Origin: Candidatus Eiseniibacteriota bacterium | GTDB taxonomy: Bacteria; Eisenbacteria; RBG-16-71-46; CAZAMP01 | Direction: 5' to 3' | Assembly (NCBI GenBank): GCA_965224245.1 | Contig: OZ245046.1 | Coordinates: forward strand, 1,728,001 to 1,792,000 | Length of the DNA: 64,000 nt | Shown here: in pieces, positions 1-64,000 of the stretch | Layout of the letters: every line of letters starts with the position of its first letter | Position numbering within the stretch: position 1 is the stretch's first letter | The notes under the pieces: generated by a model | Database searches by the model: none | Seen by the model: only the letters and a program-made list of their open reading frames with translations | What the model was told of the DNA's origin: nothing | Made by a program: the position numbers and the translations under genes

Positions 1-1805
1 AAGCGCTCGCCGGGAACCGCGGCCTGCTGATCGGCGACCCGCTGCTCGATCTCGGCCTTCAGGATCGTGTAGTACGCCACCGCCTCGGGCGTGCCTCGCA
101 TCAGAACGATCGGCGCCATGTGGATGAGCAGATCGAAGAACGTCAGCGGCGCGGGCACGGTCCGGGCGAGCTCCAGGATCTCGCCCCACAGACGCGCCGC
201 CTGGGCCGAGTAGTCCACGATCCGGGACAGCGCGGTCGTGTCGAGGCGCGTGCCCACGATCTCCTCCAGCCGCGCGGTGACGTGCTTGATCTGCTGCACG
301 GACGCGTCGATCTCGAGCGAGCTCACCTCGCGAAGCGCGGCCGGCGGATGGAGTCCCAGCACCGGAACGGAGAAGCGCGTGCCGTAGTACTCGAACCAGC
401 GGGCGAGACTGCGGCCGTTGTTCGTGTTGTAGACCACCAGATCGGGATCCGGCGGTCCCGCGATGCCGTAGACCGAGACGAGCGGGCTGTCGCCCACCAG
501 CATCGCGCCGATGTCGCTCGTCATCGCCGAGCTGGCGAACTGGGAGAAGCCCTCCGCGAGCGCACGCGGGATGTACCGTCCCGCCTGCCGGCTGGCGCCG
601 ATCAGGGCGGCGTGGTTCTCGGGGAAGTACGGCGTGATCCCGAGCGCCCGCAGGATCTCGACCGGCCCCATCCCCGAGCACCAGGCCACCGGACGATCCG
701 GATCCTCGGCGGCGGCCTGGACGTCCCGGTAGTAGTCACGCAGGAGCTCCTTCAGCTGGTGCGCGGTCCGGAGCGGCACCCGCCCCTCCACCATCCCGCC
801 CTCGCGGCTCATCCGCGTGGGCTTCACCGTGACGCGCTCGGTGGTCGACTGGAGGGTGTTCGAGATCTCGCGGCGCCGAAGCTCCTTGAGCCGCTCGCGG
901 GATCGGATGAAGTGGACCAGCGCCCGGTTGTGCGGCGTGCTGAGACCGTGACGCTCGCCCTCCTCCACGATCGCGCCGTTGATGGCCTCCACCTCGGTGC
1001 GATTGCCCCGCGCGAGGTCCTGCCACATCGAGGGCCGGTTCTTTCCCAGCGCGGTCAGCGATCCGGTCACCGGCCGGAACGGATCCTCCTCGTCCACGAT
1101 CGGGATCCCCCTGGCCTTCATGACGGCGACGATCTCGTTCGTGAGGTCCCGCATGAAGTCCATGAGGTCGGGGTCGTCGAGGAGCTCGCGACACGTGAGC
1201 CCGGTGAGCGCGGACGTCGGGTTCACCACCGCGTTGTGGAGGAGCTTCTGCCAGATCGAGTTGTCGATGTTGTCGACGACCTCGGTGGCGAGGTCGGCTT
1301 TTCGGAACACCTCGGCGATCGTCTGCATCTGCGAGGTCGGGCGGCCCTGGTAGGGCGCGATCTGGATCGGCTTGATGCCGACGCGGTAGCGGAGGCGGTT
1401 CGGCCCGACGTGCTGCACGCTGTGGTAGGTGATCCCGCAGAGCACGCGCTCGGGGCCGACCGCGTCGGCGATCGTGCGCGTGTTCCCGATCCCGTTCTGG
1501 AGACTCAGGACGAGCGTGGACGGCGTCAAGACCGGACTCGTTTCCTCGATGGCGTCCCCGGTCTGGTAGCTCTTGACGGCCAGGAACACGAGGTCCGCGG
1601 GTCCGACGTCGCACGCGCTGTCGAGGACGTGGATGCGGACCTTTCGCTCGGTCCGCCCCGCCTCGGAGATGTACATGCCGTCGTCGTCGAGGAGTCGCGC
1701 GCGCGCGCGATTGCGCTCGATGAAGATCACGTCCTCGCCCGCCTCGGTGAGCTGGGCGCCGATCAGTCCGCCCAGCGCGCCGGCCCCGACGACCACGATT
1801 CTCAT
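1..1805 (-). CDS. panE: Fusion: 2-dehydropantoate (ketopantoate) reductase + 2-hydroxyacyl-CoA dehydratase/benzoyl-CoA reductase-type subunit domain; 3'-partial, runs off window
   Basis: Hand-translated; absent from the ORF track because no stop lies in the window. ATG 1805 gives MRIVVVGAGALGG (Rossmann), VKSY, LQNGIG, WQKLLHNAVVNP, SMWQDL..RTEVEAING (PanE motifs). The frame continues without a stop through ~900-750 into PVAWCSGMGPVEILRALG..YFPENHAALIGA..PDLVVYNTN..HMAPIVLMRG (HAD-family motifs). Confidence 0.85.
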   Translation of the reverse strand, partial: MRIVVVGAGALGGLIGAQLTEAGEDVIFIERNRARARLLDDDGMYISEAGRTERKVRIHVLDSACDVGPADLVFLAVKSYQTGDAIEETSPVLTPSTLVLSLQNGIGNTRTIADAVGPERVLCGITYHSVQHVGPNRLRYRVGIKPIQIAPYQGRPTSQMQTIAEVFRKADLATEVVDNIDNSIWQKLLHNAVVNPTSALTGLTCRELLDDPDLMDFMRDLTNEIVAVMKARGIPIVDEEDPFRPVTGSLTALGKNRPSMWQDLARGNRTEVEAINGAIVEEGERHGLSTPHNRALVHFIRSRERLKELRRREISNTLQSTTERVTVKPTRMSREGGMVEGRVPLRTAHQLKELLRDYYRDVQAAAEDPDRPVAWCSGMGPVEILRALGITPYFPENHAALIGASRQAGRYIPRALAEGFSQFASSAMTSDIGAMLVGDSPLVSVYGIAGPPDPDLVVYNTNNGRSLARWFEYYGTRFSVPVLGLHPPAALREVSSLEIDASVQQIKHVTARLEEIVGTRLDTTALSRIVDYSAQAARLWGEILELARTVPAPLTFFDLLIHMAPIVLMRGTPEAVAYYTILKAEIEQRVADQQAAVPGER

Positions 1806-1847
1806 TGACCGATCCTCCCCACCGAACCGGCGCCGGCAGGTCGAGTC

Positions 1848-2621
1848 CTACCGGTTCTTCCAGATCGGCTTGCGCTTCTCGGTGAAGGCCGCGAGTCCCT
1901 CCTGCACGTCCTCGGTGATCATCAGCTCTTCCAGAAAGCGGCGCTCCGCGCGTGTGAGCAGCTCGGCGAACGGTCGCGCCTCGGCCAGCCGGAGTGCTCG
2001 CATGTTCATGCGCATGACCAACGGGCTCGCCCGGCGGAAGTCGTCGAGCGTCGCCTCGAGCGCCCCGTCGAGCTCTCCCTGCGGCACCACCCGGGCGACC
2101 AGACCGAGCTCGCGCATGGCCGCGGCGTCGTAGATCCGTCCGGAGGCCGTGATCTCGGCCGCGCGCGCCGGTCCCACGAGCGCCGGAAGCCGGACGACCG
2201 CGACCGGCGCGAAGAACCCCAGCCGGATCTCCGGCTGACCGAACGTCGCGCGCTCGCTGGCCAGGAGCACGTCCGCCATCATGACCAGCTCGAAGCCGGC
2301 ACCCAGCGCCGCGCCGTCCACGGCCATGACGACGGGGACGTCCAGCGCGTCGAGTCGGCGGAACAGCTCCCCGAACGCCCCGATCATCGGGCGGACCTCC
2401 GACGGCGCGTGCTCACCGACGTCGGCCCCCGCGCTGAAGGCCTTGCCGTTCGCGGTGATGGCCACGGCCTTGAGCGAGTCGTCGTGCGCGACGCGGTCCA
2501 GCGCCGCCGTGAGCTCCCTCATCATCGCGGTGGTGAGGATGTTGAGGGGCGGCGCATCCAGCGTGACGTAGGCCACCCCGTCGCGCGTCGTGACCCGAAC
2601 GGTTGCGGTCTCGGTGCTCAT
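1848..2621 (-). CDS. dch: Enoyl-CoA hydratase, cyclohexa-1,5-diene-1-carbonyl-CoA hydratase (Dch)-like
   Basis: Crotonase motifs PPLNIL, FSAGADV, GAGFEL, GQPEIRLG; C-terminus EGLAAFTEKRKPIWKNR. ATG 2621 overlaps the upstream stop (ATGA). Context is a benzoyl-CoA cluster. Confidence 0.75.
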   Translation of the reverse strand: MSTETATVRVTTRDGVAYVTLDAPPLNILTTAMMRELTAALDRVAHDDSLKAVAITANGKAFSAGADVGEHAPSEVRPMIGAFGELFRRLDALDVPVVMAVDGAALGAGFELVMMADVLLASERATFGQPEIRLGFFAPVAVVRLPALVGPARAAEITASGRIYDAAAMRELGLVARVVPQGELDGALEATLDDFRRASPLVMRMNMRALRLAEARPFAELLTRAERRFLEELMITEDVQEGLAAFTEKRKPIWKNR

Positions 2622-3088
2622 GTCTTCACCTTCGGCGGCTCGGTGTCCGGCGTCCGGACCCACGTCGTGCCCGGTCGCTCCAGGCTGTAGTAGACGTGGA
2701 TCTCCTCCATCTCCTCGTACATGCGGGGAACGGCCTGGAGCGGCATCCCGATCTCCAGCGCGTCGGGCGGCGCGCTCTCCCCGAGCGGGGCGAGGAGCCG
2801 TCCTCCGTCCTCGAGGTCGAGCACCCCGACCCAGTAGACCCCGAGGTCCTCGAAGCCCGCGGGGGCGGCGTCGATCCTCGTGTACGTGACCAGCGTTCCC
2901 CGGCCCGAGACCTCGACGTACTCGAACTCGCTCCCGAGACAGCTCGCGCAGTCGGCGCGCGGCGGGAACGTCCGGGCGCCGCACTCGGCACAGCGTGACC
3001 CCATGATCCGGCCGTTCCGCAGGTGTCGCGCGAAGTCGGCGATCTTCGTGTGAGGACAGAAGCTGACCCTTCCGAACCACTCGAACAT
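2618..3088 (-). CDS. Zn-ribbon/OB-fold (DUF35, ChsH2-like) thiolase partner protein
   Basis: CAECG..FPPRADCASC zinc ribbon followed by GTLVTYT OB-fold; directly downstream of the thiolase. Confidence 0.9.
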   Translation of the reverse strand: MFEWFGRVSFCPHTKIADFARHLRNGRIMGSRCAECGARTFPPRADCASCLGSEFEYVEVSGRGTLVTYTRIDAAPAGFEDLGVYWVGVLDLEDGGRLLAPLGESAPPDALEIGMPLQAVPRMYEEMEEIHVYYSLERPGTTWVRTPDTEPPKVKT

Positions 3089-3091
3089 GGG

Positions 3092-4246
3092 TCACTCCCT
3101 CCGGAACACGTGGACGAAGCAGTACTGACCGATGCCCCCCACGTTGTGCGTGAGTCCGACGTCGGCGTCGGCCACCTGCCGCTCGCCGCACTCGCCCCTG
3201 AGCTGGTGGACGATCTCGGCGGCCATGGACACGCCGGTGGCCCCGATCGGATGTCCCTTCGCCTTCAGTCCGCCGTCCACGTTGACCGGCGTCTTGCCCC
3301 CGACGTACGAGAGCTTCTCCTGGACGAACGCTCCTCCCTGCCCCTTCTCGCAGAAGCCGAGGTCCTCGTAGGCCATGATCTCGGCGATGGTGAAGCAGTC
3401 GTGCACGTCGGCGACCTTCACCCCGTCGGCCTCGATGCCGGCCATCGCGTACGCCTGGCGCGCGGCCTCCCGCGCGGCCGGGAGCCCGGTGAGATCCGGT
3501 CGGCGCAGGACGGACATGCTGGCGCTCGCGCACCCGAGGCCGTCCAGCCACACGACATCGTCGCGCATCGCACGCGCCCGCTCCTCGGAGGCCAGGACGA
3601 GACAGGCGGCGCCGTCGGCGTTCGCGCAGCAGTCGTACACCCGGAGCGGAGAGGCCACGGGGTCCGAGAGGCGCGCCTTCTCGCGCGTGATCTCCTTCTG
3701 GAACATCGCGCACGGATTGCGCGCGCCGTAGTAGTGGTTCTTGATCGCGACGTCTTCCAGCTGCTCGACGCTGGTGCCGTACTCGTGCATGTGGCGATGC
3801 GCGAACATCGCGTAGTAGCCGGGGAAGGTCGTGCCGAACACCGACTCCCACTGTACGTCGCCGACCCGGCCCATGAGGGCGAGCACCTCGGCGGTGCCGA
3901 GCTCGGTCATCTTCTGGCAGCCGACCACGAGGATCACGTCGTGCAGGCCGGAGCCGATGGCCATCCACGCGGTCCGCAGCGCCGCGGAGCCCGACGCGCA
4001 GGCCACCTCGGTGAGCCAGGTCGGCTTCGGGTTGAGGTTCAGGTACTCCTGGATCACGCCCGCCAGCGAGCGCTGCTTGTGGTACTCGGGGACCGAGCCG
4101 ATCACCGAGGCGTCGATGTCCTCGGCCGCGAGCCCGGCGTCCCGGAGGGCCTCTCGGTACGCCTCGAAGGCCAGCTCCTGGACGTTCGCGTCGCTGCGAC
4201 GCCCGAAGGGCGTGTGCCCGACGCCCACCACGCCGACCCGCCTCAT
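3092..4246 (-). CDS. Thiolase (SCP-x/archaeal-type acetyl-CoA acyltransferase)
   Basis: MRRVGVVGVGHTPFG, EVACASG (catalytic Cys), VHDCFTIAE, NVDGGLKAKGHPIGATG, THNVGG. GGAG RBS before ATG 4246. Confidence 0.92.
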   Translation of the reverse strand: MRRVGVVGVGHTPFGRRSDANVQELAFEAYREALRDAGLAAEDIDASVIGSVPEYHKQRSLAGVIQEYLNLNPKPTWLTEVACASGSAALRTAWMAIGSGLHDVILVVGCQKMTELGTAEVLALMGRVGDVQWESVFGTTFPGYYAMFAHRHMHEYGTSVEQLEDVAIKNHYYGARNPCAMFQKEITREKARLSDPVASPLRVYDCCANADGAACLVLASEERARAMRDDVVWLDGLGCASASMSVLRRPDLTGLPAAREAARQAYAMAGIEADGVKVADVHDCFTIAEIMAYEDLGFCEKGQGGAFVQEKLSYVGGKTPVNVDGGLKAKGHPIGATGVSMAAEIVHQLRGECGERQVADADVGLTHNVGGIGQYCFVHVFRRE

Positions 4247-4277
4247 CGGTCCGGTCTCCTCGATCGCGTCGCGTCCC

Positions 4278-5027
4278 TCACATGTACTGCCCTCCATCGA
4301 CCCGGATCACCGACCCGGTGACGTGCCGCGCGCGCTCGGTGCAGAGAAAGACGACCACGTTGGCCACGTCCTCGGGCTCGGCGAGCCGCCCGAGGACCGT
4401 CTCCTTCATCGACGCGTTCCGGAACTCCGCGGGGATCGCCCGGGCCATCTCGGTCATCACGAGGCCCGGCGCCACGGCGTTGACGTTCACGTTGAACTTC
4501 CCCAGCTCGCGCGCCAGGGCCTTGGTGAGCGCGATGTTCCCGGCCTTCGAGGCGGCGTAGTTGCTCTGGGCGTGCTTGCCGCGAAGCCCGTTGATCGAGG
4601 ACACGTTGACGATCTTCCCGTGTCGCTGGTCCTTGAAGATCCCGGCCGCCGCGCGGTTGTAGTTGAAGTAGCCCTTGAGATTGACGTCGAGAACGCGGTC
4701 CCACTGCGCCTCGGACATCTTCCACACGACCGCGTCGGCGGTGATCCCCGCGTTGCAGACCAGGATGTCGAGGCGTCCCAGCTCCTCTCGCGCCCGCTCG
4801 ACGATGGTCTCGGCGTCGGAGAAGTCGGCCACGTCGGCGGCGTACACCACGCATCGTACGTCCTCGCGCTCGATCGTCTCCCGGAGCCGCTCGGTCTCCT
4901 CCGTGGGCTTCCGGCACACGATCGCCACGTGACACCCCAGTCGTGCCAGCCCGAGGGAGATCGCGGCCCCGATCCCCCGGTTGCCGCCGGTGACGACGGC
5001 GACTTGCCGGTCGAGCTCTCGCTTCAC
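4278..5027 (-). CDS. Short-chain dehydrogenase/reductase, FabG-like (3-hydroxyacyl-CoA dehydrogenase candidate)
   Basis: TGGNRGIG, CNAGIT.D, NYAASKAG, NAVAPG, VDGG. Confidence 0.9.
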   Translation of the reverse strand: MKRELDRQVAVVTGGNRGIGAAISLGLARLGCHVAIVCRKPTEETERLRETIEREDVRCVVYAADVADFSDAETIVERAREELGRLDILVCNAGITADAVVWKMSEAQWDRVLDVNLKGYFNYNRAAAGIFKDQRHGKIVNVSSINGLRGKHAQSNYAASKAGNIALTKALARELGKFNVNVNAVAPGLVMTEMARAIPAEFRNASMKETVLGRLAEPEDVANVVVFLCTERARHVTGSVIRVDGGQYM

Positions 5028-5031
5028 GCTC

Positions 5032-5994
5032 TCAGCTTCCCTTCAGCTCGGCTCCGCAGCGCCCGCAGTGCTGGAACTGCTCGGGGATCCCCTTCGCGCC
5101 GCAGGCGGGGCAGACGTGGCTCGGCGGACCCCACACGAACTCGCTGCTCCCACCGCTGGCCGCCAGGTCCCGGAGATGGCGGTAGCCGGCCTTTCGCTTC
5201 TCGACGAAGGCCGTCATCCCCTCGTAGGGCTCGGCCGACGTGAAGTGCAGGCTCAGCCAGTCGCGCGCGTGACCGATCGTCGCGTGCCACGCGGTCTCCT
5301 TCCAGTAGTTGAGCTGCTGCTTGGTGTACCGCGTGCACTCGGGGAACTTGTCGATGCAGTGCTGTGCGATCTCTTCGACGGTGTCGTCGAGCTTCTCCCG
5401 GGGCACGACGCGGTTCACGAGACCCCACTCGAGCGCCTGCTTCGCCGGGATTCGCGGGTTCAGAAACAGGATCTCCCGGGCTCGCCGGTCGCCCACGTGA
5501 ATCGAGAGCCACTGCGTCGCGCCGCCGCAGGCCACGCTGCCCACGCTGGTTCCGACCTGCGCGATGTACGTGTCGTCGGCCATCACGGCCAGGTCGCAGG
5601 CCAGCTGCGACTCGTTGCCCCCGCCCACGGCCATGCCGTTCAGCCGGGCGATCGTGACCTTTCCGCTCTTCAGGATGCTCTCGATGTAGCTGGAGAACAG
5701 ACCCATGTACTTCCAGTAGTGACGCGGTCGCTGCGTGTAGATCCCGGCGTACTCCTTGACGTCTCCTCCCGTGCAGAACGCCTTCTCCCCGGCGCCGGTG
5801 TAGACGATGACGCCCACCGCGTCGTCCTCCGACGCGTCCGTGAACGCGGCGATGAGCTCGCGGAGGGTGTCGGTGGTATAGGCGTTGTAGGCCTCCGGAC
5901 GGTTGATGGTGATGCGCGCCACCATGTCCTTCTTCTCGTAGAGGATGTCCTTGAAGGCCATCTCCGCCGCCGGTACCGAGGGGAAGTAGTCCAT
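5032..5994 (-). CDS. oah: 6-oxocyclohex-1-ene-1-carbonyl-CoA hydrolase (Oah/BamA)-like crotonase with C-terminal zinc ribbon
   Basis: YNAYTT, AFCTGGDVKEYA..Y, NGMAVGGGNE..LACD, FPECTRYTKQQLNYWK..W, ARDWL; C-terminal CPACG..CGRCG. AAGGAG RBS. Confidence 0.75.
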   Translation of the reverse strand: MDYFPSVPAAEMAFKDILYEKKDMVARITINRPEAYNAYTTDTLRELIAAFTDASEDDAVGVIVYTGAGEKAFCTGGDVKEYAGIYTQRPRHYWKYMGLFSSYIESILKSGKVTIARLNGMAVGGGNESQLACDLAVMADDTYIAQVGTSVGSVACGGATQWLSIHVGDRRAREILFLNPRIPAKQALEWGLVNRVVPREKLDDTVEEIAQHCIDKFPECTRYTKQQLNYWKETAWHATIGHARDWLSLHFTSAEPYEGMTAFVEKRKAGYRHLRDLAASGGSSEFVWGPPSHVCPACGAKGIPEQFQHCGRCGAELKGS

Positions 5995-6641
5995 CACGTC
6001 ATCTCCTTGCGCCCGGCCGGACCGGCCGCTCCGTGGGCTGTGCCGCCCGTGAGACCCGGCAGCACCAGATCGATCATCTCGTGGCCGAGCTCCGCGACCG
6101 GTCCGTCGCGCTCGGGCTCGAACCACGTGAAAATCCAGTTCAACATGCCGAACATGAACAGCGTGTAGTGGCGAACGAGCCGCTCGCGGTGCGGCTCGGT
6201 CATCCCGGCGGGCAGCAGGTCGCGGACGACTCCGGCCAGGATCTTGAAGTACTCGGCCCGGAGTCGCCGGACGCTCTCGTAGAACTCGCCCTCGAGGGAC
6301 TCCAGCTCGAAGGCGCAGACCTTCATCTCGTTGGTCTTCTCGGTGTAGAAGTGGAGGTGGTTCTCCACGAGCCGCTGGAGCTTCTCTCGCGGAGCGGCGT
6401 CCTCGTCGGAGATGGCCTGCTGTCGCTCCAGGAGGACCGAGAACGTGCGGTGCTGGATCTGGAAGAGCAGGTCGTCCTTGCTCTTGAAGTAGTAGTACAT
6501 GCCCGAGAGGCTGAAGCGGGTGACGCGGGCCACGTCGCGGATCGTGGTCTGGTCGTAGCCCTGCCGGGCCATGAGCTCCGAGGCGGCGTCGAGCAGACGC
6601 TCGCGCTTCGTCGGTGAGCCCACGCCGGGCTCAGTCGTCAC
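5994..6641 (-). CDS. TetR-family transcriptional regulator (KstR2/PaaR-like C-terminus)
   Basis: HTH: LLDAASELMARQGYDQTTIRDVA..SGMYYYFKSKDDLL; C-terminus FGMLNWIFTWF.P.G. Start uncertain (GTG 6641 or TTG 6662). Confidence 0.9.
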   Translation of the reverse strand: MTTEPGVGSPTKRERLLDAASELMARQGYDQTTIRDVARVTRFSLSGMYYYFKSKDDLLFQIQHRTFSVLLERQQAISDEDAAPREKLQRLVENHLHFYTEKTNEMKVCAFELESLEGEFYESVRRLRAEYFKILAGVVRDLLPAGMTEPHRERLVRHYTLFMFGMLNWIFTWFEPERDGPVAELGHEMIDLVLPGLTGGTAHGAAGPAGRKEMT

Positions 6642-9516
6642 CTGGGATCGCTCCGGGTCCAACCATGGCCTCCTGGGTCGACTTCGCGTCCGCCGTGCGG
6701 ACGGGCGCGTTCTCTCGGAGCCCCGCGAGGATCTTCTCGGGGGTGATGGGCAGCTCCGTCACCCGGACCCCGCAGGCGTCGTAGATCGCGTTCGCGATGG
6801 CGCCGATAACGGGCAACAGCGAGCCCTCGCCGATCTCCTTGGCTCCGAACGGCCCGCGGGGCTCGAAGCTCTCCACCGCCACCGACCGGATCGCGGGCGT
6901 CTCGTGGATGCTGGGGATCAGGTAGTCGTGGAGCGTGGGATTGGCGATCGTGCCGTCGGGGCGGACGACGACGTCCTCGAGGAGCGTCTCGCCGAGCCCC
7001 ATGATGACCGCACCCTCCACCTGTCCGTGAAACGTGACGGGATTGATGACGGTGCCCGCGTCGCTGTAGTCGACGACGCGCTCCACGGTCACGTAGCCGG
7101 TCTCGAGGTCCACGTCGACCTCGCACACCGCGGTGGAGAAGCTGTAGGCGGGAGACGTCCCGACGGTCCCGCCCTTGAACGAGCCGCCGAGCCTCGACGG
7201 GGGCCGGTAGCACCCGGTTCCCACCACCGGTCCCGACCGCGCGAAGAGCGCGCGCGCCGTCTCGTCCCACCCGAGCCCCACGTCGGGATGCGTCTCGACG
7301 AAGATCCGTCCCTCGCGCGCCACCAGCGCGCCGGAGTCGCAGCCGAGAACCGAGGCCGCCACCCCGAAGAGCTTGCCGCGAACCTCGGCGGCGGCCGCCT
7401 TCACCGCGTTGCCGGCCATCAGCGTGACCCGGCTCGAGTAGGAGCCGAGGTCGAAGGGCGCGAGCACCGAGTCGCACTCCACGAGCCAGACGCGGTCGTA
7501 CGGAATGCCCAGCTCCTCGGCGGCGATCTGGACCAGGACCGTGTCCGAGCCCTGTCCGATCTCGGCCGCGGCGATGTGGACGGAGACCGCGTTGCCGTCC
7601 TCGTGCACGCGGATCACCGCGTTCGAGTGCGGGAAGTCGGAGCGATGAATCGGATAGCCGGCGCCCGAGACGAAGCCGCCGCAGCTCGCGCCGATCCCTT
7701 TGCCCCGGGGCAGGCGGCCGCGCTTCTCGCGCCAGCCCGACGCCTCGCGCGCCCCTTCGATGGTGGCGCGGAGCTCGCACGACGAGATGTCGAGGTCGTT
7801 GCAGGTCAGGGTGCCGGGATCCATCGCGTTCCGGAGGCGGATCTCCAGGGGATCCAGCCCGAGGTCCTCGGCGATGGCATCCATCAGCGTCTCGAACGCG
7901 AAGCGGGGGTGCGGCACGCCGTGTCCGCGCATGGCGCCCGACGCCGGCAGGTTCGTGTAGACGCGGAGCCCCTGGTAGCGGAAGTGCGACATCTTGTACA
8001 GCGTGGGCAGCATCGAGCCCGCGTAGTACGCGGTGATCACGCCGAACGACGTGTAGGCGCCGCCGTCGAGCACGGTGTGGAGGTCCACGGCCGTGATTCG
8101 TCCGTCGCGGCGCACGCCGATCCGGAGATCCATGTACTGCTTGTGACGCCCGCGGAAGTGCCGGACCATCTCCTCTCGCGTGTAGCGCATCATCACCGGG
8201 CGTCCCGTGCGCCGTGACAGGATCACGGCGCAGAAGTCCAGCGGCGTCGTCTCGGCCTTGACCCCGAAGCCTCCCCCCACCGCGGGACGGATCACGCGGA
8301 TGTTGCCGGTGGGAATGCCGAGCGTCATGGCCAGCGTCTTCTGCACGTAGTAGGGCGCCTGCGCGGACGACCAGAGCGTCACCTTCTCGCCGTGATGCTC
8401 CCAGCGCGCCAGCGACGCGTGGGGCTCGATCGGCGACTGGTAGGTCCGGTTCCCCACGAAGCGCTGCTCGCGCACGTGGTCGGCCTCGGCGAAGCCGGCC
8501 TCCACGTCGCCGAAGTGCCAGTCCACCCGGGTGTTCACGTTGCCCGCGTAGCGCGGGTCCTCGGGATGGATGGGCGTGGCGTCGGGGGCCAACGCCGCCT
8601 TGGGGTCGAACGCGGCGGGGAGCTCCTCGTACTCCACCTCGATCAGCTCGAGCGCGCGCTCGGCCGTCTCCTCGTCCACGGCGGCCACCGCGGCGACCTC
8701 GTCACCGACGTAGCGGACGCGCTCGGTGGCCAGCACGTGCTCGTCGAAGCGCGCCGGGCTCACGCCGTACCGCACGTCCGGCACGTCGGCGCCGGTGATC
8801 ACGTCGAGCACGCCCGGGAGCGCGCGAGCGCGCGAGACGTCGATGCGCCGGATGATTCCGTGTGCGATCGGGCTGGTCAGGATCTTCCCGTGGATCATGC
8901 CCGGCAGCCGGAGGTCCGCCGTGTACGTCGCGCGTCCCGAGACCTTGTCGGGGGCGTCGTAGCGCGTGACGCCGTGGGTGACCACGCGCTGGTCACGCAC
9001 CTGATCTCGCTCGGCATCCGAGGCGGGCGCCGTCGTGAACGGCTCGTCGGCGAACCGCCGCCAGTCGCGGATGGCGGCCACGATCCGGGGATAGGTGCCG
9101 CAGCGGCACAGGTTCGCGCTCAGCGCCTCGCGAATCTCCGCCTCGGTCGGGTCGGGTTTGCGATCGATCAGCGCCTTGGCCGACAGGAGCATGCCGGACG
9201 TGCAGTAGCCGCACTGGAGGGCGCCGTGCTTGATGAAGGACTTCTGCAGCGGATGAAGCTCGCCGCCGGCGCCGAGGCCCTCCACGGTGGTCACGTCGGC
9301 GCCGTCCACGGTCACGGTCAGCGTGAGGCAGGCCATCACCACCCGACCGTCCACGATGACCGTGCACGCGCCACAGTCGCCGAGGCCACATCCCTCCTTC
9401 GTGCCGGTCAGATCGAGCGTCTCGCGGAGGGTGGAGAGGAGGGTGTCGGAGGGCTTCACCGCGATCGCATGTCGTCGACCATTGACGCGAAGCGTGATGA
9501 GCGTCTCCTCCGCCAT
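6631..9516 (-). CDS. Xanthine-oxidase-family molybdoenzyme, fused [2Fe-2S] + Mo subunits; 4-hydroxybenzoyl-CoA reductase gamma-alpha-like
   Basis: N-terminus GTKEGCGLGDCGACT, QCGYC, NLCRCGTY; Mo domain VGGGFG, GAMRGHG, DLGSYSSRVTLMAGNA, GQVEG, GAKEIGEG. GGAG RBS before ATG 9516. Confidence 0.85.
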   Translation of the reverse strand: MAEETLITLRVNGRRHAIAVKPSDTLLSTLRETLDLTGTKEGCGLGDCGACTVIVDGRVVMACLTLTVTVDGADVTTVEGLGAGGELHPLQKSFIKHGALQCGYCTSGMLLSAKALIDRKPDPTEAEIREALSANLCRCGTYPRIVAAIRDWRRFADEPFTTAPASDAERDQVRDQRVVTHGVTRYDAPDKVSGRATYTADLRLPGMIHGKILTSPIAHGIIRRIDVSRARALPGVLDVITGADVPDVRYGVSPARFDEHVLATERVRYVGDEVAAVAAVDEETAERALELIEVEYEELPAAFDPKAALAPDATPIHPEDPRYAGNVNTRVDWHFGDVEAGFAEADHVREQRFVGNRTYQSPIEPHASLARWEHHGEKVTLWSSAQAPYYVQKTLAMTLGIPTGNIRVIRPAVGGGFGVKAETTPLDFCAVILSRRTGRPVMMRYTREEMVRHFRGRHKQYMDLRIGVRRDGRITAVDLHTVLDGGAYTSFGVITAYYAGSMLPTLYKMSHFRYQGLRVYTNLPASGAMRGHGVPHPRFAFETLMDAIAEDLGLDPLEIRLRNAMDPGTLTCNDLDISSCELRATIEGAREASGWREKRGRLPRGKGIGASCGGFVSGAGYPIHRSDFPHSNAVIRVHEDGNAVSVHIAAAEIGQGSDTVLVQIAAEELGIPYDRVWLVECDSVLAPFDLGSYSSRVTLMAGNAVKAAAAEVRGKLFGVAASVLGCDSGALVAREGRIFVETHPDVGLGWDETARALFARSGPVVGTGCYRPPSRLGGSFKGGTVGTSPAYSFSTAVCEVDVDLETGYVTVERVVDYSDAGTVINPVTFHGQVEGAVIMGLGETLLEDVVVRPDGTIANPTLHDYLIPSIHETPAIRSVAVESFEPRGPFGAKEIGEGSLLPVIGAIANAIYDACGVRVTELPITPEKILAGLRENAPVRTADAKSTQEAMVGPGAIPGDD

Positions 9517-9539
9517 ACGGCTCTCCTCCACTCCCGGGG

Positions 9540-10412
9540 TCACGTGACACCCGCGCGTCTGGCCGCGGTCGTCAGCGCACGCCGCGTCAGCACCTCTACG
9601 AGCTCGTGCCGGTAGTCCACCGTGCCGCGGACGTCGGTGATGGGCCGGGCCTCGGTGGCGGCGATCGCGGCGGCCGTCGCGACGCACTCCGCCGTGGGCA
9701 TCTCCCCCACGAGTGCGCGACCGCACGCGGCGGCCAGGAGCGGCGTCGGCCCCACCGCGCCGAGCACGACGCGCGCGTCGGCGATGGTCCCGCCGTCCAG
9801 CACGATCCGGGCGGCCACGGCGGCCACCGCGAGGGCGGAGCCCCGGCGTCGGGAGAAGCGTTCGTACGCGGCGCCCGAGTGCGGCGGCTGTCGCGGGATC
9901 CGGATCTCGGTGAGGAGCTCGCCCGGCTCGAGCACCGTCCGGCGGGGACCGCGGAAGAAGTCGAGCGCCGCGAGCGTGCGTGAGCCGCCGTCGGCCTCGA
10001 GCGTCAGCGTGGCATCGCCGGCGATACAGATGGGGGGCGTGTCGGCACAGGGAACGGCCCGACAGAAGTTGCCGCCGATCGTGGCCTGGTTGCGAACCTG
10101 CTCCCCCGCCACGGTGCGTGCCGCCTCGGCCAGCGGCGCGAAGTGCTCGCGAACGTACGGGTCGTCGCAGACGTGCGTGAGGGACGCGGTGGCGCCGACG
10201 ACCAGCTCGGACCCGTCCATGCGGATCTCGCGCAGATCGGCGACCCGGGACAGATCGATCAGGTGCTCGACGCGGTCGCGCCCCTGCTTGAGGTCGGGCA
10301 GCACCTCGGTGCCCCCCGCGAGGTAGCAGGCCCCAACGCCCAGACGGCGCCCCAGCGCACTGGCCTCGGCCAGCGTCTCGGGTCGGTGATACGAGAAGTC
10401 ACCCATTCGCAT
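9540..10412 (-). CDS. FAD-binding subunit of xanthine-oxidase family (CoxM/HcrB-like, no [4Fe-4S] insert)
   Basis: YHRPETL, LAGGTEV, QVRNQATIGGN, ADTPP, PITDVRGT..YR. Confidence 0.9.
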   Translation of the reverse strand: MRMGDFSYHRPETLAEASALGRRLGVGACYLAGGTEVLPDLKQGRDRVEHLIDLSRVADLREIRMDGSELVVGATASLTHVCDDPYVREHFAPLAEAARTVAGEQVRNQATIGGNFCRAVPCADTPPICIAGDATLTLEADGGSRTLAALDFFRGPRRTVLEPGELLTEIRIPRQPPHSGAAYERFSRRRGSALAVAAVAARIVLDGGTIADARVVLGAVGPTPLLAAACGRALVGEMPTAECVATAAAIAATEARPITDVRGTVDYRHELVEVLTRRALTTAARRAGVT

Positions 10413-10464
10413 GGACTTATGGCTCTCGCGTTGGGGCCGGCGGGCGCTCGCGCCGCTCTAGATC

Positions 10465-10476
10465 GAACGTCCGTTC
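10465..10476. promoter_or_regulatory. Palindrome GAACG-TC-CGTTC, candidate TetR operator
   Basis: Inverted repeat about 55 bp upstream of the first gene of the TetR-containing operon. Confidence 0.35.
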
Positions 10477-10562
10477 CGTAGGATCCGGCCCGGAGGAGGG
10501 CCCGTCTATCCGTAGTTTCCGAAGTGGTCCGGGCCGGCCTGCCCGCTGCGGTGATCGGGACA

Positions 10563-10644
10563 CCGGAGAGCGACGGCGCCCCGGATCGGCCGGAGAGCGA
10601 CGGCATCTCGGATCGGCTGGAGAAGCGACGGCAGGCGGGATCGG
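10563..10644. repeat. Three tandem imperfect ~27-bp direct repeats (cYggaga(a)gcgacggc...ggatcgg)
   Basis: Units at 10563-10589, 10590-10616 and 10617-10644, read directly from the sequence. Confidence 0.8.
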
Positions 10645-11132
10645 CGGGACCGCGGGCCGGGCCGTGTCGCCATGCGCCTCGCCGGGCTCCTCCACGAGCG
10701 CCGCACCCGCACCCCTCCTCGAGCCGGACGATGCACACCCCACGTCGCGTCGGAGTACGAGTTGCGAACGGGTCGAGCAGTCTGCACGCGTCCCCGATGG
10801 TCGAGATCGTGCAATCGATCCGTCGCGACGATCCGTGATCGACGACGCGAACGTGACCGGTGGCGACGGGAGCGCGATGTGTGCGGAGTGCAAACTATCG
10901 CGTTGATCCCGCCTTCGGAGTAGTCCACGATCCCCTGTCGTGAGGACACGTCGCTACGTGGTAGCCGCAGGGCAGGTAAGTACTTTCCGTTCCGGGACGA
11001 AATCGTGCTTGGTAATCGGCACGCTGTTCGACAATAAAGACGTTGGCCGCCACTACACGGTGACCGTGCGGTGGCTTAACTTTGGCTGAAACCTTTTCGC
11101 TGGAATAGAACACTCGGAGAGAGGGGGCTACG

Positions 11133-12119
11133 ATGTCCGCGTGTGACAAGACAGCGTTGTGGTTCAAGAGAGCGGCGGTGCTCACGACCGTCGCCACGGT
11201 GACGGTCGTGCTGGCGTCATGCGATCGTGAGGTCACGCGCATCGTGTCCAACGAGGAGCCGTCGACCTGTGCGTCGTGTCACGTGTCGAACGACCTGATC
11301 ACCGCGAAGCAGACGCAGTGGGCGGAGTCGGGCCACGGCATGGGCGAGGCTTACGTACGCGGGACCCGGTCCAGCTGCGCCGGGTGCCACTCCGGCAGCG
11401 CCTTCTCGGAGATGATCGCGGCGGGTCTCAATCCGGGCAGCGTCGAATCGGGTGATCCGGAGCCGACTCGCCAGGACTGCCGCGCCTGCCACATGATCCA
11501 CGAGACCTACACCGAGGCCGACTTCGCGCTGGAGACCGAGGCGCCGGTGACCTTCTACGCCATGGAGGGCGTGACCTTCCGCGGCGGCGAGGGGAACCTG
11601 TGCGTCAACTGCCATCAGCCGCGCCGCGTCATCCCCGAGCCCGGCGAGGACGGGATGATCACCGGCATCACGAGCCACTGGGGACCGCACCACGGTCCGC
11701 AGAGCTCCATGCTGCTCGGAGTCGGTGGGGCCGGCGTGGACGACATGGTGAGCGGTCACTACGGGGCCGTCGTCAACACCTGCGTGCACTGCCACATGGG
11801 CGATGAGAAAAACCACACCTTCGAGCCCGAGGTCGAGAGATGCCAGGGCTGTCACCCCGATGCCGAGAACTTCGACATCGAGGGCGTGCAGACCGAGATG
11901 GAGGCGCTCATCGACGAGCTCGGCGAGCTGCTGGTGGCGAGAGGCCTGATCGACGAGAACTCGGAAGACGGCCACCCCATCGTCCGCTCGGCGCCCGAGG
12001 ACGAAGCGATCGCGCTGTGGAACTGGATCTACGTCGCCCACGAGGACAAGAGCAAGGGCGTCCACAACGCGAACTATACGAGAGCACTGCTCCTGGAAGG
12101 CCTGTCGCGGCTGGAGTAG
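11133..12119 (+). CDS. Hexaheme c-type cytochrome lipoprotein
   Basis: Lipobox VLASC; six CxxCH (CASCH, CAGCH, CRACH, CVNCH, CVHCH, CQGCH); WGPHHGPQ; C-terminal helical DKSKGVHNANY..LL. Confidence 0.9.
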   Translation: MSACDKTALWFKRAAVLTTVATVTVVLASCDREVTRIVSNEEPSTCASCHVSNDLITAKQTQWAESGHGMGEAYVRGTRSSCAGCHSGSAFSEMIAAGLNPGSVESGDPEPTRQDCRACHMIHETYTEADFALETEAPVTFYAMEGVTFRGGEGNLCVNCHQPRRVIPEPGEDGMITGITSHWGPHHGPQSSMLLGVGGAGVDDMVSGHYGAVVNTCVHCHMGDEKNHTFEPEVERCQGCHPDAENFDIEGVQTEMEALIDELGELLVARGLIDENSEDGHPIVRSAPEDEAIALWNWIYVAHEDKSKGVHNANYTRALLLEGLSRLE

Positions 12120-12159
12120 TCGACGGTCGACGGGGCGGTCCGGCCGCCCTCTGAGGAAC

Positions 12160-12204
12160 ACGGCCCGGCGAGGGTCCTCTCCCTCGCTCGGGCCGTTCGT
12201 GTTT
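12160..12204 (+). terminator. GC-rich hairpin after the cytochrome gene (possible intrinsic terminator)
   Basis: acggcccg-gcgaggg ... ccctcgc-t-cgggccgt followed by tcgtgttt. Confidence 0.45.
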
Positions 12205-12474
12205 CGACTCGGTTGACGTCGGGTCCGGATGCCCGATGCGGGCCGTCCATCGAGGTCGTCGCCGGGACGATGGCGAAAGCCGTGACCGCGAGCCCCCCAC
12301 CTAGCCCCCGAAGAGATCGTGATCCGCGTCGGTAGCCGACGCCGACAAAACGGGCATCTCCATGGTGCATCGACATCAATGTGCTGGACCCGGAACCCGA
12401 TGGCATCGGATGCCCCGAGCTGTCAGAATCCACGTTCGTCACCGGCCGGACCCTCTCGAACCCTGGAGGACCCC

Positions 12475-14133
12475 GTGACCCACCGCGCCCCGTGGCTCGC
12501 TCTCGTGCTCGGTCTCGTGTCCGCTCCCTCCGCTCCCGCCGGCGACTCGACCGTCGGCACGCTGGTCAACTCGCTCGACGCCTACCTCGGCTACACGCTC
12601 TTCTCACCGATGCTCTACAACGAGACGTACCTCATCACGAACGACGGCCGGGTGGTGAAGACCTGGCGCAGCGACCACGTCGTGGGAAACTCGGCCTACC
12701 TGCTCGAGAACGGTGACCTGCTGCGGACCGCCGACCCCGGAAGCCCGTACTTCGTCGTGGGCGGCGACGCCGGTCTCGTCGAACGCTACGACTGGGACGG
12801 CAACCTCGTGTGGAGCTTCCTCTACTCCGACGAGCAGGTGCGCGCCCACCACGACGTCGCGCCGCTCCCGAACGGCAACGTGCTCATCCTCGCGTTCGAG
12901 CTCATCACGGGCGAGGAGGCGATCGCCGCGGGACGCGACCCGGCCCGGCTCGTGGATGGCGAGATCTGGGCCGAGCACGTGGTCGAGGTCGAGCCCGTGG
13001 GTACGAACGGGGGCAACATCGTCTGGGAGTGGCACGTCTGGGATCACCTGATCCAGGACTTCGACCCGACCCGGGACGACTACGGCGTCGTGGCCGAGCA
13101 CCCCGAGCGCTTCGACGTGAACTTCGGCGGCACCAGCGCGGACTGGATGCACGCGAACGCGATCGACTACCACCCGGGGCTGGATCAGATCATGATCTCG
13201 TCTCCGTTCTGGAGCGAGTTCTGGATCATCGATCACGGCACGACGACCGAGGAGGCCGCCGGCCACACCGGAGGACCCCGCGGACGGGGCGGCGACGTGC
13301 TCTATCGCTGGGGGAATCCCCAGGCCTATCGTGCGGGCACGAAGGCCGACCGCAAGCTCTACGGACAGCACCATCCCCACTGGATTCCCGACGACCTGCC
13401 GGGGGCCGGACACGTCCTGGTGTTCAACAACGGCCAGGGACGTCCGGAGGGTGCGTACTCGAGCGTGGAGGAGATCGTCACCCCCGTCGACGCGGACGGT
13501 GACTATCCCGTCCCGCCCGCCGGCACCGCCCACGGTCCCGCCGACGCGTCATGGATCTACGCCACCGGGACCAGCGACTTCTACTCCCCCTTCATCTCCG
13601 GCGCCCAGCGCCTCGTGAACGGCAGCACCCTGATCTGCCAGGGTCCCCAGGGGACGTTCTTCGAGATCGACGAGGGGAAATCGGAGGTATGGCGCTACGT
13701 GAGCCCGGTCAACGGGGACGGCGCGATCTGCCAGGGGGAGACGCCGTCACAGAACCTGGTCTTCCGGGCGCAGCGCTTCGCTCCCGACTTCGCGGGGTTC
13801 GCCGGTCGCACGCTGATCGCGGGCGACCGGATCGAGGACTGCATCCTCGCCGCAGGCGGTGCAGCCGCGGACGTTCGGCCGATCGTGTACGCAGCCCCGA
13901 ACCCACTGATTACCCGCGCGGAGATTCGCTACACGCTGGATGTGGCCGCGACCGTCACGTTGCGCGTCGTCGACGTCGCGGGGCGCGTCGTCCACGAGCT
14001 CGCGGCCGGACCTCGGCCCGCCGGCGCGCACGCGGAGGTGTGGGACGCGGCAGACGTCGCTCCCGGCGTTTACTTCTACGAGCTCCGCGCGGGCTCGGCG
14101 CGGCACGTGGATCGACTGACCGTTCTCGAGTGA
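12475..14133 (+). CDS. Secreted aryl-sulfate sulfotransferase (ASST)-like beta-propeller with FlgD/T9SS-like C-terminal domain
   Basis: GGAGG RBS + GTG 12475; signal peptide; HHDV..LPNGN, DWMHANAIDY, YRWGNP, GQHHPHW, SGAQRL; C-terminus PNP..VDVAGRVV..PGVYFYEL. Confidence 0.85.
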   Translation: MTHRAPWLALVLGLVSAPSAPAGDSTVGTLVNSLDAYLGYTLFSPMLYNETYLITNDGRVVKTWRSDHVVGNSAYLLENGDLLRTADPGSPYFVVGGDAGLVERYDWDGNLVWSFLYSDEQVRAHHDVAPLPNGNVLILAFELITGEEAIAAGRDPARLVDGEIWAEHVVEVEPVGTNGGNIVWEWHVWDHLIQDFDPTRDDYGVVAEHPERFDVNFGGTSADWMHANAIDYHPGLDQIMISSPFWSEFWIIDHGTTTEEAAGHTGGPRGRGGDVLYRWGNPQAYRAGTKADRKLYGQHHPHWIPDDLPGAGHVLVFNNGQGRPEGAYSSVEEIVTPVDADGDYPVPPAGTAHGPADASWIYATGTSDFYSPFISGAQRLVNGSTLICQGPQGTFFEIDEGKSEVWRYVSPVNGDGAICQGETPSQNLVFRAQRFAPDFAGFAGRTLIAGDRIEDCILAAGGAAADVRPIVYAAPNPLITRAEIRYTLDVAATVTLRVVDVAGRVVHELAAGPRPAGAHAEVWDAADVAPGVYFYELRAGSARHVDRLTVLE

Positions 14134-14178
14134 CGCCTACCATCCGAGCCCCAACACCCGGGTGTCGGGCGACGCCGA

Positions 14179-17100
14179 CTATGGAAGTCGCAGCACCCGG
14201 GTGTCACGAACGCGCCCGGGCGCGGTGAGCCGGATGAAGTAGACGCCCGGCATCACCGTGCGATGGTGCGCATCCCGCCCGTCCCACGTGATCGTGTGGG
14301 CGCCGACCGGGTAGACGCCGTCGCCGAGCGTCGCGACGCGCCGGCCTCCGACGTCGTAGGCGGCGATCGTCACGTGCTCGTCGGTCCCGGCGAATCCCGA
14401 GGCGATGAACCCGATCCGGAGCGGGCCTGCCCGCCACGGGCTCGGCCCCACCGACAGCGCGGACGGTGCCCGCACGGTTCCCTCGTGGAGCACGACGGCC
14501 TCCCCGAGGCCGTTCCGGGCGGTGAGTCGAAGCTCGCTCCCCCACGCGCCGTCCAGCACGAGCGTGCCTTCGGTGGCATCGGCGATCTCGGTTCGCCACG
14601 GCGCGCCGCCCCGCCGCGTCTCGACGTCGTAGCGAACGCCCGCGTCGGGACCGGGCTCGGTGGCCCAGGAGATCACGGTCTCCCGCTCGCGCGAGTCGAT
14701 CGCGAACCGCGTCAGCGCGATGGCGGCGTCGATGGTGAACGACGCGCCGGTGGTCGCCTCGCCGGAGACCGCGGAATCGGAGGGGACGACGCGGACCTCC
14801 GCGAAGCGCGTCGGGAGATGCGGGACGCGCACCGTCACGCGATTGGCGCCGGCTCCCCCGACCCCGGCGACGAGGGATCGATACGTCGACCCGCCGTCGA
14901 GCGACAGCTCCAGATCCGCGGGCTGAGCACCGTCCCAGCGTACCTCGACCGGCGCGCCCACGTTCCAGGTCTCGCCCCCGGTGGGCGCGGTGAGGTGGTA
15001 GCGATTCAGGTCGAGAAGACGCGCGATCCCGCTGCCCTGCGACGGACGAGCGGTCAGGAGATCCGCGAAGCCGTCGTCCACGTGGTCGCCTCCCGCCGCG
15101 ACGCGCTCCCCGAGACGATCCCCGGGTGTGCCGTACATCGTCACGTCGGCGATCGCGTCCAGACGCGGCCCCCCGAAGTACACGTCGATGCGCCCCGCGT
15201 CCACACCCGCCGCATCGGAGCCCGGCGAGCCGACGACGACGTCGGCGTAGCCGTCGCCGTTGAGATCCGGATGGAGGACGACGGCGGCGCCGGTCTCGTC
15301 GCCCGTCGCGCCCTCGATCACGAGTGCCGGGACGTCACTGACGTCGAAGGCGCCGAGGTACACGTACGCCCGGCCGGCATCGTCACCCACGCGGTCGTCG
15401 GTCGGGGCCCCGACCACGAAGTCGGGTCGTCCGTCCCCGTTCACGTCCCAACCGGCGCTCACGGCCGACGCGAAGGAGTCGCCGGGCCAGGGCTGGTCGA
15501 TCCGGATCGCACCCGAGCCCGAGCCGCTCGCCCCGCCGAGCCACAGGTAGACGTCGTCGTTGCCGTCGAGGCGTCCCACGACGTCGTCGTATCCGTCGCC
15601 GTCCACGTCGCCGGCGGCCACGCCGTTCTCGACGTTGCGATCGGCGTCGTAGCCGGTGTCGAAGGCCGGGCCGCCGTAGTAGATGTAGGTGGAGCCGTCG
15701 TAGGACTCGGAGATCGCGACGTCCTCGAAGCCGTCGCCGTTGAAGTCGCCCGCGCTCCCCACGTGCGAGCCGAACCGCTGCACGCCGATCCCGCCGTCGA
15801 AGGTGGCGTCCGCGACACCGTCGAACGACGGACCGCCGAGGTACACGAACACGCTCCCGCCGCCGGCCGCCTCGGTGGCCCCGACGAGGAGATCGGGGTG
15901 CCCGTCCGCGTCGACGTCCGCGGCCCCGACGCTCGTTCCGAAGAGGTCGTTCGAGCTCGGTCCGCCGATGACGACGTCGGGAACGTCATCGAGAGCCGGT
16001 CCCCCGAAGAAGACGAACGCGGCCCCGGCGTTCGAGCCCACGACGTCGTCCTGGGGGGCGCCCACCGCGAAGTCGTCGTGGCCGTCGGCGTTCAGGTCGC
16101 CCGCGTTCACGAGGCTCTCACCGAACCGCGAGGACCCCGACGTGCCGGAGAGCGACACCGCCTCGCGCTGAGCGATCGCCGGAGGCGCGACCGCTCGCAC
16201 GAGGCGTAGCGGCCCCACGGTGCGCGACGTCCCGGGCCCAGCCGCGCGGCCGGTGTACGTGATCCGGATGCTCGCGGCGTCGGTCACCACGTCGGGCATC
16301 GGGATCGTCAGCGTGTTCTCGTCGTCGCCCCCGACGCCGTGAGCCACCTCGATCCACGTGTGGCCGTCGACGGACGTGCTGACGTCGGCCCGGTCGTGCC
16401 CGCGCCAGCGCACGACGGCCTCTTTGCCGGCGACGAGTCGCGTGCCCGGCGACGGTGCGAGTATCTGGTACGGGAAGACCTCCTCGACCCATATGCGACC
16501 CCGGGCCGTGCCTCCCTCGTCATCGTATGGAGCGCTGAACGCGACGTCGGGATAGCCGTCGCCGTCCATGTCCCCCACGCCGGTGACGGCGGTGCCGAGC
16601 CGATCGGCACCGGTGCCGAACCAGCTCAGCGTCGGTGTCGTGCTGAGCGCCGATCCGCCGAGAAACAGATCCGCGCGACCCGCGTTGCCGATCGACCCGA
16701 CCGGAAACGCGTACGAGCCCACGAGAATGTCGTCGTACCCGTCGTGATCGACGTCGCCGGCCGCCGCCACGCTCGTGCCCATGCCGTGATTGGGGATCTG
16801 CCCCGGGAGTGTGACGCCCCGGAGCGAGAACCCGTCGGGTGCACCGTACTTCACGTAGACGAGGCCGTACCCGAGCTCGGCGTTCGGTCCTCCGACGGCG
16901 AAGTCGTCGAAGCCGTCGGCGTCGACGTCGCCAACGCCGGCGATGGCAGCCCCGAAGTCGTCGTCGGTGTCGCCGAAGATGCTGAGGTCGGCCGTCACGT
17001 CCAGGTGGCGGGAGCCGAAGTACCCCGCGATGAAGCTGCCGGTCGGCGCCCCGACCGCGAAGTCGTCGAGACCGTCGTCGTTGTAGTCGCCGATGATGGC

Positions 17101-17775
17101 CACGGCCGCGCCGTAGTCCGTGCCGGCCACGGGACCCACGATCTGCGCGTCGGCCACGGTGTCGTAGCCGAGACCGCCACGGTACAGGTGGACGCGTCCC
17201 GTGCTCGCGTAGCCGGGCTCGGAGATGACGATGTCGTCGTACGCGTCCCCGTCGACGTCGCCGCCGCCGGCCAGCGCGTAGCCGAAGAGCCCGCCGGACA
17301 CGGGGCCGTCGAAGGACACGTCCGCGGTGCCGTCGAGGCCGGGACCGCCGAAGAAGATGTCGACGTGCCCGGAGCTCCCACCACTGGCCGCGTCATTGTA
17401 ATCACCGACCATGATGTCGTCGTACCCGTCGCCGTTGAAGTCGCCTGCGCTGGCGCAAGTGACCCCAAAGCTCTGGGCGCTGCCGCTGGCGGGATACAGC
17501 ACGATGCTGAAGCTCTGCGGCGCCCGGGGCCCACCGAGATAGACGAAGGCGAGGCCGGTCACCCCGTAGGAGGGGGTGCCGATGACGAGGTCACCGTAGC
17601 CGTCGCCGTCGAAGTCGCCGCCGGCGATGGACGTGCCGTTATAGCCGCCGGCCGGGTGCCCGACGGTTTCCAGATACGTGTGGCTCGAGATGGCGACGGC
17701 GTACTCGGCCAGGGCGCAGAGGGCGATGACCGCGATGACCAGGACGGCGACGCGGCGGGCGGTCTTGCACGGCAT
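14179..17775 (-). CDS. Secreted FG-GAP (integrin-alpha-like) repeat protein, two propellers, FlgD-like C-terminal domain
   Basis: Signal peptide; many GDxNGDGxDDxxVGAP repeats in two blocks, each followed by an AP..G....G.....VRW Ig-like module; ends YDVGGRRV..WDGRD..PGVYFIRL. Confidence 0.9.
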   Translation of the reverse strand: MPCKTARRVAVLVIAVIALCALAEYAVAISSHTYLETVGHPAGGYNGTSIAGGDFDGDGYGDLVIGTPSYGVTGLAFVYLGGPRAPQSFSIVLYPASGSAQSFGVTCASAGDFNGDGYDDIMVGDYNDAASGGSSGHVDIFFGGPGLDGTADVSFDGPVSGGLFGYALAGGGDVDGDAYDDIVISEPGYASTGRVHLYRGGLGYDTVADAQIVGPVAGTDYGAAVAIIGDYNDDGLDDFAVGAPTGSFIAGYFGSRHLDVTADLSIFGDTDDDFGAAIAGVGDVDADGFDDFAVGGPNAELGYGLVYVKYGAPDGFSLRGVTLPGQIPNHGMGTSVAAAGDVDHDGYDDILVGSYAFPVGSIGNAGRADLFLGGSALSTTPTLSWFGTGADRLGTAVTGVGDMDGDGYPDVAFSAPYDDEGGTARGRIWVEEVFPYQILAPSPGTRLVAGKEAVVRWRGHDRADVSTSVDGHTWIEVAHGVGGDDENTLTIPMPDVVTDAASIRITYTGRAAGPGTSRTVGPLRLVRAVAPPAIAQREAVSLSGTSGSSRFGESLVNAGDLNADGHDDFAVGAPQDDVVGSNAGAAFVFFGGPALDDVPDVVIGGPSSNDLFGTSVGAADVDADGHPDLLVGATEAAGGGSVFVYLGGPSFDGVADATFDGGIGVQRFGSHVGSAGDFNGDGFEDVAISESYDGSTYIYYGGPAFDTGYDADRNVENGVAAGDVDGDGYDDVVGRLDGNDDVYLWLGGASGSGSGAIRIDQPWPGDSFASAVSAGWDVNGDGRPDFVVGAPTDDRVGDDAGRAYVYLGAFDVSDVPALVIEGATGDETGAAVVLHPDLNGDGYADVVVGSPGSDAAGVDAGRIDVYFGGPRLDAIADVTMYGTPGDRLGERVAAGGDHVDDGFADLLTARPSQGSGIARLLDLNRYHLTAPTGGETWNVGAPVEVRWDGAQPADLELSLDGGSTYRSLVAGVGGAGANRVTVRVPHLPTRFAEVRVVPSDSAVSGEATTGASFTIDAAIALTRFAIDSRERETVISWATEPGPDAGVRYDVETRRGGAPWRTEIADATEGTLVLDGAWGSELRLTARNGLGEAVVLHEGTVRAPSALSVGPSPWRAGPLRIGFIASGFAGTDEHVTIAAYDVGGRRVATLGDGVYPVGAHTITWDGRDAHHRTVMPGVYFIRLTAPGRVRDTRVLRLP

Positions 17776-17901
17776 GGGTCGACTCCGGACCGAGGGTCGG
17801 TGCGGTCACGGTCGGTCGCGACCGCTGTCGACAGGAGAACACCGGCACCCGCAGGAACCGCACGCGTCCGACCGGGGGGCCGCCCGGTTGCCAGGACCCG
17901 T

Positions 17902-20550
17902 CTACGGCTCGAGCCCGGCACTCCAGTTCAGGACGACGGTGAAGGGCGTCGGGTCGGTGTCCACGACGTCCCGGATGAAGAGGAAGCGCTGGCCGTCGGG
18001 CGAGGGCACGTACTCTCTCGTGCCCGCGCGTGACCAGGTGAGTGCGAAGAGCTCCTCGGGGGTCCCGATCACGAGGCCGTCACCGGCACTCACGGAGACG
18101 GACATCAGACGGCGGTCGTCGGAGATGTAGAAGATCTCGTTTCCGTCCGCGCGCCACGCCAGCTGCTCGCCTCCGTCGGTGGAGACCTGCCACTTGCTCT
18201 CGCCGCCGGGAAAGGAGCGGACGTAGATCTCCGGACGGCCGGACTCGTCGGACACGTGGGCGATCCAGCGATCGTCGGGAGAGAGACGCGCCCCGTACTC
18301 GTCGAACGGGGTCGCGACGAGCGGAACCGGGGCGCCGCCGTCGGCGAGGTCGAGCCGCATGACGTCCCAGCGGTTGTCACCCCTGAGGGTCGACAGCACG
18401 AGGGTCTTGCCATCACGCGTGATGGTGTCGGCGTTCACCAGGGCGTCGAAGTGCGCCACCGGCTCCGCGTCACCGACTCCACTCGCGGCCCGACGTCGGA
18501 GCTCCCACCCTCCGGTCTCGTCCTGCGCCGCGTAGAGGATGTGCCGCCCGTCGGGCGTCCACATCGGATTGAGGTCGACCTGCGGATCGAAGGTGAGCCG
18601 GCTCGTCGTTCCGCGCTCGGGGTCCATCACCCAGACGTCGACGTTGTTCGCCTCGGCCATTCTCCGCTCCACCGTGATCCGGCCGTCCGGGGCGAGGTCG
18701 ACGAAGTCATAGCTCGCATGGTCTCCGAGCTCCTCCAGCACCCTGGCGTCACGATCGATCCACGTGAGGTGCTCGTCGTCCTGACCCAGCCTCCGGTACG
18801 CGAGGACGCCGTTTCGCGAGGCGGCGAACGTCGCGTCGCCCCAGTTGTTCACGCGGATCTCGTCCGCCAGCGGGATCGGCTCGCCGGTGAAGGCGCGCCG
18901 CTTCGCGTCGAACGGCTGGGCGACGAGCGTCTCCTCGGTGACGTGGAGGAGATAGCCGGGCTCGACGTACCTTACGCGGGACCCGATCGGTCCGATGGGC
19001 GCCTTCTCGCCCGTCTCGAGATCCGCCCAGTAGAGCTCGTAGCCCGCCGACTGGATCGCGATGAAGAGAAAGTGCCGTTCGTCCGGCAGAAAGGCGGGCC
19101 ATCCGTAGGTCGCGCCGACCTCCGACGAGTCGCGCCGGAACGCGGCCGCCGGCGTCCCACCGGCGGCGCTCACCCGGGCGATCGCATCGGTGAAGCTCCC
19201 GTCGAAGAGGATCACACCGTCCGAGCTCCACGCGCCGGCATCGCCGCTCGGCGCATCGCAGACGGTCTGGGGCGGGCCGCCCGCAACCGACACCTTCCGG
19301 AGCTTGCCGCCCGAGAAGAAGCCCAGGTGGCGGCTGTCGGGCGACCAGAACGCGAGATCGCCGCCCTCGGCCCCCGGGACCGGACGCGTGGTCAGGTCGT
19401 CGAGCGACCGCAGCCAGATCTGGTCCCCCGCGGAGCCGCGCGTTCCGATGGCCAGGTGGCGCCCGTCCGGGGAGACGGAGACCGAGCGAACGAAGTCGAC
19501 CTCCTCCGGCACCGCAATCTCGAAGCGCATCACCTCCGGCGGTGAAGGCTGAGTCCTCCACCACAGGAACGCCACCGCGACGAGGCCCAGCGTCGCCACC
19601 GCGGCGACGCTCCACCCGAGGCGGCTCTGCGCCCGGCGGCGCGTCGACACGACGGCCGGGACACCGGCCGCGGAGCTCGACTCCGCGACCCACCGGAGCT
19701 GCCCCGCGACGTCGGAGGCGCTCTGCCAGCGGTCCTCCGGGTCCTTCTCCAGGCACTTGTGCACGATGTGGTCGAGCGCGGGCGGCGCCAGGGGCACGAT
19801 GGACGAGAGCGGCGCCGGCTCGCGCTCGAGAATCGCGGCGATGAGCGACGCCTGACTCTTGCCCTCGAACGCCCGGCGCCCCGTCGTCATCTCGTAGAGG
19901 ACCGAGCCCAGCGCGAAGATGTCGCTGCGGGCGTCGGCCTCGCCGCCCTCGAGCTGCTCGGGCGCCATGTACTGGAACGTGCCGAGGATCGTGCCCTCGA
20001 CGGTGAGCGGGCCGCCGGGCGATCCGATCGGAGTCGTCGCGGTGACGGCCTGCGTGACCGCGGCGCCCGCCCCACCGGCCCCCTCTCCGAACTTCGCGAG
20101 GCCGAAGTCGAGGAGCTTCACACCCGTCTTCGTGAGCATGACGTTCCCGGGCTTGAGATCGCGGTGAACGATCCCGGCCTTGTGGGCCCGGTCGAGCGCC
20201 TGCGCGATCTCCGCGCCGTGGCGGAGGGTGTCCGCCGGCGAGAGCGGACCCGCCGTCAGGCGATCGGCGAGCGTCTCCCCCTCCAGGAACTCCATGACGA
20301 GGTAGTCGACGTCGTCCTCGCGACCCAGGTCGTACAGGGTGCAGATGTTCGGATGCTGCAGGCTGGAGATCGTCTTCGCCTCGCGCTCGAAGCGCTGGCG
20401 GCGCTCGGCGTCCTGCGAGAACTGCGCGGGGAGGATCTTGACCGCGACCGTGCGATCGAGCCGGACGTCGCGGGCGCGGTAGACCTCGCCCATGCCGCCG
20501 ACACCGACCTTCTCCTGGATCTCGTAGTGGCCGAGGGTCTTTCCGATCAC
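17902..20550 (-). CDS. Membrane Ser/Thr protein kinase with TolB/PD40 beta-propellers
   Basis: GVGGMGEVY, VAVK, HRDLKPGN, DFGLAK, YMAPE; TM WSVAAVATLGLVAVAFLWW; repeated SPDG/WSPD blades. Confidence 0.93.
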   Translation of the reverse strand: MIGKTLGHYEIQEKVGVGGMGEVYRARDVRLDRTVAVKILPAQFSQDAERRQRFEREAKTISSLQHPNICTLYDLGREDDVDYLVMEFLEGETLADRLTAGPLSPADTLRHGAEIAQALDRAHKAGIVHRDLKPGNVMLTKTGVKLLDFGLAKFGEGAGGAGAAVTQAVTATTPIGSPGGPLTVEGTILGTFQYMAPEQLEGGEADARSDIFALGSVLYEMTTGRRAFEGKSQASLIAAILEREPAPLSSIVPLAPPALDHIVHKCLEKDPEDRWQSASDVAGQLRWVAESSSAAGVPAVVSTRRRAQSRLGWSVAAVATLGLVAVAFLWWRTQPSPPEVMRFEIAVPEEVDFVRSVSVSPDGRHLAIGTRGSAGDQIWLRSLDDLTTRPVPGAEGGDLAFWSPDSRHLGFFSGGKLRKVSVAGGPPQTVCDAPSGDAGAWSSDGVILFDGSFTDAIARVSAAGGTPAAAFRRDSSEVGATYGWPAFLPDERHFLFIAIQSAGYELYWADLETGEKAPIGPIGSRVRYVEPGYLLHVTEETLVAQPFDAKRRAFTGEPIPLADEIRVNNWGDATFAASRNGVLAYRRLGQDDEHLTWIDRDARVLEELGDHASYDFVDLAPDGRITVERRMAEANNVDVWVMDPERGTTSRLTFDPQVDLNPMWTPDGRHILYAAQDETGGWELRRRAASGVGDAEPVAHFDALVNADTITRDGKTLVLSTLRGDNRWDVMRLDLADGGAPVPLVATPFDEYGARLSPDDRWIAHVSDESGRPEIYVRSFPGGESKWQVSTDGGEQLAWRADGNEIFYISDDRRLMSVSVSAGDGLVIGTPEELFALTWSRAGTREYVPSPDGQRFLFIRDVVDTDPTPFTVVLNWSAGLEP

Positions 20551-20740
20551 GATCCGGGCGTCCTTTGCTGGTGGGCGAGCAGTGAGGGACGCGATAATCT
20601 AGCACCATGCAACGGCTTCCGCCAACGTGAGATCGGCTCCGACCGCTGCGGGCGTCGGTGCTGGTGCTCGCCGGTCCACAGCCGCTACAGTCCCCACCTG
20701 GCTCCGGGCACCTCTCCGAACCCAGCAAGGACATCCGACC

Positions 20741-23620
20741 GTGATCGGCAACACACTCGGCCACTACCAGATCGTCGACCGGATCGGCGCCGGCGGCATG
20801 GGCGAGGTCTACCGCGCCCGCGACTCCCGCCTCGGCCGCGAGGTCGCGGTCAAGGTGCTCCGCGCGAGCATCTCCCTCGCCCCCGGCGCCCGCGAGCGCT
20901 TCGAGCGCGAGGCCCAGGTGATCGCGCGGCTGAACCATCCCGGCATCTGCACGCTCCACGACATCGGGCGCGAGGGCGACGTGGACTTCCTGGTCATGGA
21001 GTTCCTCGACGGCGAGACGCTGGCCGAGCGCCTCGCCCGGGGTCCGCTTCCGGTGCGCGAGCTCCTCGACGTGGCGGAGCGGATCTCCGACGCGCTGGGT
21101 CGCGCGCACGCCGCCGGGGTCGTTCATCGCGACCTGAAGCCCGGCAACGTGATGCTCACCAGCGCCGGGGTGAAGCTCCTCGACTTCGGTCTGGCTCACG
21201 CGCAGGAGAGCCGGCCAGCCGCGTCGGGTGGGAGTGACTCACCGACGGGCGTCGCACCGTCGCCGGTGGACGCGCCCTCGACGGTCGATGCGCCGTCGAC
21301 CGTCGACGCACCCTTGACCACCGCGGGCGCCATCCTCGGCACGCCCCAGTACATGGCGCCCGAGCAGCTGGAGGGCGGCGAGGTGGATGCCCGCACCGAC
21401 GTCTTCGCGCTCGGCTGCGTGCTCTACGAGATGGCGACGGCCGCGCGTCCATTCCCCGGGGACAGCACCACGTCGATCCTCGGGGCGATCCTTCGTGCAG
21501 GACCCGAGACGTTTGCGCCGCTCGAAGCGGCGGTGCCGGGACGGGTGGAGACGATCATCCGCCGCTGCCTGCGTCACGACCCCGCCGAGCGCTTCCCGAA
21601 CGCGGCCGAGGTCGGCGATGCGATCACCACGCTCCGCGAGTGGGTTCGCACGGAGGCGCTTCCGGAGCTCACCCGCATCGTGGAGCGCACGAACCCCATC
21701 GAGGAGGGGCCGGACTGCTGGGCCGCGTTCATGCTCGCCCGGGAGATCGAGGCGCTCGCCGGCGACGAGCCGCTGCTCGAGCGGCTCTGGCCGGAGTTCA
21801 CGAGCGAGCTCTCCATCACCACCGATCCCCCCGGCGCGTCGCTCCACGCGAGGTACTACGGTGACGCGGACGCCGAGTGGATCGACGTCGGCACCACCCC
21901 GATCGAGGGCGTTCGCTTTCCCCTCGGGATCGCCCGGCTGAAGCTGGAGCGGCCAGGGCACCGGGTGACCCGCGACGTGGTCTGGCACCTGCCCGCGCGC
22001 TTCTCGGGCGCGGTGCTCGGGGGCGTCACGCAGCACTACCGGCTCCTCGAGCCCGGCGCGATCCCCGACGACATGGAGGCGGTGCCGGCCGGTGTCGCGC
22101 CGGTCTTCATGCCCGGGCTCGATCATCTGGAGCCCGAGCCGACAGCGGCCTTCCTCATCGATCGGGATCCGGTCACGAACCGGGCGTTCAAGGCGTTCGT
22201 GGACGCCGGGGGCTACGACGATCCGTCGCTCTGGCGGCATCCCTTCCGCACCGCCGAGGGCGAGCTCTCGCGCGAGGAGGCCATGGCCCGGTTCACCGAT
22301 GCGGTGGGCCGTCCGGGCCCGGCCTCCTGGGAGCTCGGCGAGTACCCGCCGGGTGAGGACGACATGCCCGTGACCGGCGTCAGCTGGTTCGAGGCCGCCG
22401 CGTACGCCGCCTGGTGCGAGAAGGAGCTGCCGACCCTCTTCCACTGGAGCCGCGTCGCCGGCACCGCGATGAGCAGCCAGATCGTCCCCCACGCCAACCT
22501 CGACGGGCGTGCGCTCCTGCCGGTGGGATCCACCCTCGCCGAGCACCGGCACGGCGTGCGCGACCTCGCCGGGAACGTCCGCGAGTGGGTGTGGAACGAG
22601 TGCAATCGTCCCGGCGAGCGGTTCATCCTCGGCGGCGGCTGGAACGATCCCGGCTACGCGTTCATGGACGCCTACGCGCAGTCGGCGTTCGATCGGTCGC
22701 CCACGAACGGGTTCCGCTGCATCCGCCGGACCGAGCCCGAGCCCAACGCCGACCATCTGTCGCGCCGGATCGAGCTTCCATTCCGGGACTTCCTCGCCGA
22801 GGAGCCGGTCTCGGACGAGATGTTCGCGTTCTTCCTTCGCCAGTTCCAGTACGACGAGGCGCCGCTGGAGGCGCGCGTCGAGGAGGAGCAGCGCGACGAG
22901 ACCGCGCACCGGATACTGGTCTCGTTCGACGCCGCCTACGGCGGCGAGCGCATGCTTGCGTACCTGTTCCTGCCCACCGTGGGGACGCCGCCCTACCAGA
23001 CGGTCCTGATCTTCCCGGGATCGCTCGCCCTGCATCAGCGCACGGTGGGCTTCGAGGACTTCCGCCGCACCGACTTCGTGGTCAAGAGCGGCCGCGCGCT
23101 GATCCTCCCGATCTACAAGGGGACGTATCAGCGCGGCGGAAGTCTCACGTCGGACTACGCCAGGGAGACGAACGCGTACAAGGACCACGTGGTGGCGTGG
23201 GCGAAGGACCTCGCGCGGTCGATCGACTACCTCGAGAGCCGGAACGACATCGACGCGGATCGGATCGCCTACCTGGGGCTGAGCTGGGGCGGGGCGATGG
23301 GATCGATCATGCCCGCGGTGGAGACTCGGATCCGGGCGAACGTGCTGTACGTCGCGGGGCTCAACTTTCAGCGGGCGCTGCCGGAGGCGGATCAGATCAA
23401 CTACGTGACGCGGGTCAAGCAGCCGACGCTGATGCTGAACGGGGAGCTGGACTTCTACTTCCCGGAGCTGACGTCGCAGCGTCCGATGTTCGAGCTCCTG
23501 GGGACGCCGCCCGAGCACAAGAAGCGGGTGACGTACCCGCGGGGGCATTCGGTGCCGAGGGCTGAGTTCGTCAAGGAGACGCTGGCGTGGCTGGATCGGT
23601 ATCTGGGCGTGGTGGGCTAG
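20741..23620 (+). CDS. Ser/Thr kinase + FGE-sulfatase-like domain + alpha/beta hydrolase (dienelactone hydrolase/S9-like)
   Basis: GTG 20741 after AAGGA; kinase motifs; PEGA-like TDPPGA; PVTN..F..F, PVTGVSWFEAAAYA.W, DLAGNVREW, NGFRC; GLSWGG elbow, GELD, RGHSVP. Confidence 0.9.
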   Translation: MIGNTLGHYQIVDRIGAGGMGEVYRARDSRLGREVAVKVLRASISLAPGARERFEREAQVIARLNHPGICTLHDIGREGDVDFLVMEFLDGETLAERLARGPLPVRELLDVAERISDALGRAHAAGVVHRDLKPGNVMLTSAGVKLLDFGLAHAQESRPAASGGSDSPTGVAPSPVDAPSTVDAPSTVDAPLTTAGAILGTPQYMAPEQLEGGEVDARTDVFALGCVLYEMATAARPFPGDSTTSILGAILRAGPETFAPLEAAVPGRVETIIRRCLRHDPAERFPNAAEVGDAITTLREWVRTEALPELTRIVERTNPIEEGPDCWAAFMLAREIEALAGDEPLLERLWPEFTSELSITTDPPGASLHARYYGDADAEWIDVGTTPIEGVRFPLGIARLKLERPGHRVTRDVVWHLPARFSGAVLGGVTQHYRLLEPGAIPDDMEAVPAGVAPVFMPGLDHLEPEPTAAFLIDRDPVTNRAFKAFVDAGGYDDPSLWRHPFRTAEGELSREEAMARFTDAVGRPGPASWELGEYPPGEDDMPVTGVSWFEAAAYAAWCEKELPTLFHWSRVAGTAMSSQIVPHANLDGRALLPVGSTLAEHRHGVRDLAGNVREWVWNECNRPGERFILGGGWNDPGYAFMDAYAQSAFDRSPTNGFRCIRRTEPEPNADHLSRRIELPFRDFLAEEPVSDEMFAFFLRQFQYDEAPLEARVEEEQRDETAHRILVSFDAAYGGERMLAYLFLPTVGTPPYQTVLIFPGSLALHQRTVGFEDFRRTDFVVKSGRALILPIYKGTYQRGGSLTSDYARETNAYKDHVVAWAKDLARSIDYLESRNDIDADRIAYLGLSWGGAMGSIMPAVETRIRANVLYVAGLNFQRALPEADQINYVTRVKQPTLMLNGELDFYFPELTSQRPMFELLGTPPEHKKRVTYPRGHSVPRAEFVKETLAWLDRYLGVVG

Positions 23621-23752
23621 CGGGTGCCCGAGCCGGGTCGGGGTTCGTCGATCCGCCGAGTGAAACCGGACGAGGCCGAGCCGGCGTGCGCGTCGGCCCC
23701 GCGTGTTCCCTGCATTGAGGAACGGAACGTCGTCGATGCCGTCGATCCGGCG

Positions 23753-24640
23753 CTAGAGATCGGGGAAGCTCGTGGCGTTCGCGAACGCACGGTAGACATC
23801 CTGTATGTCGGACGTCTCCGTCACCAGCCCCGGGCTCATCCCCGTGCCCGCCTCGCCGAACTTCATCTTGTGCCAGGCTTCGTTGGGCTTCTCCCTGACG
23901 AACTGTCCCAGGCTACGTCCTTCGAGATCCAGCGACGTTCCATCGGCGCCGTGGCAGGACGAGTTCGTGCAGCCCGCGGCAGCGATGACCGTGAGTCCAT
24001 TCGCCTCGTCGCCCATCGCACCGACGTTGGAGTAGGTCAACGTCGGCGCCTGGACCACGGGCGGGTCGACCGTGTAGTCGACGTACATGGCCGGTCCAGA
24101 CACCTCCAGATCGTAGAGCACGTTCGGTGCGACCCACTCTTCTTTCATGAACTTGACCAGGTTCCACACCTGATCGTCCGTCAGCATGGAGAAATCCGGA
24201 TGGGTATTGTCCCGAGCATCAATGGTCCGAGCTCCGAGATGACGAATCAGATCGAACAGCTCGCGATGGCTCTCGGAGGCGGCAGTGCTGCGGAGATTGA
24301 TCGATGAGACGTCGGGGCGGTTCGGGTTCAGCGTGCTCTGCCCGGTACGACTCGCGTACGAGGCCGCGTTCCCCAGACCATCCCAGGCGTGACAGGCCTT
24401 GCAGCGGTAGAAGTCGGCGGGGGCACTGGTACTCGGCTGGCTCCCGCTTCCGGCAGCGTCGGTCGTCCACCACTTCGAGTAGGCGGCACCGCCGGCGATC
24501 GCATCCGCGTCCAGAAACTCCTGAGGTGGCGGCCCCGGCCAGTCGGCTCCGTCCGTCCCCGCCACGCCCTGTGGCCCCTCGTCGCCCTCACACGCGGCGA
24601 AGATGAGCAAGAGAGTGCACGCGAGAAATGATCTTCTCAT
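23753..24640 (-). CDS. c-type cytochrome lipoprotein (CxxCH plus atypical CxxxxCH) with short collagen-like stretch
   Basis: AAGGAG RBS, ATG 24640; lipobox FAAC; GDEGPQGVAGTDGAD; YRCKACHAWDG; GCTNSSCHGADG. Confidence 0.8.
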   Translation of the reverse strand: MRRSFLACTLLLIFAACEGDEGPQGVAGTDGADWPGPPPQEFLDADAIAGGAAYSKWWTTDAAGSGSQPSTSAPADFYRCKACHAWDGLGNAASYASRTGQSTLNPNRPDVSSINLRSTAASESHRELFDLIRHLGARTIDARDNTHPDFSMLTDDQVWNLVKFMKEEWVAPNVLYDLEVSGPAMYVDYTVDPPVVQAPTLTYSNVGAMGDEANGLTVIAAAGCTNSSCHGADGTSLDLEGRSLGQFVREKPNEAWHKMKFGEAGTGMSPGLVTETSDIQDVYRAFANATSFPDL

Positions 24641-25052
24641 GGCTGGGCTCCTTGGGCTTTTCACCCGGCGGAGTCAGAGAAGTGGAACCTCGTGTAGCGG
24701 TGCCTTCCCGTGTCCGCCGAGAAGTTGGAGGCGGGTGCGGTCATGTGGAGGTAGGACTGGGTGAGATGCACCCGTACGGGAGGGATGCTTAGATCCGGCG
24801 ACGTTCATCGCCAATAAGGGGTTTCCGAATCCGATTGATCGTGTCGTGGCTTCGGCATCGGGCTCGCGACTGCGGGCGCGATGGCCGAAGACCATGTGTC
24901 ATACCCGGGCAACATGGACAGTCGAGTTGTCCCTTTTTCCTGCGGAGTCCACCGCTCGGTCCTCTTTCTCATCCTGGGGTGTGGACGCGTTCGATGTGGT
25001 CGAACCCGTCGGCCGTCGGGATCCGTGCCGTCATGGTCGACGGGCGGAAAGC

Positions 25053-25129
25053 TGGCACCCCCGGCCCGACTCGAACGGGCGACACGCGGTTTAGGAAACC
25101 GCTGCTCTATCCACCTGAGCTACGGGGGC
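25053..25129 (-). tRNA. tRNA-Arg(CCT)
   Basis: Reverse complement GCCCCCGTAGCTCAGGTGGATAGAGCAGCGGTTT-CCT-AAACCGCGTGTCGCCCGTTCGAGTCGGGCCGGGGGTGCCA; 77 nt, cloverleaf, encoded CCA. Confidence 0.97.
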
Positions 25130-25344
25130 AACTCGTTGAGTAGAAGCAGGATACAGGCAAGACGAGCACCAGCCAACCTCGAAAGCACGCGGTCTGGAAC
25201 ACCGCATGCTCCTCGGAAGGCATGGCTACAACTCGTTCGATGGCGACGGATACTATCATGAGGACGAGCGACCGGCGTCTTCCGAGAGTGAGACAGACGG
25301 TAGCTGCGGCGATAGCCATCTGGCATCTCGAGGACGAGCCGCAC

Positions 25345-25510
25345 GCTCGAAGGCACCCGTGTCGTGATGCTGAACCGCAACCCGGAGACGTCGACCGCCG
25401 CCATCGGACGGCTGACGAGGCAGTTCGCGGCCGACGCCGACGTGTCCTTCAGCAGAACGGACCTCGCGATCCTGGCTTCCAAGCTGGTCGCTGTAGTGCG
25501 ACCACGATTG
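25345..25510 (+). pseudogene. Internal fragment of an SDR oxidoreductase
   Basis: EGTRVVMLNRNPETSTAAI..FAADADVSFSRTDLAILAS resembles the SDR 'GAxVVMLNRN..DVSFIxxDLA.L.S' segment; no start or catalytic half. Confidence 0.5.
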
Positions 25511-25524
25511 CACGCAGAAGCCAG

Positions 25525-25956
25525 CTATTCGTGCACTCTCGCCGCCAGCGAGGCCAGCGCCTCCGCGTACTCCTGCCATCCTACCTGGTGATCGTGTACC
25601 TGGTTCGCCGGCAGCCCGCTGTGCGTGAGCACGAGATGGGTCCCGTTGCCGGATGGAGTCAACGCGATGCGGACCGCCGTGGATCCGACCGGCATCTCGG
25701 CCTTGCTGCTTCCCTCGCTCACGCCCCACGTGAACGCGATGAGATCGTGCGGGTCGAACTCGGTGACCTCTCCCTCGACGACCTCGCTGCAGCCGTTGAA
25801 GGCGATGCGCATCTTGCCACCGAGAGACGCGTCGAAGTCGACCGACGCTTCGAGCCACTTCGCGAGCAGCTCGCCGCGGGTCACGCACCGGAAGACCGTC
25901 GCCTGACTCGCGTCGATCGTGATCTCGACCTTCACCGTCTGCTCCGTCGCCCTCAT
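25525..25956 (-). CDS. SRPBCC/AHSA1-like (START-fold) protein
   Basis: EITIDAS..TVF....LAKW, GEVTEFDP..IAFTW, GTHLVLTHSG, H..GW; ATGA-coupled to ArsR. Confidence 0.88.
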   Translation of the reverse strand: MRATEQTVKVEITIDASQATVFRCVTRGELLAKWLEASVDFDASLGGKMRIAFNGCSEVVEGEVTEFDPHDLIAFTWGVSEGSSKAEMPVGSTAVRIALTPSGNGTHLVLTHSGLPANQVHDHQVGWQEYAEALASLAARVHE

Positions 25957-26261
25957 CGTCGTTCCTCCTGTTCAGCAACCATCTTGAGTCGTTCGAGTCG
26001 CTCGTTCCACATCGTTTCCAGCGCCAGCGCCACGGGGCCGAGCGCCTCGGGCTGCGCACGATAGAACCGCTGACGTCCCGCGCGCCGGACCGTGACCAGG
26101 CCCGCGTCCGCGAGCTTCTTCAGGTGCTGGGAGACCGCCCCGAACGTGATCGTGAACGCCTGCGCGATCTCGCCCGCGGACCGTTCCTCGGTCCAGCACA
26201 TCCGGAGGATCTCCTGGCGTCGCGGTAGCGCGACGATCTGAAGGGCGCTGGTCGTTTCCAT
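25953..26261 (-). CDS. ArsR/SmtB-family transcriptional regulator
   Basis: ALPRRQEIL, SAGEIA, AVSQHLKKL..AGLV..RR.GRQRFY. Confidence 0.92.
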   Translation of the reverse strand: METTSALQIVALPRRQEILRMCWTEERSAGEIAQAFTITFGAVSQHLKKLADAGLVTVRRAGRQRFYRAQPEALGPVALALETMWNERLERLKMVAEQEERR

Positions 26262-26266
26262 GGCAT

Positions 26267-26295
26267 TATTTTAGCTGATACTAAAATATAATCAA
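26267..26295 (-). promoter_or_regulatory. sigma70-like promoter (TTGATT-N16-TAAAAT) overlapped by an 8-6-8 palindrome (ArsR operator); likely leaderless mRNA
   Basis: TATTTTAG-ctgata-CTAAAATA at 26267-26288; the -10 box ends 6 nt before the ATG; no RBS. Confidence 0.75.
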
Positions 26296-26476
26296 CCCCT
26301 TTTTCCCGCGTGCGGCCGGCGAACTCGACCGCCCCGTGCCGGAGCGGCGACTTCCAGTGAGGGATCTGAGCGAAGGGGCTACAGGTTCGAAAGCGGCGGC
26401 GGAGACACCTCGTGGTCCCGGCATCGAGCGGCTGAACTCTCGGGGCCCGGCGTTTCCTACGCGCTCGTGGGGGCTC

Positions 26477-27853
26477 TCAGTCGGCCGTCCTCTCGTTCTC
26501 ATCGCGGCGGCCGTTACCGTACACGCCGAGCACCTTGTTCACGTGCCCACCGGCGTCGCGCTGGAACTCCAGGCGGAAGTTGTCCAGATCGCCCACCTGG
26601 AAGAGATCGTCACCCATCGGCGCCAGCCGGTGGCGGGGACGATCCTCGCGCTGGTAGTACAGAGCGCCGTCGTCGTCGAGGATGATCCTCCTCGGGCCGT
26701 AGCGGCCCACGTACTGCTCGAGCTGGCTCGGGGTCAGCTCGACCGGATCGAGCTCCGCCTCGACGTCGGCCAGCGCCCACTCGAGCGCGAAACGAGTGTC
26801 CTCTTCCGTCGCCGCCGCGCGCAGGGTCGTCAGAGCGTCGGCCCGCGCAGCCAGAAGCGCCCGGTCACTGCTCACCGCGATGTCGGGCCTCACCCCGACC
26901 CCCTCCCAGCCCTCGCCGTTCTCGGGGTTGTACGCCCGGCCGTACGGAAGGCGGATGCCCATCCGAAAGCCGTCGAAGGAGAAGAACTCCGAGGCGACGG
27001 TGTTCCCGGCGCCCGCGGTGGTGTCGCCGACGACGGTGGCCCGCTCGAGGTTCTTCAGGTCGAACGTGAACTCCTCCGCCGCGGAGCCGGTGAATCGACT
27101 GGTCAGGACGTAGACCGGTACGTCGGCCAGGCGGCGACCCGGTACGTGGTCCAGGGTGTAGGACTGGACCGTCTCGTCGATGGCGCGCTCGTACCAGTTG
27201 ATCAGGTGTACGCGCTCGTCGAACAGATAGCTCGCCAGCAGGCGAATCATCGAGGCGGCGCCACCGCCGTTCTGGCGCAGGTCGATGATCAGCGCGTGCG
27301 TGTTGGCGAGGAAGTTCATGGCCGCGATTGCCGCCTCGGCCGCGTCGGTGCCTTCGATGTGCGCGAACTCGTTCAGCTGCAGGTAGCCGATGTTGCCGGG
27401 CAGGATCTCGACCTTCTGGAAGCCGTAGTTCCGCTCGCGCTGGCGGCGCAAGAAGGCCTGCGTCTCCCGTGGGTTGTCCACCTGCTCCGCGGCCGACGGG
27501 TCGAGCGGCAACATCGCGCGGATGCCGAAGTGATTGTCGTGGTGGGTGGTCTGGGCGTCCTGCTCGAGCCGCTGGGCGAGCTCGACCGGATCGGTCAGCT
27601 CCTCGTAGGCGCCACGCGCCAGCTCGGCCTTCAAGAACACGACGATCCGCTCGGCGCCCTCCTGATCGACGTAGATGGAATCGATCGCGGCGCAGATGCT
27701 GTCCACGATGGCCCCGCGGATGGCCGCATCGATCGGGGGCAGCTCGCCAGGCTGGGCGAACATCCGCTGGGCGCGGGTGGACGAGGTGCACGACATCGAG
27801 ATCGCGAGGAGAAGCAAGAACGTGGTGACGAGACCGCACGCACGAGGCTTCAT
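26477..27853 (-). CDS. Secreted S41-family (IRBP-like) peptidase
   Basis: Signal peptide; GNIGYL, IIDLRQNGGG, TGSAAEEF, VVGDTTAG, WEGVGVRPD. Confidence 0.92.
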   Translation of the reverse strand: MKPRACGLVTTFLLLLAISMSCTSSTRAQRMFAQPGELPPIDAAIRGAIVDSICAAIDSIYVDQEGAERIVVFLKAELARGAYEELTDPVELAQRLEQDAQTTHHDNHFGIRAMLPLDPSAAEQVDNPRETQAFLRRQRERNYGFQKVEILPGNIGYLQLNEFAHIEGTDAAEAAIAAMNFLANTHALIIDLRQNGGGAASMIRLLASYLFDERVHLINWYERAIDETVQSYTLDHVPGRRLADVPVYVLTSRFTGSAAEEFTFDLKNLERATVVGDTTAGAGNTVASEFFSFDGFRMGIRLPYGRAYNPENGEGWEGVGVRPDIAVSSDRALLAARADALTTLRAAATEEDTRFALEWALADVEAELDPVELTPSQLEQYVGRYGPRRIILDDDGALYYQREDRPRHRLAPMGDDLFQVGDLDNFRLEFQRDAGGHVNKVLGVYGNGRRDENERTAD

Positions 27854-27928
27854 GGCTGGACCTCCGTCGTGCCAACCGTCTACTCCCCAGCCGCCGGACA
27901 GCTTCCGCCGGGGTCACCCTCGTAACTC

Positions 27929-27991
27929 GAAACCGCTCTTCATCCACCTGAGCTACGGGGCGATAACTCCTTGACCGAGCGGAGGATACAG
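27929..27991 (-). repeat. Degenerate copy of the 5' half of tRNA-Arg(CCT) plus its upstream promoter region (att-like scar)
   Basis: gaaaccgct..atccacctgagctacgggg..aactc.ttga..ggatacag matches ~25095-25156 in the same orientation; the match stops at the anticodon loop. Confidence 0.8.
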
Positions 27992-28073
27992 CCGACTGCG
28001 TGAGATGACAATCCCGAAGCCCCCGGGCCTGGAGGACCGCCAACCCACCGAATCGCGGCCTCGCACGCCGTCT

Positions 28074-28916
28074 TCAGGGCTCCATTCGAGCCGCCGATCC
28101 GCTCACGACAATTCCCCCCGTCGCGGGAACCTCCACGCGAATCCGGCTCGGCCGACCCATCGCCTCCCCCTGCCGGATGAGAATGGCGGAGGGCACGGTG
28201 ATGAGTTTCGCGTCGCGAAGGTACCCGCCCAGAGCCGCCGCGGCGGCGCCGGTGGCTGGATCCTCGACCACGCCGCCGACGGGGAAAGGATTGCGTGAGT
28301 GAAAGACGTCCGAGCGCTCGCGCCAGATGAGCTGAAGCGTCGTGAGACCGTCGCGAAGCATCAGCGACCGGAGCCGATCGAAGTCATAGTCCAGCGCGGC
28401 CAGCCGCTGCCGGGTGGTGACCGCCAGCACCAGGTGCCAAGCTCCCGCATAGGCTCTGGCGGGCGGAATCGCATGATCCAGCTCGCCCGGTGGCCATCCA
28501 ATCGCCGAGAGCGCGTCCCAGACCAGCCCATCGGGCGCGGGCTCGACGACGGGCTCCACGGAGGTCAGCGAGGCCTCGCGGATGCCGTCGCGAGTCCGGA
28601 CCGTGACGGGAACCTCTCCCACGGCTGTCGCCAGTCGATAGTCTCCGTCGCCGTCGGCCTCACCCAGGACGACCCCGGTGGCGATCGTCGCGTGACCGCA
28701 GAAGGACACCTCCACTTCCGGGCTGTAGTAGCGAATGGTCCGGTCGCGGCCGTGCGCGGGGGCCACGAAGGCGGTCTCCGAGAAGCCCACTTCTGCGGCA
28801 ATCGACTGCATCTCCTCGGACGTCGGGAGCGACGACCCGATCCAGACACCGGCCGGGTTGCCTCCCCCGGGCTCGGCGGCAAAGGCGGAAAGTCGATGAA
28901 GCGATCCAGAGGTCAC
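28074..28916 (-). CDS. PhzF-family isomerase/epimerase
   Basis: AF..GGNPAGV, GFSETAF, EVSFCGHATIA, EDPATGAAAAALG, QGEAMGRPS; GTG start after AAGGA. Confidence 0.92.
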   Translation of the reverse strand: MTSGSLHRLSAFAAEPGGGNPAGVWIGSSLPTSEEMQSIAAEVGFSETAFVAPAHGRDRTIRYYSPEVEVSFCGHATIATGVVLGEADGDGDYRLATAVGEVPVTVRTRDGIREASLTSVEPVVEPAPDGLVWDALSAIGWPPGELDHAIPPARAYAGAWHLVLAVTTRQRLAALDYDFDRLRSLMLRDGLTTLQLIWRERSDVFHSRNPFPVGGVVEDPATGAAAAALGGYLRDAKLITVPSAILIRQGEAMGRPSRIRVEVPATGGIVVSGSAARMEP

Positions 28917-29196
28917 GATGTGGTCCTTTCCGGTCGGATTCGCGTCCCGGACATTTCCGCTCGACCCGGGCTCCGAGATCGGTTCCCACATGGATCGACG
29001 CTCCCCTGGTACGCCCCGGGCGCCGGGTCGAGCACGATGTCGTCAGTACCGAATCGACTCACGTACTGCCACACCAGGGTACGTTCGGCGATCAGCTGCT
29101 CCGCGATCGCCCGAGAGGCCGCGTCGCCCATCTTGCACGATCGCGATCATGGTCCCCGTCCCGTCTGTTCCCATCTCGGTCTGCTCAGGCACGCCG

Positions 29197-29400
29197 TGAG
29201 TGCGTCAGTGCTCCTCGCAAAGGAACATCTGTACCTTCCATGGAACTCCACGACCCTCGAGGAGGACAGGATGCCGCGCAAGGAGGACTTCCCGGTGATT
29301 CAAGCACTTCGACGACGCGGGGTCTACCTGGTGGACATCGCGGTCGATCCCGGCGTGAGCAAGAACACGATTTGGCGAGGTCCACGTCGTGGGGCGCCTG
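29197..29400 (+). mobile_element. IS21-family remnant (possible left end + IstA N-terminal HTH fragment)
   Basis: GGAGG RBS, ATG 29271 MPRKEDFPVIQALRRRGVYLVDIAVDPGVSKNTIWR, typical of an IstA N-terminus; truncated. Confidence 0.65.
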
Positions 29401-29640
29401 AAAGACGCCGGGATCGATCTCTCGGTCGGGAGCAAAGGCGACAGTCACGACGACGCGCTGGCCGAGACGATCATCGGACTGTACGAGACGGAGCTGATCC
29501 GTCGGGAAGGCCCGTGGCGGAACCTCGAGGACGTCGAGCTCGCCACGCTAGAGTGGGTGTCCTGGTTCACCGGCAAGCGTCCTTGGCAACTCCTCCCCTT
29601 CCCCTGTCCAGAGGCGGCTCCACGGGAGCCGGAGGAAAAC
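29395..29640 (+). mobile_element. IS3-family transposase (OrfB) C-terminal remnant
   Basis: RLKDAGIDLSVGSKGDSHDDALAETIIGLYETELIRREGPWRNLEDVELATLEWVSWF matches the IS3/IS51-group integrase C-terminus (SVGS.GDSYDNALAE..GLYK.E). Confidence 0.85.
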
Positions 29641-29688
29641 TTGCTTCGTCTCAATGCCGGTGCCGATCACATCGTATACTCTCCGGTC

Positions 29689-32226
29689 ATGGATGCAGAC
29701 CGGTACAGTCGACTCAAGCGGATCTTCTTCGAGGCCAGTTCCAGGGAAGTTGACGAGCGCGAAGCGTTCATCGACGAGGCATGCCGCGACGATCCCGAGC
29801 TCCGGTCGCAGGTCCACGATCTGCTCCAGACCGCTGGCCCGCTGACGCCCCATCTTGCCCGCTCCGACCTGCCCTCCGTCGAAGCGATCGGCGCCGGTGA
29901 TCGGATCGGTCCATACAACCTGCTGGAGAAGATCGGCGAGGGAGGGATGGGCACGGTCTGGCGCGCCCGGCAGGAGACGCCCGTCCGCCGCGAGGTCGCC
30001 GTCAAGCTCCTGCGGGCCGGAATCGAGACCGCGGATGCGCTGGCTCGCTTCGAGGCTGAGCGGCAGGCACTGGCGCTCATGGATCACCCCTGCATCGCGA
30101 AGGTGTACGAGGCCGGCACGACGAAAGGGGGGCGTCCCTTCTTCGCGATGGAGTACATCCGCGGCGAGCCTATCACCGAGTACTGCGACCGCCGCCGTCT
30201 CACGCTCCGCGAGCGCCTCGCCCTGTTCCTCCGCACGTGCGACGGGGTACGACACGCTCACCAGAAGGCGATCATCCACCGCGACCTCAAGCCGTCCAAC
30301 ATCCTGGTGACCGTCCTCGATGACCTGGCGGTGCCCAAGATCATCGACTTCGGCGTGGCCAAGGCGATGGCCCACCGCCTCACGGACCGCACGATGGTCA
30401 CCTACCTGGGGCAGCTGATTGGAACGCCGGAGTACATGAGCCCCGAGCAGGCCGAGATGGGTGGGGCCGATGTCGACACGAGAACGGACGTCTACGCGCT
30501 CGGCGTGATTCTCTACGAGCTCCTCTCCGGATCCCTTCCGTTCGATTCGAAGACGCTCCGCGAGGGCGGGTTCGAAGGCGTCCGTCGCCTCATTCGCGAG
30601 GTGGATCCGCTTCGCCCGAGCGAACGGCTCGGTTCGATGGGCCAGCAGCAGACGGACCACGTCGCGGCCGCGCGCGCGACCGAGCCCGTCATGCTCCTGG
30701 GCGCTGTGCGCGGCGACCTGGACTGGATCGTGATGAAGGCGCTGGAGAAGGACCCCGTCCGACGGTACGAGTCACCGTCCCAGCTCGCGGCGGACATTCA
30801 GCGCCATCTCGAAGACGAGCCCGTCGTTGCGCGACCGCCCAGCACGGCCTACCGGATGAGCAAGTTCCTCCGCCGCCATCGCGTCACCGTTTCCGTGGCC
30901 GCGCTCGTCGTCGGGCTCCTCGTCGTCTTCGCGGTGACGATGGCGTTTCAGGCCGCGCGGATCGCGCGCGAACGCGATCGCGCGAACGTCCAGACCGCGG
31001 TCGCACGGGAGACCACGGACTTCCTGGTCGACCTCTTCCGGGTCGCGGATCCGGCGGAATCGCGCGGAGAAGAGGTGACGGCTCGGGAACTCCTGGACCG
31101 GGGCTCCGCGCGGCTGTACGACGAGATCCAGGATCCCGCGGTGCGCGCAGAGCTCACGGGAGAGATCGGGCTCATTTACCAGAATCTCGGGCACTACCCC
31201 GAGGCCGGCCGGCTGCTCGGCGACGCGGCCGCGCTCCACGCCGAGACGTTCGGCCCAGACGATCCCCGGACGCTGGCGGCGCTGGATGATCTGGCCGGCC
31301 TGGAGGACGACGCGGGACGGTTCGCGGTGGCCGAGTCTCTCTATCTGGCGGTGCTCGACGGTTGGCGGCGCATCGGGGGCGAGGAGGACGAGCGCTACCT
31401 CGACACACGCCACGGCCTCGCGCTGGTGCACAAGAGCCAGGACCGGATGGAGGAGGCCGAGGAGGGGTTCCAGAGCGTCCTCGAGACGCTGCGGCGTCTC
31501 GGACGCGAGGACGAGCCGGCGGCGCTCGCGGCGCTGGCGAACCTGGCCACCGTCCATCTGCGGACGGGGAAGCCCGGCGAAGCCGAGCCCCTGCTGAAAG
31601 AGGTTCTCGCGCGGCGACGCAGGCTGCTCGGAGACGATCACCCGAGCACTCTCGGGACGATGGCGCGCCTCGGCTCCCTCTACCGTGAGATAGGACGGCA
31701 TGACGAGGCGGTGGAGATCCTCCGAGAGACTGCGAACGCGCAGAGAAGGGTCCTGGGGACCAGGCATCCCGACTACTCGATCACGCTGGAGTACCTGGCG
31801 AACGTCCATGCCGCCCGCGAGAACTGGGAGGAGGCCGCCGGGGCGTACACCGCGATTCTCGAGCTTCGACGCGACGAGCTCGGACCGGAGCACCCCAACA
31901 CGCTGATCTCCATGCACAACCTGAGCTCCGCGCTCGCGATGACTGGCCGACGGGCGGAAGCGGAGTCGCTGGCCACCCTCACCTGGGAGACACGCCGGCG
32001 CGTCATCGGCGAGAGCCACGAACACACGCTGGGCACCCTGTACAGCCTGTCGGTCCTGGCGGCGATGCGCGAAGACCGGGAGGAAGCCGTCGAGTGGCTA
32101 GGCGAAGCCGTTCGTCTCGGATACGCCCGCCCGAGCATCCTGACCAACGAGGAGTTCAAGCGCTTCCGCGGCGACCCGGAGTTCGAGGCGCTGCGCGAGG
32201 AGGTGCGCAGGCGCCTCGAGGACTGA
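29689..32226 (+). CDS. Membrane Ser/Thr kinase with TPR repeats (ECF-associated type)
   Basis: Real start [62 protein letters not shown] repeats (LG..HP.TL). Confidence 0.92.
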   Translation: MDADRYSRLKRIFFEASSREVDEREAFIDEACRDDPELRSQVHDLLQTAGPLTPHLARSDLPSVEAIGAGDRIGPYNLLEKIGEGGMGTVWRARQETPVRREVAVKLLRAGIETADALARFEAERQALALMDHPCIAKVYEAGTTKGGRPFFAMEYIRGEPITEYCDRRRLTLRERLALFLRTCDGVRHAHQKAIIHRDLKPSNILVTVLDDLAVPKIIDFGVAKAMAHRLTDRTMVTYLGQLIGTPEYMSPEQAEMGGADVDTRTDVYALGVILYELLSGSLPFDSKTLREGGFEGVRRLIREVDPLRPSERLGSMGQQQTDHVAAARATEPVMLLGAVRGDLDWIVMKALEKDPVRRYESPSQLAADIQRHLEDEPVVARPPSTAYRMSKFLRRHRVTVSVAALVVGLLVVFAVTMAFQAARIARERDRANVQTAVARETTDFLVDLFRVADPAESRGEEVTARELLDRGSARLYDEIQDPAVRAELTGEIGLIYQNLGHYPEAGRLLGDAAALHAETFGPDDPRTLAALDDLAGLEDDAGRFAVAESLYLAVLDGWRRIGGEEDERYLDTRHGLALVHKSQDRMEEAEEGFQSVLETLRRLGREDEPAALAALANLATVHLRTGKPGEAEPLLKEVLARRRRLLGDDHPSTLGTMARLGSLYREIGRHDEAVEILRETANAQRRVLGTRHPDYSITLEYLANVHAARENWEEAAGAYTAILELRRDELGPEHPNTLISMHNLSSALAMTGRRAEAESLATLTWETRRRVIGESHEHTLGTLYSLSVLAAMREDREEAVEWLGEAVRLGYARPSILTNEEFKRFRGDPEFEALREEVRRRLED

Positions 32227-32263
32227 CGGAACCCGTCCGCTCTCGCCCGGAATCCCCACCGGG

Positions 32264-33928
32264 TTACGCCGCTCTCCTTCCCCGCTTCGCGTCAACCGGA
32301 CCCCGCTCCTCGAGGACCCGCGCCACCTCCCGGTGGCTCTCCCGCCTCGCGTCGTCGAGAGGAGTGCCTCCCCACCGGTCGCGAGCTCCCGGATCCACAC
32401 CGGCCGCCAGCAGATACTCGACCACGTGCACGTGCCCTTCGGATGCGGCCAGGTGAAGAGCCGTCCGGCCATCGTAGTCGCCCTCGCCGAGGGACACGCC
32501 ACGCGCCGCGAGCTGCTGGACGCCCCGCAGGTCTCCCCGGCTCGCCGCCCAGCACAGGTCGACGACGGCGCCGACCCGCCTCTCGTCGCGCCGCTGCCGG
32601 GGATCGATCTTGTCGTGCCGGCCACCCAGCAGGTTGTCGTAGTTGTGAAAGTTGAAGGTGCGGGTCAGCTCGCGGCAGAAAGCGATGCCACGCACGCTGT
32701 TCCCGTTCTCGTCCAGACGGGGCGACCAGACGCAGAGCCCCATCACGTTGGGGACCACCAGGAGGATTCCGCCCGACACGCCGCTCTTCGCTGGAAGCCC
32801 GACCGAGAACGCCCACTGCCCCGAGAAGTCGTACATGCCGCAGGAGTACATGAGCGACAGGACCTTCTGAACCGTGTCCGGCCTCAGCACCCGCTCACCC
32901 GTCACCGGACACACGCCGCCGCCGGCCAGCGTCCCGGCGACGATCGCGAGCGAGTCGGCGGTCATCTCGATCGAGCAGGACTGGAAGTAGAGCTCCAGTG
33001 TCTCGACTAGGTTCGTGCCCTCGGGGAACGCCCTGTTCTCTCGCATCGAGTACGCCAGCGCGAAGTTGCGGTCCGCTGTCTCGCGCTCCGAGAGGTAGGT
33101 GGAGGTGCTGAACCCCGGCTTCGTCCCTCCCGCCAGCCTTCTCCAGACGTCCATGATGTGCTCGAACCGGTCCGCCATCGGCTTCTTCCGTTGGACCAGT
33201 GAGGTCGACATGATGCCGCCCGCATTGATCAGCGGATTGTGAGGACGGCCGTCCTTCCCCAGCCAGAGCTCGTTGAACGCGCGTCCGCTGGGCTCGCAGC
33301 CCATGTGCCGGTGGACTTCCTCCTCCCCGTGCTCCTCCAGCGCGGCGACGTAGTTGATGGTCTTGCAGATCGACTGGATGCAGAAGTCCACGTTCGCGTC
33401 CCCGATGGAATGCCGTTGACCGTCCACCGTGCACACCGAGACCCCGTACCGATCCGGGTCCACCCGTTCGAGCTGCGGGATGTAGTTCGCCAGGCTTCCG
33501 CTGCGATTCTCCATCGTCCCGGCGTGGATCCGATCCAGCTCCGTCGAGAACGAGGCGAACTCCGGCAGAACCGTCTGCCCGGTCAGCACTCGCTCGATGA
33601 GAAGCGGATGACCGTTGGCGATCCGCTCGAACTGGTCGAACGAGATCCGCTCGCCGGGATCGAGCTCCGCCAGCAGCCGCGCGACCTCGGCCAGGCGCGG
33701 GTCGTCCATGCGGATTCCGGCCTCCCGCAGCACGCTGGGAAGCGCGTCGTGTGCGATCGTGTCCTCCCCGCCGATCCGAAGGGCGTCGAAGAGGGCCCGG
33801 GAGCGGGCGTCTTCGCCCGGGGCGCCGGAAACTCTCGTTCGCGCTCCGGCACCCGGGACGACGGGCGCGATTGCCGCGCCCGTCCGCCCGTTTCGGTCCC
33901 TTCGCGGGCTCTTGGTCTTCATCGCCAT
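32264..33928 (-). CDS. glsA: Glutaminase with N-terminal EF-hand-like domain and C-terminal ankyrin repeats (animal GLS-like)
   Basis: YIPQL, QSICK (SxxK), HNPLINAG, CGMYDFSG, GLPAKSGVSGG, NFHNYDNL; ANK DYDGRTALHLAASEGH, DRWGGTPLDDA. Start 33928 or 33922, overlapping the amt stop. Confidence 0.95.
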   Translation of the reverse strand: MAMKTKSPRRDRNGRTGAAIAPVVPGAGARTRVSGAPGEDARSRALFDALRIGGEDTIAHDALPSVLREAGIRMDDPRLAEVARLLAELDPGERISFDQFERIANGHPLLIERVLTGQTVLPEFASFSTELDRIHAGTMENRSGSLANYIPQLERVDPDRYGVSVCTVDGQRHSIGDANVDFCIQSICKTINYVAALEEHGEEEVHRHMGCEPSGRAFNELWLGKDGRPHNPLINAGGIMSTSLVQRKKPMADRFEHIMDVWRRLAGGTKPGFSTSTYLSERETADRNFALAYSMRENRAFPEGTNLVETLELYFQSCSIEMTADSLAIVAGTLAGGGVCPVTGERVLRPDTVQKVLSLMYSCGMYDFSGQWAFSVGLPAKSGVSGGILLVVPNVMGLCVWSPRLDENGNSVRGIAFCRELTRTFNFHNYDNLLGGRHDKIDPRQRRDERRVGAVVDLCWAASRGDLRGVQQLAARGVSLGEGDYDGRTALHLAASEGHVHVVEYLLAAGVDPGARDRWGGTPLDDARRESHREVARVLEERGPVDAKRGRRAA

Positions 33929-35208
33929 CACCTCCACGCCGTGTCGAGCTGCGCAGTCGAGGACTCGCCGCGGTTTGCCCGCGCGAAACGCTCGAGGCTG
34001 TACGCGAGCTCCGCATGCTCGCTCCAGTCGATCCCCTGCACCTCCGCCCTCTCCGAGGCTCGGAGCCCCACCAGGAACCTCAGGGCCAGAAGGATCGCGG
34101 CCGTGCCGACAGCGGACAGCGTCGCCGCCACGAGCACGCTCACGAGCTGGGCCACGAGCAGGCTGGCGTTTCCGGCCAGAAGGCCGTCGGCCCCGCCGGG
34201 GTTCACGGCCGTCGTCGCGAAGACGCCTGTCAGCAGCGCCCCGACGATTCCTCCGATACCGTGACACGCGAACACGTCCAGCGTGTCGTCCAGCCGGCTC
34301 GCCTGCAGCCGGGACATCACGAAGTAGCTCGCCATCGCGCCGAGTGCACCGATTGCCAGAGCGGCCATCGGAGTGACGAATCCCGCGGCCGGCGTCACCG
34401 CCACGAGCCCGACCACGGCGCCGATCGACGCACCTACCGCCGTCGGCTTTTCACGCCGCAGCGACTGCAGGGCGATCCAGGTCACGGCCGCCGCCGCCGC
34501 TGCGAGCATCGTGGTCACGGCCGCGAGCGCGGCCAGGCCGTCCGCCGCCAGGGCGGAGCCGGCGTTGAACCCGAACCAGCCGAACCACAGGAGAGAGGCT
34601 CCCAGCACGACCAGCGGGACGTTGTGCGGCCGACCCGGATCGTCGCCGGCTTGCCGACGCGGACCCAGGATGAACGCCGCCACCAGAGCGGCGACCCCCG
34701 CGCTGATGTGGACCACCGTTCCGCCGGCGAAGTCGATGGCTCCGAGAGCGCCGATCCAGCCCTCGGGTCCCCAGACCCAGTGACAGAGCGGCGCGTAGAC
34801 CACCAGGCTCCAGGCCATGATGAAGAGCGCGTACGTGCGGAACTTCATGCGGCCCACGATGGCGCCGGAAATGAGCGCCGGCGTGATGATCGCGAACATC
34901 ATCTGGAACATCATGAACACGAAGTGCGGGATGTTTCCCGCGACGTCCGGGTTCGGTGCGGACCCAACACCCTGGAGTCCGACCCACGAGAGTCCCCCGA
35001 TCCAGGCGTTGCCGGGCGCGAAGGCGAGCGAGTAGCCGATGATCGCCCACTGGACGGTCATCAGGCCCAGCGCGACGAAGCTCATCTTTATCGTGTTGAT
35101 CGCACTTCTTTCCCGGACGAGCCCACCGTAGAAGAAGGCCAGTCCAGGGGTCATCAGAAAGACCAGAACGGTCGCGATCAGTGTCCAGGCCGTGTCTCCG
35201 GAATTCAT
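33928..35208 (-). CDS. amt: Ammonium transporter (Amt family)
   Basis: DTAW, MTPGLAFFYGG, FQMMFAIIT, DFAGGTVVH, WFGWFGFNAGS, DDTLDVFACHG; both pore His residues present. Confidence 0.96.
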   Translation of the reverse strand: MNSGDTAWTLIATVLVFLMTPGLAFFYGGLVRERSAINTIKMSFVALGLMTVQWAIIGYSLAFAPGNAWIGGLSWVGLQGVGSAPNPDVAGNIPHFVFMMFQMMFAIITPALISGAIVGRMKFRTYALFIMAWSLVVYAPLCHWVWGPEGWIGALGAIDFAGGTVVHISAGVAALVAAFILGPRRQAGDDPGRPHNVPLVVLGASLLWFGWFGFNAGSALAADGLAALAAVTTMLAAAAAAVTWIALQSLRREKPTAVGASIGAVVGLVAVTPAAGFVTPMAALAIGALGAMASYFVMSRLQASRLDDTLDVFACHGIGGIVGALLTGVFATTAVNPGGADGLLAGNASLLVAQLVSVLVAATLSAVGTAAILLALRFLVGLRASERAEVQGIDWSEHAELAYSLERFARANRGESSTAQLDTAWR

Positions 35209-35282
35209 GTTCCCCTCCTCCTCATGAGACGGGTTGGACGTCGAACGCCGCGGGGATGGATTCCCCGCGGCGGCTGGCGTCG

Positions 35283-36374
35283 CTAGGCGACCTTGATCCG
35301 GACGGTCTCCTCCGGATCCGCGATGTCGCAGACGGTACGGACGAGCTCCCGGCAGACCACGTATGGATCACAGTTGGCACCCGGGCGGCGGTCCTCGAAG
35401 TAGCCCGAGCCGCGCTCCACGACTTGCCGCGGGATCCGGATCGACGCGCCGCGGTCGGCGACGCCGGAACGGAACTCCTCGATGCTGCAGGTCTCGTGCA
35501 GCCCGGTGAGTCGATCGGCCAGGCCGGCGCCGTAGTTGCTGACGTGACGGTCGTGCGCCACGATCAGCCGCTCGACAGCAGCGTGGATCGCGTCCAGTCC
35601 GGTGTTTGGTTCGCGCGTGGCGTTCGTCGAGAAGTTCGTGTGCGCACCGGCTCCGTTCCAGTCGCCCTTCACCGGCTTGGGGTCGAGGCGCGGGTAGATC
35701 CCGTGGTCCTCGCCGAGCCGATAGAGCAACCACCTGGCGACCCAGAGCTCGTCGCTGACACGTAGCGCGTTCCCGTCCTCGCCCTCGAAGCCCCGGTAGC
35801 CGATCTGGAACTCCCACTGGCCTGGCATCACTTCCGCGTTGACGCCGTAGATCATCAGACCGGCGTCGATGCACGCGCGAAGGTGGGCCTCGACCAGCGG
35901 ACGACCGTGGGCTTCCTCGCTACCGACGCCGCAGTAGTAGGGACCCTGCGGTCCGGGGTAGCCGTTCTCCGGCCATCCGACGGGACGGTCACCGACGTAG
36001 AGCGTGTACTCCTGCTCGAAGCCCACCGCCGGGGCCTCGTCGGCGCCGCCGGCATCCAGCACGTCGCGCAGAGTCGCCCGCGTGTTGGTCTCGTGTGGGT
36101 TGCCGTCCCCGTCCAGAACCTCACAGAGCACGAGGTAGTTGCCTTCCCCGCGGATCGGGTCGTTCCAGAATCCCACCGGCTGCAGAAGGCAGTCGGAGTC
36201 GTCGCCAGCCGCCTGGTTCGTCGACGAGCCGTCGAAGCTCCAGCCGGGGAAGTCCTCGAGGCGAACATCCTCGGGATTCGCAACCTGCACGATCCGCGTC
36301 TTCGAGCGGAGCTTCTGCGTGGGGCTCGTACCGTCGAGCCAGAGGTACTCGGCGGACTTGATGGGGCTCCTCAT
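35283..36374 (-). CDS. glnII: Glutamine synthetase type II
   Basis: AEYLWLDG, W.FDGSST.QA, GFEQEY, QGPYYCGVG, NAEVMPGQWEFQIG, PKPVKGDWNGAGAHTNFS, RLTGLHET, YFEDRRP..NCDPY; ~363 aa; AAGGAG RBS. Confidence 0.95.
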   Translation of the reverse strand: MRSPIKSAEYLWLDGTSPTQKLRSKTRIVQVANPEDVRLEDFPGWSFDGSSTNQAAGDDSDCLLQPVGFWNDPIRGEGNYLVLCEVLDGDGNPHETNTRATLRDVLDAGGADEAPAVGFEQEYTLYVGDRPVGWPENGYPGPQGPYYCGVGSEEAHGRPLVEAHLRACIDAGLMIYGVNAEVMPGQWEFQIGYRGFEGEDGNALRVSDELWVARWLLYRLGEDHGIYPRLDPKPVKGDWNGAGAHTNFSTNATREPNTGLDAIHAAVERLIVAHDRHVSNYGAGLADRLTGLHETCSIEEFRSGVADRGASIRIPRQVVERGSGYFEDRRPGANCDPYVVCRELVRTVCDIADPEETVRIKVA

Positions 36375-36559
36375 CGATCTCTCCTTTTTGTAGTCCGGAG
36401 GCGGGCCCGTCCCGCCATTGCCGGTTCGAGGGGGGAAACACGATCCGCGTCGAAGGAGTGCAACGCGACCCAAGCGTGTCCTGAACCCGTTGGCATAACG
36501 CCGCTTACGAGTAGCCGGTTGGGTACGCAGGGGTGCCGGACCCGTGCTACCCTGGCCAC

Positions 36560-37144
36560 ATGACGGAAGAGAGATCAGCCACAGTGACGCTCCTGCTCCA
36601 GCGGATGGAGCAGGGCGACCCGGGGGCTCTCGACGAGCTGCTCCCGGTGGTCTACGACGAGCTCCGCGTGATCGCCCGCCGCTTCTTCCGGGTCCAGCGG
36701 TCCAATCACACGCTTCAGCCCACCGCGCTGGTGCACGAGGCCTACATCAAGGTGCTCGGTGACCGGGCCGCCCGACCGAAAGGCTGGAACGACCGTGCGC
36801 ACTTCCTGAGTGTCGCCGCCATCGCGATGCGACAGATTCTCGTGAACCACGCCCGTGACAAGGCCGCGCTCCGGCGTGGCGGACCCGACGCACATCAGGT
36901 CACGCTCACAGGCATCGCCGACTTCGACGACTCGGACGCGCTGGACGTGCTCACCGTCCACGACGCACTCGAGGCCCTCCACCGGCTCGACCCGAGGCAG
37001 GCCCGGATCGCCGAGCTCCGGTTCTTCGGCTCCCTCACTCTCGACGAGACGGCCGAGGTGATCGGGATTTCTCGCCGAACCGTCGCGCTGGACTGGAAGA
37101 TGGCCAAGCGTTGGCTGGCGAGGAGACTCGACCCGGAAGGCTAA
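36560..37144 (+). CDS. ECF sigma factor, ECF43/TIGR02999-like (kinase-associated class)
   Basis: VT.LL, LLPVVYDELR, HTLQPTALVHEAY, AHF...A.AMRQILV.HAR, ELRFFG, S.RTV..DW..AK.WL. TGcTACCCT lies 6 nt before the ATG (possibly leaderless). Confidence 0.92.
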   Translation: MTEERSATVTLLLQRMEQGDPGALDELLPVVYDELRVIARRFFRVQRSNHTLQPTALVHEAYIKVLGDRAARPKGWNDRAHFLSVAAIAMRQILVNHARDKAALRRGGPDAHQVTLTGIADFDDSDALDVLTVHDALEALHRLDPRQARIAELRFFGSLTLDETAEVIGISRRTVALDWKMAKRWLARRLDPEG

Positions 37145-37223
37145 CGAGCATCGCGTCTGCACTCCGTGCGCCTGGATCGTGTTCCCCCGACCATAGACGG
37201 CAGTCGCTGCCCAGGGGGAACAC

Positions 37224-37838
37224 ATGGAAGCCGGACATCTGCTCGAGGGACTGATCATCGGATTCTCGATCGCGGCCCCCATGGGCCCGATCGGCTTGCT
37301 GTGCATCCGACGCACGCTGAGCAATGGCCGGGTGGCGGGCATGGCCTCGGGCCTGGGGGCGGCATCAGCCGACGCCGTCTTCGGCTGTATCGCGGGCTTC
37401 GGCTTGACCGTGGTCTCGGCCGTGCTGATCGATCAGCAGGCCTGGCTGAAGTGCGCAGGGGGATCGTACCTGTGCTACCTGGGTCTCAGGACGTTCCGCG
37501 CCCGACCCACCACCCGATCGGCGGCGGTGCGGGGACGCGGACTCCCGGGAGCGTTTGCCTCCACTTTTCTCCTCACCCTGACGAACCCGGTCACGATCCT
37601 GTCGTTCCTCGGGATCTTCTCCGCACTCGCCCCGGGAACGACCGGCGACGCTCGAGGATCGGCCGCGGTTCTCGTGGCTGGGGTGTTCATCGGCTCCGCG
37701 CTCTGGTGGCTCCTCCTGAGCGTCTCGGTGGGTAGCCTCCGCCCACGGCTCGACGACTCGCGCATGACGTGGATCAACCGTTTCTCGGGACTGGTGCTCG
37801 GAGGGTTCGGCCTGACGGCGATCGCGAGCCTGGTGTGA
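37224..37838 (+). CDS. LysE-family amino-acid exporter
   Basis: GFSIAAPMGPIGLLCIRRTL, GLGAASAD, FLLTLTNP.TI, GVFIGSALWW. Confidence 0.92.
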   Translation: MEAGHLLEGLIIGFSIAAPMGPIGLLCIRRTLSNGRVAGMASGLGAASADAVFGCIAGFGLTVVSAVLIDQQAWLKCAGGSYLCYLGLRTFRARPTTRSAAVRGRGLPGAFASTFLLTLTNPVTILSFLGIFSALAPGTTGDARGSAAVLVAGVFIGSALWWLLLSVSVGSLRPRLDDSRMTWINRFSGLVLGGFGLTAIASLV

Positions 37839-38069
37839 GGGAGCCAATCAACCGAACCGGAGGGTGTGCCTTCAGCACGTTCCCACGGCGATGGCGATGT
37901 CCGGGTGAAGCTTTCGGAGCCGCCGAGCTGCACCGGCGCAGCGCGGAGGAGAGTAGCGAGGGCGGGGTTCGTGATGATCGCCAACCGCCCACCCCGCACC
38001 CGCTGAACACGCCACGACCGCGTCACGCCGGCACTTCCGGACGTGCGTCTACTGGTTGGAGAAGGTCAC

Positions 38070-38225
38070 GGACGAGCAATACGGAGGAGGCAGCCGGCCG
38101 GGCGGATCATCGCCGCCGGGATGACCCGAGAGGTGGCGTTCGAACCCGTCGAGGGGCCCATCCACGACCGCATCGACGACGCGTACCGCGCGAAGTACGA
38201 TGGCAGTCCCCACCTGGCCCAGAAC
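38070..38225 (+). pseudogene. DUF2255-like protein C-terminal fragment
   Basis: AGRIIAAGMTREVAFEPVEGPIHDRIDDAYRAKYDGSPHL resembles the DUF2255 'IDxAYRxKY' segment; N-terminus missing. Confidence 0.55.
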
Positions 38226-38449
38226 CTACCCCCATTTGACCCCCGAACTCCCTGCGTGAGAGCATTGCGGCTCATCGTCGCGTGGCTCGAGAACCCTCCG
38301 ATCCCTGGGGGGCCTCGCTGGTGTGGAGCCCGAGCCCGGTGACCTGCCAGCGATCCCGGTCGTCGCCGGATCGCGCACGCGTTCTCGTGCGTGTGCTCTT
38401 GCGGATTGGTCCATTGATTCCGCTCAACGGCTGGTCGGCGAGGCTCTCG

Positions 38450-39031
38450 ATGAATACCTCCTCCGAGATCACTCAGATCCTGATCCGGCTTCGAGAGAGC
38501 GATACGGATTCGCGCGCGGTGGCCGATCGCGTGTTCGAGGTCGCCTACGCCGAGCTCCGGCGTCTCGCCGCCCACATGATGATGCGCGGTGAACGACCCG
38601 ATCACACGCTTCGGCCGACCGCGCTCGTACACGAAGCCTACGTCCGCCTCGCGGACACGTCGCGACTCGACTGGCAGAGCCGGGCGCACTTCTTCAGGAT
38701 CGCCGCTCGTGCAATGCGGGAGATCCTCGTCGATCATGCCCGTCGACGCCTCGCGGCGAAGCGTGAAGGACGCTGGCAGAGGGTCTCTCTCGATCCGGCG
38801 CTGGCACTGAGCGCCGCCTCCGAGGTCGACGTGCTTCGCCTCGAGGAGATTCTCACCGAGCTCACCACGATGGACGACCGGATGTCCAGGATCGTCGAGC
38901 TGCGCGTATTCGGTGGGATGAAGGTGGATGAGGTAGCCCACGTGCTCGGCGTGTCTCCGCGGACGATCAACGACGAGTGGAACGTGGCGAAGATGTGGGT
39001 CTCTCGCGCGATTGCCGAGAGCGGGTCATGA
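38450..39031 (+). CDS. ECF sigma factor, ECF43/TIGR02999-like
   Basis: ITQIL, YAELRRLA, HTLRPTALVHEAY, WQSRAHFF..AARAMR.ILVDHAR, VELRVFGG, SPRT..EW..AK.W. Confidence 0.92.
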   Translation: MNTSSEITQILIRLRESDTDSRAVADRVFEVAYAELRRLAAHMMMRGERPDHTLRPTALVHEAYVRLADTSRLDWQSRAHFFRIAARAMREILVDHARRRLAAKREGRWQRVSLDPALALSAASEVDVLRLEEILTELTTMDDRMSRIVELRVFGGMKVDEVAHVLGVSPRTINDEWNVAKMWVSRAIAESGS

Positions 39032-39123
39032 GAGCGGAGCGTTTCGCGCGCGTGAAGGAAGTGCTCATCCGGGCGAGGAACATGGCCGATGACGCACGAA
39101 GCGCGGGTTCGAGATGTCGATGA
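39028..39123 (+). pseudogene. N-terminal stub of the cognate Ser/Thr kinase
   Basis: ATGA overlap with the ECF stop; MRAERFARVKEVLIRARNMADDARSA resembles the starts of kinases 29689, 40746 and 63627; breaks at ~39105. Confidence 0.65.
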
Positions 39124-39454
39124 CCTGGAGCCCGGAGTATCCATCGGCGACGTAGGCGTAGGCGCCGGCCACCGCAGCGCCGACGGCGGAGTCCGGGGTG
39201 TCGACGCTCCCGACGATCGCGGGCACGGCCGGGTTCGAGATGTCGATGACCTGGAGCCCGGAGTATCCATCGGCGATGTAGGCGTAGGAGCCGGCCACCG
39301 CCACGTCCAGAGCGTGGCCCGGCGTGTCGCCGGCGCTCCCGACGAGATGGAGATAGTCCAGGTAATCGATGCAGCCCTCCCCCCGCGTCTCCGCGGGCAA
39401 GAGAATGGCCCCGATGAGCCAGAGTGCTGTGCCGGCTACGACCCGTGCGCCCAT
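39065..39454 (-). pseudogene. Truncated secreted LVIVD-repeat protein (two repeats only)
   Basis: Signal peptide, two DTP..A..VAG.YAY.ADGYSGLQVIDISNP repeats (46-bp identical blocks at 39105 and 39231), then an unrelated tail. Confidence 0.75.
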
Positions 39455-40164
39455 CGTCCGTCCGCCGGCAAGACCCGCCGGCGTTCTTTACCGCCGGACG
39501 ACGGTCGGGGAGGCATCCGGCGCGAGGAATCCCGACGGAGGCAGAAACGCAGAGCCTGACGGGTTCGGAGGGACATGTAACACCTCACCTGCTTCGGGGG
39601 TCATTGCCCCCGTGGTCGCCGTGGACGGCCGGAACGCCGGGGAACAGCCATCTCCGACGGTTCTCGAGATCCCGATCGGCATTCCAGGACCTGCACGTAC
39701 CCGCGCTCCGGTACTCCGACTACCTTTCGATCCACACAGGCGAGATTTTCGTGTGACCCACCCAGAAAGAAGCGGCGCTCCGCCGGATGCCGGAGCTGCG
39801 CCCGAGCGCGCGATCCCATCGAGGGTCGACGCCGGCTGCGGTTTCACGACGGTCTGCAGCTCTCGATGCCCGCGGACTCCCTCCGCGAGGAGTGAGATGA
39901 GCGCGCCAAATCGTTGTTGGACACGTCAATGCACCGCTCGCTCACCGTTCCTGATCCCGGGCGACAGCTCGCTACCCGGACGCCCCCGGCACGCCGGCCC
40001 GGAGACGCGAACCGGCAGCCAGCGCGGACACCATCGCACCTCGTTGCCGACCCCCGTCATTCCCTGAACAGGAAGAGCGTCCAACGGTCGACTCACATCG
40101 CGTAATATACTCTCATCCAGTTACTTGCCCGTCGCATCGTCGGGCGTGCCCGAAGGAGCTGGGA

Positions 40165-40749
40165 TTGCCCACCGAGCCGGAGAGCCGTCGGGTCGAAGCG
40201 ACCGTTCTTCTCGAACGAATCCGATCCGGAGATCGCGATGCCGCGGACGAGCTTCTACCGCTGGTCTACGACGAGCTGCGCCGGATCGCCGCCAGCTACT
40301 TCCGAGCTCAGCCGCACTATCACACGCTGCAGCCGACCGCGCTCGTGCATGAGGCGTTCCTGAAGCTCGTGAACGTCCCGGGCTCCGACTGGGAGAGCGT
40401 CAATCACTTCAAGGCCGTGGCCGCGCGGGCCATGCGGCAGATCCTCACCGATCACGCTCGCGCCAAGGCCACCGCCAAACGGGGTGGTGACGTCGAGCAC
40501 GTTCCCGTGGACGGTATCGATACGCCGGCAGGCACGAACACGCTGGACCTGGTCACCCTCGATCGCGCACTGACGACGCTGGGTGAGCTCGATCCACGTC
40601 AGCTCCGGATCATCGAGCTATGGTTCTTCGCCGGCCTCACGATGGACGAGGTGGCGAAGCTGATCGACGTCTCCGAGCGTACGGTCCGGCGAGAGTGGCG
40701 ACACGCCCGCGCATGGCTCAACAACCAGCTCTCCGTGAACTCTCTATGA
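40165..40749 (+). CDS. ECF sigma factor, ECF43/TIGR02999-like
   Basis: AAGGAG + TTG start; LLPLVYDELRRIA, HTLQPTALVHEAF, SERTVRREW..ARAWL; ATGA-coupled to a kinase. Confidence 0.92.
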   Translation: MPTEPESRRVEATVLLERIRSGDRDAADELLPLVYDELRRIAASYFRAQPHYHTLQPTALVHEAFLKLVNVPGSDWESVNHFKAVAARAMRQILTDHARAKATAKRGGDVEHVPVDGIDTPAGTNTLDLVTLDRALTTLGELDPRQLRIIELWFFAGLTMDEVAKLIDVSERTVRREWRHARAWLNNQLSVNSL

Positions 40750-43409
40750 ACGAACGGGAGCGTTTCCAGCGGCTCAAGCGCATCTTCGACGAGGCCTGCG
40801 AGCTGCCGGCTCACGATCGCGCCGCCTACCTCGACAGCGCCTGCGGCGGTGACGTCGAGCTCCGGGAAGAGGTGGCCGCGCTGCTCGCCGCCGAAGGGGA
40901 CCCGGACGCCGCGCTGGGCGTTTCCCATCGGGGCGCCGGTCCCGAGATCCTCGCCGAGGAGCTGTCCTCCACCGCGTTCGACGCCGAGGCCCTCCCCGCC
41001 CGGATCGGTGACCACGAGATCCTGCGCGAGATCGGTCGCGGCGGCATGGGGGTGGTGTACGAGGCGCAGCAGGCGCATCCGCGGCGTCGTGTGGCTTTGA
41101 AGGTCATCCGTGGCACGTACGTGACCCCGGAGCTCGTGAAGCGCTTCCGTCACGAAGCACAGCTCCTCGGCCAGCTCGATCACTCGGGCATCGCCCACGT
41201 CTACGAAGCCGGCTCGGCAATGGTCGGAGACACACGACGGCCATACCTCGTGATGGAGCTCGTCGACGGACAGCCCCTCGACGAGCACGTGCGTGCCGAG
41301 AGAGTCGACGTCCGCCAGATCCTCGAGCTCATGGCGATGGTGTGTGACGCCGTTCAGCACGCGCACCAGCGGGGCATCATTCATCGTGACCTCAAGCCCC
41401 CCAACGTCCTCGTCAAGCGCAACCCCGACCTGCGGGGAGACGACCCATCCGTGATCGACGCACCCGTACAGCCGAAGGTGCTCGACTTCGGCGTGGCCCG
41501 GGCGACCGATGCCGATCTCGCGGTGACCACGGTCAACACCCGCGCCGGCCAGGTCGTGGGCACGCTGTCGTACATGAGCCCCGAGCAGGTGGCCGGGCAG
41601 ACCGACGTCGACACGCGCTGTGACGTGTACGCGCTGGGCGTCATCCTGTACGAGCTGCTCGCCGGTGAGCGACCCTTCGACCTCGCCCGAACGCCGATGG
41701 CGGAGGCGGCTCGTGTCATCGCCGAGGAGGATCCCACCAGCCTGGGCACCCGGGTTCCCGATCTCGATCACGACGTGGTCACGATCGTGTCGAAGGCGAT
41801 GGACAAGGATCGGGAGCGCCGGTACCGATCCGCCGCCGAGCTCGCGGACGATCTTCGCCGGTATCTGCGCAGCGAGCCCATCTCCGCACGTCCCCCCAGC
41901 GCGACCTATCTGTTGCGGCGCTTCGCCCGTCGGAACCGCGCCATCGTGGTCGGGACCCTGGCCACGATCACGGTCCTCGTGGCCGGTCTGATCGCATCGA
42001 CCGCGGGCTTCATCTCCGCCCGCACGGAGCGCGATGCCAAGACGTCCGCCCTGGAGACCTCCGACGCCGTGATCGACTTCCTGAGCGACATGCTCACGGC
42101 GGCTCGGCCGGAGGCTCGAGGTCGCGACGTCACCGTGGTGGACCTCCTGGGACAGGCATCGGGTGACCTCGGCGATCGCTTCGAGAACCGTCCGGGCGTG
42201 GCGGGGAAGCTACGCAGCGTCATCGGCGGGACCTATGTGGCGCTCGGCGAATACCAGGCCGCGGACAGCCATGCCGTCGCCGCGGTCGAGCTCCTGCGGG
42301 TGTCGTCACCCGGGCCCGACCCCGAGCTGGCCGACGCCCTCGTCGTGCTCGGCACGGTGAAGTACTTCCTCGGCGATCCCGAGGCCGCCCTGGCAGCGGC
42401 CACCGAAGCCGCGGAGATGTTCGGCGCGCTCGATCCACCGGATGAGGAGAGGGCGCTGAACGCGGAGGCCGATGCCGCGTTCATGACCATGGCCCTGGGA
42501 CGACTGGACGAGGCGCGCGAACGCTTCGTGAAGGTGTCGTCCGCCGCCCGGCGCCTCGGCGGCCCGGACGGCGAGGCATCGATGACCATCGATGGCAACC
42601 TCGCCATGCTCGACGGCCGCCGCCGGGACTACGCGGCGTCGGAGGAGCGCTTCCTCGACGTGATCGAGCGGTCGCGGCGCGTACGCGGCGCGGACCACCC
42701 GTCGACCACGCAGCTCGTGGCGAACTACGCGTCGGTTCTCGTCAACGAGGGACGGCCGGCTGAAGCCATTCCCTACCTCAGGGAAACCCTGGCCGCCCAG
42801 GAGAAAGCCCTGGGCGAGGGTCACTCGAAGACGCTCATCACCCTGGGCAATCTCGCGCAGGCCCTGACGAGTACCGGATCGTTCGAGGAGGCGGAAGCGC
42901 TGGCACGGGAAGACCTGCGGCGAGCCATCCAGGCGTACGGAGATCGATCGCGCAGCGTGTTCTTTGCGCGGCACTCGCTGGCCTGGATCGTGGGGCAGTC
43001 CGGGGACACGGAGCGGTCGATCCCGATCTTCGCGGAGAACCTCGCCCTCTCACGGGATCTGCTCACGTTCGACGACAACGGCGCACGTAGCGCCTGGACG
43101 GCCCTGATCGGAGCGCTCCTGGAGGCGGGCGCCTATGCGGCCTGCTTGGATACGACCCGCTCGTTCATCGGACTCGCCGCACGGAACGGGGTCACTGATG
43201 GCAGACACCTCATGCTCGCGCACAGGACCGCGGCACAGGCGTTGGTGGCCCTGAAGCGGTACGACGACGCCGAACGCGAGCTCGACCTGGCCCTGGCCGG
43301 CGCCGACTCCACCGATCGCCACGAGCTGGCCGAGGCATTCGTCGAGCTCTACGAGGCGACTGGACGGGAAGACGCCGCTCGCGAGTGGCGGCGTCACCTG
43401 GACCCCTGA
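40746..43409 (+). CDS. Membrane Ser/Thr kinase with TPR repeats, cognate of upstream ECF
   Basis: MNERERFQRLKRIFDEAC; GRGGMGVVY, HRDLKPPN, LDFGVAR, YMSPEQ; TM; TPR. Confidence 0.93.
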   Translation: MNERERFQRLKRIFDEACELPAHDRAAYLDSACGGDVELREEVAALLAAEGDPDAALGVSHRGAGPEILAEELSSTAFDAEALPARIGDHEILREIGRGGMGVVYEAQQAHPRRRVALKVIRGTYVTPELVKRFRHEAQLLGQLDHSGIAHVYEAGSAMVGDTRRPYLVMELVDGQPLDEHVRAERVDVRQILELMAMVCDAVQHAHQRGIIHRDLKPPNVLVKRNPDLRGDDPSVIDAPVQPKVLDFGVARATDADLAVTTVNTRAGQVVGTLSYMSPEQVAGQTDVDTRCDVYALGVILYELLAGERPFDLARTPMAEAARVIAEEDPTSLGTRVPDLDHDVVTIVSKAMDKDRERRYRSAAELADDLRRYLRSEPISARPPSATYLLRRFARRNRAIVVGTLATITVLVAGLIASTAGFISARTERDAKTSALETSDAVIDFLSDMLTAARPEARGRDVTVVDLLGQASGDLGDRFENRPGVAGKLRSVIGGTYVALGEYQAADSHAVAAVELLRVSSPGPDPELADALVVLGTVKYFLGDPEAALAAATEAAEMFGALDPPDEERALNAEADAAFMTMALGRLDEARERFVKVSSAARRLGGPDGEASMTIDGNLAMLDGRRRDYAASEERFLDVIERSRRVRGADHPSTTQLVANYASVLVNEGRPAEAIPYLRETLAAQEKALGEGHSKTLITLGNLAQALTSTGSFEEAEALAREDLRRAIQAYGDRSRSVFFARHSLAWIVGQSGDTERSIPIFAENLALSRDLLTFDDNGARSAWTALIGALLEAGAYAACLDTTRSFIGLAARNGVTDGRHLMLAHRTAAQALVALKRYDDAERELDLALAGADSTDRHELAEAFVELYEATGREDAAREWRRHLDP

Positions 43410-43790
43410 GCCGTACTGCAAGCCGCAGCAGAGCGTTAGGACCCCATCGCGCCAGCCGGCGTCCCTCCGGGGCCGCCCGTCCCGAGTCCGCCGCGGCTTC
43501 CGAATCCGGATCCGAGTCGAGCTGGCCGGCGCCAATCGCTCGCTCCGGAGAAGAAAGTTCGCCTCACCGTGTCCTAGTCGGCACGTCGATCCCGTGGATC
43601 GGGTGAGTGCGCGCGGCGCCACGGTGTCGCGCGAGGACACGAGATCCCATGGATTCATCACCCTCGCTCATGCCTCGCCGGTCGTCTGTGCTCGGCCCCA
43701 ATCACAGGGCACGTGGGGTCAGTCACGGCCCGGAGACACCTGAAACGGCGGACGGTCCCCTCCGGCATCGCCCAAATACGGAGAAGACGA

Positions 43791-46700
43791 ATGAGACACA
43801 CTCGACGCACGTTCTCGGCTCTGCTCCTCGCTCACCTCGCGCTGCCCTGCATCGCGGGAGCCGGAAGCTTCACCGAGGACTTCACGACCACGACCTACCG
43901 GGACCCGGTCGCCACGACCGCGAACTGGGACACCACCGACGAGGAGCTCAGGCTCTTCCCCTTCAGCCTGAGCCTGACCGGCAGCGCGGACACGCCGGGC
44001 GTCGCCAACGATCAGTTCGTCTCGGGAGACCACGCGTACATCGCCGACGGCACCTCGGGTCTCCAGGTGATCGACATCTCCGATCCGGCCGCGCCGGTCC
44101 TCGTCGGCTCGTTCGATACCCCGGGAGACGCCGCCGGCATCTATGTCGACGGTGATCAGGCGTTCGTGGCGGACGGGCTCAGCGGTCTCCAGGTGATCGA
44201 CGTGAGTGACCCCACCTCCCCGGCCAGCCTCGGTAGCGCGAACACGCCGGGCTTCGCCTACAGCGTCTTCGTGAGCGGCGATCACGCCTATGTCGCGGAC
44301 AACACCGGCGGATTGCAGGTGGTGGACGTGAGCGATCCCGCGTCGCCGGCGATCGTGGGGTCGGTCGTTCCCTTCGGTGAAGCTCGGAAGGTGTTCGTCG
44401 ACGGGGACCACGCCTTCCTGGCCTACGACGCCGTGGGGCTCCGGGTGATCGACGTGTCCGAGCCGACCGCCCCGGCTCTCGCCGGCATCGTCGACACTCC
44501 CGGTCAAGCCCACAGCGTCGTGGTCGACGGCGATCATGCCTTCGTGGCCGACGGCGGCTCCGGCCTGCAGGTGATCGACGTCTCCGACCCCACCGCCCCT
44601 GCGATCGTCGGCACGGTCGACACGCCCGGGGTCGCCGAGGGCGTCTCGGTCTCAGGCAACCGTCTCTATCTGGCCGACCGCGCGGAGGGCGTCGTGATGA
44701 TCGACGTCACCGACCCCACCGCGCCGGTGATCCTGCAGACGATCGCGACGCCCGGCTTCGCCCGCGAGGTGATGGCCGACGGGGAGCACGCGTACGTGGC
44801 ACAGAACACGTCCGGTCTGGAGGTGATCCAGGTCGCCGCTCGCGTGGGCTCGCCGGCCCTGGCCGGTAGCGTCGCGACCTCGTCGTGCCATGCGGTGGCG
44901 GTCTCGGGCGATCATGCCATCGTGCGGGACCAGGGCGCCAACGGCCTTCACGTGATCGACATCAGCGATCCCGCGACTCCCACTCTCGTGGGGTTCTATG
45001 CCGGGGGGTTGAGCGATGGCGGTGGTGTCGCGGTCTCGGGCGACTACGTCTTCACGGCGGACTACGGGGCGGTCGGCCTTCACGTGGTCGACATCAGCGA
45101 TCCCACCAGCCCCACCCTCGCCGGATCCTATGGAGGCCTGTTCGAAGGTAGCAGCGTCACGGTCTCGGGCGCCCACGCCTTCGTGGCCGACGGCTCGGCC
45201 GGAATCAAGGTGATCGACATCAGCGATCCCACCAGCCCCACCCTCGTCGGCTCCCACGATACGCCCGGCTATGCGTCGAAAGTCGCGGTGGCGGGCGATT
45301 TCGCCCTCGTCGCGGACAACAGCTCCGGCCTCCGGGTTCTCGACATCAGCGATCCCACCAATCCCTCGCCCGCCGGCTCCTACAGCACGCCCAGCCCCAC
45401 CTATGGCGTCGCGGTGTCAGGGGATCTCGCCGTCGTTGCGATCGGGAACGCCGGCCTGCAGGTGATCGACATCAGCGATCCGACCAACCCCTCGTTCGTC
45501 GGCTCCTACAACACGCCCCACTTCGCCTACGGCGTCTCGCTGGCGGGCAATCTCGCCCTCGTGGCCGACGGCGGCTCGGGTCTGCAGGTGATGGACATCA
45601 CCGATCCCGCCAATCCCTCGCTCGTGGGTTCCTACGATACGCCCGGTCAGTCGCGTGACGTGGCGATCGCGGGCGACCACGCCTTCGTGAGCGATGGAAG
45701 CAGTCTTCAGGTGATCGCCGTGCTCCAGACCGAGGTGGACCCGGTTCGCAACGTCGGTCAGTCGCTCGCCGTCGATGGGGGGACCGAGATCATTCCGCGC
45801 GCCCGGGTCACGAGCACGGAGACCGCCGGGATCTCGTGGGAGCTGAGTGCGGATGCGGGCGCGAACTGGCAGACGCTCGACGCGGACGGCTCATGGGCGG
45901 GGCTGACTCCGGGTGAGGATCTTCTCTGGCGTACCACACATGCATGGGCCTCTCCCGGGGTGAATCCGGCGGTGTCGGACCTGACCATCGACTGGCTGAA
46001 CGAGTTCGCTCCGATCATGTCGATCACCGACATCCCCGATGATCAGGGCGGTCGGGTGTCGCTCACGTTCGACCGATCCGGCTACGACTTCCTCGACGAG
46101 ACGGTCCATCCCATCGTCGGGTACGCGATCTATCGACGTGTCGATGATCCGCCCCTCGCGCGGCAGGCGCTCGAGAGCGGAGTCGTCCCCGAGGCGGAGC
46201 CGGTCGATGGGCCACCGCTCGCCGCGTATGGACTCGAACACATCCGGGTCATCGGGGACCGCGTGTTCGTCGAGGGCGATCGCGCACGCCGGGGAAGCGG
46301 CTTTCCCCCCGGCGTCTGGGAGGGCGTGGGCTGGGTACTGCCGACTCAGAGCGACGCCTACGTGGCCAACGTCCACACGCTGTCGGACTCGACGGCCTCT
46401 GGCACGGCCTGGTCCGTGTACTTCACCGCGACCCACACGTCGACGCCGTCGATCTGGTTCGCGAGTGCGCCCGACAGCGGCTACTCCGTCGACAACATCC
46501 CGCCCAGCGTGCCGACGGGCCTCGCCCGGATGGGTGACGATCTCTCGTGGGACCCGGCTCCGGAGCCCGACTTCGAGTACCACACCGTCTACGGGTCCGA
46601 CGTCGCGGAGCTCGATCCGACGGCCACGCTCATCGGGTACACCGTCGATTCGACGTACGACGTGAGCAGCTCCCCCTTCGCCTACTACCACGTGACCACC

Positions 46701-47060
46701 TCGGACCGCGCCGGCAACGAGAGCGACGCCGCCAGCATCGAGGGTCCTCTGGTCTCGGTCACGCCCGGCGACGTTCCGCCGAGCGCGTTCGCGCTGCAAC
46801 CGGCCCATCCGAACCCGATGCGCTCGGGAACGACGCTGAGGTTCGATCTTCCGGAGCCGGGGTACGCCGCGCTGCAGATCGTCGACGTCGCGGGACGACG
46901 CGTGCGGACGCTCTCCGCCGGCCATCACCCGGCGGGTCGATACACGCTGTCCTGGGATGGACGCGACGACAGGAACGCGCCGGTGGTATCGGGTGTCTAC
47001 TTCGCGCGGCTGGAGGCGCCGTCGTCGAAGGCGGTGCAGCGGCTTCTCGTGATCCGGTAA
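43791..47060 (+). CDS. Secreted LVIVD-repeat beta-propeller protein with FlgD-like C-terminal domain
   Basis: Signal peptide; about 14 repeats DTPG.A..V.V.GD.A.VAD..SGLQVID.SDP; DIPDDQGG module; PNP..VDVAGRRVRTL..WDGRDD....SGVYFARL. Confidence 0.92.
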   Translation: MRHTRRTFSALLLAHLALPCIAGAGSFTEDFTTTTYRDPVATTANWDTTDEELRLFPFSLSLTGSADTPGVANDQFVSGDHAYIADGTSGLQVIDISDPAAPVLVGSFDTPGDAAGIYVDGDQAFVADGLSGLQVIDVSDPTSPASLGSANTPGFAYSVFVSGDHAYVADNTGGLQVVDVSDPASPAIVGSVVPFGEARKVFVDGDHAFLAYDAVGLRVIDVSEPTAPALAGIVDTPGQAHSVVVDGDHAFVADGGSGLQVIDVSDPTAPAIVGTVDTPGVAEGVSVSGNRLYLADRAEGVVMIDVTDPTAPVILQTIATPGFAREVMADGEHAYVAQNTSGLEVIQVAARVGSPALAGSVATSSCHAVAVSGDHAIVRDQGANGLHVIDISDPATPTLVGFYAGGLSDGGGVAVSGDYVFTADYGAVGLHVVDISDPTSPTLAGSYGGLFEGSSVTVSGAHAFVADGSAGIKVIDISDPTSPTLVGSHDTPGYASKVAVAGDFALVADNSSGLRVLDISDPTNPSPAGSYSTPSPTYGVAVSGDLAVVAIGNAGLQVIDISDPTNPSFVGSYNTPHFAYGVSLAGNLALVADGGSGLQVMDITDPANPSLVGSYDTPGQSRDVAIAGDHAFVSDGSSLQVIAVLQTEVDPVRNVGQSLAVDGGTEIIPRARVTSTETAGISWELSADAGANWQTLDADGSWAGLTPGEDLLWRTTHAWASPGVNPAVSDLTIDWLNEFAPIMSITDIPDDQGGRVSLTFDRSGYDFLDETVHPIVGYAIYRRVDDPPLARQALESGVVPEAEPVDGPPLAAYGLEHIRVIGDRVFVEGDRARRGSGFPPGVWEGVGWVLPTQSDAYVANVHTLSDSTASGTAWSVYFTATHTSTPSIWFASAPDSGYSVDNIPPSVPTGLARMGDDLSWDPAPEPDFEYHTVYGSDVAELDPTATLIGYTVDSTYDVSSSPFAYYHVTTSDRAGNESDAASIEGPLVSVTPGDVPPSAFALQPAHPNPMRSGTTLRFDLPEPGYAALQIVDVAGRRVRTLSAGHHPAGRYTLSWDGRDDRNAPVVSGVYFARLEAPSSKAVQRLLVIR

Positions 47061-47067
47061 TGTCCGC

Positions 47068-47106
47068 GCCGTGATCGCCTCCCGGGCTCCGGGAGGCCAT
47101 CGCGGC
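47068..47106. terminator. Strong hairpin between convergent genes
   Basis: gccgtgat-c-gcctcccgg-gct-ccgggaggc-c-atcgcggc; no U-tract. Confidence 0.4.
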
Positions 47107-47561
47107 CCGCGACTCCGCTGGGTCGGTCTGGCCGCCGTTCCACGACGGTCATGTATTCGCGGCGGGATCGCGGTCGCACCATCAGTCGCGCCAGCCTCGC
47201 GCGGAGCCAGCGGCGACGCGTACTCACCCGAGACGAGCACGACATCATGCACCCGGGTGCAACAACCGGCCTCACCTCGCGGTGAAACGCCGGGTGCCGG
47301 TCGAGCTCGGGGGCCGGAGACAACCGCACACACTCGAGGCATCAGGTGGTGAGGAGTTCCGTGAGGCCACTCCCGGCCGGGACGACGCGCTGTCCCCGCC
47401 AGGCAGGTTTGCCGGAGTGGCTCGATCGGACACCGCGCCCGGCACTTGATCGCTGGCCACCTCTCGAGGACGGCCACAAGCGCGCCGCTGAGCCGCGGTA
47501 CTCGATAACGGCTTCAACGGCATCGAGGTCGCGAACGCCAGAGCGCTCGCCCTGCGCGCGA

Positions 47562-49634
47562 TCACCCTCGCACGCGCACGACCTCCACGGCCCCGAACTG
47601 CACCAGCCGCTCCACGATCCCGCGCACCGCTGCCGCATCGACACCCTCGGGGACTCGCCGCGCGATCTCATCGATCGTCAACGCCGGCTCCGTCTCGAAC
47701 AGCGTGAACACGTCCGCCACCACCGGCGGAACGCCGACCCGTCGGCCGCTCGCGATGTGACAGAGCGAGCTCGCCTCCGCCGCCGGCGTGGACCCGTTCC
47801 GGCGGAGCAAGAGCACCTCGCCGGTCGATCGAAGCGCATCTCCGTTGCCGTTCCACCCGGACTCGCGCTCGGCGTGTCGCCGGAGGCTTCCCTTCCAGAG
47901 TCGGAGGAACTCTTCGCGCCCATGACTGAGGAAGTACATGAGCGACTCCTCCTGCGCGAACACCTCGGGGTGGGTCACCTTCCGGATCCCGGCGTTCACC
48001 TCGGCCCAGGAGGACTTGCGTCGCGACCCGTCCGGATCGTCGGCGGTGATCGGCTGGTACGAGATCGACAGCGTCCGACCGTCGTCGCCCATCTTCCCGG
48101 TCATGCCGAACCGATCCGGGTCCTCGAACATCTCCGAGCCCTTGACCAGGTGGAACTCGTGCGCGTTGGCCGTGAACCCCGGGCGATCGGTGACGAGCTC
48201 GGTCGTCACTCGGAGCGTATCCAGCGCCTGCTCGTGCGTCTCCCCGGGAAAGCCGACCATCAGCGAGAGGTGCGCCGAGAGACCAGTCGCCGTGACGCTG
48301 TCGAGCACGTCGCGTACCACGTCGAGGTCCACGCCCTTCGCCATGCGTTCGAGCACCTCGCGGTTGCCGGACTCGAGACCGTAGAAGATGCCGTACGCGC
48401 CGGACGCCGCCAGCGCCTCGCAGCTCTCGCGCGTGAACCCGCCGTCGAGGCGCGCCATGAAGTACCAGGCACACTCGAGCCCGCGCTCGCGGATCTCGTT
48501 GGCGAGCCGCGTCGCGCGGGCGCTGGAGACCGCCTCGTCGACGAGCATCATGGCCTTGACGTCGTGCTTCCGGGCCACGGCCTCCAGGTTGTCGACGGCC
48601 ATCTGGAGCGGCATCTGGCGGTACCGGCCATCGGGGCTTCGCACGTAGCTGCAGAACGTGCACTTGTTCCAGTAGCAGCCCCGGCTCGCCTCCAGCGGGA
48701 AGATCACCTCGCCGTTGAGATAGTCGTCGAGGTTGAGCCCGTCGAAGTCGGGCGGCGGCAGCTCGGCGAGGCGCATGCTCGCGACGTTGTCCGAGATGAC
48801 GACGTGCCCGTCATCGCCCCGCCACACGAGGTTCTCTCCCCCACGCGGGTCGGTACCCGCCTCTAGGGCGCGTATCAGGTTCGTGAGCGCGACCTCGCCG
48901 TCGTGCATGACGATGTAGTCGATCACGTCGAACAGCGGCGGCATGCGCTCGGGGTTCGAGCACAGCTGCGTGACCACGTGTCCACCCACGACGACGGGTA
49001 GATCCGGTCGGCGCCGCTTCAGTGCCGCCGCGAGAAACACCGCGAAGAAGAGCTGCTGGCGGAACGGCACCGTGATGCCCACGAGATCGGGCGCCTCCCG
49101 CTCGAGCCAGGGCACGACCGTCTCCTCCTCGAACCGGCTCAGCACGGGGTGCGGGTTGCGGACGGCCTCGTCAACCATCTCCCCCGCCGACAGCCAGGAC
49201 CAGCGGTCGAACGGGAGCTCGCGCGCGATCAACGTCTCCGCCACGTGGAGGACGCTCCGGTGGATGGCGTGCCCGGCGCGGCCGGTGACCGGATCGAAGC
49301 GGTACGTGTCCAGCCGCTTCAGCGCGGCGCGGCTCTCGTCGAGCCGGCCCTCGAGCGCGCCGAGCAGCAGTGCCAGATCATCGAGCGCATGCGCGCGCTT
49401 CGCATCCTGTCCGTTCGTGCCCGCGCCGTTGCGAAGGCGTGTGACGCGCGCTTCCACGTCCCGTCGGGTTCTCGTGAGTGACGCCGACGAGAAGAGCCAG
49501 TCGTTGAAGATCGTGTTGAGGTCGGTCTGGGTGACGTCTTTGCCGTCCCGGCGCAGGTACGCGGTCAGGGCGGGCAGCGCGAGATGCGGGGCGACGGTGC
49601 CGGCCAGAGGTGGGTAGACGAGCGCGGTCTTCAC
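47562..49634 (-). CDS. B12-binding radical SAM enzyme with C-terminal PqqD/RRE-like domain
   Basis: GTG start after GGGAG; KTALVYPP..P.LALP.L.AYLR; PDLVGIT..VVVGG (cobalamin-binding); SRGCYWNKCTFC; GLESG..VL..M.KG; tail ..LTIDEIARR..VRGIVERLVQFGAVE (winged helix). Confidence 0.88.
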   Translation of the reverse strand: MKTALVYPPLAGTVAPHLALPALTAYLRRDGKDVTQTDLNTIFNDWLFSSASLTRTRRDVEARVTRLRNGAGTNGQDAKRAHALDDLALLLGALEGRLDESRAALKRLDTYRFDPVTGRAGHAIHRSVLHVAETLIARELPFDRWSWLSAGEMVDEAVRNPHPVLSRFEEETVVPWLEREAPDLVGITVPFRQQLFFAVFLAAALKRRRPDLPVVVGGHVVTQLCSNPERMPPLFDVIDYIVMHDGEVALTNLIRALEAGTDPRGGENLVWRGDDGHVVISDNVASMRLAELPPPDFDGLNLDDYLNGEVIFPLEASRGCYWNKCTFCSYVRSPDGRYRQMPLQMAVDNLEAVARKHDVKAMMLVDEAVSSARATRLANEIRERGLECAWYFMARLDGGFTRESCEALAASGAYGIFYGLESGNREVLERMAKGVDLDVVRDVLDSVTATGLSAHLSLMVGFPGETHEQALDTLRVTTELVTDRPGFTANAHEFHLVKGSEMFEDPDRFGMTGKMGDDGRTLSISYQPITADDPDGSRRKSSWAEVNAGIRKVTHPEVFAQEESLMYFLSHGREEFLRLWKGSLRRHAERESGWNGNGDALRSTGEVLLLRRNGSTPAAEASSLCHIASGRRVGVPPVVADVFTLFETEPALTIDEIARRVPEGVDAAAVRGIVERLVQFGAVEVVRVRG

Positions 49635-49737
49635 GGGACTCCCGGGTTGCAGGCGTGATCGACCCGACCATTCTCGCATGTCGGTCCCCGTCGTGACAAC
49701 GAGCGGCGCCATCGTGCAAACGACAGGGCGATGCGTG

Positions 49738-49905
49738 ATGTCTTTCCTGGGATCCAACGCCGACCAGGACATCGACTCGTTCGACCCCGTTCCCGACTAC
49801 GACATCGACGAGACGTGCATCGATCTCGGCGCGGCGCCGTGGCCAGCGTTTTGCTGGAATGCCTGCGCGACCCCGCGAACTGGCACACGCCGGCGTGCGT
49901 CGTGA
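49738..49905 (+). CDS. Small acidic/Cys-Trp peptide ORF (possible RiPP precursor; may be non-coding)
   Basis: MSFLGSNADQDIDSFDPVPDYDIDETCIDLGAAPWPAFCWNACATPRTGTRRRAS; weak RBS; divergent from the radical SAM gene. Confidence 0.25.
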   Translation: MSFLGSNADQDIDSFDPVPDYDIDETCIDLGAAPWPAFCWNACATPRTGTRRRAS

Positions 49906-50049
49906 TGCTTCACGGAGCGACGTGCCCGTCACTCATCGCCTGGGCTGAACATTCGGACTTGCAGCGAGGTCCGTTGCGGCGAGATCGAACGTGCACCCGG
50001 GTACACTCTCGCCCATGAGAACCTCCACGTCGGCGGTCCACCACCGGAG

Positions 50050-50330
50050 CGCCAGCGGTAGACGGCCTTCACCTGCCCCCACGTCGACGTCTCCACCCGG
50101 CTGGATCAATCCATTCCTTCCATGTGGATGTCGTCGTTCACGATCGACGCCGCGGTCGTGCCCCGAGGGCGATCGACAGGACCACGGCGTCGGTGGCGGG
50201 GGGCCGCCGTCGAAGCGCTCGAACTCGAGGTGCGGGTCGGTCATCAGCCCGACGGCCGAACGCACGAGGATCGAGCCGCCGGTCCCACCCTGCGTGATGA
50301 GCCGGACCGTTCGACGACCTCCGTCACGCC
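50050..50330 (-). pseudogene. C-terminal remnant of a secreted protein ending in VETSTWGQVKAVYR
   Basis: Minus-strand ..DDIHMEGMD*SSRVETSTWGQVKAVYR (motif 50055-50096) with an in-frame stop at 50106-50108. Confidence 0.55.
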
Positions 50331-50391
50331 GGGCTCACCGTCCACGTTCGGGCACGCCGAAGACCGGTCGTCGGACGGCGGTGTACGTGCC

Positions 50392-50423
50392 TGTATCCCC
50401 TGGCACGCATCTTCCGTCCAAGT
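50392..50423 (+). promoter_or_regulatory. Putative ECF promoter TGTATC-N17-CGTC (copy 1)
   Basis: Same -35/-10 and spacing as copy 2 at 51403; upstream of the CMD-ECF operon. Confidence 0.75.
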
Positions 50424-50464
50424 GAGCGCAGACGGGATCGAAACCGAACCGAGAGGAGAGTCAC

Positions 50465-50794
50465 ATGTCTCACCTGACGCTGAAGCAGCGCGAGCTCGCG
50501 GCCATCGGCGCTTCGCTCGCCAGCAACTGCATCCCCTGCATCAAGTATCACGTGCAGAAGGGTCGGGAGGCCGGCCTCACCGACGAGGAGATCGCCGAGG
50601 CCGTCGAGATCGCCGACACGGTTCGCCAGGTGCCCGCTCGGAACGTGCAGAAGGCCGCGAGCGCCGCCCTCCGTCACCGCGGTCCTCGAACCACGGTCGA
50701 CGAGGAGAAACCGGGTTGTGGAGACGCCGCCGACGTCTCAGAATCGTCGAGGGCGGTGGAGTCTCCCTGCTGCGGCCCGGAGAGCGATCCATGA
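50465..50794 (+). CDS. Carboxymuconolactone decarboxylase/AhpD-like protein with Cys-rich tail
   Basis: ELAAIGASLASNCIPCIKYH...AGLTDEEIAEA; tail PGCG..SPCCG; GAGGAG RBS. Confidence 0.9.
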   Translation: MSHLTLKQRELAAIGASLASNCIPCIKYHVQKGREAGLTDEEIAEAVEIADTVRQVPARNVQKAASAALRHRGPRTTVDEEKPGCGDAADVSESSRAVESPCCGPESDP

Positions 50795-51372
50795 ACGAGA
50801 GCGTGTCTCGAGACGTATCATTCGAGGACGTCATCGAGGATCTGGGCCCCGCCATTCGCTCGTACCTCGAGCGGATGGTGGGCGATCCCGTCCTGGCCGA
50901 CGATCTCTTCCAGGAGACGTCGATCAAGATCGCCGGCGGACTTCCGGGCTTCGAGGGACGCTCGACGATGAAGACGTGGGCGTTCCGGATCGCGCACCGC
51001 GTCTGCCTCGATCATTTTCGCAAGAGCAGCAGCAAGCAGGCCTTTCTCGAGTTCCAGGACGAGGAGCACCTTGCCTCCGAGCTCGAGCCGGACGAGGCGA
51101 TCGTCATCGACGAGATGAACGCGTGCATCCGGGACGTCATCGACTCGCTGCCCCCCGACTACCGGACCGCCATCGTGCTCCACGACCTCGAGGGACTGAC
51201 GGCCGCGGACGTCGCACGCGTCGGCGATTGCTCGCTCGCCACGGCCAAGATCCGCATCCACCGGGCCCGGAAGCGCCTTCGCGCCGCCCTCGAGGATCAG
51301 TGCCGCTTCTACCACGATCGAGACCAGGTCCTCCGGTGCGATCGCAAATCCTCGGACGACTCGAGCTCCTGA
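50791..51372 (+). CDS. ECF sigma factor with Cys-containing C-terminal extension (SigZ-like), no anti-sigma gene
   Basis: ATGA overlap; LADDLFQET, FEGRST.KTW.FRIA, MNACIR..IDSLP, KIRIHRARKRLR; tail QCRFYHDRDQVLRCDRK. Confidence 0.9.
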   Translation: MNESVSRDVSFEDVIEDLGPAIRSYLERMVGDPVLADDLFQETSIKIAGGLPGFEGRSTMKTWAFRIAHRVCLDHFRKSSSKQAFLEFQDEEHLASELEPDEAIVIDEMNACIRDVIDSLPPDYRTAIVLHDLEGLTAADVARVGDCSLATAKIRIHRARKRLRAALEDQCRFYHDRDQVLRCDRKSSDDSSS

Positions 51373-51402
51373 CACCGGCCCCCTGCCCGAGCACGTCGCC
51401 GG

Positions 51403-51434
51403 TGTATCTCTCCCGCTCCTGACTCCGTCCGAGT
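51403..51434 (+). promoter_or_regulatory. Putative ECF promoter TGTATC-N17-CGTC (copy 2)
   Basis: TGTATC 51403-51408, CGTC 51426-51429; extended TCCGTCC(A/G)AGT shared with copy 1. Confidence 0.75.
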
Positions 51435-51453
51435 AGGTGCAAGGAGGTGAATC

Positions 51454-51804
51454 ATGAGACGGATGTGCTCGATGCCCTGCCCCTCATTCGGATCAGGGCA
51501 CTACGACGAAACCGCGGCGAGAATCGATGCCGCCGGCTGGGGTCTCTTCTTCCTCTGGGTCGGCATCGCGCTTTTGCTCGACGTGGGCTGGGGACTCGGT
51601 CTCCTCGGGGTCGGCGTCCTGACGCTCGTCATGCAGGGGGTGCGTCGCGGCTTCGGCCTGAGGTCCGAGGCCCTCTGGCTCCTCGTGGGCGGCGCCATCA
51701 CGCTGGTCGCCGTCTGGGAGCTCGCTGCAGTCGACGTCGCACTGGGACCGATCATCCTCATCGCGTTCGGGCTGGTGGCCCTCCTGTGGACGCTCCGGAG
51801 GTGA
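51454..51804 (+). CDS. Small hypothetical membrane protein (about 4 TM)
   Basis: AAGGAGG RBS; AAGWGLFFLWVGIALL and further hydrophobic segments. Confidence 0.75.
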   Translation: MRRMCSMPCPSFGSGHYDETAARIDAAGWGLFFLWVGIALLLDVGWGLGLLGVGVLTLVMQGVRRGFGLRSEALWLLVGGAITLVAVWELAAVDVALGPIILIAFGLVALLWTLRR

Positions 51805-51807
51805 GAC

Positions 51808-52350
51808 ATGCCGTTCTATCTGGAAGAGACGGACATTCTCTCTCGCGTGAAGGGGCTGCGCTCGGTGCTGATCGTGCCGTGCCGTTTCTGCCCGGCCGCG
51901 AGCCTCGCCGTGAAGGAGGGAAAGCCCTACCTCGAGCCGTTCCGGCGGTTCCTGAGGACGGAGGCCTACGAGTCGTTCATCCGCGCTCTCCGGCATGAAC
52001 TCGAGGCACGGGGCATCCGGACGGCTGTCTTCGACAGCAAGCTGCCGCACCACTTCGTCACGTGCATGTGGACGTCCGGACGGCGCCGGCAGCTCGCGGA
52101 ACGGGCGGCGGCATTCGAGGGCGTGGTGGTCCTCGGATGCGAGGCCACCGCGGAGACGGTCCGCCTGGCGATCGGGTCCGCGGACTGCCAGGTGATCTCC
52201 GGCATGGAGATCCTCAGTGGAATCATGAACGTCCGCCCCGTCGTGCGCCTTCCCTTCACCATCTCGCTCGAGCTCCAGGGGGTCACGCCAGTGACGACGA
52301 CGGGCTCGGGGACCACGGTCGGTCCGCCCGGATTCCGGGCTGGGGATTGA
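51808..52350 (+). CDS. Hypothetical Cys-motif protein (MetV/MTHFR small-subunit-like fold possible)
   Basis: GGAGG RBS; VLIVPCRFCPAASLA, CMW, VVVLGCE. Confidence 0.65.
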   Translation: MPFYLEETDILSRVKGLRSVLIVPCRFCPAASLAVKEGKPYLEPFRRFLRTEAYESFIRALRHELEARGIRTAVFDSKLPHHFVTCMWTSGRRRQLAERAAAFEGVVVLGCEATAETVRLAIGSADCQVISGMEILSGIMNVRPVVRLPFTISLELQGVTPVTTTGSGTTVGPPGFRAGD

Positions 52351-52493
52351 TCGACGGCCGACCACCCCCTTTCACCGCCGGGGGCTCGGACCGGCGAGTC
52401 CGGGTCTTCGCCGGTGGTCCGACCGGCCCGGAACGGCTACAGTCTTCCCGGTCTCCGAACCTCGATCCGGTTCCAGTGGAAGGACGATCCTCC

Positions 52494-54836
52494 GTGCTCG
52501 GCAAGGCCCTCGCGCACTACGACATCCAGGAGAAGCTCGGCGCCGGCGGCATGGGCGAGGTCTACCGCGCCCGCGACCGGCGCCTCTCCCGGGACGTGGC
52601 GCTCAAGGTCCTCCCTCCCGACGTCGCATCGGAGCCGGGTCGTCTCGCCCGGCTCGAGCGAGAGGCGAAGGCCCTGGCCGCGCTCAATCATCCCCACATC
52701 GTCACGATCTACTCGATCGAGGAGTCGGACGGCGTCCGGTTCCTCACGATGGAGCTCGTCGACGGACGCACGCTCGATCGTGTCGTCAGCCGTGACGGCT
52801 TGCCGCTCGCCGAGGCGCTCGACCTCGCGATCTCGCTCACCGAGGCGCTCGCCGCCGCCCACGACAAGGGCATCACGCACCGCGACCTGAAGCCGGCCAA
52901 CGTCATGGTGACGCCCGAGGGACGACTGAAGGTGCTCGACTTCGGGCTGGCGAAGCCGACGACGGCGGGCGATGCCCTGCCCGCCGGCTCCGAGTTCGAC
53001 GCGACGATCGAGATGAGCTCGCCCTCCCCCATCTCATCGGAGGGTGCCGTCATGGGGACGGTCCCCTACATGGCGCCCGAGCAGCTGCGCGGCGACGTCG
53101 TCGACGCGCGCGCGGACCTCTTCGCCTTCGGGATCATGCTCTACGAGATCCTCACCGGCCATCGCCCCTTCAGGGGCAAGACGAGCGCGGACGTGAGCTC
53201 GGCGATCCTCAGGGACACGCCGCCACCCATCCAGACGGCGCGCCCCGATCTGACGCCGGACATCGAGCGCATCGTGTCCCGGTGTCTCGAGAAGGACCGG
53301 GAGCGACGGTTCCAGACCGCCAAGGACGTCCGGAACGAGCTCGAGCTCGCTCGACGCGGTCCGGGGTCGGGCAGTTCATCGGTGCCCGGAGGGGGGCCGT
53401 CGACCACGCGCGCGGTCGATCCCCCCACGACCGACGAGACCCCGTCGATCGCGGTGCTGCCGTTCGCGAACCGGAGCCGCGACGCCGACGACGAGTACTT
53501 CGCGGACGGCCTCGCCGACGAGCTCCTGAGCGTCCTGGCCAAGATCCGCGGCCTCCGCGTGGCGGCCCGCACGTCGTCCGCGTCGTTCAAGGGAAAGGAC
53601 GTGACCATCGCCGAGGTGGGCTCGGCGTTGAACGTGGCCACGGTACTCGAAGGAAGCGTCCGAAAGGCCGGCAAACGCGTCCGCATCGCGGTGCAGCTGG
53701 TCCGCGTGGGCGACGGCGCCGCCATGTGGTCGGAGACGTACGACCGGACCCTCGACGACATCTTCGTCGTGCAGGACGACATCGCCCAGTCCGTGGTCAA
53801 GGAGCTTCGCACGACGTTGCTGGGTCGCGACGCCGACTCCCGCGAGAGCGGCGAGGCCAAGGCGGACGTGGAGCTGGCGGCGAGGGGTCGTGGTGAGAAC
53901 GCCGAGGCCCACCGCCTCTACCTCCTGGGCCAGCACTGTCAGAACCAGGAGACCCGGGAGGGCCTCGCGCACGCCGTGGAGCACCTCGGGCGCGCGGTGG
54001 AGCTCGACCCCACACACGCGCTGGCCTGGAGCGCGCTCGCGATCGCCCGCGCGCTTCGAGCCGGGTGGGGCTGGGTCGACGTGTCGGAGGGATACGAGCA
54101 GGCGCGGGACGCGGTCCACCGGGCGCTCGCGCTCACGCCCGATCTGGCCGAGGCGCACCTCGCGCACTGCCTCATCCAGGAGCACCACGACTGGGACTGG
54201 GCGGGCGCGGACGCGTCCGCCCGGAGGGCGCTCGAGCTGGCGCCCGGAAGCGAGAGGGCACTCACCATGGCCACTCACAATGCGAATCTCCGCGGCCGGC
54301 ATGAGGAAGCGGAGTCGTTCGCTCGCCGTGCCCTCGAGAAGGATCCGCTGAGCTCGCGCGCGCACATGGGGCTGGGTCAGGTCCTTCGTCTCCAGGGACG
54401 CCACGAGGAGGCGATCGCCAGCATTCGCCGCGTGCTCGAGCTCGCCCCGGGGCGCGTCGTCGCTCACCTCTACATCTCGCTGATGCTCTCGGAGCTCGCC
54501 CGCTACGACGAGGCGCTCGCCGAGGCACAGCTCGAGCCGTACGAGTGGGCAAAGCTCTACGGCCTCGCGGTCATCCATCACCAGGCAGGGCACGAGGCGG
54601 AATCCGCCGAGGCGCTCGCCGAGCTGACGTCCAGGTACCCCACCGACGCCGCATTCCAGATCGCGACCGCTCACGCGGGACGTGACGAGCGCGACGAGGC
54701 GTTCGCGTGGCTGGACCGCTCGTTCGAGCGCAGGGATCCCGGGCTGCCGCAGGCGTACACGGAGCCGCTTCTCCGGAGGCTCCAGGGGGATCCCCGGTGG
54801 GATGCGTTCATGCGGCGGATGGGGTTCGTCGACTGA
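52494..54836 (+). CDS. Cytoplasmic Ser/Thr kinase + TolB-N-like domain + TPR repeats
   Basis: GTG after AAGGAC; kinase motifs; SIAVLPFAN..EYFADGL..V.ARTS..LEGSVRKAG; TPR; ends DPRW..F.RRMG. Confidence 0.92.
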   Translation: MLGKALAHYDIQEKLGAGGMGEVYRARDRRLSRDVALKVLPPDVASEPGRLARLEREAKALAALNHPHIVTIYSIEESDGVRFLTMELVDGRTLDRVVSRDGLPLAEALDLAISLTEALAAAHDKGITHRDLKPANVMVTPEGRLKVLDFGLAKPTTAGDALPAGSEFDATIEMSSPSPISSEGAVMGTVPYMAPEQLRGDVVDARADLFAFGIMLYEILTGHRPFRGKTSADVSSAILRDTPPPIQTARPDLTPDIERIVSRCLEKDRERRFQTAKDVRNELELARRGPGSGSSSVPGGGPSTTRAVDPPTTDETPSIAVLPFANRSRDADDEYFADGLADELLSVLAKIRGLRVAARTSSASFKGKDVTIAEVGSALNVATVLEGSVRKAGKRVRIAVQLVRVGDGAAMWSETYDRTLDDIFVVQDDIAQSVVKELRTTLLGRDADSRESGEAKADVELAARGRGENAEAHRLYLLGQHCQNQETREGLAHAVEHLGRAVELDPTHALAWSALAIARALRAGWGWVDVSEGYEQARDAVHRALALTPDLAEAHLAHCLIQEHHDWDWAGADASARRALELAPGSERALTMATHNANLRGRHEEAESFARRALEKDPLSSRAHMGLGQVLRLQGRHEEAIASIRRVLELAPGRVVAHLYISLMLSELARYDEALAEAQLEPYEWAKLYGLAVIHHQAGHEAESAEALAELTSRYPTDAAFQIATAHAGRDERDEAFAWLDRSFERRDPGLPQAYTEPLLRRLQGDPRWDAFMRRMGFVD

Positions 54837-54968
54837 CAGCCCTACGTCGAGTCGTCGATCTCCGCTTCGGGGCGAGTGGTGCCCCTCACCGGTGGTCCGG
54901 CCGGTCGTGAACCGCTACATTCCCGCTGTCCCGGATGCCGTGCCTGTCCCCGGGGAAGGACGTCCCAC

Positions 54969-57602
54969 GTGATCGGAAAGACCCTCGGCCACTACGAGAT
55001 CACCGCGAAGATCGGCGAAGGCGGCATGGGCCAGGTGTACCGCGCCCGTGACGCCAAGCTCGGACGCGACGTCGCCCTGAAGATCCTGCCACCGGCCGCA
55101 TCCGCCGATCCCGAGCGACGGCAGCGCTTCGAGCGCGAGGCCCAGGCGGTCGCCAGCCTCCAGCACCCTCACATCGTGACGATCCACTCCATCGAGGAGG
55201 CGGACGACGTCCACTTCCTGACCATGGAGCTCGTGCGGGGCAAGACGCTCGACGCGCTCATCCCCACCGATGGCCTGCCGCTCCAGCGGCTCTTCGAGAT
55301 CGGCATTCCCCTGGCCGAGGCCGTGCACGCCGCTCACGAGCGGGGCGTCGTTCACCGCGATCTCAAGCCCGGCAACGTGATGATCGACGACGCCGGACGC
55401 CCGAAGGTCCTCGACTTCGGACTCGCGAAGCTGATCTCGGTGGCGCCCGACGAGGCCGAGACGATGGCCGCCGGCGACGCCACCGGTGAGGGACTCGTTC
55501 TGGGGACCGTGGCGTACATGTCGCCCGAGCAGGCCCAGGGCAAGGAGCTCGACTCCCGATCCGACATCTTCTCGCTGGGCGTCATGCTCTACGAGGCGGC
55601 GACGGGCAAGCAACCCTTCAGCGGCGACACGCCGATCTCGACCCTGTCGGCGATCCTGCGGGACACCCCGTCCGCCGTCACGTCGCTGAAGCCCGTGCCC
55701 CGCCATCTCGGGCGGATCATCCATCGCTGTCTTGAGAAGCACCCCGACAAGCGCTTCCAGACCGCGCGCGACGTGGCGAACGAGCTGGAGGGGCTCCAGC
55801 GGGAGGTGAGCTCGGGGGAGCTGGACTCGATCTCGACCGGAGCCGCCCACCTCGCCGCCGCACACGCTGCGCGACCGGCCCGATCGGTGTGGCCCTGGCT
55901 CACCGGCGTGGCGGTGATCATCGCGGCCGTCGTCGCCGGGGTTCTCCTGTCGAGGCGTCCCACGGACAGCAGCACACCACTGGTGACGCGGCGCCTGACG
56001 AGCCACGCCGCTGCGGAGGGCGCCGGGAGCTGGTCTCCGGACGGCAGCTTCTTCGCGTTCGACGGCGGCGCGAACGGCCCACTCGACGTCTTCGTCTCCG
56101 CGACGGTCGGTGGAGATCCCATCTGTCTCGTCCAGAGCCCCGCGGACGACTTCTCTCCCCGCTGGTCGCCCGACAACCGCTGGATTGCCTTCGTGTCCGG
56201 TCGAGACGGAACGACGGGCCTCTACCTCGTGGCGCCGCTCGGGGGTCCGGTCCGGAGGCTCGTGGAGACCGATCTCGAGGTGCTCGGAGAGGAGATCATG
56301 TACGCCCTCGGGGTCCAGCCCTGGTCGCCCGATGGGCGCCGGCTCGTCTTCGCCCGGAGGCGGGACGACCAGGTGGCCCTGTGGATCGTCGACATCGACA
56401 CGGGCTCCGAGACGCGTCTCACGAACCCGAGCCCCGGACAGATCGACGCGCAGCCCTCCTGGTCGTTCGACGGCCGGTGGATCGCGTTCCTGCGCCAGGA
56501 CGCCGGGGAGATGACGATCGCGATCGTGCCGGCGGGCGGGGGCGACGTGCGAACCGTGCATTCGGCAGGCTGGCTTCAGCTGCCGGCCTGGTCACCCGAT
56601 GGAGACGAGGTGCTCTACGTGTCGGACGTCGGCGGCATCCAGAACCTCTGGACCGTGGCCGTCTCGAACGGCGCGACCCGACGGATCACGTCGAGCTCGA
56701 TCCACATCTCCGGAGCCGCCGTGGGTCGTGACGGTCGCATTCTCTACCACGACTTCAGTCACCAGACCGATCTCTACCTGCAACGCCTCGACGGCTCGGA
56801 CGCTCGCCGCCTCACCTTTCACACCGAGACGAACTTCGGAGCCCGCATCTCGCCCGGCGGGGATCGTATCGTCTACCAGTCCAATCGAGCCGGGAACGAC
56901 GATCTCTGGTTGCTCGATCTCGACTCGGGAGCCGAGCGCCGGCTCGCGGATCACCCCGAGGGCGATCTGGAAGCCGACTGGTCTCCGGACGGCGATCGCA
57001 TCGTGTTCGTCTCGCAGCGCACCGGAACGCCGCAGCTCTGGACCGCGAGCCCCGAGGGTGGGCCGCCCGTCCGGATCACCGACCAGGACGGCGTCGTGGG
57101 ACCTCCTCGATGGGCGCCCGACGGGTCCGCAATCGGATTCCTCGCCGCCACCGACGAGGGACAGGCACTCTGGGTGATGGATGGTGACGGCGGCAACCCG
57201 CGACCGGTGTTGCCACACGTCTACGAGTTCGACTGGTACCGGGACTCTCGGCATGTCATCTACACGCCCTCGGCCACGCCCACAGAGATGCGTGCGCGCG
57301 ACCTCGAGACCGGTGAAGACGTCCTCCTCCTCGACGAGCCGCACATCGAGGCGGCGACCGCCCCGGACGGATCCGCGCTCACCTACTGCACCGCGATCAG
57401 CCACTACAACATGTATCTGCAGCTCGCACGACTGGAGGCCACGGAGACGGGACTACCGCGGGTCGCGGAGACCGAGACCGTCGCCGATGGCGGCGGCCTG
57501 TGGCACGTACACAATGGAGGCTTCTCGCCGGACGGTACGAGCGTCGTCTATACGCGCGACACCGACACGGGGGACGTGTACGTGCTGGAAGGCGTCTTCT
57601 GA
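54969..57602 (+). CDS. Membrane Ser/Thr kinase with TolB/PD40 beta-propellers
   Basis: GTG after AAGGAC; kinase motifs; TM WPWLTGVAVIIAAVVAGVLL; repeated WSPDG blades. Confidence 0.93.
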   Translation: MIGKTLGHYEITAKIGEGGMGQVYRARDAKLGRDVALKILPPAASADPERRQRFEREAQAVASLQHPHIVTIHSIEEADDVHFLTMELVRGKTLDALIPTDGLPLQRLFEIGIPLAEAVHAAHERGVVHRDLKPGNVMIDDAGRPKVLDFGLAKLISVAPDEAETMAAGDATGEGLVLGTVAYMSPEQAQGKELDSRSDIFSLGVMLYEAATGKQPFSGDTPISTLSAILRDTPSAVTSLKPVPRHLGRIIHRCLEKHPDKRFQTARDVANELEGLQREVSSGELDSISTGAAHLAAAHAARPARSVWPWLTGVAVIIAAVVAGVLLSRRPTDSSTPLVTRRLTSHAAAEGAGSWSPDGSFFAFDGGANGPLDVFVSATVGGDPICLVQSPADDFSPRWSPDNRWIAFVSGRDGTTGLYLVAPLGGPVRRLVETDLEVLGEEIMYALGVQPWSPDGRRLVFARRRDDQVALWIVDIDTGSETRLTNPSPGQIDAQPSWSFDGRWIAFLRQDAGEMTIAIVPAGGGDVRTVHSAGWLQLPAWSPDGDEVLYVSDVGGIQNLWTVAVSNGATRRITSSSIHISGAAVGRDGRILYHDFSHQTDLYLQRLDGSDARRLTFHTETNFGARISPGGDRIVYQSNRAGNDDLWLLDLDSGAERRLADHPEGDLEADWSPDGDRIVFVSQRTGTPQLWTASPEGGPPVRITDQDGVVGPPRWAPDGSAIGFLAATDEGQALWVMDGDGGNPRPVLPHVYEFDWYRDSRHVIYTPSATPTEMRARDLETGEDVLLLDEPHIEAATAPDGSALTYCTAISHYNMYLQLARLEATETGLPRVAETETVADGGGLWHVHNGGFSPDGTSVVYTRDTDTGDVYVLEGVF

Positions 57603-57694
57603 CATCGGAGACGGCGCTGGTCCCATCGTCGACGATGACGTCCAGCTCACCCATGTCCCGCGGGAACCACGTCGGGGTTCCCCGCGGGTGGGCG

Positions 57695-58165
57695 CTACGC
57701 GCTCTTCCGCTCCTTGACCACGAAGTCCACCTCGCAATCGAGCGCGTGGAGCAGCGTCAACATCTGGCGAACGGACTTGCGGGTGTTCGTCGTGTCCAGG
57801 AGCCGGTAGAACTGCGAGGCGGACGTTCCAAGGCGTCGAATCAGCTCGCGCGTGGCCACCGGGCTCGCCTCCACTCGTCGGGTCGCCTCGACCGTCAATC
57901 GGTACAGCAACGCGTCCGTCCTGTAGGTGGGGTCTTCCGCGTACTCGAGAACGGCGTCCAGATGGATCGTGCCCTCGTCCCCGGACTCCAGGCGATAGGT
58001 GAACGCTTCCCGAGCCAGCTCCGGGTCGACGTACAGCTCGGTGATGCGATTGTCCGGTGCCGGAGAGAGCCGAGCCTTCGCGAACGGAAACACGAAGGTG
58101 CCTCGGCGCGTCGTGACCTGGAACACCTTGCGCCGGTTGTTCGCTTCCACACGCTGGATCTTCAC
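57695..58165 (-). CDS. Antitoxin-like protein (DUF2442-like N-terminus + C-terminal HTH)
   Basis: GTG overlapping the toxin stop; YVDPELAREAFTY.LESG; RELIRRLGTSASQFYRLLD HTH. Confidence 0.75.
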   Translation of the reverse strand: MKIQRVEANNRRKVFQVTTRRGTFVFPFAKARLSPAPDNRITELYVDPELAREAFTYRLESGDEGTIHLDAVLEYAEDPTYRTDALLYRLTVEATRRVEASPVATRELIRRLGTSASQFYRLLDTTNTRKSVRQMLTLLHALDCEVDFVVKERKSA

Positions 58166-58356
58166 AGGAGTCCCTCCTGCTCGAACTCGTGGATGTATCT
58201 CAACACGCGTTTCGTGGCTTTGCCTTTCATGGGCAGTTCGTTCTCGAGGTCCCACTTCACGATGAGCCCTCCGTCGCGGTACACATGAACGTGTCGAGGC
58301 TCATGGTCACCGACCCACGTCAGGAACACGAACCCACCTCGTCGGATCTTCCTTAT
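58162..58356 (-). CDS. DUF4160-family (HicA-like) toxin; expected start position reads ATA
   Basis: KIRRGGFVFLTWVGDHEPRHVHVY (DH.P.HVHV motif); no ATG/GTG at the expected start. Confidence 0.7.
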   Translation of the reverse strand: MRKIRRGGFVFLTWVGDHEPRHVHVYRDGGLIVKWDLENELPMKGKATKRVLRYIHEFEQEGLL

Positions 58357-58402
58357 CCGATCGGAGCCTCGTCGGTCGTGAGACTCCAGGGCGATGAGTG
58401 GA

Positions 58403-58431
58403 ATGTTACCTTCAGTGGTAACAGTTATCAA
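58403..58431 (-). promoter_or_regulatory. TA promoter TTGATA-N17-TAACAT with 7-6-7 palindrome TGTTACC-N6-GGTAACA (operator)
   Basis: Palindrome at 58404-58423 overlaps the spacer and the -10 box. Confidence 0.75.
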
Positions 58432-58519
58432 GAGGCGGCGGACGCCCGGGCAACGCTCTCTCCTCCGATCCGAGTCATGACTGATGCCCGATCAGGATGC
58501 CAGCGGCAGAATCAGGCAT

Positions 58520-58819
58520 GACTTCGGCAGCTCCGTCCTCGGCACGCCGATCCCGTTCGAGTGCGAGACGCACGCGACCCGGGACGAACCACTCCTGGGC
58601 ATCCGGATCGACGTCGATCTCGGCACGCTCCACGAGCTCATCGCGGGGATCCGGACCGAAGCTGCACCTGGACGGCGGCGCCAGTCCCCCACACGGTGTG
58701 GAGCCGTCGACGTGATGCTCACCGCCGCCGATCTCGCGGAGATCCAGGACGCGCTCGCGGCGATCGAGATCCAGGTCCATCGCTACTCGGTGGGGACGCA
58801 GCGGATGATCGATCGGTGA
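58520..58819 (+). pseudogene. Chimeric remnant: AraC N-terminal (YqhC-like) fragment joined to an aldo/keto reductase C-terminal tail
   Basis: PIPFECETHA..EPLLGIRIDVDL..L.EL, then GAVDVMLTAADLAEI..A...I.IQ..RY. Confidence 0.6.
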
Positions 58820-58904
58820 TCCGTCACCGTCGCGTCGCCGCTGCCGCCGACATCGCCGGAATCGAAACCGTACCCGGGTGCACCTTCGGCGATCGCCACC
58901 GGCC

Positions 58905-59858
58905 CTAGATCGGAAGTCCGACCAGCTCCCGGCTCGCCTCGCAGAGCCGTTGCGCCAGCCGCGCATCGTGTGCCCGCGGGTTGGGCGACACCATCGGCCA
59001 CCCGCCTCGTCGGTCCTTCCGGTCGGGATAGAGGATGCTGTTCTGGCTGTAGTACGCCCCGGCGTGTTTCGGAACGTCCTCGTCGAGGAGGCAGTGGAGC
59101 GTGGTCTGCGCGCCCTCCTCGTAGGACAGCATGCCCACGAACCGGCTGAGCGGCCTCAGGAGGACGTTTTGCACCCACGCCGGCATCGTGTTCTTGACGA
59201 GGTTGCTCCGGATCCAGCCCGGATGGACCGACACCGGGGTGACGCCGGTGCCGTCGAGGCGCCGGGCCAGATCGAGCGCGTACAGCACGATGGCCAGCTT
59301 GGACTGCGCGTACGCCGCCATCCCGTCGTACGGGCGCCTCTCGAAGTTCAGATCGTCCAGATGGATCTCGCCCGCGCGTCCCCGGATCGCCACGTGCGCG
59401 ACGCTCGACACGCAGACGATGCGAGACGGCGCGCTCGCCTTCAGCACGTCGAGGAGCAGCTCGGTGAGGAGGAAGTGACCGAGGTGGTTCGTCCCGAGCT
59501 GGGTCTCGAACCCGTCGACGGTCGTTCCCTTCGGTGTGTTCATGACGCCCGCGTTGCTCACGAGGCCGTCCAGACGCGCGTGCCTCTGCCGGAACGCCGC
59601 GACGAAGCGCCGCACCGACTCGAGACGGCCCAGGTCCAGCTCGATGACCTCCGCGGAGCCGCGAAGGCCGGAGAGCCCCGCCACCGCCTCCTCACCGGCG
59701 GCTACCCGGCGGCAGGCCGCAACGACGTGAGCCCCCTGGCGCACGAGCTGGGCCATCGTGGCCAGTCCCGCGCCCGAGTTGGCCCCGGTGACCACGTAGA
59801 CCCGGCCCCCGAGATCCGTCGCGAGCAACCGTGGATCACACCTCAGCGTCTTCAGCAT
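58905..59858 (-). CDS. SDR oxidoreductase (retinol dehydrogenase/WWOX-like)
   Basis: TGANSGAG, LDL..LESVR, NAGVM, GFETQLGTNHLGHF, YAQSKLA, VHPG, EGAQT. Confidence 0.92.
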   Translation of the reverse strand: MLKTLRCDPRLLATDLGGRVYVVTGANSGAGLATMAQLVRQGAHVVAACRRVAAGEEAVAGLSGLRGSAEVIELDLGRLESVRRFVAAFRQRHARLDGLVSNAGVMNTPKGTTVDGFETQLGTNHLGHFLLTELLLDVLKASAPSRIVCVSSVAHVAIRGRAGEIHLDDLNFERRPYDGMAAYAQSKLAIVLYALDLARRLDGTGVTPVSVHPGWIRSNLVKNTMPAWVQNVLLRPLSRFVGMLSYEEGAQTTLHCLLDEDVPKHAGAYYSQNSILYPDRKDRRGGWPMVSPNPRAHDARLAQRLCEASRELVGLPI

Positions 59859-59940
59859 CGCCACCCCGTTCGTTTCGGACTGCGCGAGCGGACTTGCCGC
59901 CGGCATGCGTGGCGAACGGGTGATCGCAACGACACGTACG

Positions 59941-62900
59941 TCACGGACCCACGCGCTGCGGATCCACGGGAGCACCTGCAGCCAGAGACTCGTGATCCCG
60001 CCACCTGGCTGCCTCCGCCCGCTTGCCCCAGCCCTCGTAGAGATCCACCATCCAGCTCGCGATGTCGCGGACGTTCGAGGACGCGGGGCCGCACCACTGC
60101 ATCGCGCGGTCGTGAGCTCGGAGCAGCACGGCCTCCGCTTCCTCGCGACGACCGACGAGGCTGAGGCAGTGTCCGTACTCGCCCTCGCGGCGGGCGAGCG
60201 CGCCGGGTTCGCGCTCGTTCGTGCCGTGCAACCAGCTCCGATAGAGGCCGAAGCGGAGCGCCGGCAGTGCGCCCTCGGCGTCACCCACCGCGAGGAGGAC
60301 ACGACCCTTCAGATGTGCGCACGCACCCGCGAACTGGGTACACCGAACCTGGTGAAGCCGCTCCGCGGCCTCGTCGACCCGGCCGAGATCCAGCAGCCTG
60401 AACGCCAGGCCCGTCTTGAACGCCAGCGACTCCCTGGATCGCTCCCCGTCGACCGTCCACCCCATGCCGGGCGTCCATTCGATCGGCTCTCTGACGTAGA
60501 GGCTTCGGTAGAGAACGAGGGCCTCGTCCAGGAGCGACTCGGACTCCTCCCGATGCCCGGTCGCGGCCCGCGAACGAGCCAGCGCGATGACGCTCTCCAG
60601 GAGGGCCTTCTCGTCACCGAGCCGACGCGCCTCATCCACCGAGCGTCGGAGAGCGATCTCGGCCCATTCATGGAGGCCCCTCGCGGCCAATGCGTCTCCG
60701 GCGTCGCGGAGCGCCGTCACTGCGCCCTCCGTCCCCCGCCCGTGACGCGTCACGGTTCCATCCACGATCCGCCGCAGCGTCTCCTCGGCCTCGGCTTCTC
60801 GGCCGAGCCGCGTGGCGCAGCGGACGAGCTCCGGGAAGAGACTCACCACGCCTTCGTCTCTCCGCGCACCCTCGGCTCCCTCACAGAGCCGAAGCGCTCG
60901 AGACGCCACGTCGAAGGCTCCTTCGGGATCTCCGGACTGATCGAGCGCCCTCGCCCGGGTATCCATGTAGGTGGCGAGCTCGACGGGGTCCCCGCCCTCA
61001 CCGGCTTCGACGGCCCGGGTGGCCCAGGCCAGTCCCTCTTCGGGGTCGCGTAGCGCCGGCGACTCGCACGTGAGGAGCTTCCATGCGTACTCGTTCCACT
61101 CCCTCGCGCCCGCGCCGTCGGCGAGCGCCCGTGTGCGAAGCTCCACGAGCCGGGCTCGTTCGATCCCCCTCACCTCGTCCCACCGCCCGGCGATCGCGAG
61201 CGTGCTCTGGTACCGGCGGAACGTCAGGCCACGGATGAAGTCCGTTCTCCCCTGGGTCAAACCACTCTCGACCGTGTCCGTGGCGGCGCGCCAGTACTCG
61301 TACACGACGCGCGCGACGCGGAGCGCCTCGTCCAGCTTCCCGCGCCGGACGAGCAGCTGGGCGTAATCGTCCGAGCCGACCCAGTTGGCTCCCGCCAGCC
61401 CCTCTTGCCTGAGTTCCTCGAAGTACTCGAGCATGACACTCTCTTTCTCGTCGAGCTCGTGATCCTCGTCCAGGGATCGGACGAAGGCGAACCCCATGAG
61501 CCCCGGATCGTCGTCCGGATCGTCGGAGCTCCTCGCCCGCTCGATCACGGGCCGCGCGATGGCCTGCGCCTCGGCAAAGCGGTGCATGAACGTGAGGCCC
61601 AGGGCGTAGTACGTCTCGCAAGCGCGGGTCATCGGATCGTCGGGGCCGTAGGTCTCTCTCGCCGCCTCGAGCGCCTCCGAGGCGAGCTCGATGGCGGCGG
61701 GACCGTTCCCGGACCAGCAATGGCGCGTCGTCCAGGCGAGGAGGGTCTTGATCGTGTCGCGATGCTTCGGTCCGAGCACCCGGCGCTGCCGTTCGAGAGT
61801 GACCTCGTAGATCGAGTCCACAGCGGTGAAGTTCCCCTGCGCGATGCGGGCGGATGCATGGAAGCTCGCGGCATAGAGCGTGAGCGGATCGTCTTCGCCG
61901 AGGTATCGCTCGAGATTCTCCACGATGCCGGCGGCCATCTCGGCGGCCGCGTTGCGGTGATCGAGATCCAACAGGGTCCCCGCCACGAGGAGACGCGACC
62001 GAAGGACCTCGCGATCTGCGTCTCCGAGAGCGTCCCGACGGATCTCCAGCACCTTCTCGAACTGCTCCAGGGCATCCTCTCGGGCATCGAGCCCGAGCAA
62101 CGACTTCCCGATCGTCTCGCGGGCCTGGGCTTCGAGCAGCGGCTTCTCCGCGAAGGACGTCTCGATCCGGTCCGTCGCCTCGCGAAGCATCTCGGCCACC
62201 GAGACGTCCTTTCGGCCACCGGTCTCGTCGTCGCTTCCGAGGGTCGGCGTGAACAGCCACGACTCCTCGGGGCTCGGGTTGAGCGACTCGAGCATCTCGG
62301 TGAAGAACGCGTTGATGGCCGCGGCCGCCGCGCGCTCCCGTCGCGCCTGGAGGAGACCCAGCGTGGCCACGCCGATCCCCACCACGAGCGCCACCACGAC
62401 GGCGCTGGAGATGAGGACGCCCGTGCGATTGCGCCGGGCGAACTTCCGGATCCGGTAGGACGTGCTGGGCGGGCTCGCCAGGACCGGCTCGTCGTGAAGG
62501 TAGCGCTCGACGTCCAGCCGGAGCGAGTTGGCGGTGTCGTAGCGCCGGGTTCGGTCCTTCTCGATCGCCCGCATGACGATCCAGTCGAGATCGCCCGACA
62601 GGGCCCGCCGGAGCGCCCCCACGTCCGTGCTGCGGCTCCTGGCGGTCGCCGTCGCCGCCTGCCCCAGCGTGCTGACGCGGGTGGACGGTCTCTCGGGCTC
62701 CTCCTCCCGGATCACGCGGTGGATCTCCGAGTAGGCCAGGTTCCGGAGGCGCCGGGCGTCGAAGGGTGTCGTCCCGGTCAGGAGCTCGTAGAGGAGAACG
62801 CCGAGCGCGTAGATGTCGGTCCGGGTGTCGACGTCGAGACCGGACATCTCGGCCTGCTCGGGGCTCATGTACTGCGGCGTGCCCACGAACTGATGGTACT

Positions 62901-63627
62901 CGGTGAAGAGCGTCTTCTCGGTCAGCTGCTGGTTCGTCGCCTTGGCGATGCCGAAGTCGATCACCTTCGGCACCGGCGTCCCGTCGTGGAGGGTCACCAT
63001 CACGTTGGACGGCTTGATGTCCCGGTGGATGATCCCCTTCTGGTGCGCGTGCTGGACCGCGCTGCACACCGACTGGAACAGCTCGAGACGCTCGCGCGTG
63101 GTCAGGTGGTTCTGGTCGCAGTACTCGGTGATGGGGATTCCGCGGACGAGCTCCATGACGAAGTACGGGCGCCCGGTCTCGGTGGCGCCGGCGTCGAGCA
63201 CGCGGGCGATGTTCGGGTGATCCATCAGCGCGAGCGCCTGGCGCTCGGCCTCGAAGCGCGCGATGACCTGGCGGGTGTCCATGCCGAGCTTGATGATCTT
63301 CAGCGCGACCTTGCGCCGGACCGGCTTCTCTTGCTCGGCCATGTAGACCGATCCGAAGCCCCCCTCGCCGATCTGCTGCAGGAGCTTGTAGCGTCCGATG
63401 GTGATTCCCGGTCCCTCGGCGGGGGCCCCGCCGGGGAGCAGCGGCTCGGTGGGGGCCGCCAGGACGTCGCCGCCGGCGTCGCCGGCGGCCAGCAACGTCT
63501 CGACCTCGGCGCGAAGCTCCGCGTCTCCCTCGCAGGCCCGGTCGAGGAACGCCTCTCTCTCCGAGGCGGGGAGCTCGAACGCGTCCTGGAAGACTCGCTT
63601 GACCCGGCTCCAGTTCTCGGTGCTCAT
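59941..63627 (-). CDS. Membrane Ser/Thr kinase with extended TPR array, cognate of upstream ECF
   Basis: [54 protein letters not shown]-coupled. Confidence 0.93.
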
Positions 63628-64000
63628 CGTCCCTCCGCGTCGTCCGGCGCCAGCTCGCGCAGCAGCCACGCTCTGGCGAGCGCCCAGTCCCGGCGCACGG
63701 TCCGGCTCGTGACTCCCAGGGCCGCCGCCGCCTCGGCCTCGGAGAGTCCGACGTAGAATCGGAGCCGGACCACGTCCGCCGCTCGTCGGTCTCGCTCCTC
63801 AAGGCGCCGGACCGCGTCGTCGAGGGACACGATTTCTTCGACGTCTGCCCGCTCGGCCAGATCGACCACGTCGAGCGGGACCCGTTTCCGGTCTCCGCCG
63901 CGCTTGATCCGCCCCCGCTTGCGCGCGTGCTCGATGAGAATCCGGCGCATGGCCTCGGCGGCGGCCACGTAGAAGTGCGCCCGGCTCTGCCAGCTCAGCT
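63624..64000 (-). CDS. ECF sigma factor, ECF43/TIGR02999-like; 5'-partial
   Basis: [52 protein letters not shown]. Confidence 0.9.

Follow-up and report, generated by a model that had tools for sequence, protein, structure and literature searches.

A PanE-type reductase fused to a clusterless dehydratase-like domain is most likely part of an ATP-driven complex for anaerobic aromatic breakdown

Radical 2-hydroxyacyl-CoA dehydratases (HADs) and benzoyl-CoA reductases (BCRs) are the textbook ATP-driven ketyl-radical enzymes and, to our knowledge, the characterised members of both classes always contain two cluster-bearing subunits. Classical HADs combine a single homodimeric activator with an alpha/beta pair that carries clusters on both subunits, the presence of two distinct ATPases being a BCR trait. 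The HadBC/HadI system of Clostridioides difficile is related to the phenyllactyl-CoA dehydratase FldBC/FldI and the 2-hydroxyglutaryl-CoA dehydratase HgdAB/HgdC. The known HAD pathways combine a 2-oxoacid reductase, CoA activation, and dehydration, and those of clostridia employ a separate D-2-hydroxyacid dehydrogenase. This sequence of reactions is also outlined as a hypothetical route in a passage of one publication (PMC13416013).

The window analysed here, a stretch of 64,000 nucleotides (G000:C1:1728001-1792000, where G000 denotes the source genome), begins inside a gene that encodes a PanE/ApbA-type oxidoreductase fused to a HadB-like HGD-D domain lacking the cluster ligands, denoted HGD-D' below. 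The stop-free frame that had been noticed in a sequence-only reading, opening with the ATG at 1805 and running off the window, is indeed present (3..1805, minus strand, residues 1-601), and the adjacent sequence completes it to 759 aa in the whole genome (L005 11526..13805), with the remaining 158 C-terminal residues encoded on the same strand at G000:C1:1727526-1728000, before window position 1. The profile search agrees with the architecture claimed there: all three Pfam domains are matched, namely ApbA (residues 3-152, 125.7 bits, threshold 22.2), ApbA_C (residues 179-303, 125.8 bits, threshold 22.7), and HGD-D, which begins at residue 380 of the truncated window piece (94.5 bits) and reaches 168.4 bits (PF06050) in the genome scan. 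Because an HGD-D paralog is homologous to the protein only from around residue 342, the linker comprises ~38 aa; this interdomain segment (~residues 306-342; 780..890, minus strand) is poorly conserved, with a variable consensus, and is disordered in the AlphaFold2 model of the fusion (pTM 0.66; pLDDT < 50 at residues 322-339).

Contigs built from reads across the linker show 0 differences and 0 gaps (4 runs, 2 samples, 1 study); these runs may be the source of the assembly itself and show only the absence of an indel. The search for conserved fusions yielded 119 further database clusters of full-length proteins with all three Pfam domains, each 748-806 aa long, along with 113 confirmed genome matches. 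Because so many other clusters share the architecture and the linker contigs are gap-free, the fusion is genuine rather than a sequencing or assembly artefact. By record title, it is found in Acidobacteriota, Gemmatimonadota, Krumholzibacteriota, and Myxococcota. The database label of the family members is '2-dehydropantoate 2-reductase'. Our literature search found no report of PanE joined with a BCR or a 2-hydroxyacyl-CoA dehydratase.

The reductase domain (residues 1-305; 891..1805, minus strand) has both PanE/ApbA Pfam domains, the Rossmann motif, and the catalytic set of its family, so that its description as intact-looking stands. The GxGxxG motif occupies residues 7-12, with G7, G9, and G12 kept in 121/122 homologs, and in the alignment to solved reductases the full set of N104, K187 (codon 1245-1247, minus strand), N191, S259, D263, and E271 (codon 993-995, minus strand) is invariant across 122/122 homologs. 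These residues, which we take to correspond to N98, K176, N180, S244, D248, and E256 in the E. coli numbering, are presumably the 2-oxo-carboxylate binders of the PanE family, and they cannot tell ketopantoate from other 2-oxo acids. The domain passes the subfamily model TIGR00745 (252 vs a threshold of 141.35) and none of the 2-dehydropantoate 2-reductase equivalog models, the best being NF005091 (199.8 vs 252 bits). In Foldseek comparisons, it matches ketopantoate reductases at TMt 0.86-0.92 and also resembles NADH-dependent D-mandelate dehydrogenases, the range across both groups (3wfi, 5x20, 8wl1) being 0.77-0.92. Further departures from the PanE/ApbA type are the attached HGD-D domain, the position in a catabolic operon away from the pan genes, and an acidic residue that closes strand beta2. 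Such a residue is the rule for NADH preference; the respective position 30 is acidic in 27/29 PanE sequences from the module described below, which suggests that these enzymes use NADH, unlike the biosynthetic enzymes, which use NADPH. The catalytic residues are present in 26/29 of the module sequences, and the PanE domain is probably an active NAD(P)H-dependent, specifically NADH-dependent, reductase.

In the idea raised by the sequence-only reading, this domain would be the ketopantoate reductase of the cell and HGD-D' an acyl-CoA sensor or docking module that would tune pantothenate/CoA synthesis and couple it to ring degradation. The source genome encodes panB, panC, and ilvC, and the fusion domain is its sole PanE-family match above threshold, so that a ketopantoate role is conceivable in this bacterium; the match to TIGR00745 and the CoA bound to a solved archaeal ketopantoate reductase (5ayv, by PDB title) also fit. 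Nevertheless, we consider this explanation very unlikely given the failure of every equivalog model, the predicted NADH preference, and the genomic evidence. The panB and panC genes reside at C1:509-511 kb, 1.2 Mb away from the fusion at 1.73 Mb. Of the 41 genomes from this class, 39 encode panB and 12 have a PanE-family match above threshold, which in 3 of these 12 is the fusion itself; because panB is so much more common than PanE, the class usually does without the latter. In several relatives, including G003, G007, G034, and G039, PanE-family matches, part of them above and part just below threshold, adjoin panB or lie within a few kb of it. Finally, PanE-like genes recur in the module of HGD-D, ATPase, and ligase genes across unrelated lineages, even fused to the activator ATPase. 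The coupling of CoA supply to ring degradation is not borne out by these observations.

The C-terminal part of the fusion is represented in the window by its N-terminal ~260 residues (3..779, minus strand; Pfam HGD-D), the rest lying beyond the window. It is most similar to HadB (1.9e-34; Foldseek TMt 0.93 to 3o3m_A), is 43% identical to the Cys-retaining paralog encoded nearby (HGDcys), and scores far below the equivalog thresholds for BcrB (110.7 vs 486.55) and BzdO (56.5 vs 448.6). In Fuchs 2025 (PMC11971306), C95, C128, and C380 are given as the [4Fe-4S] ligands of BzdO, with the same coordination in HadB, and His131 as a catalytic residue next to an aqua-[4Fe-4S] cluster. In the alignment, S425 (codon 531..533, minus strand) of the fusion takes the place of the first ligand (BzdO C95, paralog C86), G464 (codon 414..416, minus strand) that of the second (C128 and C124), and S692, outside the window, that of the third (C380 and C351). 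The four strings quoted in the earlier reading (WQKL, RTEV, GFSQFASSAMTSDIG, and YNTNNGR) were each found in the protein, and the family patterns given there fit the neighbouring paralog (GYSQEICSYLTSDIG, FNTNQC); the claimed loss of cluster cysteines is confirmed, but the count of two has to be corrected, given that all three are replaced. This loss extends across the family: among the 122 fused proteins, the first position is occupied by S in 79, N in 29, C in 6, H in 6, and P in 2, the second by G in 120, S in 1, and C in 1, and 121/122 have at most one Cys at positions 425, 464, and 692. With such replacements, HGD-D' cannot hold the canonical [4Fe-4S] cluster. Many residues of the active-site region, such as the FPENH motif, are kept, and the clusterless domain may do more than provide a scaffold.

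The predicted partner of the fusion is a dedicated HadB-like paralog, HGDcys, not the canonical BcrCBAD of the same operon. This paralog keeps C86, C124, and C351 in 48/48 orthologs and shows a far greater similarity to HadB (4.7e-51) than to BzdO (3.6e-20) or MbdO, failing the BcrB and BzdO equivalogs (126.6 vs 486.55 and 76.2 vs 448.6, respectively); the position of the catalytic His131 of BzdO is taken by the nearly invariant V127. Both ATPases of the module pass the dehydratase-activase model TIGR00241 (158.1 and 189.1 vs 125.4 bits), and each keeps a cysteine pair without exception, C134/C173 in 43 sequences and C128/C167 in 26, respectively. Because of the affinity to HadB, the Val in place of His131, the match to TIGR00241, and the two cysteines per ATPase, the system is to be placed with HADs, not with BCRs. 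Compared to HadBC/HadI (PDB 3o3m), the module has the same three-Cys triad without the BCR-specific His, and HadB is the nearest relative of both its HGD-D proteins. The differences are that the beta (HadC-like) subunit is missing, the partner being a second alpha-like protein without cluster ligands; that there are two ATPase genes instead of one; that CoA is activated by a ligase, not a CoA-transferase; that a PanE/ApbA-type protein, covalently fused, takes the part of the reductase; and that the module is embedded in benzoyl-CoA-pathway operons of Acidobacteriota, Gemmatimonadota, Myxococcota, and other hosts (by record titles). The source genome contains four HGD-D genes (BcrC, BcrB, HGDcys, and the fusion), with no further one that could supply a double-cubane partner or a cluster-bearing beta subunit for HGDcys.

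The pair accordingly consists of an alpha-like and a clusterless alpha-like protein. Its predicted heterodimer, the only combination covered by complex prediction, reaches an ipSAE of 0.72 against 0.00 for the best control, at a benchmarked mark that is attained by 58/80 solved complexes and 2/110 mismatched pairs. At least 93% of the contacts are common to the three runs, the partner is modelled at pLDDT 91, and the predicted interface is built by the former cluster loops; the pair may pass because it resembles HadBC and BzdNO, for which structures have been solved. The suggestion that HGD-D' serves a BCR/HAD-type complex as a docking subunit or non-catalytic partner agrees with both this heterodimer and the BcrAD-type ATPase gene (ATPase1) that comes after the fusion in 72/72 loci.

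The conserved neighbourhood of the fusion is catabolic. ATPase1 is followed by HGDcys in 40/60 loci, and in 5/5 tested cases, a non-adjacent HGDcys is located elsewhere in the genome; together with HGDcys, a second ATPase, and a CoA ligase, the fusion belongs to a benzoyl-CoA-pathway operon. Upstream, all on the minus strand and beginning with the gene next to the fusion, are an enoyl-CoA hydratase (1848..2621), the top dienoyl-CoA-hydratase-like gene in the genome, albeit below threshold, and the preceding gene in 48/68 fusion loci; a DUF35/ChsH2-type Zn-ribbon and OB-fold protein (2618..3088); its partner, an SCP-x/BbsB-like thiolase (3092..4297); a short-chain dehydrogenase (SDR) of the FabG/BadH-like type (4278..5027); a BadI/Oah/MenB-like crotonase with a CxxC...CxxC tail (5032..5994), 74-81% identical between loci; and a TetR-family regulator (5994..6662). 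These are joined by a molybdenum hydroxylase (6631..9726, minus strand), a single open frame that encodes the Mo subunit along with the 2Fe-2S part and whose top match is 4-hydroxybenzoyl-CoA reductase alpha (TIGR03194; 909.5 bits, threshold 994.55), with XdhA second best at 575 bits, and by the XdhB-like FAD-binding subunit of the molybdenum enzyme (9540..10412, minus strand). Further down the operon of the source genome is the canonical BcrCBAD, with BcrC, BcrB, and BcrD above their thresholds and BcrA just under (557.6 vs 578), and Had, above its threshold, is part of the operon as well.

In an alternative reading, the module operates backwards and drains the lower benzoyl-CoA pathway: an enoyl-CoA would be hydrated, CoA removed, and the hydroxy acid oxidised by PanE, for example, from glutaconyl-CoA via (R)-2-hydroxyacyl-CoA to 2-oxoglutarate. 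The module adjoins producers of glutaryl-/glutaconyl-CoA-type intermediates, the acidic position 30 suits NAD+, and in some loci, the AMP-forming ligase is replaced by an ADP-forming acyl-CoA synthetase, an enzyme of the reversible type. However, AMP-forming ligases are effectively irreversible, and these prevail: of the 47 loci with 8 kb or more of sequence downstream of the fusion, 15 encode a ligase at least 45% identical to that of the source genome and most others a more distant one. Glutaryl-CoA dehydrogenase was not found in the conserved neighbour set, and reversal appears exceedingly improbable.

A different role for the same genes would be a BCR-like four-subunit reductase or reductive dehydroxylase (HGDcys, HGD-D', ATPase1, and ATPase2) that spends ATP stoichiometrically on the CoA ester of a substituted or partly reduced ring, such as hydroxybenzoyl-CoA or its reduced keto tautomer; PanE would reduce the ring keto group, and elimination of the resulting hydroxyl would deliver cyclohexadienoyl-CoA to Dch, Had, and Oah. 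Like class I BCRs (BcrABCD; BzdNOPQ, 8s02; MbdONPQ, 9gai), the module encodes two HGD-D-type and two distinct BcrAD-type ATPase products, and it resembles them in its genomic setting, in its HGD-D fold, and in where the [4Fe-4S] triad is placed. It is always found within benzoyl-CoA-pathway clusters, with Had above threshold and Dch- and Oah/BadI-like crotonases; BcrB above threshold is missing from 2/5 fusion-bearing genomes tested, and one operon with a related module (L086) is free of class I BCR genes to a distance of 9 kb. Nonetheless, we regard this possibility as unlikely. Both HGD-D proteins score far too low against BcrB, the catalytic His is replaced by Val in HGDcys, which by score is far closer to HadB than to BzdO or MbdO, no double-cubane [8Fe-9S] subunit is available, and the subunit that lacks a cluster bears a dehydrogenase domain, whose conserved residues are those that bind 2-oxo-carboxylates in its family. 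Moreover, the source genome already has its own canonical BcrCBAD. We rejected, as the main reading, an NADH-driven 'class III' benzoyl-CoA reductase given the BcrCBAD in the same operon, the missing catalytic His, and the redox potential of NAD(P)H, ~300 mV too positive; we also know of no precedent for hydride transfer into a radical cycle.

Considering all this, the fusion is most likely a built-in part of an ATP-driven complex for anaerobic aromatic breakdown rather than a sensor of CoA supply. In the more specific form, to which we give about an even chance, it is the ketoreductase of a pathway, anchored to a heteromeric 2-hydroxyacyl-CoA dehydratase that is activated by ATP, with HGD-D' as the structural partner of the catalytic HGDcys. 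The domain identities, the loss of the Cys triad, the conservation, the synteny, and the recurrent association and fusions are observed, whereas we infer that the heterodimer forms, which way the reaction runs, and what its substrate is. The fusion would be a subunit of a four-protein ketyl-radical enzyme of the HAD type. Its PanE domain would convert a 2-oxo acid to the (R)-2-hydroxy acid, which the CoA ligase of the module would turn into the CoA ester; the two BcrAD-type ATPases would form a cluster-bridged activator that injects the electron, and HGD-D', as a pseudo-symmetric partner (alpha') of HGDcys, would complete the interface and also anchor the reductase to the complex. The enoyl-CoA product would pass through the beta-oxidation-type enzymes of the operon (hydratase, SDR/Had, and thiolases) into the benzoyl-CoA pathway, for instance, from (4-hydroxy)phenylpyruvate via coumaroyl-/cinnamoyl-CoA to (4-hydroxy)benzoyl-CoA. 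A phenylpyruvate-type route would explain every conserved neighbour, including the 4-hydroxybenzoyl-CoA-reductase-like Mo enzyme and BcrCBAD. Counting against the dehydratase are its departures from classical HADs, with two ATPases and one clusterless subunit. Alicyclic substrates are also favoured over aryl-lactyl ones by the presence of Had, a BadI-like crotonase, and a Dch-like hydratase.

The association of PanE with the module takes several forms. In L107, PanE is fused to the ATPase (612 aa); in P0124, it is fused to an HGD-D domain with the Cys retained; HGD-ligase-PanE occurs as a further gene order; and L086, with a stand-alone PanE and an ADP-forming ligase, is a compact operon of PanE, Had, Oah-like, Dch-like, HGD, ATPase, and thiolase genes. 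A quick tree (SH-aLRT) with a very long outgroup branch indicates that the PanE fusions arose separately. Among the loci listed that extend at least 7 kb around relatives in the HGD-D clade, 22/45 contain a PanE-like gene, 2 of these 22 being the PanE~HGD-D' fusion itself, and this limited occurrence also counts against the dehydratase with a tethered ketoreductase. Repeated independent reductase fusions to three subunits, along with the strongly conserved former active-site loops, are compatible with another arrangement, which we deem rather improbable: an NADH-dependent ketoreductase could be an integral subunit of a new ketyl-radical machine and act directly on the CoA-bound substrate, with the clusterless HGD-D', once a catalytic subunit, converted into its acyl-CoA-binding seat. 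Such a machine would take a 2-oxoacyl-CoA (or ring-keto acyl-CoA) through reduction and radical dehydration on a single complex without release, a net deoxygenation that converts C=O to C=C. If real, it would be a new entry of aromatic amino-acid-derived or hydroxylated ring acids into the benzoyl-CoA pathway in uncultured soil phyla.

The fusion family differs from the characterised ketyl-radical enzymes in three respects: a clusterless pseudo-subunit, two activator ATPases, and a covalently attached ketoreductase. Solving the reaction of the fusion would turn the family into a naturally occurring test of how the second subunit and its cluster matter in this enzyme class. It would also mend a systematic misannotation that overstates pantothenate capacity and would probably uncover a new supply route to the benzoyl-CoA pathway among uncultured bacteria that are abundant in soil and sediment.

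The frame first noticed as stop-free on the minus strand from the ATG at 1805 to the window edge (601 aa) is indeed open, and with the flanking DNA it is completed beyond the edge as a 759-aa ORF (11526..13805 of L005, the locus of this genome that holds the gene). The window corresponds to C1:1728001-1792000 of this genome, G000. The three Pfam families named in the sequence-only reading are all present: ApbA (residues 3-152), ApbA_C (179-303) and HGD-D (from 380). The fusion passes the NCBIfam model TIGR00745 (apbA_panE; 252 bits, cut-off 141) and falls under the cut-off of every 2-dehydropantoate 2-reductase equivalog model in NCBIfam (best, 199.8 vs 252); for HadB alpha and BcrB, the scores are 171 bits (cut-off 750) and 111 bits (cut-off 487), respectively. 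The AlphaFold2 model (mean pLDDT 88.7, pTM 0.66) consists of two well-folded domains joined by a linker of about 38 residues, with pLDDT < 50 at residues 322-339; homology to HGDcys, the neighbouring HGD-D protein, begins at about residue 342. In Foldseek comparisons, the C-terminal domain (hereafter, HGD-D') matches HadB (TMt 0.93, rmsd 1.9 A), and the N-terminal domain matches ketopantoate reductases (TMt 0.86-0.92) as well as D-mandelate dehydrogenases, which share the same fold. Because the GxGxxG glycines are retained in 121 of 122 homologs, and N104, K187, N191, S259, D263 and E271 in all 122, the conservation pattern argues for a working dehydrogenase and disfavours a relic.

The fusion is real and old. 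A word-indexed protein search, in which 8000 candidates were scored, found 429 proteins; the 119 listed besides the query are all 748-806 aa long, share 60-68% identity with the query across 95-100% of its length, and contain PF02558, PF08546 and PF06050. Where named, these relatives are annotated as '2-dehydropantoate 2-reductase', with one 'hypothetical protein'. Among the contigs of a one-genome-per-species set, 113 stretches were confirmed, of which 80 were retained as loci; by record title, the hosts include Acidobacteriota, Gemmatimonadota, Krumholzibacteriota, Eisenbacteria, Myxococcota/Anaeromyxobacter and others. Read-derived contigs of four runs (two samples from one study, possibly the source of the assembly itself) span the fusion stretch and the linker with 0 differences and 0 gaps.

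In BzdO, the ligands of the active-site [4Fe-4S] cluster are Cys95, Cys128, Cys380 and water, and HadB is described as coordinating its cluster in the same way (Fuchs et al. 2025, PMC11971306). In a HMMER alignment, these cysteines correspond to C86, C124 and C351 of HGDcys (410 aa, L005 9375-10607), and 48 of 48 orthologs conserve all three. HGD-D' is 43% identical to HGDcys (173/401, E 1e-116) and has S425, G464 and S692 at the aligned positions, so that all three ligands are lost; the cysteine loss first reported is thus real, but the count of two was too low. Across the 122 fused homologs, position 425 is S in 79, N in 29, C in 6, H in 6 and P in 2; position 464 is G in 120, S in 1 and C in 1; and position 692 is A in 55, S in 31, T in 22, C in 12, E in 1 and F in 1. 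At most one Cys occurs across the three positions in 121 of the 122, whereas the complete triad is found in 49 of 54 stand-alone HGD-D representatives. A stand-alone HGD-D, P0200 (413 aa, 30% identical), also lacks the triad (Q/G/N), and clusterless subunits may therefore have more than one origin. The former active-site region of HGD-D' is strongly conserved (FPENH and adjacent loops), which hints that the domain may still bind a CoA ester and, hence, that the reductase might act on a CoA-bound substrate.

HGDcys itself is HAD-like rather than BCR-like, given its match to HadB (E 4.7e-51, vs 3.6e-20 for BzdO) and the Val that replaces the BCR-specific His131 of BzdO. Complex prediction for HGD-D' and HGDcys yielded ipSAE values of 0.73, 0.69 and 0.72 in three runs (median 0.72; best of 3 controls 0.00), although this pass might reflect mere likeness because the HadBC and BzdNO structures are solved. 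Of the solved complexes, 58 of 80 attain the same ipSAE mark, as do 2 of 110 mismatched pairs. At least 93% of the contacts agree between runs, partner pLDDT is 91, and the predicted pseudo-symmetric interface is formed by the former cluster-binding loops (418-424, 461-473 and 688-704 against 79-85, 121-136 and 347-363). These results favour a heterodimer without demonstrating it.

In this genome, the fusion is the ninth of 20 genes, all on the minus strand. The order is a Mo-hydroxylase FAD subunit, a 2Fe-2S plus Mo subunit (best match 4-hydroxybenzoyl-CoA reductase alpha, 909.5 bits, cut-off 994.55; next XdhA, 575), a TetR regulator, a BadI/Oah-like crotonase, an SDR, an SCP-x thiolase, a DUF35 protein, an enoyl-CoA hydratase, the fusion, ATPase1, HGDcys, ATPase2 (both ATPases being of the BcrAD type), an AMP-forming CoA ligase, Had (TIGR03201, 440 vs cut-off 339), 3HCDH-ECH, a thiolase, BcrC (498 vs cut-off 421), BcrB (688 vs cut-off 487), BcrA (557.6, below its cut-off of 578) and BcrD (366 vs cut-off 313). 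The canonical, Thauera-type BcrC-BcrB-BcrA-BcrD set ends the cluster at its 3' side, outside the window (G000:C1:1713681-1718243; L005:1-2243, L166:7681-11170). The genome encodes four HGD-D proteins only (BcrC, BcrB, HGDcys and the fusion) and one Had above cut-off; among its genes, the two crotonases encoded in this cluster are the most Oah-like and Dch-like.

The 4-hydroxybenzoyl-CoA-reductase-like Mo enzyme (window 6631-10412, minus strand) has its 2Fe-2S part and Mo subunit in one open frame of 1031 aa. The FAD subunit of the Thauera enzyme carries an extra Fe-S loop; here, XdhB is a better match to the FAD subunit than HcrB, and TIGR03195 aligns at model positions 1-120 of 321 only, so the subunit may lack that loop. 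The BadI/Oah/MenB-like crotonase (window 5032-5994, minus strand) has a C-terminal zinc-ribbon-like tail, CPACG...CGRCG, and its 74-81% identity between phyla exceeds that of every other protein in the cluster, the fusion included. A 1198-aa ORF (window 14179-17775, minus strand), with a short XAC2610-related domain as its sole family match, appears to have no relation to the cluster.

The arrangement recurs across the 80 loci. ATPase1 directly follows the fusion in 72 of the 72 loci that extend far enough, and is itself followed by HGDcys (40/60) or Had (18/60); the hydratase directly precedes the fusion in 48 of 68. In the 5 kb on the upstream side (55 loci), there are TetR in 40, SDR in 38, BadI-like in 22 and SCP-x with DUF35 in 19, and within 8-10 kb downstream (47 loci), HGDcys in 38, ATPase2 in 37 and Had in 34. 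Farther upstream, Mo-enzyme genes occur at 42-48 of the full 80, and many loci end too early to reveal them. All five tested genomes without an adjacent HGDcys encode a copy elsewhere (52-56% identical), and three of these have BcrB above cut-off. ATPase1 and ATPase2 are 39% identical, and each has two invariant Cys (43 and 26 sequences), which are the cluster-bridging pair in activators of this family. The presence of two different ATPases and the consistent co-occurrence of Had, Dch-like and Oah-like genes would also fit a BCR-like reductive role, for example, with the ring oxygen removed after reduction, which we consider unlikely though worth keeping in view.

The sequence-only reading had taken the PanE domain for an intact-looking ketopantoate reductase and proposed that HGD-D', as a CoA-thioester-binding pseudo-enzyme or a docking module for the BCR complex, could couple CoA supply to ring degradation. 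The fusion is, indeed, the sole PanE-family match above cut-off in this genome, which has panB, panC and ilvC. Taken by itself, this genome would allow such a ketopantoate role. However, panB is above cut-off in 39 of 41 genomes of the same class, whereas a PanE-family match is above cut-off in only 12 of 41, three of the 12 being the fusion; therefore, the class generally makes pantoate without PanE, a reaction of which IlvC is capable. The behaviour of the fusion is that of a pathway gene, and the CoA-supply proposal now seems very improbable. In the class relatives G003, G007, G034 and G039, PanE-family matches adjoin panB or lie no more than a few kb from it, some above and some just below cut-off; the stand-alone G003 protein (G003:C31:82-1861, 312 aa, 274.7 bits), directly beside panB, looks like the housekeeping arrangement, in contrast to the fused gene.

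Other architectures were found by a metagenome scan with P0124, followed by tblastn. P0124 is a distant PanE~HGD-D fusion (728 aa, 38% identical) with all three Cys kept and with relatives in locus L088. Seven type B loci combine BcrC, BcrB, two ATPases, a ligase, a Cys-retaining HGD-D, a PanE~BcrAD-ATPase fusion, a thiolase, Had, Oah-like and Dch-like genes. The latter fusion (L107 10211-12049, plus strand; 612 aa; ApbA, ApbA_C, BcrAD_BadFG), also present in L114, L119, L131, L145, L150 and L153, directly follows the Cys-retaining HGD-D and CoA ligase inside a BcrCB...Had-Oah-Dch cluster. Seven type C loci contain HGD-D, ligase and PanE, with an ATPase set apart from these in the layout. L086 encodes an ADP-forming acyl-CoA synthetase, a stand-alone PanE, Had, Oah-like, Dch-like, HGD-D, an ATPase and a thiolase; divergent from this operon is an aldehyde:ferredoxin-oxidoreductase-family protein (L086:438-2471, minus strand, 677 aa), a family that includes BamB, a class II benzoyl-CoA reductase subunit. 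At some loci, the ADP-forming synthetase (CoA_binding, Succ_CoA_lig, ATP-grasp_5; L009:15004-17349, minus; L067:5213-7306, plus; L086:2861-4942, plus) replaces or accompanies the AMP-forming ligase.

A PanE-like gene lies close to the HGD-D gene in 22 of the 45 listed loci that are 7 kb or longer, and two of these 22 are the fusion itself; the DNA covered at the other 23 shows none. The full catalytic set is present in 26 of 29 module PanE-like sequences, P0002 and P0124 among them, and position 30 is Asp or Glu in 27 of 29, which favours a preference for NADH under the Rossmann rule for an acidic residue at this site. In a quick ML tree, the clusterless domains form one monophyletic group (SH-aLRT 100) with a long stem. 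This group is nested in a larger clade (SH-aLRT 100) together with HGDcys, P0124 and the type B and type C proteins; the sister of P0124 is the unfused HGD-D of L086 (SH-aLRT 99), the operon with a stand-alone PanE. From these placements, fusion of the PanE-type reductase would have occurred on at least three independent occasions, involving three distinct partners.

The recurring four-part set of PanE-like reductase, CoA ligase, cluster-bearing HGD-D and activator ATPase matches the needs of a route from 2-oxo acid to (R)-2-hydroxy acid, then to the corresponding CoA ester and finally to enoyl-CoA. Such a HAD-type route is the likeliest reading. Clostridial hydroxyacyl-CoA dehydratase pathways follow the same logic of reduction, CoA activation and dehydration. 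Under the HAD-type route, HGD-D' would be the structural alpha' partner of catalytic HGDcys and carry the pathway ketoreductase, with the ATPase1/ATPase2 pair as activator; about 4 Fe would then be expected in HGDcys and about 4 Fe bridging the ATPases, with no Fe in the fusion. With a (4-hydroxy)phenylpyruvate-type substrate, all of the conserved neighbours would find a place: (4-hydroxy)benzoyl-CoA would arise through the hydratase, the SDR and thiolase-DUF35, and the subsequent steps would fall to the 4-HBCR-like enzyme, BcrCBAD and the Dch-, Had- and Oah-like enzymes. Dicarboxylic 2-oxo acids entering at 3-hydroxypimeloyl-CoA are equally possible substrates. Operation of the module in reverse, as an exit route, is very improbable. 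A hypothetical route from phenylpyruvate through cinnamoyl-CoA to benzoyl-CoA is set out in PMC13416013, and the literature searched yielded no published account of the PanE~HGD-D' architecture. The fusion system belongs to the known ATP-dependent ketyl-radical HAD/BCR family, within which its subunit composition is previously unreported: it combines an alpha/alpha' pair, one member of which is clusterless, with two activator ATPases and an integral PanE-type reductase.

Follow-up and report, generated by a model that had tools for sequence, protein, structure and literature searches.

Ammonium channels are widely encoded in bacteria and archaea by amtB-glnK operons, which combine the channel with its PII plug. 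Operons containing glutaminase genes are also known, e.g., glsA-glnT in Bacillus subtilis and glsA1/ybaS-ybaT in E. coli. Type II glutamine synthetase (GSII) of the kind present in Streptomyces, Rhizobium, and Frankia is not controlled by adenylylation; linkage of glnII to glutaminase or amt genes is not known from these genera, and the literature searched contained no case of it. Cycling of glutamine by glutamine synthetase (GS) and glutaminase has reportedly been inferred from physiology in Rhizobium etli and Neurospora crassa, where the genes are unlinked. Known systems with an ECF43 sigma factor control polymyxin resistance or a type VI secretion system, not nitrogen metabolism.

Here, we analyzed a 64 kb window (the whole stretch of DNA under analysis) in which glnII, amt, and a glutaminase gene are adjacent in that order, all on the minus strand. 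Open reading frames, translations, and Pfam matches bore out the positions and shared orientation given in the first-pass annotation. The TGATG overlap between amt and the glutaminase gene was read directly from the sequence, and both proposed flanking genes, a kinase and a divergent sigma factor, were recovered by Pfam. The features are as follows.

36560..37144, + strand: kinase-associated-type ECF sigma factor gene, divergent from glnII (PF07638, E = 5e-48; TIGR02999, 191.5 bits)
36375..36559, no strand assigned: presumed promoter region in the gap separating glnII from the divergent sigma gene
35283..36374, - strand: glnII, type II (eukaryote-type) glutamine synthetase, 363 aa (Pfam Gln-synt_N and Gln-synt_C)
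35237..35281, - strand: strong hairpin within the 74 nt that separate glnII from amt (MFE -40.1 kcal/mol, no U tract)
33928..35208, - strand: amt, Amt-family ammonium channel, 426 aa (Pfam PF00909, Ammonium_transp, E = 1e-113)
33926..33930, - strand: overlap of amt stop (TGA, 33930-33928) and glutaminase start (ATG, 33928-33926), one common base
32264..33928, - strand: kidney-type (GLS-like) glutaminase, 554 aa (Pfam EF-hand_14, Glutaminase, and Ank families)
33563-33796, - strand: glutaminase EF-hand-like domain (EF-hand_14), aa 45-122
32639-33499, - strand: glutaminase catalytic domain (Pfam Glutaminase), aa 144-430
32306-32557, - strand: glutaminase ankyrin repeats (ANK), aa 458-541
29689..32226, + strand: TPR Ser/Thr protein kinase (Pkinase, TPR_12/TPR_10), one membrane helix, convergent with the glutaminase gene
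29395..29580, + strand: C-terminal remnant of an IS3-family transposase gene (weak rve_3 match), immediately ahead of the kinase start

The three genes and their junctions

The window glnII product scores 463.5 bits against NCBIfam GlnII, just below the equivalog cutoff of 500. It shares length class and motifs with the Streptomyces, Rhizobium, and Frankia enzymes, and its best solved relative is the glutamine synthetase 4bax, which we take to be Streptomyces coelicolor GSII (full-length match, E = 6.5e-126). The Amt protein scores 432.9 bits against TIGR00836 (cutoff 343.3), and alignment of 12 cluster-linked Amts showed invariant pore residues.

The glutaminase has the three-domain build of mammalian KGA/GLS and GLS2. 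Its residues 49-541 align with human kidney-type glutaminase KGA (5uqe_A; E = 1e-158, 532 bits), and the catalytic residues Ser186/Lys189, which it has in common with the mammalian enzymes, are invariant in 25 bacterial homologs. Unlike KGA and GLS2, the bacterial enzyme is without a targeting peptide, and its gene belongs to a predicted operon that also encodes GS and Amt; no signal peptide was detected in the window enzyme and no hydrophobic signal in any of 25 glutaminase N termini, and we predict that the window enzyme is cytoplasmic. A further difference concerns the activation loop, where R317, K320, and E325 of human KGA correspond to A, E, and K. The K320 position (E220 in the window enzyme) is nearly invariant in the 25 bacterial homologs; given Glu in place of the activation-loop Lys, it is not safe to assume that phosphate activates the enzyme as it does in mammals. 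According to one report, the ankyrin repeats of GLS2/KGA reduce enzyme activity and act inside the glutaminase tetramer (PMC10912226). A review citing Pasquali et al. 2017 places the acquisition of these repeats early in glutaminase evolution (PMC13142944).

AAGGAG precedes the glnII ATG, and a GGAG-type ribosome site lies upstream of each of the three genes. Their co-transcription is a prediction. At the amt/glutaminase junction, GGAGG sits 5 nt ahead of the overlapping start codon, and the TGA/ATG overlap suggests translational coupling, as for amtB and its cytoplasmic partner gene in the classical nitrogen-control unit. The hairpin between glnII and amt (z = -2.59; 1 of 200 shuffles equally good) has similar counterparts in two of the three loci closest to the window among the best 80 of at least 569 matches (L001, L007, and L012, from one Woeseiaceae and two Gemmatimonadota): L001 (z = -5.67), where the tail is U-rich, and L012 (z = -2.29). 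No comparable hairpin was found in the L007 spacer (z = +0.85). The element is possibly a partial terminator or stabilizes the mRNA. With such a hairpin behind glnII in L001 and L012 as well as in the window, transcription of glnII may be largely separate from that of amt and the glutaminase gene. Within the divergent intergenic region, neither a sigma-70-like promoter nor an Rfam family was found; the glnII leader structure is ordinary (z = +1.22), and a terminator-like hairpin lies at 36445-36468.

Recurrence and inheritance of the cluster

For comparison, we used the best 80 of at least 569 matches, ranked by likeness to the query glutaminase, and searched for neighbors within 5 kb of the glutaminase gene. 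A GS gene was found at 16/38 loci of other species that encode ankyrin-bearing glutaminases versus 0/39 loci with catalytic-domain-only enzymes (Fisher p = 1.6e-6, kinship ignored), in a sample that is biased by its ranking and in which related species are not independent observations. In the same best 80, Amt was nearby in 13/38 versus 1/39 loci, and both GS and Amt accompanied 13 of the 38 ankyrin-bearing enzymes. The synteny is thus not unique to this genome; uniqueness is what the first-pass annotation had named as fatal to its reading. The cluster is a real, recurrent module, more than a chance arrangement. No other nitrogen gene competes as a recurrent neighbor: none was found among 89 flanking ORFs of 21 ankyrin-bearing loci without the linkage. 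That three unrelated genes merely lie side by side, through accident or faulty annotation, is barely credible in view of this linkage, of gene order and GS type that change between loci, and of GSII, Amt, and glutaminase trees that contain the same well-supported groups.

Carriers are labeled as Gemmatimonadota, Woeseiaceae, Myxococcota, Actinomycetota, Bacteroidota, Oligoflexia, Rickettsiales, and other Pseudomonadota. Gene order varies between phyla, with more than 10 distinct arrangements counted, and the GS slot is occupied by GSII in 13 loci, by GSIII in L002 and L005, and by GSI in L006; hence what is conserved is a function and not one gene lineage. The Amt slot of L046 likewise holds a member of a divergent Amt subfamily. 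L006 GSI retains a Tyr in a motif resembling the adenylylation site, so that classical control is probably not absent from all GS enzymes of the module. Packing is tight: the glutaminase gene overlaps its partner or lies within about 17 nt of it in L001, L003, L005, L006, L007, L010, L024, and L046.

The window, L001, L007, and L012 sequences cluster together in the Amt tree (SH-aLRT 99) and the glutaminase tree (96-97), and fall within a seven-row GSII group (support 92). In these four loci, the glnII-amt-glutaminase cluster appears to have been inherited as a unit and to have crossed between phyla in company with the sigma factor (60-64% identity), a gene designated X, and the kinase. Tentatively, we regard the GS-Amt-glutaminase cluster as a conserved, laterally mobile nitrogen module packed as a predicted operon. 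The searchable literature yielded no description of it, in line with the initial proposal of an undescribed module.

The same survey bears on a simpler reading, plain co-regulation without a cycle, in which the genes have a common control region because each helps during nitrogen shortage or when glutamine serves as the nitrogen or carbon source. Amt would scavenge ammonium, GS would assimilate it, and glutaminase would feed on imported glutamine, the two enzymes being active at separate times and buffering nothing. All three functions are ordinary ones in nitrogen metabolism, and a hairpin after glnII would permit unequal expression. Moreover, 22/38 ankyrin-bearing loci have neither GS nor Amt nearby while their glutaminases retain the EF-hand-like and ankyrin domains, so this type of glutaminase needs neither partner. 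The B. subtilis and E. coli glutaminase genes, too, sit in small nitrogen/amino-acid operons, which are substrate induced. Those glutaminases, however, have no domain beyond the catalytic one, and their operon partners are amino-acid transporters, whereas no glutamine/glutamate transporter recurs in the clusters. The absence of GS linkage from the catalytic-only class also speaks against plain co-regulation, and the fact that opposing cytoplasmic enzymes stay tightly packed in different phyla, through three replacements of the GS type, suggests selection for the pairing as such. We consider this simpler reading rather unlikely.

PII absence and the flanking regulators

The claim that no glnK or glnB adjoins the cluster held in Pfam scans and tblastn searches. 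No PII gene was found among the 50 predicted genes of the window or in the neighborhood of any linked cluster examined. Among 100 small ORFs in 18 loci, the only PII gene near amt or glnII was that of L072, an unrelated, classical glnK-amt pair that served as positive control; tblastn of its PII protein against the window and the 80 loci (E ≤ 1) matched only its own gene. A PII gene may be present elsewhere in the carrier genomes, and Amt without glnK is, taken alone, not unusual. The cluster thus departs from amtB-glnK in having a 554-aa enzyme as the channel's partner, GS in the unit, and no PII gene in the window or adjoining linked clusters.

It was initially suggested that the ankyrin and EF-hand-like domains might replace PII control. 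On this view, the glutaminase would stand in for GlnK as a glutamine sensor; one of the two domains would bind Amt, either at its cytoplasmic face or at its C-terminal tail, and the enzyme would gate the channel or be gated by it. The overlap or abutment of amt and the glutaminase gene in seven loci (window, L001, L003, L006, L007, L024, and L046) resembles the usual amtB-glnK layout, and ankyrin repeats are protein-binding modules. The window Amt has a 26-aa tail after its conserved C-terminal region; most cluster-linked Amts have such tails, which the single GlnK-linked Amt compared (L072) lacks. However, tail sequences are not conserved among cluster-linked Amts, the glutaminase gene in several loci adjoins the GS gene and not amt, and three clusters (L010, L028, and L033) combine GS and glutaminase without Amt. 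The ankyrin and EF-hand-like domains are the standard build of kidney-type glutaminases such as human KGA and the ankyrin domains are found in the 22 unlinked loci as well, while in mammals the repeats work within the tetramer, as cited above. Replacement of PII by these domains is thus unsupported, and docking on Amt strikes us as very improbable.

Regulation by the flanking sigma factor and kinase, a guess when first put forward, received comparative support. A PF07638 sigma gene precedes glnII in L001, L007, and L012 with the position and divergent orientation seen in the window, and a TPR kinase gene lies downstream of the glutaminase gene in L001 and L007. The kinases of the window and L001 are reciprocal best hits (533/509 bits, versus 444 and 371 for the window kinase and its own paralogs). 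Against this, the window contains seven such kinases and five such sigma factors in all, and the sigma next to glnII shares 39-43% identity with the L001, L007, and L012 sigmas versus 50% with a paralog in the window, so its orthology to them is unsupported. The IS3 remnant, in which 62 aa are 71% identical to IS3-family transposases (E = 8e-22), fits a rearrangement that, compared with L001 and L007, would have inverted the kinase gene and deleted gene X.

In region 2.2 of the window sigma, an invariant Thr replaces the acidic residues typical of ordinary sigmas, a change that marks kinase-activated ECF43 sigmas (PMC13147305, PMC7826278). With its nearby Hanks-type membrane kinase, the arrangement recalls EcfP/PknT of Vibrio parahaemolyticus and EcfK/PknS of Xanthomonas citri. 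It differs in that sigma and kinase genes are not adjacent and flank a metabolic operon, the sigma gene divergent upstream and the kinase gene downstream (L001, L007). Regulators near the Myxococcota and Bacteroidota clusters are NarL-type two-component systems. From the neighborhoods of the window cluster and its closest relatives, we infer control by the sigma factor and kinase.

The presence of sensor kinases and of a membrane kinase whose TPR domain faces outward suggests that the cluster responds to the surroundings and not to the nitrogen status of the cell, which would suit a role in pH or ion balance or in osmolyte switching. Here, ammonia released by glutaminase would consume protons, or neutral glutamine would become anionic glutamate, with Amt moving ammonium out or in and GS reversing the reaction. 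The trio could in principle run both ways, with ammonium exchanged through Amt, and glutaminase-based acid resistance is known in E. coli. Yet no glutamate/GABA antiporter, decarboxylase, or osmoprotectant genes recur near the clusters, and Amt proteins act in uptake, with no sequence feature indicating export. We regard such a role as improbable.

A possible glutamine/ammonium balancing unit

The explanation we favor, which is put forward tentatively and drawn from gene content and domain comparison, is that the cluster may form a separately regulated glutamine/ammonium node, in which a latent glutaminase would relieve glutamine overshoot from PII-free Amt and GS. In place of PII, the cluster would carry its own signal system. 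In the window lineage, this would pair a kinase-dependent ECF sigma with the TPR Ser/Thr kinase of the membrane; in Myxococcota and Bacteroidota, it would be a NarL-type two-component system. Once the module is switched on, Amt would import ammonium and GSII would fix it into glutamine at the expense of ATP. The ankyrin and N-terminal domains would keep glutaminase activity low, as in mammalian KGA/GLS2, and the enzyme would hydrolyze glutamine to glutamate and ammonium only when glutamine is up and glutamate is down. The direction of flux and this relief-valve logic are what we infer from the genes present.

The opposing enzymes would then constitute a controlled substrate cycle that buffers the glutamine/glutamate ratio and free ammonium, e.g., after an ammonium pulse. 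Such a cycle would replace the plugging of AmtB by GlnK and the PII-driven adenylylation of GSI in classical systems. It would resemble that of R. etli and N. crassa in being a regulated, simultaneous synthesis and degradation of glutamine, and differ in that the window encodes the two enzymes together with an ammonium channel. In the initial interpretation, the recurrent three-gene module, the absence of PII nearby, and the flanking regulators are backed by comparison with other genomes, while the proposed roles in export, pH homeostasis, and glutamine storage are still speculation. The cluster has the look of a self-contained unit that keeps glutamine and ammonium in balance and may operate without the usual PII regulator.

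The three genes and their products

The cluster consists of three tightly packed genes on the minus strand:

36374..35283, minus strand: glnII, type II glutamine synthetase (GS), 363 aa, both GS Pfam domains
35208..33928, minus strand: amt, Amt ammonium channel, 426 aa, 74-nt spacer after glnII
33928..32264, minus strand: gls, kidney-type glutaminase, 554 aa, EF-hand-like N-terminal domain, catalytic domain and C-terminal ankyrin repeats

Ribosome-binding sites are strong at all three genes, and the TGA of amt and the ATG of gls have one A in common. The first-pass annotation had described such an arrangement, and its account of the families, shared orientation and amt/gls overlap is accurate.

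Over aa 7-350, GlnII scored 463.5 bits against the NCBIfam GlnII model NF041605, whose cutoff is 500. Among solved structures it aligns end to end with glutamine synthetase 4bax (E 6.5e-126), and 15 further chains, among them animal, plant and yeast enzymes such as maize 2d3a, match at E<=1e-94; the chains ranked next, those of GSI-length enzymes, do no better than E 1e-7. This full-length likeness to solved GSII, far above that to GSI and GSIII, supports placing the protein among GlnII enzymes, although its model score lies just short of the cutoff. The channel scored above the cutoff of TIGR00836 (432.9 vs 343.3 bits) and covered positions 1-399 of 399 of PF00909, as expected of a full-length Amt/Mep/Rh family member, and fell below the cutoff of the AmtB equivalog NF007947 (325 vs 657). 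Residues W146, D159, H167, F214, S218 and H316, to which we assign pore roles on the assumption that they act as in E. coli AmtB (twin histidines, binding-site Trp and Ser, gate Phe), are invariant in an alignment of 12 cluster-linked Amts. The C-terminal region is likewise kept in cluster-linked Amts (window 33928-34005; L001-L024, loci of other species fetched through likeness to the window glutaminase), most of which extend beyond it by 10-40 residues of non-conserved sequence; the GlnK-linked Amt of L072, a single control, stops directly after this region.

The glutaminase has the three-domain build of the kidney-type enzymes (PF17959, PF04960 and Ank families) and aligns with human KGA over aa 49-541 (532 bits). 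Its S186, K189, Y149, N235, E281, Y314 and Y366 correspond to human S286, K289, Y249, N335, E381, Y414 and Y466, which we take to be the catalytic residues, and these positions are invariant or nearly so in an alignment of 25 homologs. The mammalian activation-loop residues R317, K320 and E325 are not present in the window enzyme, which has A217, E220 and K225 instead:

33266-33292 (aa 213-221): activation-loop segment of the glutaminase; the Lys320 equivalent is Glu, and Arg317 and Glu325 are also replaced

The Glu at the Lys320 position is nearly invariant in the 25 aligned bacterial ankyrin-type enzymes. A study of the mammalian enzymes assigns Arg317-Glu325 a role in phosphate- and filament-linked activation, and describes how in KGA and GLS2 activity is lowered by the ankyrin repeats, which hinder movement of the activation loop (PMC10912226). 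The replacements suggest a different allosteric logic in the bacterial enzyme. Judged by sequence, all three cluster proteins clearly fall into known families, subject to the sub-cutoff GlnII and AmtB scores and the activation-loop differences.

A periplasmic glutaminase feeding Amt was ruled out: a hydrophobic stretch is missing from all 25 N-termini (top 15-residue hydropathy <1.0), and no signal peptide was found in the 25 homologs. Synthetase and glutaminase should therefore both reside in the cytoplasm, and there they would run an ATP-consuming cycle unless one of them is restrained.

Bacterial ammonium assimilation is usually explained via PII (GlnK/GlnB), which plugs AmtB and throttles GSI through adenylylation. 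When window genes were called by third-position GC and 50 of them scanned against Pfam, no PII protein was among them, and none adjoins amt. A tblastn search of the window and all 80 surveyed loci with the PII of L072 (E<=1) matched only that locus's own gene, and the 17 loci examined alongside the L072 control have no PII gene up to 2.5 kb from amt or glnII. The cluster therefore differs from the amtB-glnK operon, in which PII is present.

Recurrence and inheritance of the cluster

Relatives of the window glutaminase number in the thousands; the best 120, whose named sources are Planctomycetota, Myxococcota, Acidobacteriota and Proteobacteria, all carry glutaminase and ankyrin domains. For the survey, 25 relatives were aligned and one genome per species was then scanned, giving at least 583 matching stretches, at least 569 of them confirmed; the best 80 were kept as loci, and three of these, cut off or without ankyrin repeats, were set aside. 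Neighbours were found by tblastn with the three window proteins, by Pfam scans of the flanks and by further queries.

Nitrogen genes within 5 kb of glutaminase genes (best 80 of at least 569 confirmed loci)
Ankyrin-bearing glutaminase: 38 loci; GS, 16; Amt, 13; GS and Amt, 13
Catalytic-domain-only glutaminase: 39 loci; GS, 0; Amt, 1; GS and Amt, 0

The three-gene synteny, whose search across genomes had been proposed on first inspection, thus recurs in other species, with GS and Amt both present at 13/38 ankyrin-bearing loci. Fisher tests of the difference between the classes return p = 1.6e-6 (GS) and p = 2.9e-5 (GS plus Amt), values that ignore kinship and likeness-ranked sampling. The sole Amt of the catalytic-only class, in L072, belongs to a glnK-amt pair of the usual kind, encoded on the strand opposite to gls. 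The linked fraction is a lower bound, since among the 22 unlinked loci there are several on short contigs (e.g. L004, L011, L019). No recurrent nitrogen gene was seen among 89 flank ORFs of 21 unlinked loci, L018 being omitted as a near-copy of L017. Known glutaminase operons pair catalytic-only enzymes with transporters, whereas the window cluster joins an ankyrin-type enzyme to GS and Amt.

Gene order varies between lineages:

Layouts of clusters with ankyrin-type glutaminase
glnII-amt-gls: window, L001 (Woeseiaceae), L007 and L012 (Gemmatimonadota), L046
glnII-gls-amt: L020 (Oligoflexia), L024 (Saprospiraceae)
gls-glnII-amt: L016 (Micromonospora)
amt-GSIII-gls: L002 (Myxococcales)
GSIII-gls-amt: L005 (Bacteroidota)
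GSI-gls-amt: L006 (Pilimelia)
GS and gls only: L010, L028, L033

The glnII of L003 is encoded on the other strand, and the layouts of L008 and L013 are looser; L046 has an Amt from a divergent subfamily. All three GS types occur in the synthetase slot, and junctions are overlaps or gaps from a few to a few dozen bases. This pattern of variation from lineage to lineage argues for a function of the cluster as such.

In a quick Amt tree the window, L001, L007 and L012 form a group (SH-aLRT 99); in quick glutaminase trees the same four group with the unlinked L009 (SH-aLRT 96-97), and in a quick GSII tree they fall inside a 7-row group (support 92). L008 and L016 are paired in the Amt, glutaminase and GSII trees. 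From the shared groups it follows that the Woeseiaceae locus has the cluster in common with Gemmatimonadota, across a phylum boundary. Two quick glutaminase trees disagree on the deep backbone and on the placement of four eukaryotic rows; as these rows shift between trees, we draw no conclusion on eukaryotic origins.

Regulatory genes and transcription signals

The cluster is bracketed by a sigma gene and a kinase gene:

36560..37144, plus strand: ECF sigma factor, divergent from glnII
29689..32226, plus strand: TPR Ser/Thr kinase
29395-29580, plus strand: remnant of the C-terminus of an IS3-family transposase, 71% identical over 62 aa, abutting the kinase start

As in the window, a PF07638 ECF sigma gene lies directly upstream of and divergent from glnII in L001, L007 and L012; a TPR Ser/Thr kinase follows the glutaminase in L001 and L007, so that the bracket is also seen there. 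By tblastn, no further copies of such a sigma or kinase were found in the L001, L007 and L012 loci. The sigmas of these three loci are mutually 60-64% identical, and the window sigma is 39-43% identical to them vs 50% to a paralog in the window; its position is conserved, which need not imply orthology. The window kinase and that of L001 are reciprocal best hits at 533/509 bits; to its own paralogs the window kinase scores 444 and 371. Compared with L001 and L007, it is inverted and gene X, a small conserved gene, is missing. The IS3 remnant, which is in frame with an upstream extension of the kinase ORF, may reflect a local rearrangement that turned the kinase round and lost gene X.

In sigma region 2.2, Pro54 and Thr55 are invariant in six aligned sigmas, and Thr replaces the acidic residues of ordinary sigmas. 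Two sources describe this replacement as characteristic of sigmas that are activated when a kinase phosphorylates them (PMC13147305, PMC7826278). We call the sigma putatively ECF43-like by this Thr-containing motif in place of the acidic one and by its family matches to PF07638 and TIGR02999. A Hanks-type kinase gene is near, 4.3 kb away beyond the three genes of the cluster, a layout that is atypical because sigma and kinase do not form one operon. The 64-kb window itself has a very high density of such genes, with seven Hanks-type Ser/Thr kinases and five PF07638 ECF sigmas:

17902-20550, 20627-23620, 29689-32226, 40620-43409, 52062-54836, 54876-57602 and 59941-63669: Ser/Thr kinases
36560, 38282, 40165, 50122 (weak PF07638 match) and 63624: PF07638 sigmas

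Two classical overlapping sigma-kinase pairs (40165/40620 and 63968/63669) are among them. Since the window is so rich in kinases and sigmas, such neighbours alone are weak evidence. Elsewhere in the window, three large repeat proteins (arylsulfotransferase-like, FG-GAP and LVIVD; 12319-14133, plus; 14179-17775, minus; 43713-47060, plus) carry a C-terminal FlgD Ig-like domain, which may be a common sorting or anchoring module.

Other lineages have other regulators. NarL-type two-component genes adjoin the ankyrin-type glutaminase clusters of L003, L005, L010, L011 and L013 (Myxococcota, Bacteroidota):

L013:779-3278 and L005:3-1260, for example: HisKA_3 sensor kinases and LuxR/NarL-type response regulators

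The L003 sensor kinase has a PilJ/NarX-like sensor domain. Evidently, the dedicated signal systems attached to the module differ by lineage. Gene X encodes about 150 aa (35-47% identity):

L001:9663-10193, plus strand: gene X
L007:9437-9907, plus strand: gene X
L012:9542-10006, plus strand: gene X
L003:3812-4270, minus strand: gene X

In L001, L007 and L012 it is the next gene after gls, and in L003 it follows glnII. No Pfam family was matched at E<=1, the only matches being unnamed Atlas clusters; its predicted model is confidently all-helical (pLDDT 82) and had no match in the PDB at E<=0.001.

At gathering level, Rfam gave no riboswitch or known leader or spacer RNA element in the whole window, and in E-value mode no meaningful match in 35150-36600. 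Two elements were located:

25053-25129, minus strand: tRNA-Arg (CCT), the sole gathering-level Rfam match
36445-36468, minus strand: terminator-like hairpin with a U-rich tail in the glnII leader, ~70-95 nt upstream of the start codon

The leader is not unusual in its structure, and its hairpin matches no known RNA family. A sigma-70 promoter scan of 31900-37300 returned no sites, and by eye, without statistical weight, no sigma-54 or NtcA-type site was seen upstream of glnII. The sigma-glnII intergenic regions of L001, L007 and L012 contain by eye a short G-rich word absent from the window. A search with a strict GlnR consensus pattern, a weak test, found no box in the actinobacterial L006, L008, L016 and L027. 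The L001 region is unusually long (~470 nt) and holds an Arg-rich ORF of ~43 aa (~5240-5370, plus strand) preceded by a good ribosome site.

The hairpin after the glnII stop is strong in the window (z -2.59); at the same place L001 has a textbook terminator, L012 a long stem and L007 none. The likely reading is that some transcripts continue from glnII into amt-gls and that glnII is the more strongly expressed, though glnII may also be transcribed separately; amt and gls most probably form one unit.

A possible role for opposing enzymes

We infer that the cluster is a nitrogen-assimilation operon with two unusual features, opposing enzymes together and kinase-dependent ECF sigma control. GSII is not known to be under adenylylation control, and an Amt without GlnK is an Amt lacking its fast plug. 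Taken with the ankyrin restraint of the mammalian enzymes, these points lead us to favour a model in which a sensor of its own would activate the module, Amt and GS would then capture ammonium, and the restrained glutaminase would act as a relief valve, returning surplus glutamine to glutamate and so buffering the pool against ammonium pulses. Several observations count against it: the human activation-loop Lys is Glu in the window and nearly all bacterial homologs; the GSI of L006 keeps a Tyr at what we take, from its motif, to be the adenylylation site; and 22/38 ankyrin-type glutaminases among the best 80 of at least 569 loci are unlinked. The model's chief competitor is the view that these are three nitrogen-scavenging genes simply under common control. 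Less probably, the ANK/EF domains may, as the first-pass annotation suggested, stand in for PII, by binding Amt. A broader reading strikes us as improbable: that the module responds to ammonium shock without the help of PII, in which the ankyrin-bearing glutaminase is a direct glutamine sensor physically coupled to Amt and a kinase-activated ECF sigma starts the whole cycle on an external cue, and that bacterial GSII, kidney-type glutaminase and Amt/Rh channel gave rise in evolution to the set of ammonia-handling proteins which animals later divided among cells and compartments.

Literature searches on the gene trio, its futile cycle and bacterial ankyrin glutaminases, a scope outside which Pasquali et al. 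2017 falls, gave no description of a GS-Amt-glutaminase cluster; a search for glutamine cycling in Rhizobium etli likewise returned no literature. Given the recurrence pattern, the favoured relief-valve model is directly testable in culturable carriers, such as the Micromonospora (L016), Kitasatospora (L008) and Pilimelia (L006) strains. A widespread cluster unites an ammonium channel, a glutamine synthetase and the enzyme that reverses the synthetase, with its own signalling genes and no PII nearby, and would tie a kinase-dependent ECF sigma to central metabolism. Bacterial kin of human GLS and GLS2, enzymes with ankyrin and N-terminal domains that remain poorly understood, would gain a physiological setting. 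If the pairing is functional, it would be a second, enzyme-based route to glutamine/glutamate/ammonium balance.
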